The notes below the pieces were generated by a model. It saw nothing but the letters and a program-made list of their open reading frames with translations, was not told the DNA's origin and did not search any database. A stretch of DNA of 32,000 nucleotides from a bacterium (GTDB taxonomy: Bacteria; UBP7; UBA6624; JBBIMK01), in the NCBI GenBank assembly GCA_037444445.1, contig JBBIMK010000015.1:1-32000 (forward strand). The letters are read 5' to 3'. The translations under genes and the position numbers were made by a program. This document shows positions 1-32,000 of this stretch, one piece after another. Each line of letters opens with the position of its first letter. Within the stretch, counting starts at the first letter, position 1.

Positions 1-771
1 TGGAAAAGGTTGAAACTGTGGGGGGATGATTTCCTCTCCGACGGGAAGATAGATAAGAGGGAGGAGAATGGGCAAATCCTGCAGGCGAACTACGATTCCG
101 TGGTGTGGGCGGGGGAGTATAGCGAGGCGGAAAGCCGATGGCTACACCTCCCCACCGTCTGGCGCAAAGTATGGATCTGGAAAGACTCAATGGGTTCCCG
201 GCCGCAGGAGAACCAGTGCGGCTTCCCCGCTCGGACCGTCGGGTTTGACTTTCCAAGTGGGGAAATTCCTGGAGCATTTGACGATGCATTCATTGAGATA
301 GTGATCTATCAGGGTAACTCCTCTACGCCGTGGGTTGCCGTAATTCCTGATGGACACTGGTACTCGCATAATTACGAGACTGGCTACCCCAATCCGCATC
401 CACCGCATACTTATGAGTTAACTGGCGTGGACTATATCGGGAACTGTGAGCTCGCGGGGGATATAGGCGTGAGCTGGAAGTTCTTTGATCCCCATGGGGC
501 GGTCGCGGTCGGCAGAATTCTACACAATTTCCCTAACGAACCCGACTTCTCGGGGGTGCTAAGGAAAACCGCAGTTCATGAGACAGGACACATTCTGATT
601 CGCTGGTCGGAGAACGGACAAGTTATCTGCGATGAGAACACGGGGGAGTTTATCGGGTACACGACGGACGACCCAGATGTAATGACGCAAAGGGCCTGTG
701 ATTTTGAGCACCCTCCTCACTGGTTCAACCTTGATCAGATGGGTAAAGGTCGTAGTGGCTCACGAGAATAA
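1..771 (+). CDS. HExxH zinc-metalloprotease-like protein, 5' end cut by window edge
   Basis: Frame 1 is open from nt 1, with no stop before the track's TTG at 10, and ends at TAA 769-771. HETGH lies at 577-591, followed by DPDVMTQ (670-690) and PHWFNL. The same motif order recurs in the ORF at 1477-1740. I could not recognise the exact peptidase family by eye. Confidence 0.6.
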   Translation, partial: WKRLKLWGDDFLSDGKIDKREENGQILQANYDSVVWAGEYSEAESRWLHLPTVWRKVWIWKDSMGSRPQENQCGFPARTVGFDFPSGEIPGAFDDAFIEIVIYQGNSSTPWVAVIPDGHWYSHNYETGYPNPHPPHTYELTGVDYIGNCELAGDIGVSWKFFDPHGAVAVGRILHNFPNEPDFSGVLRKTAVHETGHILIRWSENGQVICDENTGEFIGYTTDDPDVMTQRACDFEHPPHWFNLDQMGKGRSGSRE

Positions 772-778
772 CAGCCCG

Positions 779-1740
779 TTGTTGCCGTCGCTCCACGACA
801 GAGCAGGCACGATCACCTCAAAACGGACCTTTAGATTTCTTTTCTACATCGGCATAACCGTGTTCATGATCGCGTTTATGATATGGAAATCTGGAGGAGT
901 TTGGAAAGGAATGTATCTGACTGTGAAGCTCTACTCGGGGAGCACTAAGTTTTTGCATGGCTTGCTTTTTTACGAAGATGATGATGAGGCGATTGAATCC
1001 TTTTTTTCATTTGAGCTTGCCTCGTGTTCGGGGCGAACCCGTGAAAGGAGATGGCGCGCCACGCCCACTGCCAAGGAAGTAATAAGCGAAGCATCAACAT
1101 CCTTTCTGCACATCCACTCAGAACACTGGGTTCACCTTCCTGTGGCTTTCTGCGAAGGGCTTGTACATGCCATCTGGGAATCACGCATCCTGTTCAGTCG
1201 CGAAGAGTCATTTAATGCGGAGTCGCTGACACCCCTCTCGCCTCCTAACCGAGTCCTGCCCCGCAACATCAGGGTGTGTTTCCTCGCGCCCTGGGTGGTG
1301 GATGGGAACTGCCCCAAATACGCCGTTTTCTATTTCTTGAATGGAATGCACAGTGAAAAACTGCACCCTCTGATTAGATTACTTGTCGTGGGAATCTTAG
1401 AGGAATCACGGAAAAGTTCTTGCTCCGCTTCCCAGTCAGTTTCCGTCTCGAACAAGTGGGATGAGCCACCCGGCGAATGGCTTGTTTCACCGACGCCAAA
1501 GGAAATCGTCTCTGCTTGTGCGAAGAATCCCCCCTGATGATTCTTATCAATATACCAGTCATTCACGAACTTGGGCATAATTTTAGATTTAACTGGGAAA
1601 ACGGTGATTGCAATAATAATCCACCAGATATGGATGTAATGACCCAGAACTGGCTATACTGTCCGCCCGATCAATTTTTCCCCCCGCGCTGGTTCAATCT
1701 TGCTCACATCGAGGACCTGCGTGAACTTCTTCACCGATAA
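779..1740 (+). pseudogene. Paralogous HExxH metalloprotease-like gene interrupted by a frameshift (track ORFs 698-1537 and 1477-1740 joined)
   Basis: The upstream ORF (frame 2) has a positive-inside N-terminus plus a TM helix (FRFLFYIGITVFMIAFMIW), with likely TTG starts at 779/782, and stops at TGA 1535-1537 immediately after a C6 run (1529-1534). The catalytic part continues in frame 1: HELGH at 1564-1578, DMDVMTQ, PRWFNL. One extra C in the run would give a single ORF reading ...ACAKNPPLMILINIPVIHELGH... An 87-aa stand-alone protease fragment is implausible. Confidence 0.5.
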
Positions 1741-1747
1741 GCAGGCA

Positions 1748-2041
1748 ATGAGAGGGAGGTTAACGAGACTGTTATTCTTTTCGGTCCTCATAACGGTTGG
1801 ATTATTCACGGTACCAGAGGTGGTGTCAGGTCGTTGTAGCGCGGGGATGGTCTTGGCGAGGAATGTTGCCATCTCGTATGTTTGGACGACTCTTAGCACT
1901 TGCGGAATTATCACCGCTATCCTGGCGGTCAGTTTCAATTGGAAAACAGAATTTGTGCGGGGGATGGACGCAGGTTTCCTGGTGGCGCTCTTCATTTATT
2001 GTGTTGCATTCTTGCTCTCTGTGGCTTTGGTAACTCTTTAG
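1748..2041 (+). CDS. Small integral membrane protein (about 3 predicted TM helices), unknown function
   Basis: ATG at 1748 lies 8 nt after the stop of the preceding gene. The 97-aa product has three hydrophobic stretches: LLFFSVLITVGLFTV, TCGIITAILAV and AGFLVALFIYCVAFLLSVALV. I recognised no family motif. Confidence 0.45.
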   Translation: MRGRLTRLLFFSVLITVGLFTVPEVVSGRCSAGMVLARNVAISYVWTTLSTCGIITAILAVSFNWKTEFVRGMDAGFLVALFIYCVAFLLSVALVTL

Positions 2042-2207
2042 CGCTGGGGTTACATAATGAGTAACACAGACAAAGGGATTGCAAATTGCGGAGTCAAGTC
2101 TTGAGATATTACTTTTTTATGACATCATCCCGCTCTTCCACTGAATAGGTGTTTCCGCGAGGTTTTTCTCTCCTTTCGCCTCCCATATCTTCTCTTTGAC
2201 ACTTATT

Positions 2208-2216
2208 TGCTATAAT
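2208..2216 (+). promoter_or_regulatory. Candidate extended -10 promoter element (TGcTATAAT) upstream of, and overlapping, the mazG start
   Basis: The sequence is tttGcTATAATgggtATG. TG lies at 2208-2209 and TATAAT at 2211-2216. There is no properly spaced -35. Confidence 0.3.
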
Positions 2217-2634
2217 GGGTATGACCAAGATGAAAAACGCCCGGTTTCAGAAAGTTTTTGAAATCATTAAAATTCTACGAAGTGAAAAGGGATGTCCGTG
2301 GGATAAAGAGCAGCATTTTCCCACCTATGCCCGATTACTCAGAGAGGAATTGAACGAATTGAACAGCGCCATTAAAGATGGAAAAACCGATGAAATAGCG
2401 GAAGAATTAGGGGATGTGGCGTGGAATTGTCTCTACCTTTTATACCTGGGAGAAGAGGAAATGAACTTGAAAATTTCCCGCGTGCTGGAGGGAGTTCTGA
2501 AAAAGATTGTCCGGCGACATCCCCATGTGTTTGGAGATACCGTGGCAAAGACGCCAGAAGAGGTGTTAATCCATTGGCAGAGAATCAAGGAAAAAGAAAA
2601 AAAGGGTCAAAAGGTAAAGCAAAGAAAGAAATAA
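2215..2634 (+). CDS. mazG: MazG-type nucleoside triphosphate pyrophosphohydrolase
   Basis: Motifs GCPWDKEQ, LREELNEL, EELGDVAWNCLYL and RRHPHVFGD are typical of the MazG family. The true start may be ATG 2221 or 2230, because ATG 2215 overlaps a TATAAT box. Confidence 0.85.
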   Translation: MGMTKMKNARFQKVFEIIKILRSEKGCPWDKEQHFPTYARLLREELNELNSAIKDGKTDEIAEELGDVAWNCLYLLYLGEEEMNLKISRVLEGVLKKIVRRHPHVFGDTVAKTPEEVLIHWQRIKEKEKKGQKVKQRKK

Positions 2635-4844
2635 GCGCTCAACCGAGAGCACCTTTCTATACAGGGAAGGGGCTGATTATCGTGGAATCCCCTGCAAAAG
2701 CGCGCACTCTTTCTTCTTTTCTTCGGGGAACCTACCGAGTGGAAGCCTCACTCGGACATGTGATTGACCTGCCGGAAAGGGGAATAGGCGTGCGAATTGA
2801 GGAAGATTTTGAGCCTGTTTTCCGCCCGATTCCCGGTAAAAATCAAGTCATTCAGCGGTTAAAGAAAGCGGGAAAGGAAGCCCGAGAAGTTCTGTTAGCC
2901 ACGGACCCGGACCGGGAAGGTGAGGCGATTGCCTGGCACATTGCACATGGTGTTCTGGGCTTAAATCATCTGGCTCGTCGCATTGAGTTTCATGAAATCA
3001 CTCGTTCCGCTCTGGAAAGAGCCCTTCAATCTCCCCGTCAGATTGATATGAAACGCGTAGAAGCCCAGATTGCTCGCAGGATTCTGGATAGACTGGTAGG
3101 GTATCAACTCAGCCCTCTTCTGTGGCAAAAGGTGAAGAAAGGATTGTCGGCCGGGCGGGTGCAATCCGTTGCCGTTCGCCTCATCTGTGACCGGGAAGCA
3201 GATATTCGCAATTTCACCCCAGAGGAATACTGGGTAATTTCCGCCCTGTTCTTGACACCTGAGGGAACCCGATTCAAAGCGGTGCTGGAATCCATCGGGG
3301 GAGAAAAAGTAAAAATGACAAATGAAAACCAGGCGAATTCTCATATAGAGAATATACGCCTTCAGACATTCTCCATTTCCTCTATTTTGAGAGAGACGAG
3401 AACAGTGCATCCTTTCGCTCCTTTCATAACCAGCACTCTCCAGCAAGAAGCCTCAAAACGGTTTCATTTTTCGCCTCGCAAAACTATGCAAATCGCTCAA
3501 AAATTATATGAGGGCATAGATTTAGGCGGGGGGAAACGGGAAGGGCTGATTACTTACATGCGAACCGATTCCGTCCAGATTGCTTTTGAAGCCCTGGAGC
3601 AGGTTCGGGAATTCATCGGAGAAACTTATGGTTCTGCGTTCGTGCCCGAGCGAGCGCATTATTATCGCAGTAAAGCCACAGCCCAGAGAGCCCATGAGGC
3701 CATTCGTCCCACCCGTCCAGCCAGAACTCCAGAGGAGGTCGCTTCCTTCTTAACGGCCGATGAGCAGAAATTATATGACCTCATCTGGCGGCGATTCGTG
3801 GCTTCTCAGATGGCACTCGCTGTGGTGGAAAAAGTCACTATCACCACTGATGGTGGTCCCTATCGGTTTATCGCTGAAGCCCAGCGAATCGTCTTTGATG
3901 GATTCCTCAAAGTTTATCCCGAGAAACTGGAGAAGGGATTAGAATGCTTCCAGTTGAAGGAAGGCGGGGTGAATCTGGGGGAAGTGAAAGGGGAGCGGAA
4001 ATTCACCCAGCCTCCTCCCCGTTACACTGTCGCCAGCCTGATTAAAGCCCTTGAAGAGAAAGGAATTGGTCGTCCCTCTACCTACGCTCCCATCCTTCAA
4101 ACCATCCAGGAACGAGGGTATGTGAAAATCGCCCGGAAAAAGAAGAGAAACTCAACAAAAGCGGAGGAAGAAGCACTCTCGCAAGAGACCGGGGAATCAG
4201 AAACCCAGGGGGAGGTTTCTCGGGAACCTCGCCCGGGCTCCTTCTACCCCACCCCACTGGGAGAAACCATCAACAATCTGCTGGTTCAGCACTTCAGCGA
4301 AATCGTGGATTATGATTTTACCGCCCAGATGGAATCTAACCTGGACAGGATTGAGGAAGGGGCCTTGAACCGTGTAAACCTCTTAAAGGAGTTCTATGTA
4401 TCTTTTCAACAGCGACTGAATACAGCGAAAAGGCTGATAGCGAGCCAGAAACCCCCGCCCGTGGAGACCGAGTTTATCTGTGAAAAATGTGGCTCCAGAA
4501 TGGTGATTCGTGAAGGGCGCTACGGGAAGTTTTTAGCCTGCTCTTCGTTCCCGAAATGTCGGAATACCCGCCCTTTAGAAGAAACTCCCCCAGCAGGAAA
4601 ATGCCCGTTATGCGGTTCATCACTGCGACTGAAAAGAACACGAAAGAGGCAGAAGGTTTTCTATAGTTGCTCCACTTACCCAAAATGTAAATTTGCCACC
4701 TGGGATACCCCTACACCTGAAACCTGCCCCCGGTGCGGAAGCACCCTCTTCCAATCTAACACCACCTTAAAATGCCTGAACCCCACCTGCAACTACACTC
4801 ACCCTCAGGAACCTTCACATTCTCTCCCTGCTGCGCAAGAATGA
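2574..4844 (+). CDS. topA: DNA topoisomerase I (type IA) with three C-terminal zinc ribbons
   Basis: Toprim N-terminus GLIIVESPAKARTLSSFL...GHVIDLP, then LATDPDREGEAIAWH, and the active-site region ITYMRTDS. The C-terminus has three Cys4 ribbons: CEKCGS...CSSFPKC, CPLCGS...CSTYPKC and CPRCGS...CLNPTC. The track start (ATG 2421) overlaps mazG by 214 nt. I prefer TTG 2574, which has GAGGTG 8 nt upstream. The only other canonical start, GTG 2682, would delete the first Toprim strand. Confidence 0.93.
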   Translation: MAENQGKRKKGSKGKAKKEISAQPRAPFYTGKGLIIVESPAKARTLSSFLRGTYRVEASLGHVIDLPERGIGVRIEEDFEPVFRPIPGKNQVIQRLKKAGKEAREVLLATDPDREGEAIAWHIAHGVLGLNHLARRIEFHEITRSALERALQSPRQIDMKRVEAQIARRILDRLVGYQLSPLLWQKVKKGLSAGRVQSVAVRLICDREADIRNFTPEEYWVISALFLTPEGTRFKAVLESIGGEKVKMTNENQANSHIENIRLQTFSISSILRETRTVHPFAPFITSTLQQEASKRFHFSPRKTMQIAQKLYEGIDLGGGKREGLITYMRTDSVQIAFEALEQVREFIGETYGSAFVPERAHYYRSKATAQRAHEAIRPTRPARTPEEVASFLTADEQKLYDLIWRRFVASQMALAVVEKVTITTDGGPYRFIAEAQRIVFDGFLKVYPEKLEKGLECFQLKEGGVNLGEVKGERKFTQPPPRYTVASLIKALEEKGIGRPSTYAPILQTIQERGYVKIARKKKRNSTKAEEEALSQETGESETQGEVSREPRPGSFYPTPLGETINNLLVQHFSEIVDYDFTAQMESNLDRIEEGALNRVNLLKEFYVSFQQRLNTAKRLIASQKPPPVETEFICEKCGSRMVIREGRYGKFLACSSFPKCRNTRPLEETPPAGKCPLCGSSLRLKRTRKRQKVFYSCSTYPKCKFATWDTPTPETCPRCGSTLFQSNTTLKCLNPTCNYTHPQEPSHSLPAAQE

Positions 4845-5030
4845 ATAGCAAGAATTTCGTGGGCAGACATAACTCTTCATGCAAATTTTTCATTTCTGTG
4901 TTAATCTGCTCGGAGAATGAAAGAGCGGCAGGCAAAAATCAAAGTGAAATCCTACAACATCCGGGTCAGAATGGGTAGAGAAATTTCCTCTGCGGATATA
5001 TAATGAAAAGAGCAGAGTAAGGAGGGTAGT

Positions 5031-6167
5031 ATGGCGATGAAAAAGGGGGGTATAATTTTTCTAATCTTAATTATGAGCGGAAGGCTGCCTCTCGCTCCAC
5101 CCGGAAAGATGATGGAGCCTGCTCCATTCCCCATTTTTGCCTTCTATTATCCCTGGTATCAAAATCCAGAAGTCAGCGGGCAGTGGGGCCACTGGCGGAT
5201 AATCCTTTCTGAAGAACAGATGGAAATGATGAAGCAGGACTCTGAAAAAGCCAAAAAACTGGAATTCCTGCTGAATAACCCGGAGTATCGCCACGCCCTC
5301 GGTATTTTTCTTCCGGATGAAATGGATTACTCGGCGCTGGATGATTACGGGCTACCTCTTTATCGCGGGAAGAACCATCCCACCATCGGGCTGTATGATT
5401 CCAGTGACCCTCTGGTCATCCAGGGGCATTTAAGACTGGCAGCAAGAGCAGGTATCACTGCCTTCATCGTTTCCTGGTGGGGACGAGACGATTTCTCCAA
5501 TCAAGTCCTTAAAACAATGCTATCAACTGCCGCAAAAATTAACAGCCCGGTGTTCCTCACGGTGTATTACGAACAAACGCCTGCTCTAAGAAAAGAGGAA
5601 ACCATTGAAGACCTGCTGTATATTTTGAAAACTTATGGAGATGAAGAGAAATTCCTCCGTAGAGAAGGAAAACCTGTCATTTTCATTTACGGCCGCGCCA
5701 TGAATCAGTTCAATGCTCAGGAGTGGGCAGAGATTTTGAAAGCGGTAAAAAGTCAAAAGGATGCATATTTTTTTGCTGACACCGATTCTACACCCGGGTT
5801 CGCTGAGGGTTTTGACGGATTTCACATCTACAACCCCGCGAATCGTATTAAAGATGGGAAGGATATGCACGACTTTTATTCCAGTTATATGCGGGAAGCA
5901 CGGAGGGGGAAAAAATCAGGGTGCCTAACGGTGATTCCCGGGTATGACGATACTTTGATTCGTTCGCCTGGAACCGCCGTGCCCCGACGCTCCGGCGCCC
6001 TCTACCGTTACCTCTGGCAATCCGCACGAGATGTCAAACCGGATTGCGTCCTGATTACCTCCTGGAATGAATGGCACGAGGGAAGTGAAATTGAGCCTTC
6101 CTTTGAGAACGGTCGGTTATATTTAGATATCACCGCAGAAATGACGGGTGTCCTCCGTCAACCCTGA
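5031..6167 (+). CDS. Secreted glycoside hydrolase, GH99-like (endo-alpha-mannosidase-like fold)
   Basis: AAGGAGG lies 5 nt upstream of the ATG, and the N-terminus is hydrophobic. The ordered motifs FYYPWY, WGHW, ITAFIVSWWG, FHIYNP, IPGYDD and ITSWNEWHEGSEIEP match the GH99 signature pattern as I remember it. Confidence 0.7.
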   Translation: MAMKKGGIIFLILIMSGRLPLAPPGKMMEPAPFPIFAFYYPWYQNPEVSGQWGHWRIILSEEQMEMMKQDSEKAKKLEFLLNNPEYRHALGIFLPDEMDYSALDDYGLPLYRGKNHPTIGLYDSSDPLVIQGHLRLAARAGITAFIVSWWGRDDFSNQVLKTMLSTAAKINSPVFLTVYYEQTPALRKEETIEDLLYILKTYGDEEKFLRREGKPVIFIYGRAMNQFNAQEWAEILKAVKSQKDAYFFADTDSTPGFAEGFDGFHIYNPANRIKDGKDMHDFYSSYMREARRGKKSGCLTVIPGYDDTLIRSPGTAVPRRSGALYRYLWQSARDVKPDCVLITSWNEWHEGSEIEPSFENGRLYLDITAEMTGVLRQP

Positions 6168-6215
6168 CCTTATGATATACTTCTATACGGCAAAGATGAA
6201 AAGGAGGGGAAAAAT

Positions 6216-6449
6216 ATGCCTGTTATTGGAGCGTATGTTTTTATTGAATGTAGTGATGACCCGGCTCAAATCGTGAAAAAGACGCTGAACATACCCGGAG
6301 TGAAGCAATCTAACGCTTTATTCGGACCCATTGAAGCCATCGCTTATGTGGAGGGGCAGGACCTGACCGAGGTGGAACAGATTGTTCTCAAAATCCATGA
6401 AATACCCGGTGTTAAAAATACGGACACCCGCATCTGCCGATTGATTTAG
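6216..6449 (+). CDS. Stand-alone Lrp/AsnC-type ligand-binding (RAM) domain protein
   Basis: AAGGAGGGG precedes the ATG. The 77-aa product has the pattern AYVFIEC...IPGVKQSNALFGPIEAIAYVE...IHEIPGVKNTDT, typical of the AsnC_trans_reg domain, and has no HTH. Confidence 0.7.
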   Translation: MPVIGAYVFIECSDDPAQIVKKTLNIPGVKQSNALFGPIEAIAYVEGQDLTEVEQIVLKIHEIPGVKNTDTRICRLI

Positions 6450-6471
6450 TCCCTCCTACTACCCAAAGAAT

Positions 6472-6915
6472 ATGAGGAATAAAGGCATCCTAACATTTCT
6501 TCTTGTATTTTTCACATTCTGCGGTGGTTCCGGGCTCGCTATTCTTCTCTTCGGTCCTGACCTGGTCATTCCTTCGCTGTCTGGACCTGGAACGGGAATT
6601 GTTGGACAACCCATTCAAATTACTTACTCTGTAAAAAATCAGGGTGAGAGCGATGCTCAAGCATTCTCTGTAAAATTTTTTTTGTCCCTGGATAAACAGA
6701 TTATTCCCCTTCAGGACATTTATCTGGGAGAACAGGCTTTATCGGGATTGAATGCTGGCAATTCCGATACTCAAACTCTTACCCTGAATATCCCTCTTAC
6801 GATTCCTGCTGGCAGTTACTATCTTGGGGCCATCGTGGATTTAGATGCGAAAATTCCTGAGAAAGATGAAGCAAATAACATCACCTTATCCCCTTCCATC
6901 CAGATTTCTTCCTGA
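6472..6915 (+). CDS. Secreted CARDB-domain protein
   Basis: Signal-peptide-like N-terminus, followed by PDLVI..., VGQPIQITYSVKNQGESDA, FSVKFFLS and GSYYLGAIVDLDAKIPEKDEANN. This is the classic CARDB pattern. Confidence 0.65.
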   Translation: MRNKGILTFLLVFFTFCGGSGLAILLFGPDLVIPSLSGPGTGIVGQPIQITYSVKNQGESDAQAFSVKFFLSLDKQIIPLQDIYLGEQALSGLNAGNSDTQTLTLNIPLTIPAGSYYLGAIVDLDAKIPEKDEANNITLSPSIQISS

Positions 6916-6950
6916 AGTATTTCTTCATTTCCTATAGACACCGGTGATAT

Positions 6951-6970
6951 GGAACCTTCGGACCGGTTCC
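6951..6970. terminator. Short inverted repeat between the convergent CARDB and hyuB genes (possible bidirectional terminator)
   Basis: GGAACC (6951-6956) and GGTTCC (6965-6970) are perfect complements around an 8-nt loop. No adjacent T-run is present, so the call is weak. Confidence 0.2.
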
Positions 6971-7070
6971 TCTGCATCGTTAGTAATCCGTTATCGGAAG
7001 TGAGAAACAATGAGATTACATCAAGCACTACCCTCCGCGGTCATAAAAAGTAAAGTGCCTCATTTAGTTC

Positions 7071-8684
7071 TCATGAACATTTACAGTGACCCCATCCGCC
7101 GCCTCCAGCGGTTTCCATCCAGAACTCATCCTCTGCTTCCATCTCAAAGACCTGCTTGCCCTGCAGGGGTTCTGGATTTTCACCTTTATGAACGAGGAAG
7201 AATTCCGAGCGAGAACCCGGGAGACCACCCGCCAACCCATAGGGAGAGAAGCGGGAGCGGTCGGCAAACAGAGAAACCCTTGCCCCGGCAGATAGGAGTT
7301 TCCACGCTCGGCGAATTCCCTCTCCACCTCTCCATCTGCCCTCACCCCCGGAGCCTTCCCGGATTTCATATCGCAGAAATTGAATGGGATAGTTATGCTC
7401 CAGAACTTCAATGGGGGTATTCTGGGTATTAGTCATATGGGTATGAACAGCGGAGGGACCATGGAAGAGGGGGCAGGCGCCCGCTCCTCCACCGTTGGTT
7501 TCATAGAATGCCCACTCTTCCTGCGTAATGGGGTCCTTGCCCGACACCACCACATTGTTCATACTCCCACAGGAAGCCGCGGGAACCCGGTCAGGGAGCA
7601 AATGGCTGAGGGCTCTCAATAGGACATCTACAATCCGCTGAGAAGTTTCCAGATTCCCTCCCGCTACAGGGGCTGGATAGCGAGGATGCACCAGCGAGCC
7701 TTCCTCCGCCTCCACCTTCACACAGCGAAAAAAACCGTCATTGACCGGCACTTCAAGAGGTAACAGGCACTTCACCACATAATAACACGCTGAAAGGGTT
7801 ACGCCATAAACCGCATTGAGAGGATAAGAAACCTGCTGACTTGTTCTGAAGAATTGAATCTTTACACTCCCTTTGGAAAATTGGATGGATGCCCGTATCC
7901 ACACCACAGGAAAAGAAGTGGAGAAACCACGCTCCGATGGAAGTTCCAGCACATCCTCTGCCTCCGCCAGGTTAGAGGGAAATTGAGAAAGGTGTGCCCG
8001 GGTGAGTTGCTCTGTGGAATCAAAAATCCCGGTGAAGGATGCCTGTAAATCTTCTAACGGGTATCGGTTCAAGAGTTCCAGAATATGCCGTTCGCCCAGG
8101 AAATTGGCAGAAATCTGCGCTTGCAAATCCCCCTTTACCCAGTCGGGCAATCGCGTATGTCGTAACAGGCTATTGAAAAAATCAGCATTCACCCGGTTAT
8201 TGCGCATCAGGAGTGTGGGAGGAATCACCCATCCTTCATCTTCCAGTGAAGTAGATAAAATTGAAATACCGCCGGCATGCTTTCCTCCCACATCTACATA
8301 ATGGGCTTTGTTTGCCACATAAGCGACCCGAATGCCCTGATAAAAAACCGGGCGAATCACCATCACATCATTCAAATGGGTTCCGGTGAGGTAAGGGTCA
8401 TTGAGAATCCACATTTCTCCTTCCTGGATTTCTTTAGAGGCTTCCTGAATCGCCTTCAAGGTTTGCTTCATTCCCCAGGAGAAAGAGCCGAGATGAACGG
8501 GGATATGTTCAGCAGTGGCGAGCAAACGACCCTCTGGGTCAAACATGGCACAGGTATAGTCTGCTCTCTCTTTGATGTTCGGAGAATAGGCACTCTTCCT
8601 CAGGGCTATTCCCATTTCTTCACAGGCAGTAGATAGAGCATAGCGAATCATTTCTATCTCCACTCCTCCAATGAACATATCCAC
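7071..8684 (-). CDS. hyuB: Hydantoinase B / oxoprolinase family, B subunit
   Basis: N-terminus IEMIRYALSTACEEMGIALRKSAYSPNIKERADYTCAMFD...HIPVHLGS is typical of Hydantoinase_B. The GTG start lies 2 nt after the hyuA stop, with AGGGGG 6 nt upstream. Confidence 0.9.
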   Translation of the reverse strand: MDMFIGGVEIEMIRYALSTACEEMGIALRKSAYSPNIKERADYTCAMFDPEGRLLATAEHIPVHLGSFSWGMKQTLKAIQEASKEIQEGEMWILNDPYLTGTHLNDVMVIRPVFYQGIRVAYVANKAHYVDVGGKHAGGISILSTSLEDEGWVIPPTLLMRNNRVNADFFNSLLRHTRLPDWVKGDLQAQISANFLGERHILELLNRYPLEDLQASFTGIFDSTEQLTRAHLSQFPSNLAEAEDVLELPSERGFSTSFPVVWIRASIQFSKGSVKIQFFRTSQQVSYPLNAVYGVTLSACYYVVKCLLPLEVPVNDGFFRCVKVEAEEGSLVHPRYPAPVAGGNLETSQRIVDVLLRALSHLLPDRVPAASCGSMNNVVVSGKDPITQEEWAFYETNGGGAGACPLFHGPSAVHTHMTNTQNTPIEVLEHNYPIQFLRYEIREGSGGEGRWRGGEGIRRAWKLLSAGARVSLFADRSRFSPYGLAGGLPGSRSEFFLVHKGENPEPLQGKQVFEMEAEDEFWMETAGGGGWGHCKCS

Positions 8685-8686
8685 TA

Positions 8687-10783
8687 CTAACCCCCTTGAT
8701 GAATCTGAAGATTCCGATACCCGTCCACCTTCGCCATCCAGCCCGATGGAATTAAAGTGGTGGAATCGTATTCAAATACGATAGCGGGACCGGTAAGAAG
8801 ATTTCCCGGTAATAGTGACTCTCTCTGGTAGGCTGGAACTTCCATCCACTCGCCATCCCAGAAGATTCGCTGACTTTTCGTTCTGGACTCCGGGGGAGGG
8901 ATGGGCAAATCCTCGGATTCCCTGTGAACTTCTGGCTTGAGGATTTTCCCGATTCCCCGAACGCGAAGATTCACAATTTCCACAGGGTCATCCAGAAAAG
9001 CATAACCGTATACTTTCCGGTGTTGTTGATGAAACAGGGAAAGGACATCCTCCACCGAAAAGCCTGCCGGAGGTAAGGGGATAGAGATTTCATAGGATTG
9101 GCGAAAATAACGAGCATCCATCAGGGACTCAATAGAAATATCTTCCGGGAGAAATCCTTCTTCTCGTAAGATGGTTCGGGCACGCTCTTGCAATAGAAAA
9201 AACTCCTGGAGTAAAGTAAAGAGCAGTTCTTCCGAGGATTTAGAGCCTCTGGAGATGCGATGGAGGAAATGTTTTTGCAGGTCTACAATTCCATCCGCCT
9301 GCAGAAGTCCGAAAGCACTGAAAAATCCGGGGTGAAAAGGAATGACTACTGACGAAATATGAAGGGCTTCCGCAAGGGCACAGGCATGGAGGGGGCCAGC
9401 CCCACCGAAAGCCACGAGGGTGAAATGGGCAGGATTCTCGCCCTTATCTGCTGAAACCAGCCGGAGGGCTTTTTTAATCTGAGCCTGGCTCAACTGGAGG
9501 GCTGCCCAGGCGGATGCTTCTATTTCCCAGTTCTGAGGTCCGGAAACTCTCTTCTCCCACACCCATCGCGCTCGTTCAATGGAAAGAGGCATTTCTCCAC
9601 CCAGAAAGTGAGCGGGATGAAGGTGTCCTAAAAGAAGGTGGGCATCGGTGAGAGTGGCTTCTTCACCGCCCTGGTCGTAGCAAGCAGGGCCTGGCATCGC
9701 TCCGGCGGAAAGGGGTCCAACTGTGAGTTGCCCGGCGGCATTCAGTCTCACGATAGTTCCACCCCCGGCACTTACCTCCGCCAGGTCTACACAGGGATAG
9801 CGGACAGGGTATCCACTTCCCCTCAAATATCGGCTGGCATGCACTTTGCCACCCACTTCATATTCATTTACTACACGAGGAGAACCATCCTTAGCCAGCC
9901 CCGCTTTTGCTGTGGTTCCGCCCATATCCAGGCTCAGAACTCTGGGGAGGTGAAGCAGGCGCGAGAGAAGGGAGGCGGCCGTAACTCCTGCAGCGGGCCC
10001 TGACTCAATGGTGGCTACCGGAAGTTTTTTAATCCGCTCCACACCCACCAGCCCTCCCGATGAAACCATCTGATAAAAAGGAGCGGATATTCCCTTGCTC
10101 CTCAATTCCCTTTGAATATGCTCCAGATACTCTGTCAGGACAGGTATAAGCAAAGCATTGATGAGGGTGGTGGAGAATCGCTCGTACTCCCGGTGTTCCG
10201 GGTTCACATCCGAAGAAAGCACCACGGGGATACGGGGCAAAAAACGGCTTAGAATTTCAAAAGCCCTCCGCTCATTCTCCGGGTTCACGCAAGAGTGAAG
10301 GAAACAGACGGCGACCGATTGCACTTCCTTCTCACGAATCAACCGGGCGCACTCCCGGAGTGCTTCCTCATCTACCGATTGAAAAATTTTTCCATCCGGT
10401 CCTACTCTTTCAGATACGGTGAAACGCAAATTCCGTGGAATAGGTGGAACGGGTTTCTGAAAGAAAAGATTGTAGAGTTCCGGGCGATTTTGCCTGCCAA
10501 TCTCCACAATATCGCGAAATCCTTCCGTAGTCAGTAAAGCGGTTCGGGGAAGAGGCAATCCCATTTGCCCCAGTAAAGCGTTCGTGCCCAGAGTGGTGGC
10601 ATGAGCGAAAAAGGAGAGGGCTGAAAACTTCTCCTCGCCAAGCCTTTGAATCGCTTCCAGAACAGCACGGTGAGGTTCCCGAGGCGTGGAAGGAACTTTG
10701 ATAACCTGACCTGCTCCGCTCTCTTCATTTTGCACGAACAAATCAGTGAAAGTTCCACCCGTATCTATGGCTACCCTGAACAT
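8687..10783 (-). CDS. hyuA: Hydantoinase A / oxoprolinase family, A subunit
   Basis: RVAIDTGGTFTDLF at the N-terminus and DMGGTTAK in the middle are the hydantoinase_A ATPase motifs. The track start 10804 is possible, but ATG 10783 (MFRVAIDTGG) fits the family N-terminus better. Confidence 0.9.
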   Translation of the reverse strand: MFRVAIDTGGTFTDLFVQNEESGAGQVIKVPSTPREPHRAVLEAIQRLGEEKFSALSFFAHATTLGTNALLGQMGLPLPRTALLTTEGFRDIVEIGRQNRPELYNLFFQKPVPPIPRNLRFTVSERVGPDGKIFQSVDEEALRECARLIREKEVQSVAVCFLHSCVNPENERRAFEILSRFLPRIPVVLSSDVNPEHREYERFSTTLINALLIPVLTEYLEHIQRELRSKGISAPFYQMVSSGGLVGVERIKKLPVATIESGPAAGVTAASLLSRLLHLPRVLSLDMGGTTAKAGLAKDGSPRVVNEYEVGGKVHASRYLRGSGYPVRYPCVDLAEVSAGGGTIVRLNAAGQLTVGPLSAGAMPGPACYDQGGEEATLTDAHLLLGHLHPAHFLGGEMPLSIERARWVWEKRVSGPQNWEIEASAWAALQLSQAQIKKALRLVSADKGENPAHFTLVAFGGAGPLHACALAEALHISSVVIPFHPGFFSAFGLLQADGIVDLQKHFLHRISRGSKSSEELLFTLLQEFFLLQERARTILREEGFLPEDISIESLMDARYFRQSYEISIPLPPAGFSVEDVLSLFHQQHRKVYGYAFLDDPVEIVNLRVRGIGKILKPEVHRESEDLPIPPPESRTKSQRIFWDGEWMEVPAYQRESLLPGNLLTGPAIVFEYDSTTLIPSGWMAKVDGYRNLQIHQGG

Positions 10784-10868
10784 TTCATACCTGCCTAATG
10801 GCATTATACAAAATATTACCGCTTCTCACTGGAACACCACACCGCTCGTGCCGGGAGAGTTTTCGCGG

Positions 10869-10874
10869 TATAAT
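10869..10874 (+). promoter_or_regulatory. Candidate -10 box (TATAAT) for the VOC-galE transcription unit, in the divergent hyuA/VOC spacer
   Basis: A perfect TATAAT sits 34 nt upstream of ATG 10908 and 19 nt upstream of the GGAGGTG Shine-Dalgarno sequence. Confidence 0.3.
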
Positions 10875-10907
10875 ATAACTACCAAATTCAACGGAGGTGT
10901 GAAAACG

Positions 10908-11261
10908 ATGAGCAACAAAATTGTGCATGTGGAGATACCCACCACAGATTTAGAAAAGTCAAAAACTTTTTACGAGGGGATTTTCGGATGGAAAGTGAGC
11001 CTGATTCCGGAAATGAACTACGCCATCTTTGAAGTGAAGGATGGCATCGGCGGGGGCTTCAACAGAGTGGAATCCATCGCTCTGAATACGGGCTATATGA
11101 ACTACATTCATGTGGAAGATATAATCGTAACCCTGAAAAAAATTGAAGAAGCAGGTGGAAAAACGGTTTTGCCGAAGACTTCTATCGGGCAGGAGTGGGG
11201 ATATATTGCCATATTCACTGACCCATGCGGTGCTCAGATGGGCCTTTGGGCAAAATCCTGA
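10908..11261 (+). CDS. VOC (glyoxalase/bleomycin-resistance/dioxygenase) family protein
   Basis: GGAGGTG (10893-10899) lies 8 nt before ATG 10908. The motifs IVHVEIPTTDLEKSKTFYEGIFGW and DPCGAQMGLW are typical of the VOC family. The track's upstream extension overlaps the hyuA start and has no support. Confidence 0.85.
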   Translation: MSNKIVHVEIPTTDLEKSKTFYEGIFGWKVSLIPEMNYAIFEVKDGIGGGFNRVESIALNTGYMNYIHVEDIIVTLKKIEEAGGKTVLPKTSIGQEWGYIAIFTDPCGAQMGLWAKS

Positions 11262-11330
11262 AATTGCCGATTTCTATTGCCTGTTCTAATTTTTTTTCCA
11301 GTTCCGAAGCAGGATAGCCTCAAACTCCGC

Positions 11331-12311
11331 ATGAAAATTTGCATCACGGGCGGCGCTGGATATATCGGCTCCTTCACCGCTGAAAACCTTCGGAGAGAAC
11401 ATTCCCTCCTCATTATAGACGACTTTTCTCAGGGACACCGGGACGCCATAAAAGATTATCCAGTGCTGGAAGGAGATTTTGGGAATGAGACCCTGTTAAA
11501 GGAAGCCTTTCAGAACTTCCATCCGGATATAGTGGTTCACCTGGCGGCGATGGCCGTTGTAGAAACATCCTTCCTGGACCCTCAAAAATACTACGATACG
11601 AACGCGGTGAAAACTGGAATACTGCTGGAATCCATGAGAAAATTTGGCATCCAGAATCTCATTTTCTCCTCCTCCGCCTCGGTTTACGGCATGCCCCAAA
11701 ATATTCCCATTTCGGAAGACGCACCTCTTCTTCCCATCAACCCTTATGGTGAGAGCAAGTTGATAGCAGAAACGCTGATACGGACGGCATCAGAGGACTG
11801 GGGGCTGAATGCAGTCATTCTAAGGATTTTTAATGTGGCGGGTGCTTCACCCGAAGTCGGGCTGGGAGAAGACCATTCTCCAGAGACCCATCTGATTCCC
11901 AATCTTTACTCAGCGGTCCTCGGCTATTCCCCTTCCTTCCCACTGGAAGGTTATGGTGAACCTCGCTCTGGCGAGAATGTCTTGCGAGATTTTGTTCATC
12001 CTGCGGATGTGGCGGAAGCCATCGGGCGTTCCACTGCGTTTGTTCCACGCTGTGGCTTGAAAATCTACAATGTAGGCTCCGGGCAGGGCAGAACCGTGAA
12101 AGAGATTTTGGGGATGCTGGAGGAGCAAACGGGTCGCCCGGTGCCAGTTCGTTTTGAAAAGGCTCGCCCCGGGAATCCTCTTCATCTGGTGGCTAACATT
12201 ACAAAAATCCAGCACGACCTGGGATGGGCACCCCGATTTTCCTTCAACGAAATCCTGAATACTACTCTGAAATGGATGAAAACACATCCACATGGTTATG
12301 AGAAGAAGTAA
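11331..12311 (+). CDS. galE: UDP-glucose 4-epimerase (NAD-dependent SDR)
   Basis: MKICITGGAGYIGS Rossmann motif at ATG 11331, the YGESK catalytic YxxxK motif, HSPETHLIP and RDFVHPADVA. Confidence 0.88.
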   Translation: MKICITGGAGYIGSFTAENLRREHSLLIIDDFSQGHRDAIKDYPVLEGDFGNETLLKEAFQNFHPDIVVHLAAMAVVETSFLDPQKYYDTNAVKTGILLESMRKFGIQNLIFSSSASVYGMPQNIPISEDAPLLPINPYGESKLIAETLIRTASEDWGLNAVILRIFNVAGASPEVGLGEDHSPETHLIPNLYSAVLGYSPSFPLEGYGEPRSGENVLRDFVHPADVAEAIGRSTAFVPRCGLKIYNVGSGQGRTVKEILGMLEEQTGRPVPVRFEKARPGNPLHLVANITKIQHDLGWAPRFSFNEILNTTLKWMKTHPHGYEKK

Positions 12312-12394
12312 AGTCTTTTCCACTCGTGACGAATGAAGGGAGAAACCCCTGGAAAAGATTGGAGGATAGTAAAAACCATTACAGAGAAGAGGAT

Positions 12395-12973
12395 TTAGCG
12401 TTTTGGGGAAGGCTCACTGGCTTTTCCGTTCTCTGAGGGGATTTCCTGATTCAGTTCAAAGGAAATATTGGAGGAGCCCATGGCCACGGGTTCAGGGTAG
12501 AAACCGATAAGGTCGCCAGGCTGGCGAGTGCTCGCGTTCCCGTCCTGGTCTAACCGTGCAGTAACCCACACCTTTTTAGCCTCTGCATTCTCATTATTCC
12601 CTGTAAATCCATGAGTGAGCGAAAGGCTGTAGGGGACAGGAAAAGTGCCTGCTTCTATGCGTGTCACAGCAACCGGAGGACCTTCTGCATCTTTTCCCAG
12701 TTTTGCCATAACAAAAAGCACAGAGTTTTTCTTAACTTTATTCACCAGAACAGAAGAAATACCAATTTCACCCGATATTACTTGCTCCTCTGCCACCCCT
12801 GGAATAGCAGGCATCTCTTCCGAGGACGATGGCAGAGCAGGACCTTCCTGCGGCTCAGAGGACTCCTGCTCAACCTTCTCTGAATAGAAAAAGAAATAAA
12901 TGAGAAAGACAAGGATAAATAAAGATAATGCCCCCAAAAAAATCTTTCCTTTATCCGTGTAAGATTTGCTCAT
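12395..12973 (-). CDS. Membrane-anchored periplasmic protein; C-terminal half resembles the C-terminal domain of CcmI/CycH-type cytochrome c maturation proteins (tentative)
   Basis: AGGTGG lies 9 nt before ATG 12973 (MSKSY...). There is one TM helix (IFLGALSLFILVFLIYFFF) and an acidic Pro/Ser linker. The pattern that follows is VLFVMAKL...GPPVAVTRI...VWVTARLDQDGNASTRQPGDLIG, recalled from CcmI C-termini and not verified. Confidence 0.6.
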   Translation of the reverse strand: MSKSYTDKGKIFLGALSLFILVFLIYFFFYSEKVEQESSEPQEGPALPSSSEEMPAIPGVAEEQVISGEIGISSVLVNKVKKNSVLFVMAKLGKDAEGPPVAVTRIEAGTFPVPYSLSLTHGFTGNNENAEAKKVWVTARLDQDGNASTRQPGDLIGFYPEPVAMGSSNISFELNQEIPSENGKASEPSPKR

Positions 12974-13018
12974 ATTTCGCATCCACCTGAAGTATACTAT
13001 ATTCTGAAAAAAGCCTGA

Positions 13019-14068
13019 ATGGACATTCTCACTTTTCAATCTGTGGAGGAAGCGGAACCCTACTGGGTAGAGAACCTTTGCCAGACTCCGTTTGATACGC
13101 CACTGTGGAACAAGTTATGGGCGAAACACAGTCGGGCAAAACCCTTGATTCTTGTGGCTGTGAATGAAAATCGCCCTCTTGCCCTGTGGGCGCTGAAGCG
13201 AGAAAAAAAACTGGGAACAACCCTCCGCTTCCTATCTCATCCAATCGCTGATTACCTGCGTGTTCTGACTCCTCAAAACTCCTCACGAGAAAGCCTGACT
13301 CAACTGCTGAAGTCCATTTACGAGATACCCTGGGATATTTTAGAACTGACCCATATATGGGAAAAAGACCCTCTTCTTCCAATCATTCAAGAATTCACCT
13401 CCAACTGGAAAGCGGAACCCGAGGAATTCTGTCCCTACCTTCTTCTGCCAGGAACCTGGGAAGAGCTTATGAGACGATTGAAAAAGAAATCACGAGATAA
13501 AGTGAAATACTATCAACGAAAAGCGGAAGAAATCGGGCCGGTACATCTAAAAGTGGCGGAAACACCAGAAGCAGTAAAGGAGGCTCTGGAAGCCCATTTG
13601 CGTCTTCACGGCATGCGATGGAGAAGGCGAGGCCAGCCGGGGGTTTACTGGCATCCCCGGGTGGTGGAATTTCATCGGGAATTCGCTCCCTCGGCGGCAG
13701 AAAGGAAAATGTGCCGCATTTACACTCTCTGCATCTCTAACAGGTCGGTGGCTTCCCTTTACGGATTTGCCTACCGAGAAACCTTCTATTTTTACACTTC
13801 GGGTTTTGACCCCCGGTGGCAGGAAGTTAGCCCGGGATTCGTTCTCGTCTCTATGGTGATTCAGGACGCCATCCAGCGAAAAGAAAAATGCTTTGATTTT
13901 TTGAGGGGCGGAGAAAAATACAAATACCGATGGCAACCCGAGAACCGGAAAAATCTTCGCCTCTGGATTTACCACCCCACTCTGACCTCCCGAGTCTTTC
14001 TTCATAAAGCCCGACTTCAATGGTACCTGGAAAAAACAAGCAAGAAAATCCTCCAATCTATGCCATAA
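13019..14068 (+). CDS. GNAT-fold acetyltransferase of the CelD/BcsL-like (Acetyltransf_6) type
   Basis: The 349-aa product has the pattern W..LW......PLILVAV.., LRLHGMRWRRRG, SGFDPRW...SPGFVL and FDFLRGGEKYKYRW. This pattern is characteristic of that family. Confidence 0.7.
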   Translation: MDILTFQSVEEAEPYWVENLCQTPFDTPLWNKLWAKHSRAKPLILVAVNENRPLALWALKREKKLGTTLRFLSHPIADYLRVLTPQNSSRESLTQLLKSIYEIPWDILELTHIWEKDPLLPIIQEFTSNWKAEPEEFCPYLLLPGTWEELMRRLKKKSRDKVKYYQRKAEEIGPVHLKVAETPEAVKEALEAHLRLHGMRWRRRGQPGVYWHPRVVEFHREFAPSAAERKMCRIYTLCISNRSVASLYGFAYRETFYFYTSGFDPRWQEVSPGFVLVSMVIQDAIQRKEKCFDFLRGGEKYKYRWQPENRKNLRLWIYHPTLTSRVFLHKARLQWYLEKTSKKILQSMP

Positions 14069-14204
14069 AAAAGTAATCACCCGAATCTGAAAATCTTTTG
14101 CTTTATTCATTATTTTTTACTATTTTTGTTATCAAGATTTGAAAATATGCTTTTTCAGTTAAGAAGCAGAATGACAAAAAGCCTGAAAGGTGAGGTGAAA
14201 TACC

Positions 14205-14435
14205 ATGAAAATTTATTGGGAAAGATGGGCAGAAAATTCCGCTTGTGCGGTGCGGGTTGACCTTCGTTATCTCCCCGAATCAACAGAATTCATTGATTTC
14301 TTTTCAGGGAATGTTCTCGTTCTCATCTTCTCCTCAAAAGAGGAGCGGTCAGAATTCGGCGTACATTCCGAACACCGTAAAGCAGGAGAAGTAGCGCAAT
14401 TGCCGAAAATATCATCGCATCTTCATACACTGTAG
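14205..14435 (+). CDS. Hypothetical 76-aa ORF (mutually exclusive with the antisense ORF at 14323-14499)
   Basis: GGTGAGGTG lies 7 nt upstream of the ATG. I recognised no motif, and the composition is unremarkable. Confidence 0.25.
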   Translation: MKIYWERWAENSACAVRVDLRYLPESTEFIDFFSGNVLVLIFSSKEERSEFGVHSEHRKAGEVAQLPKISSHLHTL

Positions 14436-14499
14436 CCTGGCGAGTTTCAAAAATTTCCTTGAAACGCTTCAGGTCTACTATCCAATGTAGATATGCCAT
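14323..14499 (-). CDS. Hypothetical 58-aa single-TM peptide (below the ORF-track length cutoff)
   Basis: Hand translation of the minus strand gives MAYLHWIVDLKRFKEIFETRQATVYEDAMIFSAIALLLLLYGVRNVRRILTAPLLRRR, then TGA. GGAGGA sits about 8 nt upstream of the ATG (plus-strand CAT at 14497-14499). It has a clear hydrophobic helix and a polybasic tail. Confidence 0.3.
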   Translation of the reverse strand: MAYLHWIVDLKRFKEIFETRQATVYEDAMIFSAIALLLLLYGVRNVRRILTAPLLRRR

Positions 14500-14736
14500 C
14501 TCTTTTTATCCTCCTCTACAAATTCTGAGAGAAAAAGTGAATCCCCTCTGTATTGTGAAACAGTTAAGTATACTTTTCTTTTCATGATTTTTCACAGCGT
14601 TTTATTAAAAAACACAAGGATTCCAAAATTGCAAGCCTGCCACCTTTTCTCAATGGGTTACCTTACTTAACTCTGCATAATAAAGAAGTTTTCAGCGTGT
14701 TGTGAGGAACTTCCTTTTCTCATACAATTAAATAGT

Positions 14737-17700
14737 GTGAAGAGAAAAAGGAATATAAAAAGAAAGATTTATGGTGCAACGATTTTCCTTATTTTTACAA
14801 TTTTTCTAATCTGGATAGGATACATCTGTCGCAGGACAGGGCAAAACACTGTTCTTACTTTTCAGCAATATGGCCTGGTGCTTTCTTATCAGAGGATAAG
14901 GGTGGAACCATGGAAACTTTCCACCGTGGTAGAACAGTTGAAGATTTTTTCTATCGGTGATACAGAGCCTTTCTTAAGCGCCGATAGGATAGAGGTTTCG
15001 GTGAACTGGAGAATCTTTCTGAATCAACCTGTGTTCAATGCCATCTCCATCCTCAGACCGAGGTTGCAACTGGACAAAGCCCATTTTCCAGCCCTCATCG
15101 CATATATGGGAAAAGAGAAAGGCACCCATTTTCAGGCAGGAAAACTAACCGTAAAAGAGGGGGATTTTTCCTTTCATCCATCGGAGGCAACCTGGGGCTT
15201 TACATTTGAAAACTTCCAGGTGGAAGCCCGATGGAAACAGAGAAAACTGGCAGGAAAGTGGTCTGCATCTGCTCTTCGCTGGAACATTTTGGGATATGAA
15301 ACCCAGCATTCCACATCTTCTGAATTTTTATGGGATGGAAAATCCTGGGTTTTCTTCCATGGCACAGCAAAAAACTTCACAGACCATCTGGAGTGGAACC
15401 TGCGGTTCCAGGCGGATACATTTCAGGGGCTTATGACTGGAAATCTAACGCTCTCCTCTATGCAAAAATTCGCTCCTGATTTAGAATTTCGGCCCATCCA
15501 ACTTAAAGTCCATCATCAAAATGGAGAGTGGAAATTCACCCTTGACCGTTCATCCTTTCAAGGGGGAAATTTGAGTGGAATAGGGAGTCTGAATCCACTG
15601 AAAAAGTCCGGAGAATTTCAAGTGAACTTGCAAAAGATTCCCATAGAGAAAACTCCGGGGGCAAATTCCACCGGAATTGCCGGGAAAGTGGATGGCACCG
15701 CAATCATCCAACTCCATCAAGATAAAGTAATCGCCCGGGCAAACCTTTCCTCGCCCGAACTGCAATTGCCCGACGGATTATCTTTCCATCATGCCTCTGC
15801 AGAACTCCTCTACGACGATGGAACGCTGAAACTTCCCTCTCTCATCTTTTCCTGGGAAGAAGGGAAGGTGGAAGGAAAGGGAGTGATTCACCTTTTCGGA
15901 AAAGAGGAAGACGCATTAGAGGGGAATTTTCAGAATATCCCAGTTGTGAAATGGCTTCCTGGAGCGGAGAAAATTACCGGAACGACATCCCGGATGAGCG
16001 GGTCTGGAAACCTTCACGGGCATTTTCTGCAACAGCAGGTTGTCTCCGTGCAGATGTCTGTCAATATACACACACAAGAAGATGCCCTGCTTCAATCCGG
16101 GTGGTGTAACATCATCTTAAAAAATGGGAAGGTTTCTTTTTTACAAGGAGAAGGGAAATTAAAAGGTGGACTCCTGTCCGCTTCACCAGATGCCGAAGGT
16201 CAGACAGATTTTACGCTAATCATACAGAACCGAGAACTCCTGATAAACCTGATAGAATATTTCAACCTTCCTTTTTTTGAACCCTATCTTCAGAAGATGC
16301 TTTTCCCACCCGGTTCCCAGCCGTTGGTAATTCACTCGGTCTGGAATGGAAACTGGGAAAAGCCCAGCATAACCGGTGCTGTGCGATTCCCTGACCAATT
16401 CCTCATTCAGGATGTGAAGGTGGAACGAGGAGATATTTCATTCGTCTATAAAAATGAGGAAATAAAAATTACAGATTTCACCTTTCATTTGCCCGCAGGT
16501 CCTGAAGGTAACCCCTTGTTATCCCTCGCCGGAAGCCTCACATTTACAAAAGGTCAGTTTTCAGATGGAAAAGTAGAATGGAAGGCCTTCCGTTTAAGCC
16601 TTTCTGATTTACAACATCTCACCTATTTATTTAAGCAATTCCCTCCCAATTCGTGGAATGCACAGGGATTTCTCACAGGCTCTGGAACCTTCATTTTTGA
16701 GAAAGGCAACCTTTCTGGAGAGTCTCAATGTTCCATCGGTGGATTCTCCATTTTCCCCATGGCTTCTCCTTTGCAAATAACCGGGCGTGTGAGAGGCATC
16801 AGGGGGAAATGGAATGTAGAACTTACCGGCGCAGATACCCAGCAAAACCATTCCACCCTGCTGGTAACAGTGGATCCTCTGGAAAAGCAACTACAACTGA
16901 AATGGGCACTACAAGGGATTGCATTATCGTCTGAAATGGAAAATGAAAGAGGTTCTCTTCCATCCTCAAGTCTAAACTTTTTCAATTTCATTAAGCCTGG
17001 AATGAAGGAGTCAGCGTTTTCCACTACACTGACGACGCATGGTCAATTACGGGGATATTTTCCGTATATAGATGGAAGGGCGGATTTTGTGCTAACAGAG
17101 TTAAGAGTGGGAAGCCTTCAGGGTTCAGTGAATGGAGAAATTCAGGTGGAAAAGGGAAAAGCCGTGCTTACTGCCACAGATTCAACTGGATTGGCCACAC
17201 TTCACAGCATCGTCAGCCTGTTTCCACCGCACCCCTTTTCTACATTACTTCAGGTTCACGGCGAAAAACCCTTGAATTTAACCCGTATAGGGGCGGTGAA
17301 CTTCCAGGGAGACTTCGTGGTGGAAACCTCTGGCACCCTTTCTCCTTTTCAAATTCAGGATACCACCGGTAAAGTTACTCATCTGAAGTTACAATTGGGA
17401 GAGTTTTTACTACAATCAAAAAGAGAGTTCCTCCTGAACTGGGATTTAACCCAAAATCAGGTGATGACAGAACCCTTTGAGTTAACCGGAGAAAACACTG
17501 TTCTCCAGGCTCAATTATCCATTTCTGTTCCCCACATAACCCGAATAACTGGAAAAATATCCGGTTCCCTGGATTCCCAATGGCTTCACCTTTTTTACCC
17601 CACCTTGCAGATTGAAGGAAAAAATGATGTGGATATAGAGTTTTCATACGATGAAGAACTGGAACTTCAGGGGATTGTCCGGGTATATGAAACGAGTCTG

Positions 17701-20700
17701 AAAATGCCGGTGCTTCCGGTGAAAATCCAACAGATGAGCGGAGAACTTCTGGCAAATGGCACAGAAATAAGCATCAAGAACCTTCGCTTTTTTATGAACA
17801 ACGGATGGGTGGCAGGAGAAGGCTTTTTACAGATGTCCAATGGGCAAATTCGGACATCCTTTTTGGCGCTGGAAGGGAAAGAGATTGATCTCCGACCGGT
17901 GGAGGGTATCCGGTTCAGCGCCGATTTTCATCTGAACTTTTATGCCTATGAGGGGCAGGGATACTTATTCGGTCAGATTCAGGTGATGCAAGGGAAAATG
18001 GAACAAATGCCCCCGGCATCCGAATTTTCTGGATTTCCTGAAGTTCCAGTTTTTCTGGATCTCACGGTGGACATTTGGGATAATTTTTTTCTCCGGGTTC
18101 ATCCGATTCAATCAGAGTTATATGGCTCCGTAAACATTCTGGGAACCCTTTCGGACCCGCACGCCACGGGGCGATTGGAAATCAAACCTACCGGGAAAAT
18201 CCGTCTCGGCAGTAAGGATTTTCAGGTGCAAAGTGGATATGTGGATTTTACGGGTGAGTCTTTTTTACCCCGTGTTTATCTCACCGCATGGGCTGAAGAA
18301 TCTCCCTATCAATTTCAGATGGAAATTCAGGGGCAAGCACCCGATTTACGCGTTTCTCTTTTCTCCACTCCCTCTCTTCCTCAGGAAGATATTTTGGCTC
18401 TTTTGTATACAGGCAGACGTTTAAGCGACTTTCAAGGTGGCCCTCAAAATTTGCCGGCTGAAGCCCTTTCTCTTTCCTTCTCCGCCCTTCTATCACAAAA
18501 TTTAGAAAGGGGATTCTTCCAGAGAGTGGTGATTCCTCCCAGTCTCTTCGGAAAATCGGCAGGGCAAACCTCACTACTCACACTGGGGAAAAGCATCGGT
18601 AGTAAACTGTTTATCACACATTCTACGGATTTAGAAGCAGGCAAAGAAAGCACCACGGAACTTTCCTACCGCTTCCGTCCGAACTGGGAATTCATCCTTC
18701 AAAGAGATGAAGAGCGTGAGCCCGGCATCGTGCTAAAATACCAGGGATTGATGGGCAAGAAAAAAACCCCCTTTTTCTCCTTCTCCCTTCCTCATAAAAT
18801 TCGTGAAATTCAGTTACAATCTGACCTGAATGAGCCTTACCATTCCCAGCTCTTGAGTTTCATCCCTTACAAGGCTGGAGACCCCATTCGCACAGCCCAG
18901 CAAAGTCAAATCCGTGAATCCATTCTCCAGTGGTTACATTCTCACGGCTATCTTCAAGCATTTGTGAATGTTTCTCTGGAAGAACTCCCGGATGGAGTGA
19001 ACATCCAGATACGTGTTAACGCCGGTGCTATAAAAGAGGTTCAAATAGAAGGCGTGGAGGAACCGGACAGACGGGCTCTGGAAAATAGAATCAGGGAAAT
19101 CTGGAAAGAAGCCATATCCGACCGCTCCTTTGCGGCGGAAGCCATCCAGGAAATCCAACACTTTTATCAAGAAAGAGGATACTTATTTGCGGAGAGCCGG
19201 ATTAAGTTAGAGAGGGAAGCGGAAAAAACACGAGCCATTATCACAATTGCAAAAGGACGCTTGCAAAGGGTAGAGACGGTTCAATTCGTGGGTGCGTCTC
19301 CAGATTTTCAACCCTTCCTACGAAAGCAAATGCTACTGAAATCAGGAAGCCTCATTGTAGCCTCTCTCTTGAAACAGACTCAGGAGCGGTTTTCCTTATT
19401 CTACCAGGATAATGGATTCTACGATGTGCATATGGAGCATTCTATTCTTCAGGTAGAAAATAAAGATACAGCCATCGTTACTTTTCAGATTCAGGAAGGG
19501 ATTCGGTATAGGCTACGCTCTGTGGCCGTGCAAAGCGATGAAAAAATAGAAGACGCCATCGGACAGCCCTGGAAAAAAATGATGAGGATTGGAGAACCGT
19601 TGTCCATTACAAGCGTTCAGCAAGCAAAGAAGGAATTGCTTCATGCTTTGCAAAAGCAAGGCTATTTGGAAGCTGCCGTTCAGTTCTATATTCTGAAATC
19701 TCCGGAAGTGGGAGAGGCAGATGTCCTTTTTTCTTTGAAAAGCGGTCCCCTTTATACCATTCAGGACCATCAAATCACTGGAGTTTCGTCTCCATACTTG
19801 AAGTCTCTCATAGAAAAAGAAGTTGTTTTTCATCCCGGGGAACCTTTGAACCTGGAAAAACTGGAGGAAACGCGTTGGAACATTTCTTCCACAGGTCTTT
19901 TTCAATCTGTGCGAGTAACCTATACGAAGGGAATGCGTGAATCCTCACAGTCAAATCTTGTCCCTTGCCATGTCCAGATTTATGCGGAAGAAAATACTTC
20001 CATTTCACTGGTGGCTCGCGGGGGCTGGAATGCTTCTCAGGGTGCGGATATCTCCATATATCTTACGGACTACAACTGGGCACACTCTGGCAAGCAAGCC
20101 TACATCCAGGGGGAGGCATCTGAACGTGTACTCACCAGCGGGTTGGGATTATCCACACCACGACTCTGGGCTCGGAATCAGCAAGGCAGCGTATCCCTGC
20201 TATTTCAGCGAGAAAAACAGGCCGCCTTCACCCTGAGTCGCGAGAATGCCATTGTAGAATTCCGGCGCACACCGCAGAGGTTTAACCAGTTTACCATCCG
20301 GTTAAACCTGGAGAAGGCACGATATTCCGATTTCACAGGTGACCCTACCAGTTTCCCACGCAAGGATGAATTCCTTTCCAGTTTAACCTTTTCCTACCTG
20401 AGGGACCGACGAGATGACTTCCTTTTTCCGTCTCACGGCGACCTTCTCATTACCAGCCTGAAAACCTCAGGTGATTTTATGGGGTCACAACGAGATTTCG
20501 TTCGGACTTATTTTCAGTATACCCGCTTCCAGCCACTCCCCTCTCATTTAACTCTGGCTACCGGAGTGCGTCTCGGCCTGGGAAAAACCTTTGATGCGGA
20601 CTCTCTGCTTCCACCGGGCGAGCGATTTTTCGCGGGCGGTGATAACTCCCTCCGGGGATTTGAAGTCAATACCCTCGGACCCAAAGACCCACAAACAGCG

Positions 20701-20973
20701 AAGCCCATTGGCGGTAATGCCATGCTTCTACTCAATCAAGAACTCCGATACCGCCTCTCTTCCTCCTACGGGTTTCATATCTTTTACGATTATGGAAATA
20801 TTTTTCGCAGGGTCGCCGATGTAGAAAACTGGCGGGGGCGCTCCGGCGCCGGCGTTGGTGCTTTTTTTCAAACACCCCTGGGACCATTTCGTCTGGAACT
20901 TGCCCGAAACCTGAATCCGGAGCCTACCGAAGATACTTACCGCATCCACTTCGGCTTTGGCTTTGCCTTTTAA
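14737..20973 (+). CDS. Fusion protein: TamB/AsmA-like envelope-spanning protein (aa 1 to about 1336) joined to an Omp85 BamA/TamA-like protein (5 POTRA-like repeats plus beta-barrel)
   Basis: GTG 14737 is the first start codon after in-frame TAA 14668-14670, and there is no stop for 2078 codons. The N-terminus is basic and carries a TM helix (YGATIFLIFTIFLIWIGYI). A DUF490-like block runs from about 18058 to 18744 (GRLEIKPTGKIRLGSKDFQVQSGYVDFTG, STPSLPQEDILALLYTGR, LTLGKSIGSKLFI, ELSYRFRPNWEFILQRD..IVLKYQ). Five repeats of about 79 aa occupy 18799-19980. The barrel spans 19981-20970, with LRGF at 20650-20661 and the terminal HFGFGFAF. Confidence 0.9.
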   Translation: MKRKRNIKRKIYGATIFLIFTIFLIWIGYICRRTGQNTVLTFQQYGLVLSYQRIRVEPWKLSTVVEQLKIFSIGDTEPFLSADRIEVSVNWRIFLNQPVFNAISILRPRLQLDKAHFPALIAYMGKEKGTHFQAGKLTVKEGDFSFHPSEATWGFTFENFQVEARWKQRKLAGKWSASALRWNILGYETQHSTSSEFLWDGKSWVFFHGTAKNFTDHLEWNLRFQADTFQGLMTGNLTLSSMQKFAPDLEFRPIQLKVHHQNGEWKFTLDRSSFQGGNLSGIGSLNPLKKSGEFQVNLQKIPIEKTPGANSTGIAGKVDGTAIIQLHQDKVIARANLSSPELQLPDGLSFHHASAELLYDDGTLKLPSLIFSWEEGKVEGKGVIHLFGKEEDALEGNFQNIPVVKWLPGAEKITGTTSRMSGSGNLHGHFLQQQVVSVQMSVNIHTQEDALLQSGWCNIILKNGKVSFLQGEGKLKGGLLSASPDAEGQTDFTLIIQNRELLINLIEYFNLPFFEPYLQKMLFPPGSQPLVIHSVWNGNWEKPSITGAVRFPDQFLIQDVKVERGDISFVYKNEEIKITDFTFHLPAGPEGNPLLSLAGSLTFTKGQFSDGKVEWKAFRLSLSDLQHLTYLFKQFPPNSWNAQGFLTGSGTFIFEKGNLSGESQCSIGGFSIFPMASPLQITGRVRGIRGKWNVELTGADTQQNHSTLLVTVDPLEKQLQLKWALQGIALSSEMENERGSLPSSSLNFFNFIKPGMKESAFSTTLTTHGQLRGYFPYIDGRADFVLTELRVGSLQGSVNGEIQVEKGKAVLTATDSTGLATLHSIVSLFPPHPFSTLLQVHGEKPLNLTRIGAVNFQGDFVVETSGTLSPFQIQDTTGKVTHLKLQLGEFLLQSKREFLLNWDLTQNQVMTEPFELTGENTVLQAQLSISVPHITRITGKISGSLDSQWLHLFYPTLQIEGKNDVDIEFSYDEELELQGIVRVYETSLKMPVLPVKIQQMSGELLANGTEISIKNLRFFMNNGWVAGEGFLQMSNGQIRTSFLALEGKEIDLRPVEGIRFSADFHLNFYAYEGQGYLFGQIQVMQGKMEQMPPASEFSGFPEVPVFLDLTVDIWDNFFLRVHPIQSELYGSVNILGTLSDPHATGRLEIKPTGKIRLGSKDFQVQSGYVDFTGESFLPRVYLTAWAEESPYQFQMEIQGQAPDLRVSLFSTPSLPQEDILALLYTGRRLSDFQGGPQNLPAEALSLSFSALLSQNLERGFFQRVVIPPSLFGKSAGQTSLLTLGKSIGSKLFITHSTDLEAGKESTTELSYRFRPNWEFILQRDEEREPGIVLKYQGLMGKKKTPFFSFSLPHKIREIQLQSDLNEPYHSQLLSFIPYKAGDPIRTAQQSQIRESILQWLHSHGYLQAFVNVSLEELPDGVNIQIRVNAGAIKEVQIEGVEEPDRRALENRIREIWKEAISDRSFAAEAIQEIQHFYQERGYLFAESRIKLEREAEKTRAIITIAKGRLQRVETVQFVGASPDFQPFLRKQMLLKSGSLIVASLLKQTQERFSLFYQDNGFYDVHMEHSILQVENKDTAIVTFQIQEGIRYRLRSVAVQSDEKIEDAIGQPWKKMMRIGEPLSITSVQQAKKELLHALQKQGYLEAAVQFYILKSPEVGEADVLFSLKSGPLYTIQDHQITGVSSPYLKSLIEKEVVFHPGEPLNLEKLEETRWNISSTGLFQSVRVTYTKGMRESSQSNLVPCHVQIYAEENTSISLVARGGWNASQGADISIYLTDYNWAHSGKQAYIQGEASERVLTSGLGLSTPRLWARNQQGSVSLLFQREKQAAFTLSRENAIVEFRRTPQRFNQFTIRLNLEKARYSDFTGDPTSFPRKDEFLSSLTFSYLRDRRDDFLFPSHGDLLITSLKTSGDFMGSQRDFVRTYFQYTRFQPLPSHLTLATGVRLGLGKTFDADSLLPPGERFFAGGDNSLRGFEVNTLGPKDPQTAKPIGGNAMLLLNQELRYRLSSSYGFHIFYDYGNIFRRVADVENWRGRSGAGVGAFFQTPLGPFRLELARNLNPEPTEDTYRIHFGFGFAF

Positions 20974-21140
20974 CTCGTTCCCCCGCTCTTTCCATTGGCA
21001 TATTCGTAGAATCATCACTATATCCCGGGACCAACCTGTTCAGTTTGACAGAAGCAACCCCGAAAAATAAAATGTTTATCGGCTTTGCAAAGGGAACTAA
21101 AAATCTTTCAACTCATTCTGTTAAGGAGGAAGCGTTGGGA

Positions 21141-22232
21141 ATGGTCTTTAGAGGAAAACTGAAAGGATGGATAGTAGGGGTTGGCGTTTGCACCCTCTTT
21201 TTCATTCTGCAGGGGAAAGAAGGAAGCATCCAGGGAGTAGGTGTGACTGCTTCTTATGGGATAGAAATTAAAACCACGAAAGATTTAATTGCGGTGGGCA
21301 AAGAGATTGCGGAAAAGAAGGCAGGATGTAATATATGTCATAAAGTCGGTGAACCCGGAGGAAGATGCCCGGATTGGCAGGGAGTTGGTGGTCGGGCTGG
21401 TGCTCGCAAGCCCGGCATGTCCGCAGAAGCCTATTTGATTGAAAGCCTGGAAAATCCAGGGGCTTTTGTCGTGCCAGGTTATCCAAACATCATGCCTAAA
21501 GTTACTGGCCCGCCTGCCAACCTTACGAGAGATGAAATTCTTGCGGTAGTGGCCTATTTAGAAAGCCTGGGAGGGACTGTTACGATTAAACCGGAGAATG
21601 TAAAAATCACTGAAATTATTCCATCAACGGCCTCAGGTGGCTCTACCCTGATTGATAAAGGCAAAGAGATTTTTCAGGGCAAAGGGTTATGTTTCACCTG
21701 TCATTCGTTAAAAAGAGGTGAAAGGATTCTGGGGCCCAGCCTGGCGGACATCGGAGCCCGAGCGACAGAGGCATACATCCGCCAGTCCATCTTAGAGCCT
21801 AACGCCGTCATCGTCTCAGGTTTTCCCGGAAATGTGATGCCTCAAAATTTTAACGAAATGCTCACAGAAGAAGAAATCAATGAGGTCGTAGCGTTTTTAG
21901 TTTCCTTAAAAGGTTCTGAGGAAGAATTGCAAGCAAAAATAAAAGAGGGGGAAAAACTCTTCCGAACCAGAGGGGGTTGTATCGGATGCCATCAAGTAAA
22001 TGGGGAAGGAGGTTTTGTTGGACCCGACCTCACAGGCGTTGGCTCCATCTACTCGGAAGAATACCTGCGAGAATCCATCGTAAATCCCAATGCGCTGGTC
22101 GTGAAAGGGTATCCCCGCAGCATTATGCCTCTAATTTTTGGAAAGGTTCTGTCAGAAAGAGAAATTAATTCTCTGGTAGCCTATTTGAAATCATTGACTA
22201 CTACTCCTCCTGCAGAAAAGTCCACTCCTTGA
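21141..22232 (+). CDS. Membrane-anchored or secreted triheme c-type cytochrome (three tandem class-I-like domains)
   Basis: AAGGAGG lies upstream of ATG 21141, and the N-terminus is hydrophobic (WIVGVGVCTLFFIL). The three CxxCH motifs are CNICH 21327-21341, CFTCH 21690-21704 and CIGCH 21978-21992. Each is followed by a distal Met-Pro (NIMP, NVMP, SIMP) and a (V/A)A(Y/F)L.SL helix. Confidence 0.85.
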   Translation: MVFRGKLKGWIVGVGVCTLFFILQGKEGSIQGVGVTASYGIEIKTTKDLIAVGKEIAEKKAGCNICHKVGEPGGRCPDWQGVGGRAGARKPGMSAEAYLIESLENPGAFVVPGYPNIMPKVTGPPANLTRDEILAVVAYLESLGGTVTIKPENVKITEIIPSTASGGSTLIDKGKEIFQGKGLCFTCHSLKRGERILGPSLADIGARATEAYIRQSILEPNAVIVSGFPGNVMPQNFNEMLTEEEINEVVAFLVSLKGSEEELQAKIKEGEKLFRTRGGCIGCHQVNGEGGFVGPDLTGVGSIYSEEYLRESIVNPNALVVKGYPRSIMPLIFGKVLSEREINSLVAYLKSLTTTPPAEKSTP

Positions 22233-22292
22233 TGTATATTTGTAATCTGGCTTACTGAAATCCGTTCACACATAAGACACGATATATATAGA

Positions 22293-23372
22293 ATGAAAAG
22301 GAGAAAGGACGTTCAAAATTTATTTTTCTTGTTGTGGATTATTCTGGCATTAAGCGGGGGAAATACTTCCGAAAAAAGAACTGCAAAATCGCCTGCTGAA
22401 CAGTTGGTGTGGGGATGTCCTGCAAAAGATTGCATCCCCGCTATGGATGACCCGATTTTTACCACTCCTCAAAAGGTGAACGAAAAAGTAAAATTTCTTC
22501 TGCCTGAAGACATCGTTATCGGGGTGAGTATGTCAGGTGAAGCAAAAGCCTATCCTCATAAAATTCTGACTCGTCATGAAATCGTTAATGACAAAATTGG
22601 AGATGTTCCCATCGTGGTAACCTACTGTCCTCTTTGTGGCTCCGGAATGGTATTGGATAGCAGAATAGATGGCAAGCGGCTGACTTTTGGAGTTTCAGGC
22701 AGGCTACTGAATTCGGATTTAGTGATGTATGACCGGGAGACGGAAACTCTCTGGTCGCAAATTACCGGGGAAGCAATCCTGGGAAAACTGGTCGGGAAAA
22801 AACTATCCATTCTTCCAACCTATCAGGGAACCTGGAAAAAATGGGTGGAACTTCACCCCCACACATTGGTTCTTATCTTCAAAGAAGCACGAATCCCCTA
22901 TTTTTTCTTACAAAATCCGTATGGAGATTATGATAAAACCCCATCCATTCATTTCCCTGTTACCCACTATGATGACCGGTATTTTCCGAAGGAAAAAGTT
23001 CTCGGAATACACCTCTCTCCCTCGGGAAAGGCGAAAGCCTACCCATTTTCTGAACTCAACCGGGTTATGGTGGTTAATGATGAATTACAAGATAAGAAAC
23101 TGGCGATTTTTTATAGCCGAAAAGGGCAGGTGGCACTGGCATACTCCAGCGCAGTAGAAAACAAGGTATTACACTTTCAGCCCGCCGGACCGGATAGATT
23201 CAGAGACGAAGAGACGGGAACCCTCTGGAACTTGAAGGGAGAAGCCATTCAAGGAGAATGGAAAGGGAAGCAACTGAGCCCGATTAGCGCTGTTTCTGGA
23301 TATTGGTTTGCCTGGGTCGCTTTTTATCCAGGAACGGAAGTCTTTCAAGCCGCACGAGAAAAAAAGAAATAA
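22293..23372 (+). CDS. DUF3179-family periplasmic protein
   Basis: Signal-peptide-like N-terminus, then DCIPAMDDPIF, GEAKAYPHKIL..HEIVND, VTYCPLCGSGMV, LWSQITGEAI and GYWFAWVAFYP. This is the DUF3179 pattern as I recall it. Confidence 0.78.
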   Translation: MKRRKDVQNLFFLLWIILALSGGNTSEKRTAKSPAEQLVWGCPAKDCIPAMDDPIFTTPQKVNEKVKFLLPEDIVIGVSMSGEAKAYPHKILTRHEIVNDKIGDVPIVVTYCPLCGSGMVLDSRIDGKRLTFGVSGRLLNSDLVMYDRETETLWSQITGEAILGKLVGKKLSILPTYQGTWKKWVELHPHTLVLIFKEARIPYFFLQNPYGDYDKTPSIHFPVTHYDDRYFPKEKVLGIHLSPSGKAKAYPFSELNRVMVVNDELQDKKLAIFYSRKGQVALAYSSAVENKVLHFQPAGPDRFRDEETGTLWNLKGEAIQGEWKGKQLSPISAVSGYWFAWVAFYPGTEVFQAAREKKK

Positions 23373-23409
23373 GGATTTACCTTCCAGAGTTCACAGCAGG
23401 AAACTTGCG

Positions 23410-24789
23410 TTAAACAGAGTATTCTTGCACCAGAGTGCGACATAACCGTTGAAGTTCTGGAGCCAGTTCAACAGGATAATGAGCCTGAGTATGGATGGAT
23501 TTCACTTCAGGAGGGAAACGCGAGAGGTTTTCATAGAATCTTTTTTGAAGGTTTTGAAGAGAGGGGATATTTCCGATAATTTCGCCATTTTCCATAACCT
23601 TATGGAGGAGAGGGAAAGAATTCCTGGTGGGAATGGGTTCGTCCTGGAGTGCAATGATGTCTTTAAGGAATTGCCCCTGCGAGTTCAGGCACCGGTAGAC
23701 CTGTTTTTTCCCTGGCAGGGTAAGTTTTCCCTGCGAGAGTTTAATAGTGGGGCGGCCATCCCTGTCCACGAGTTTATACACACCACCCAAGTAGGGAGCA
23801 TCTGCGGAGGTGCCCAGTTGTGTTCCCACGCCCCAAAAATCTATAGGACAGTTTGCCCGGGTCAGTTCTGCTATCCGCCATTCATTCAAATCGCCACTGG
23901 CTAAAATTTTCACATAGGGAAAGCCGTTAGAATCCAGGATTTCACGGACCTTCCTGGAAAGGAAATTCAAATCACCACTATCCAGGCGAACCCCGCGCAG
24001 TTTCTGACCTTTCTGCTCCATTTCCTTTGCCACAGTTACGGCAATTTTGGCACCATTCAGCGTGTCATAAGTATCTATCAACAGGATGGAATTGTCAGGA
24101 AAATCTGTAATGAAAGACCGAAAAGCCGTGAGTTCATCTGGATAAGACATCACATAAGAATGAGCCATGGTGCCGTAAACAGGAATGGAATAGAATTGGC
24201 CTGCAAGCACGTTGGAAGTTCCCACGCATCCAGCGATAAAGGAAGCCCGGGCGGCTTTTAAAGCGGCATCACAACCATGGTCACGACGAGGCGAGAAATC
24301 TACCACAGATTTTCCATCAGCGGCCAGGATAATCCTCGCCGTTTTAGAGGCCACCATGCTCTGATAATTGATGGTATTTAGAAGGAATGTTTCCACCAGT
24401 TGAGCCTGAATCAGAGGGGCGGTCACCCGGATGAGCGGCTCCTGGGGGAAAAAAATCTGCCCCTCTTCCATGGCCCACACTTCACCCGTAAAGCGAAAGT
24501 GACGAAGGTAGGAGAGAAAATCCTCCTCAAAGAGTTTCAAGGTTCGTAGATACTGTATGGATTCTTCACCAAAAGACAGATGCTGGAGGTAATAAAGGAC
24601 TTGCTCCAGCCCGGCGCTGACCAGCAATGAACGGTTAGGCGGCAAATGGCGGACGAAAAGGTCAAAAGTACTTTCCTCATTCTTTTTCTGCCGAAAATAA
24701 CTGGCGGACATCGTCAACTCGTAGAGGTCTGTCAACATCCCCATATTTTGGGAAGTAACGAAGTCACCGCTCACTGTTTCGCTCACCAA
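23410..24789 (-). CDS. pncB: Nicotinate phosphoribosyltransferase
   Basis: Motifs [32 protein letters not shown] and WGVGTQL. The start is uncertain: the track uses TTG 24789, GTG 24786 and ATG 24744 are alternatives, and none has a clear Shine-Dalgarno sequence. Confidence 0.88.
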
Positions 24790-24815
24790 TATAGAAAAAT
24801 GAAAGGGTAACGAGG

Positions 24816-25175
24816 TTATTGGTTACCTAATGGCTCTACCCTGATCTGCCGCTGAACGATGCTTCTTAATACCCTCACCGTTTCTTGCTTCTCTTTGAAT
24901 CCAAGGAAAGAACCCGGTTTGACCTTGATGATATAGGTTCCCATAGGAACTCTGCGAGAGAATGTATAATTACCCTCCATGTCAACCGTAGCGGTATCCA
25001 GATATTCGCCACCCGTGGTCCAGAGTTCTACTTTGGCGTCAGGCAAAGCTGCGGTCTCGCCGTTGGGCATTAACATCACGACACGGCCTGTGATTTTTGC
25101 CCGAACAAAAAAACATCCGGTCAACAGGAGTAGCACCCCGCCGGTGAAGAGAATCTTTTTATATGTATTCACCAC
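24816..25175 (-). CDS. Small lipoprotein with a carboxypeptidase-regulatory-like (CarboxypepD_reg) beta-sandwich domain
   Basis: AAGGAGG (complement of 25181-25188) is followed by GTG codons at 25181, 25175 and 25172, and spacing favours 25175 or 25172. The lipobox is LLLTGC. The pattern ITGRVV...PDAKVELW...[10 protein letters not shown]...GTYIIKV follows. Confidence 0.6.
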
Positions 25176-25187
25176 ACACACCTCCTT

Positions 25188-26675
25188 TTATTCAATTCCT
25201 TGAGCCTTCTGTAATCTGCCACTGTAATCTACATAGATGGTTTTCCATTCCGAGAAAATCTCAAGGAGTGTCCAGGCGGCGCCTTCTCGGTGCCCATTTC
25301 CCGTTTCTTTTACGCCACCGAAAGGCAAATGCACCTCGGAGCCAATCGTGGGTGCATTGATATAAGTGATACCCGCATCAATCTCTTCCATCGCCCGAAA
25401 GGCAAAATGTAAATCGCGAGTATAGATAGAAGAGGATAAACCAAATCGGACGGCATTGGCGGCTTGAATGGCTTCCTCAAAACTACGAACACGCATCACC
25501 GAGAGAACAGGTCCAAAAATCTCTTCCTGGAAAAGGGTCATAGAAGGAGAAACATCCTCAAAAAGAGTCGGGGCATAAAAATTCCCTTTTTTGTATTCTC
25601 CCTGATTCAGGATTTCACCGCCGATACGAAGCGTAGCCCCTTCCTGAGTGCCTTTCTGCACATAAGCGTGAATTTTGTGAAGTTGATGCTGGTTGATAAC
25701 GGGGCCCACATCTACAGTGGGGTCCAGCCCATTTCCTACTTTCAGTTTCTGAATCCTCTGAATAAGATTCTGAAGCAGAACAGGGTAAATGCCATCTTGA
25801 ACGATTAAACGACTTGTGGCGGTGCATCGCTGACCGGTGGTTCCATAGGCTCCCCACAAAATCCCTTCCACGGCCAAATCCACATCGGCATCATCCAGAA
25901 CGATTACAGGATTTTTCCCACCCAGTTCCAAACTGACTTTTTTCATCTGCTTTCCAGCGACTTCAGCAATGTGCTTACCCGTTTCTACGGAGCCAGTGAA
26001 AGAAATCAACTGAACCCGGGGATGGTGAATCAACAATTCTCCGGTTTCCCCTCCTGAACCATGGATTAAATTCAGGACGCCGGGTGGCAAATCCACTTCT
26101 TCAAAAACTTCCACCAGCAGAGTGCCCAATACTGGAGTAGAACTGGAAGGTTTGAATACAACAGTATTTCCACATACCAGGGCAGGGGCAATCTTCCACA
26201 TAGGAATCGCCATAGGGAAATTCCAGGGGGAGATAAGGGCACAGACGCCCACGGGTTTACGAAAAGCCATAGCCCATTTGTTGGGGAGTTCGGAGGGGGT
26301 GACCGCCCCCAGCATGCGCCTTCCTTCGCCGGCCAGATACTGGGCGCAATCAATGGCTTCCTGCACATCTCCACCCGCTTCTTTCAGGATTTTTCCCATT
26401 TCTCTTGTCATTTCTTTTGCCAGGTCCCACTTACGAGCGATCAGGATGTCTGCCGCTTTCAGCAAGAACTCCGCTCTCTTCGGGGCGGGGGTCCGTGCCC
26501 AACCGGGGAATGCCTGGGCGGCAGATTCTACGGCATCGTTAACATCTTCCACCCCTGACTTTGGGAAGTATGCAATGACATCTTCACAATTCGCAGGATT
26601 GACCACCGGGAAGGTTTCACCTGAGCGAGCGGGCTTCCATTTCCCACCGATATAGTTCAGAAAATTCCCACCCAT
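25188..26675 (-). CDS. NAD(P)+-dependent aldehyde dehydrogenase
   Basis: Motifs WNFP, FTGSVETGKHIA, ELGGKNP (catalytic Glu), GQRCTATSR (catalytic Cys) and EEIFGPV. The start ATG overlaps the purN stop (TAATG). Confidence 0.9.
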   Translation of the reverse strand: MGGNFLNYIGGKWKPARSGETFPVVNPANCEDVIAYFPKSGVEDVNDAVESAAQAFPGWARTPAPKRAEFLLKAADILIARKWDLAKEMTREMGKILKEAGGDVQEAIDCAQYLAGEGRRMLGAVTPSELPNKWAMAFRKPVGVCALISPWNFPMAIPMWKIAPALVCGNTVVFKPSSSTPVLGTLLVEVFEEVDLPPGVLNLIHGSGGETGELLIHHPRVQLISFTGSVETGKHIAEVAGKQMKKVSLELGGKNPVIVLDDADVDLAVEGILWGAYGTTGQRCTATSRLIVQDGIYPVLLQNLIQRIQKLKVGNGLDPTVDVGPVINQHQLHKIHAYVQKGTQEGATLRIGGEILNQGEYKKGNFYAPTLFEDVSPSMTLFQEEIFGPVLSVMRVRSFEEAIQAANAVRFGLSSSIYTRDLHFAFRAMEEIDAGITYINAPTIGSEVHLPFGGVKETGNGHREGAAWTLLEIFSEWKTIYVDYSGRLQKAQGIE

Positions 26676-27283
26676 TAACCTTCACTTCCTGGAAGAATTC
26701 TCACTTTCCGACCCTCTACCTTCAGCCGATTCTCGGCAAAAAGACGAACCGCCTGAGGATAAATTCTATGTTCTTCCCTCAAAATTCGTTCTTCCAGCAT
26801 TTCTGGCGAATCGTCCGTATGAACAGGAACGACTGCCTGGAGGATGATCGGTCCTGCATCCACTTTTTCATCTACGAAGTGAACCGTGCAACCGGCTACT
26901 TTCACGCCATATTCCCACGCTCTTTGTTGAGCATGGAGTCCCTTAAAAGATGGAAGCAAAGCCGGGTGAATATTTAGAATTCGTCGGGGGAAAGTTTGAA
27001 CAAAAGTCGGACTGAGAATTCTCATAAAACCAGCCAGACAAATCAAATCCACTCTATACTCCTGGAGTTTCTGTATCAACTGCTGTTCAAAATCCGGCAG
27101 GGAGGGTGAAACATACTCTGCTGGCACCTGCTTCAAAGATGCTCGTTTTAAGCCGTAAGCATCTTCCCGGTCGCTCAAAACTATTACCACTTTACCTGGA
27201 ATACGGCCATCCTCACAAGCATCCAGAATGGCTTGTAGATTTGACCCTCTGCCGGACACCAGAACTCCAATGCGGATGCTCAT
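26675..27283 (-). CDS. purN: Phosphoribosylglycinamide formyltransferase
   Basis: Motifs IGVLVSGRGSNLQAILDA, LAGFMRIL, NIHPALLPSFKG and GCTVHFVDEKVDAGPII. The start overlaps the pnp stop (ATGA). Confidence 0.9.
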   Translation of the reverse strand: MSIRIGVLVSGRGSNLQAILDACEDGRIPGKVVIVLSDREDAYGLKRASLKQVPAEYVSPSLPDFEQQLIQKLQEYRVDLICLAGFMRILSPTFVQTFPRRILNIHPALLPSFKGLHAQQRAWEYGVKVAGCTVHFVDEKVDAGPIILQAVVPVHTDDSPEMLEERILREEHRIYPQAVRLFAENRLKVEGRKVRILPGSEG

Positions 27284-29424
27284 CTTTCCCTTCTTGAATG
27301 CTGAACGAACCCCTTCATAGATAGCGAAATTTTACCGGTATCATCATCGTAATCCAGGACTTTCACAGCCACTTCCTCACCTGTCTTCAGTAACTGGTGC
27401 ACATCTTTCCCCCGGGAATCAGGAATTTCAGAGATATGCAGAAGCCCTACTTTCCCGTGGAGGATTTCCACGAGAGCGCCAAAACTCATAAGACGCTTCA
27501 CTTTGCCCCGATAAATTTTTCCGATTTCAACCTCGCGAATGAGATTTCTTATCATCGTTTGCACTTTCAGAGCGACTTCTGCGTTTTCTGCCGTTACAAA
27601 GATGCGTCCATCGTCTTCTATGTCCACCTTCGCTCCTGTTTCATCGGTAATTTTCCGAATATTCTTGCCACCGGTGCCAATCACCCCTCCAATCCTTTCT
27701 GGCGGAACCGAAAAAATTAAAATGTGAGGGGCGCGGGGAGAAAGTTCAGAACGAGGTGCCGGCAGGACCTCTTTAATTTTGGAAAGGATAAATAGACGAC
27801 CCAGGCGCGCTTTTTCCAGCGCCTGACGGATAATTTCCCTGGTTAACCCCGGGATTTTCACATCTAACTGGATAGCGGTAATCCCCACCTCAGAGCCCGC
27901 CACCTTAAAATCCATGTCGCCAACAGCATCTTCTAACCCCTGTATATCAGTGAGAATTAAATATTCAGAACCTTCTTCCAGGAGCCCCAAAGCCACACCA
28001 GCGACAGGGCGCTGAATAGGCACTCCCGCGTCCATCAATGCAAGGGTGCTACCGCACACACTGGCCATAGAAGTAGAACCATTGGAGGAAATTACTTCAG
28101 AAACCAGGCGAATGGTATAAGGAAATACTTCCTTGGGGGGTATCATCGGATATAGAGCTCTTTCGGCCAGAGCACCATGCCCTACTTCTCTGCGCCCCGG
28201 GGAGCGAATGGGCTTCACTTCACCGGTGGAATATCCTGGGAAGTTATACTGGTGGAGAAAGCGCTTATACTCATCCGGCGTTAAATTTTCAATAATCTGT
28301 TCTTCACCGGGTGCACCCAGAGTAGCGATAGTCATCACCTGAGTTAGACCTCTTTGAAACAGAGCAGAGCCGTGAGCTCGTGGAAGAAAGTTCACTTGAA
28401 TCTGGATGTCTCGAATCTCATCCAAACTTCGCCCATCGGGGCGGCGTTTTTCTTCCTTGATAAAACGGCGAACCTCCCGTCGCTTCACCTCTTCGTATAA
28501 TTCACTGGCTATAATAGGGTTCTCCGAAGGAAAATCCTTCTCCAGAGTTTTCTTGATTTTCAGGCTGCCCTGCCGAAAAATTTCATCCATTTCCATTTTG
28601 CTTTTCCGGGTTAATGCCTCCCGGACAGATTCTATGGCCAGGGATTCCACTAACTGAGCCGCTTCAGCCGATAGCCGGCGAGGCTCATAGGAAAATTTCG
28701 GCATACCGTGCTTTTGCTTCAATTCTTCAATAAAATCAATGACCTGGAGAATCGTCGGATATGCGAAATCTATGGCCTGCAGGATGGTTTCTTCAGCCTC
28801 TTCTACGGCTCCCGCTTCCAGGACGACCACTTTTTCACGAGTGGCAGATATGACGAGGTCCAGTGTGCCTTTTTCCAGTTGTTCAAAACTGGGATTGAGA
28901 ACGAATTCACCCTGGATACGACCTACTCGCACAGCGCCCACTGTGGAGCAGAAGGGTATGTCCGAGATGGCAATGGCAGCAGAGGCGCCAATAAGCGCGG
29001 GCACATCCGGGTCGTATTGCTGGTCTGCTGAAAGGGTGGTAGCCACAATCTGAATGTCATGACGAAGGTCTTTCGGGAAAAGAGGGCGGAGGGACCGGTC
29101 AATTAAACGGGCGGTTAAAATGGCTTGCTCTGACGGGCGCCCTTCCCGCTTAAAAAAGCCCCCGGGGATTTTGCCCGCCGCATACATCTTCTCCTCATAA
29201 TCCACCAAAAGAGGCAGAAAATCCGCATCTTCTCGGGGCTCCTTGGAGGCCGTTGCCGACACCAGCACTACAATATCTCCCCATTTCACCAGACAAGAAC
29301 CATTCGCCTGAGAAGCCAGATTTCCCGTCTCCAGGTAGAGTTCATGGCTCCCGAACTGAAGCCCCTTCGCCTTTTCTTCAGAACTGGTTGAGGAAAACTT
29401 CAAACTCTCTTTCACTGCAGCCAT
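27280..29424 (-). CDS. pnp: Polyribonucleotide nucleotidyltransferase (PNPase)
   Basis: Two RNase PH-like halves (GRPSEQAILTARLIDRSLRPLFP; GRREVGHGALAERAL), a KH motif (GGVIGTGGKNIRKI) and an S1 domain (YRGKVKRLMSFGALVEI). The start lies 13 nt inside the 3' end of der. Confidence 0.95.
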   Translation of the reverse strand: MAAVKESLKFSSTSSEEKAKGLQFGSHELYLETGNLASQANGSCLVKWGDIVVLVSATASKEPREDADFLPLLVDYEEKMYAAGKIPGGFFKREGRPSEQAILTARLIDRSLRPLFPKDLRHDIQIVATTLSADQQYDPDVPALIGASAAIAISDIPFCSTVGAVRVGRIQGEFVLNPSFEQLEKGTLDLVISATREKVVVLEAGAVEEAEETILQAIDFAYPTILQVIDFIEELKQKHGMPKFSYEPRRLSAEAAQLVESLAIESVREALTRKSKMEMDEIFRQGSLKIKKTLEKDFPSENPIIASELYEEVKRREVRRFIKEEKRRPDGRSLDEIRDIQIQVNFLPRAHGSALFQRGLTQVMTIATLGAPGEEQIIENLTPDEYKRFLHQYNFPGYSTGEVKPIRSPGRREVGHGALAERALYPMIPPKEVFPYTIRLVSEVISSNGSTSMASVCGSTLALMDAGVPIQRPVAGVALGLLEEGSEYLILTDIQGLEDAVGDMDFKVAGSEVGITAIQLDVKIPGLTREIIRQALEKARLGRLFILSKIKEVLPAPRSELSPRAPHILIFSVPPERIGGVIGTGGKNIRKITDETGAKVDIEDDGRIFVTAENAEVALKVQTMIRNLIREVEIGKIYRGKVKRLMSFGALVEILHGKVGLLHISEIPDSRGKDVHQLLKTGEEVAVKVLDYDDDTGKISLSMKGFVQHSRRER

Positions 29425-30779
29425 TTAATCTTACTACTTTTTTCTCGCAGTGTAAAGCGAAACGGCACACCCTCAAACGGGTAAAACTGTCGGATATATC
29501 TTTCAAAACCCTGATAGAAGGAATCTTTTATAAGGCTCTTGTCGTTGACGAAAAGCAGAAAACGAGGAGATTTTCCCTGAGTTTGCGCTATGTAAGAAAC
29601 GGTCAATCTCTTTTTTCCACGGCTCGGAAGAGGAGTGGAAAACACATAATCTTTTAATAAGCGATAGAGTTCAGGGGCAGGAATCCGGTGCTTGCTAATG
29701 GAAGAAATCTCCACACTTTTTTCTAACAGAGCCTCTATATTCCATTTCTTCAAAGCGGAAATAAACAGTAATGGAACAAAGTTCAAAAACGGACATTCCT
29801 GGTGAAAAAGGGAAATAAATTTTTTCTGAAACGACTTACGATATTGGAACAAATCAAATTTATTCACAGCGATTAAAAGACATTTTCCCTGGTCTTTCAA
29901 AAATCCTCCAATCCGTTTATCGGTGCGAGTGATGCCTTCGGAGGCATTCAGGAGAAACATCACCACATCCACAGAACGGAGGATGCCCCGTGAACGGATT
30001 TCACTATAATAATCCAGAGGGTCAGCATAGCGGAATTTAAGAGCGAGTCCCGCGGTATCTACCAGGCGAAAGAGATGATTTTTCCAGGTGAAGAGGGATT
30101 CCACGGCATCTCGTGTGGTGCCTGGAACTGGGCTCACCTGGGCTCGTTCTTCTCCAAGGATGGCATTCATCAGAGTAGATTTTCCCACATTTCTTCGCCC
30201 AATGATAGCCAGAGTCAGAGAAGGCTCTTTTCCAGCCACTGGGGTTTCTGGAATGAGACGGGCAATTTCATCCAGAAGATTATCGACCCCGCGACCGTGC
30301 AAAGCGGAAATGAAAAAAATCGGCTGAACGCCTAAAGAACGGAAAACCTGAGCATCTAATTCCCTTTGCTCCTGGTCCACTTTATTCACTGCCAGCCAAA
30401 CTCTCTTTCTGGACCGTTGAAGCAGGCGAGCCAACACCCAGTCCTCTTCGGTAATTCCAGTGGTCGCATCGGTAACGAGGAGTAATAAATCTGCCTCTTG
30501 TAGAATACCCTGGTATTGATTTCTCACATTTTTTTCCAGGAAAGAAGTATAGGAAGGATAACCAGCGGCATCCATTACACGAAAGGAGTGTCCTAACCAC
30601 ACTGCCAGGCCATAGAGGCGGTCTCGCGTAACCCCGGGCGTGGGATGAACGATGGCCTGTCGCCTCCCAACAAGCCGGTTGAAAAGTGTAGACTTGCCCA
30701 CATTGGGTTTACCCAGAATAGCCACAGTAAACAGCGGATTTCCTTGAACACCCGGGGACATTCCGGAGCGTGCCGACAT
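29412..30779 (-). CDS. der: Ribosome-associated GTPase Der/EngA (double G domain)
   Basis: There are two P-loops (GKPNVGKSTLFN and GRRNVGKSTLMN), two DTAG motifs and two NKxD motifs (NKVD, NKFD), plus a C-terminal KH-like tail. The ATG overlaps the carA stop (TAATG). Confidence 0.9.
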   Translation of the reverse strand: MSARSGMSPGVQGNPLFTVAILGKPNVGKSTLFNRLVGRRQAIVHPTPGVTRDRLYGLAVWLGHSFRVMDAAGYPSYTSFLEKNVRNQYQGILQEADLLLLVTDATTGITEEDWVLARLLQRSRKRVWLAVNKVDQEQRELDAQVFRSLGVQPIFFISALHGRGVDNLLDEIARLIPETPVAGKEPSLTLAIIGRRNVGKSTLMNAILGEERAQVSPVPGTTRDAVESLFTWKNHLFRLVDTAGLALKFRYADPLDYYSEIRSRGILRSVDVVMFLLNASEGITRTDKRIGGFLKDQGKCLLIAVNKFDLFQYRKSFQKKFISLFHQECPFLNFVPLLFISALKKWNIEALLEKSVEISSISKHRIPAPELYRLLKDYVFSTPLPSRGKKRLTVSYIAQTQGKSPRFLLFVNDKSLIKDSFYQGFERYIRQFYPFEGVPFRFTLREKSSKIKWLQ

Positions 30780-31849
30780 TAAAATTTTTCGACCATATCC
30801 AAAAAATAGCGGAAAAGATTCCGAGAATCCAGAGGTCCAGGGGCTCCTTCAGGATGATATTGAACAGAGAAAATGGGAAGTTCCGTATGTTCCATTCCTT
30901 CAACTGTGCCATCGTTGACCGCCCGGTGAGAAACACGGAATCCCGTGTTCTTCAAGGATTCCTGCTCCACAGCAAATCCGTGATTTTGTGTGGTAATTGT
31001 CACTTCACCCGTGTCCACCTGAATCACTGGATGATTTCCGCCGTGATGACCGAATTTCAACTTATAGGTTCTTGCGTTGCTGGCTAAAGCAAGAATCTGA
31101 TGCCCGAGGCAAATACCGAAGATGGGGAGTTTACCCATAAGGTCTTTCACCATCTGGATGGCATAGGTGAGGATGGCGGGGTCGCCTGGTCCATTAGATA
31201 ATACCACTCCCTTAGGTTGATACTCCAGCACCTGACTTGCTAAAACAGTTGCAGGCAGGACGACAACGCGAAAACCCGTTTGAATTAAGTTTTTCAAAAT
31301 ACTTCGCTTCACACCATAATCTATGAGAACAATCAGGGACTTACCCTCACCCAGAATCTGTGGCTCTTTCACGCTTACTTGTTTCACATAGTCCACCTGA
31401 GAAATATCGGGTTGCTTCCTGACTTCCTGCAGGAGGGCATCCCCTTCTATTACTGACGAAAATCCGCCTTTCATAGCCCCTTTCGTGCGAATATGCCGCG
31501 TTAATGCTCGTGTGTCTACATCCTGCATCACTGCAATTTGATGCTTCTTCACATATTCCAGCAGGGGTGTAAAACCTGGAATAGCGCCCTCAGTGAACGA
31601 GTCTACAATAATCCCCCGGACATGGGGTTGATACGATTCATTTTCTTCATCCAGAGCGCCATAATTCCCAATCAGAGGATAAGTAAAAGTTACGATTTGA
31701 CCCGCATAGGAGGGGTCTGTCATGACTTCCTGATAGCCAGTCATATTTGTCGTGAACACGACTTCTCCGAACACTGTTCCATCCCAGTAAACAGTCTGTC
31801 CTTCCAGGGAAAAACCGTCTTCCAGCATTAAATGGCATACCTTATTCAT
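30779..31849 (-). CDS. carA: Carbamoyl-phosphate synthase small (glutaminase) subunit
   Basis: Motifs GEVVFTTNMTGYQEVMTDPSYAGQI, GICLGHQ (catalytic Cys), HGGNHPV and VQYHPE. Confidence 0.95.
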   Translation of the reverse strand: MNKVCHLMLEDGFSLEGQTVYWDGTVFGEVVFTTNMTGYQEVMTDPSYAGQIVTFTYPLIGNYGALDEENESYQPHVRGIIVDSFTEGAIPGFTPLLEYVKKHQIAVMQDVDTRALTRHIRTKGAMKGGFSSVIEGDALLQEVRKQPDISQVDYVKQVSVKEPQILGEGKSLIVLIDYGVKRSILKNLIQTGFRVVVLPATVLASQVLEYQPKGVVLSNGPGDPAILTYAIQMVKDLMGKLPIFGICLGHQILALASNARTYKLKFGHHGGNHPVIQVDTGEVTITTQNHGFAVEQESLKNTGFRVSHRAVNDGTVEGMEHTELPIFSVQYHPEGAPGPLDSRNLFRYFLDMVEKF

Positions 31850-32000
31850 TTTCTATCACCTTGCCATCCATTTTAGTAATTGTACCACCATAAAAAGTCC
31901 AATACACCCATCCATAAAGTATCTTTCCCACATAGGGGCAATTTTTCCCCCGAGATTGTAAGTGCTCATCCTTCACACGGAACCGCTTATGTGGGTCGAA
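31842..32000 (-). CDS. pyrC: Dihydroorotase-like protein, 3' end only (rest lies beyond the window)
   Basis: Hand translation of the minus strand from 32000 gives FDPHKRFRVKDEHLQSRGKNCPYVGKILYGWVYWTFYGGTITKMDGKVIENE, then TAA at 31842-31844, overlapping the carA ATG by 8 nt. The S(K/R)xKNxP(F/Y)xGxxLxGxV...G pattern and the position upstream of carA fit a dihydroorotase C-terminus. It is absent from the ORF track because it has no start in the window. Confidence 0.5.
   Translation of the reverse strand, partial: FDPHKRFRVKDEHLQSRGKNCPYVGKILYGWVYWTFYGGTITKMDGKVIENE

Follow-up and report, generated by a model that had tools for sequence, protein, structure and literature searches.

A single gene encoding a TamB-type protein joined to an Omp85 barrel, a candidate one-chain link between the inner and outer membranes

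The locus raises the question of whether a TamB-type protein and its Omp85 partner are encoded here as one polypeptide and, if so, how such a chain might be arranged in the cell envelope. The window, i.e., the whole 32,000-nucleotide stretch of DNA that was analysed, carries an unbroken open reading frame of 2078 aa with a GTG start and zero internal stops, so the continuous frame claimed in the preliminary description stands. Its claimed domain order (anchor, putative groove, DUF490, POTRA1-5, barrel) was recovered using Pfam, NCBIfam, AF2, and Foldseek, and the Pfam/HMMER check placed the TamB, POTRA, and Omp85 domains in the expected halves, as predicted. Residue numbers refer to the 2078-aa protein, and the features are as follows.

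14700..14728, + strand: promoter-like element TTGTGA-17-TACAAT, a weak candidate from a consensus scan
14737..20973, + strand: complete fused gene, 2078 codons plus stop (ORF inspection; orthologue in the same frame)
14737..14841, + strand: basic stretch and one transmembrane helix, residues 1-35 (hydropathy, AF2, conservation in locus L001)
14842..18036, + strand: long TamB/AsmA-type beta-rich region (weak Pfam matches, AF2, Foldseek)
18037..18753, + strand: TamB DUF490, residues 1101-1339 (Pfam, alignment to free-standing TamBs, AF2)
Within DUF490: six terminal amphipathic strands, residues 1263-1265, 1280-1287, 1291-1298, 1305-1314, 1317-1324, and 1330-1339 (AF2)
18754..18795, + strand: linker GKKKTPFFSFSLPH, residues 1340-1353, joining the last TamB strand to POTRA1 (alignment)
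18796..20001, + strand: POTRA1-5, residues 1354-1755 (Pfam, AF2, Foldseek), with units at approximately 1353-1431, 1432-1505, 1511-1586, 1592-1668, and 1672-1752
20002..20970, + strand: 16-strand Omp85 barrel, residues 1756-2078 (Pfam, AF2, PDB sequence matches)
20647..20661, + strand: loop-6 motif SLRGF, residues 1971-1975
20947..20970, + strand: C-terminal beta-signal HFGFGFAF

The database gene calls for the window protein (P0001) and its orthologue (P0002) start approximately 55 to 60 residues late and miss the anchor; comparison with the orthologous locus L001 showed that the orthologue also has the GTG start and the anchor. No Shine-Dalgarno sequence was evident upstream of the GTG start. 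The promoter-like element ends 8 nt upstream of the start and is identical in sequence at L001, and promoter-like sites in the consensus scan were no more numerous than expected by chance. Residues 9-34 are the sole strongly hydrophobic 19-residue segment of the whole protein by hydropathy, are conserved in the orthologue, and fall in an AF2 helix at residues 2-34. Residues 1-35 are thus predicted from sequence to be an uncleaved signal anchor in the inner membrane, as previously described. Near the N-terminus of the protein, Pfam DUF748 (residues 3-121) and AsmA (residues 342-429) matched weakly, both below cutoff. AF2 modelled the beta-rich region as near-continuous beta strands, with pLDDT of 50-90 at residues 38-476 and approximately 80-90 at residues 763-1200; residues 504-761 had pLDDT <50 and no Pfam match. 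The top Foldseek fold matches of the model of residues 1-1200 were the TamB chains 9xdd_B, 9xdc_B, and 5vtg (probability 1.0), which cover 138-237 columns at positions within the model that were not reported, and LPD-3 was also matched, weakly.

The DUF490 domain claimed for the last part of the TamB half was found by Pfam TamB (PF04357) at residues 1101-1336 with 89.7 bits against a cutoff of 22.4, and a profile including DUF490 matched the solved TamB chains 23sp_B (3e-15) and 9xdc_B (7e-14). In the AF2 model, the domain is made up of the last part of the putative beta-taco, helices at residues 1216-1225 and 1241-1257 that are conserved, and the terminal amphipathic strands, whose hydrophobic/polar alternation is common to the window clade and the Acidobacteriota fused proteins described below. 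When aligned, free-standing TamBs terminate 0-2 residues from the start of the linker, which agrees with the claim that the fusion point is the normal TamB end. The end of the TamB module is not free here; the chain runs on into the linker and then POTRA1. The last TamB strand of the window protein (GIVLKYQGLM) is without the conserved Asp and terminal aromatic residue that most free TamBs and the fused proteins of Acidobacteriota carry. The E. coli salt-bridge pairs TamA K283-TamB D1252 and TamA R368-TamB D1200 could not be mapped onto the fusion by profile alignment because the alignment to E. coli TamB ends at residue 1201.

For the second half of the protein, the AF2 model of residues 1100-2078 had a mean pLDDT of 85.6 and a pTM of 0.61. 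The five POTRA repeats noted earlier were seen both as five stretches of Pfam POTRA (PF07244, 104 bits) and as five beta-alpha-alpha-beta-beta units in the model (pLDDT >90), and Pfam Omp85 (PF01103) matched residues 1780-2078 with 152 bits, above cutoff, where AF2 built 16 strands (pLDDT >90). The loop-6 LRGF and terminal HFGFGFAF motifs were located as claimed. Full-length BamA chains were the best full-length structural matches (Foldseek, approximately 800 columns aligned, E of approximately 1e-46), and the PDB sequence matches of the barrel half were TamA 8us1 (1e-24) and BamA 9cmw (4e-21). The NCBIfam BamA equivalog TIGR03303 scored 268.2 bits, under its trusted cutoff of 297.15, and the TamA equivalog NF047950 scored 187.5 bits, under its cutoff of 625; the protein has five POTRA domains versus the three of TamA. 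The Omp85 half has no cleavable N-terminal signal peptide of its own, that position being occupied by the post-TamB linker.

A linker is present after TamB as the preliminary description said, shorter than the 18 residues it gave: 14 residues by alignment (1340-1353) or approximately 17 by DSSP (1336-1352). The AF2 pLDDT of the linker is <50. Its length across 102 fused proteins is 13-22 residues, with 95 of them in the range 14-18, and its composition is basic and R/G/P-rich. The residue stretch GLMGKKKTPFFSFSLPHK spans the TamB-Omp85 junction.

The fused form, the novelty of which had been staked on its not being common and catalogued, proved to be common. A junction-profile search gave at least 150 cluster representatives (50%-identity clusters) among the matches listed, all 150 scoring E<=1e-108 and nearly all crossing the junction, and 93 of the 149 representatives retrieved are >=2000 aa. 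The fused architecture was also found in 8/15 species-representative loci retrieved, all eight of which (L002-L009) are from Acidobacteriota; judged from sequence, fused TamB-Omp85 proteins are common in this phylum. Such proteins already carry an automatic double name in JGI/IMG ('BamA/autotransporter translocation and assembly factor Ta...'). What stands of the novelty is that no published description of a natural TamB-Omp85 fusion was found in the literature searched. The Acidobacteriota proteins (P0003-P0007, P0017, L002-L009, P0174-P0322) have the architecture, the fusion point at the TamB C-terminus, and the short linker of the window protein, and a similar POTRA region of approximately 440-470 residues. 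They are approximately 150-300 residues longer, only about 20-21% identical to the window clade, and abundant, whereas that clade comprises two known sequences; they retain the canonical YRVDFxHDVRF-GG terminal strand that the window protein does not have.

Of the known systems, the E. coli TAM (PDB 9XDC/9XDD, 23SP; PMC13119328) has the same two modules in identical spatial order. Both it and the fusion have an inner-membrane signal anchor, a beta-taco (putative in the fusion), and a DUF490 with helices and six amphipathic end strands, followed by an Omp85 with POTRA domains, a 16-strand barrel, and the loop-6 RGF motif. The E. coli TAM, however, is two non-covalently associated polypeptides, with three POTRA domains rather than five, a signal peptide on the Omp85, a free TamB C-terminus, and the Asp and terminal aromatic residue of the TamB beta-signal. 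Gene order also differs, being tamB-omp85 in the fusion and tamA-tamB in proteobacteria (L012). Docking of DUF490 on the POTRA domains, as given in the preliminary description, is an incomplete account of this complex: in the cryo-EM structure, the last six TamB strands join TamA beta1 in a hybrid barrel embedded in the outer membrane (PMC13119328; PDB 9XDC), which alters what a covalent TamB-Omp85 link implies. In the hybrid BAM-TAM of Borrelia burgdorferi (PMC5582053, PMC11361582, PMC13382580), the partner is a five-POTRA BamA-type protein encoded by an adjacent gene (BamA BB0795, TamB BB0794); unlike the single-chain fusion, the two are distinct polypeptides, with BamA as the sole essential insertase. 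In an AF3 model of the Borrelia hybrid barrel, the TamB end strands complete the barrel and POTRA1 lies near POTRA5 (PMC13382580), the geometry that a short covalent linker would require. Unfused tamB->omp85 operons (Desulfosarcina L010, Chitinispirillaceae L011) have the gene order of the window with a stop-to-start gap of 1-60 nt; at the position of the fusion point, their Omp85 (911-956 aa) still has a signal peptide of its own, and their TamB ends in a canonical beta-signal (...RLEFR, ...IWELR). Such operons are a plausible precursor state of the fusion.

Since such operons exist, one error could mimic a fusion, and sequencing, assembly, or frameshift error merging adjacent tamB and bamA genes, or a decaying pseudogene, had to be weighed; one of the Acidobacteriota loci (L006) does have its barrel end on a separate ORF. 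The orthologue at L001 makes an artefact of this kind exceedingly improbable. It lies in a different assembly (a metagenome contig) with matching downstream synteny, has 82% nucleotide and 79% protein identity, and reads across the junction without a change of frame despite 18% nucleotide divergence. The two genes differ by just two small in-frame indels, at approximately residues 242 and 478, with none near the junction. With dS at 0.59, whole-gene dN/dS is 0.20 and ranges from 0.07 to 0.27 across all seven segments (beta-rich region 0.27, DUF490 0.10, linker 0.15 with zero indels, barrel 0.07). The junction is also spanned by nearly all of the listed cluster representatives, and the halves are not separated by an Omp85 signal peptide as in true operons. 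The fusion is a genuine gene, kept by purifying selection in every segment including the linker. A genuine gene could still encode a polyprotein, translated as one chain and then cut at the linker in the periplasm into a two-subunit TamB and Omp85, the fusion ensuring 1:1 co-translocation. Disorder is predicted for the linker, its basic, R/G/P-rich composition would leave it open to proteases, and TamB normally has a free C-terminus. Yet neither a hydrophobic core of the signal-peptidase type nor a recognisable cleavage motif is present in the linker, purifying selection acts on its sequence, and its tight length of 14-18 residues suggests a structural tether over a disposable spacer, and cleavage is considered unlikely.

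It is somewhat less unlikely, though still improbable, that the Omp85 half is the main or only BamA of the cell, in a BAM-TAM hybrid of the kind proposed for Borrelia that would chiefly pass unfolded outer-membrane proteins along TamB to the insertase, with lipid transport secondary or absent. The five POTRA domains, the BamA chains as best full-length structural matches, and the higher score of the NCBIfam BamA model over the TamA model (268 versus 187 bits) favour such a role, as do the many phyla that have TamB with BamA only (PMC4494059) and the TamB-BamA interaction in Borrelia (PMC5582053, PMC13382580). Set against these are the BamA equivalog score under cutoff (268 < 297), the TamA as top PDB sequence match, and a crude tree, without support values, in which the Omp85 half falls beside Acidobacteriota TamB-partner Omp85s and not with the sampled BamAs. 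Acidobacteria have also been reported to have a canonical BamA and a second, TamA-like copy adjoining tamB (PMC4494059), and a TamB strand tethered at the lateral gate would impede a general insertase, as argued in PMC13119328.

The reading that we prefer, and consider probable, is that this single gene encodes a single-chain, TAM-like TamB-Omp85 machine reaching across the envelope and working in cis, by analogy with the E. coli TAM structures that have been solved and with the model of Borrelia BamA-TamB. The anchor would remain in the inner membrane, and the beta-taco would span the periplasm as a phospholipid conduit, a role assigned by homology only (PMC13119328, PMC13542527). The last six amphipathic TamB strands would enter the Omp85 barrel of the same chain at its lateral gate and pair with beta1, giving a 6+16-strand hybrid barrel in cis. 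Because the number of strands is even, the TamB C-terminus would come back into the periplasm beside the base of beta1, from where the 14-residue linker would reach POTRA1, and the five-POTRA arm would form a closed periplasmic loop separating strands 6 and 7 of the composite barrel. The position of the fusion point at the TamB C-terminus and the narrow range of linker lengths fit this arrangement; AF2 pLDDT for the TamB helices, terminal strands, and linker is just 34-69. The Omp85 half would then be chiefly a permanent dock in the outer membrane and a membrane-thinning lipid exit, and not a free general insertase. With the lateral gate occupied, a separate canonical BamA is predicted elsewhere in the genome, which would assemble the fusion via its HFGFGFAF beta-signal. 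The strongest form of the proposal, a permanently engaged 22-strand barrel (6 TamB and 16 Omp85 strands) with the POTRA arm ring-closed by a tether of approximately 14-18 residues, is put forward tentatively and is possible rather than expected.

If it is correct, the TamB-Omp85 contact would have been hard-wired repeatedly, and perhaps independently, in the deep lineage of the window and among Acidobacteriota. The hybrid barrel would be the state in which the protein constitutively functions, TamB could dispense with a free C-terminal beta-signal, and this Omp85 would be a dedicated lipid-bridge dock and no insertase. In the radical sub-case of a genome without another BamA, the assembly of every outer-membrane protein would still fall to an Omp85 whose gate is occupied.

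The fused gene (14737-20973, + strand) was translated from a GTG start through 2078 codons without interruption. Pfam searches of the translation placed DUF490, POTRA, and Omp85 in their expected halves, and all features of the preliminary description were recovered in the ORF from Pfam, hydrophobicity, and AF2 models. The features are as follows, all on the + strand and in residues of the fused protein.

Residues 9-34: signal anchor, the sole strongly hydrophobic segment
Near the N-terminus: weak Pfam matches to DUF748 and AsmA
Residues 1101-1336: TamB/DUF490 (Pfam, 89.7 bits)
Residues 1216-1225 and 1241-1257: conserved helices of DUF490 (AF2 model)
Residues 1263-1265, 1280-1287, 1291-1298, 1305-1314, 1317-1324, and 1330-1335: short strands before the linker (AF2 model; the last extended to 1339 by alignment)
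Five stretches: POTRA (Pfam, 104 bits)
Residues 1780-2078: Omp85 barrel (Pfam, 152 bits)

With NCBIfam, the C-terminal half scored 268 bits against the BamA equivalog model (cutoff 297) and 187 bits against the TamA model (cutoff 625), both below cutoff; the Omp85 half is therefore of the BamA/TamA type and the equivalog of neither.

The AF2 model of residues 1100-2078 (mean pLDDT 85.6, pTM 0.61) resolved the barrel into 16 strands and the POTRA region into five beta-alpha-alpha-beta-beta units at pLDDT >90. Using Foldseek, full-length BamA chains aligned to this model over ~800 columns (E ~1e-46), and TamA gave a TM score of 0.72. The model of residues 1-1200 (mean pLDDT 63.9, with residues 504-761 unmodelled) consisted of an N-terminal helix followed by almost unbroken beta strands; its top fold matches were the solved TamB chains 9xdd_B, 9xdc_B, and 5vtg (probability 1.0), and LPD-3, a bridge-like lipid-transfer complex, was a weaker match. 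In the region relevant to docking in cis, local pLDDT was 34-69 (AF2; pLDDT and DSSP output). Mapping of the E. coli salt bridges TamA K283-TamB D1252 and TamA R368-TamB D1200 was attempted with a profile alignment, which reached E. coli TamB residue 1201 only, in a loop.

Free-standing TamB proteins aligned with the fused proteins to their final residue, typically ...R-F/Y-(K/R), past which the fused proteins go on with G or GG and then a basic, R/G/P-rich linker. Across 102 full-length fused proteins, linker length ranged from 13 to 22 residues, and 95 of the proteins fell within 14-18; the linker of the window protein is GKKKTPFFSFSLPH, 14 residues. The alternating hydrophobic/polar pattern of the strands before the linker was common to the window and Acidobacteriota proteins, and the window's last strand, GIVLKYQGLM, has neither the Asp nor the terminal Phe of YRVDFxHDVRF.

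The junction alignment was scanned against one genome per GTDB species, and ORF calling and phmmer were then run on each of the 15 loci retrieved.

Arrangement at loci retrieved with the junction alignment
L002-L009: Acidobacteriota MAGs (Terriglobia, Vicinamibacterales, gp5, others); fused
L010, L011: Desulfosarcina, Chitinispirillaceae; separate genes, tamB then omp85
L012-L014: Kangiellaceae, Krumholzibacteriia, Acidobacteriaceae; separate genes, omp85 then tamB
L015, L016: Gemmatimonadaceae; Omp85 ORF alone seen, arrangement not classed

Relatives thus include both split (L010-L014) and fused (L002-L009) forms. A junction profile comprising the C-terminal half of DUF490, the linker, and POTRA1 was searched against 1.84 billion cluster representatives and gave 2292 matches at E<=1e-30. 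The best 150 of these all had E<=1.6e-108, nearly all spanning the junction in one stretch, and 93 of 149 retrieved matches were at least 2000 residues long. Together, the survey and the profile matches show the fused architecture to be a large family with most of its members in Acidobacteriota. The next-best relatives of the window protein (2227-2355 residues, 22-24% identity, same TamB/POTRA/Omp85 content) carry the automatic JGI/IMG name 'BamA/autotransporter translocation and assembly factor Ta...'. The preliminary description was thus right in its structural interpretation, and the uniqueness that it implied did not hold, the fusion being widespread in Acidobacteriota and already labelled automatically in IMG.

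The window clade was ~21% identical to the Acidobacteriota fused proteins. No further members were found in metagenome contigs, and a word-indexed protein search returned only P0001 and P0002, the database gene calls for the window protein and its orthologue; the window clade, with the window and L001 as its sole known members, is a second fused group that is both highly divergent and very rare. At L006 (4787-11571, Acidobacteria bacterium 13_1_20CM_2_55_15), a 2051-codon ORF is overlapped by a 218-codon ORF holding the barrel end, a split that reflects a frameshift error or else a pseudogene. P0009, a low-GC, 1890-aa protein from a Logan assembly, has an N-terminal hydrophobic anchor, ~1090 residues without a Pfam match, and a C-terminal part with five POTRA stretches followed by an Omp85 barrel; this could be a third AsmA-like-Omp85 fusion that has diverged further.

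P0002 was 79% identical to the window protein and came from an independent JGI metagenome contig (L001), which has in common with the window the genes downstream of the fused gene (cytochrome c, NAPRTase, aldehyde dehydrogenase, PurN, PNPase, Der, and CarA). The two fused genes were compared codon by codon (82% nucleotide identity, dS 0.59).

dN/dS between the window gene and the L001 gene
Whole gene: 0.20
Anchor: 0.25
Beta-taco: 0.27
DUF490: 0.10
Linker: 0.15
POTRA1-5: 0.20
Barrel: 0.07

The only indels were two small, in-frame ones at about residues 242 and 478, with none around the junction. An assembly or frameshift error joining two genes is refuted by this codon-level comparison and by the junction-profile matches among cluster representatives, and such an artefact is effectively excluded.

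The orthologue retains the GTG start along with the anchor sequence. Both database calls, P0001 (2023 aa) and P0002 (2019 aa), begin at an internal Met ~55-60 codons too far downstream, and the conserved signal anchor is therefore missing from them (window 14737-14900; L001 9815-10000). The true start is the GTG, without an obvious Shine-Dalgarno sequence. A promoter-like element, TTGTGA-17-TACAAT, at window 14700-14728 ends 8 nt upstream of the GTG and is identical in L001; in a promoter consensus scan, site counts were not above chance. Together with the missing Shine-Dalgarno sequence, the element is a hint that the mRNA is leaderless or nearly so. GC content dips to 0.376 at window 14001-15000, compared with ~0.48 elsewhere, overlapping a ~670-bp intergenic region 5' of the fused gene. 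A 58-aa minus-strand ORF upstream (start 14499) was rejected as a feature, having no counterpart in L001.

Gene order is rearranged upstream (window 1-14700 versus L001 1-9800) and conserved downstream. The upstream genes are TopA, GH99, CARDB, hydantoinase B and A, GalE-like, CycH-Ig-like, and GNAT in the window, and hydantoinase B, AsnC, GH99, PolX, RRM, radical SAM, and a 1123-aa cyclase-TPR protein in L001. Because skp, lpxD, and bamA are absent nearby, the fused gene lies outside any conserved envelope-biogenesis operon. No RNA genes were found by Rfam. The PNPase (window 27283-29424, - strand) is 99% identical to a copy from a Logan assembly; its next closest homologues (52-56% identical) are spread over phyla, among unclassified 'bacterium' MAGs, Firmicutes, and Caldiserica. 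Judged from sequence comparison, the host of the window is a deep, poorly sampled lineage.

In the unfused operons of L010 (1260-8370, Desulfosarcina) and L011 (3811-10452, Chitinispirillaceae), the TamB stop lies 1-60 nt from the omp85 start. There, TamB ends in a normal beta-signal, and the Omp85 is unusually long (911-956 aa) with its own signal peptide, that of L011 being lipoprotein-like (…LLIMTAC). Such tamB-omp85 operons are plausible precursors of the fusion. In L014 (3913-10921, Acidobacteriaceae), the separate genes are in the reverse order, omp85 (1029 aa) then tamB (1311 aa), and in a crude, star-like neighbour-joining tree of Omp85 halves without support values, the L014 Omp85 clusters with the fused Acidobacteriota halves. 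This order and grouping suggest rearrangement plus fusion within Acidobacteriota.

For nanodisc-embedded E. coli TAM, it was reported that the membrane holds the six terminal TamB strands, that the TamB beta-signal strand pairs with TamA beta1 in a stable hybrid barrel, which functions in vivo, and that lipid-like densities line the beta-taco (PMC13119328). An AF3 model of Borrelia BamA-TamB has the same hybrid-barrel arrangement, with POTRA1 close to POTRA5 (PMC13382580). In the fused protein, six strands would bring the TamB chain back to the periplasm at the beta1 base, and for a 14-18-residue tether, spanning at most ~50-60 Å, to reach POTRA1, the arm of five POTRA domains would have to curl back as a ring. 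Assuming docking in cis, the fused protein would form a 6+16 hybrid barrel from one chain, interrupted by a very large periplasmic insert, the POTRA ring, and its anchor and beta-taco would staple it to the inner membrane. Its role is likely anterograde phospholipid delivery, and it possibly also helps assemble some outer-membrane proteins. A separate canonical BamA is predicted, which would assemble the fused protein via HFGFGFAF.

Cleavage of the linker after translocation would release two separate chains, but the constrained linker length and purifying selection argue for a tether, and we consider cleavage unlikely. Somewhat less improbable, though still unlikely, is that the Omp85 half serves as the general or only BamA and works chiefly as an insertase, a reading that its five POTRA domains and BamA-like fold support. 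Against this stand the BamA equivalog score below cutoff, the best PDB sequence match of the Omp85 half, which is a TamA, and a weak tree placement beside Acidobacteriota Omp85s that partner TamB, as well as the argument that a gate-occupied barrel cannot fold substrates as BamA does (PMC13119328).

No mention of a natural TamB-Omp85 fusion was found in the full-text literature, in which few subscription journals were covered and absence is no proof. It is unmentioned in the Omp85 superfamily survey (PMC4104836), a TAM evolution paper (PMC4494059), the Borrelia papers (PMC5582053, PMC13382580), a 2026 TAM cryo-EM preprint (PMC13119328), an AsmA-like paper (PMC12447247), and a diderm-Firmicutes paper (PMC13018214). 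A second, TamA-like BamA, sometimes with extra POTRA domains, was described in the BamA-TamB operon of Acidobacteria and Aquificae, as separate genes (PMC4494059). The fusion carries an automatic IMG label and is apparently undescribed in print. The fused protein belongs with the TAM/BAM-TAM system, as its variant.

It is disputed whether the main function of TAM is lipid bridging or protein insertion. Two 2026 cryo-EM studies also differ on the TamB C-terminus, which is held stably in the TamA barrel in one (PMC13119328) but also disengages in the other (PDB 9XDC, 9XDD). A natural covalent fusion bears on both disputes. Found in hundreds of lineages, with a short, tightly constrained tether exactly at the TamB C-terminus, it is Rosetta-stone evidence for an obligate, 1:1, long-lived TamB-Omp85 partnership and shows that a free beta-signal at the C-terminus can be dispensed with. 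One chain anchored in both membranes fixes envelope spacing and offers a single-chain structural target with defined stoichiometry, as well as a blueprint for engineering TamB-TamA fusions in E. coli. For annotation, the lesson is that fused genes are called with truncated N-termini and double names. The fusion is a natural experiment on whether the TamB-Omp85 hybrid barrel is the constitutive functional state.
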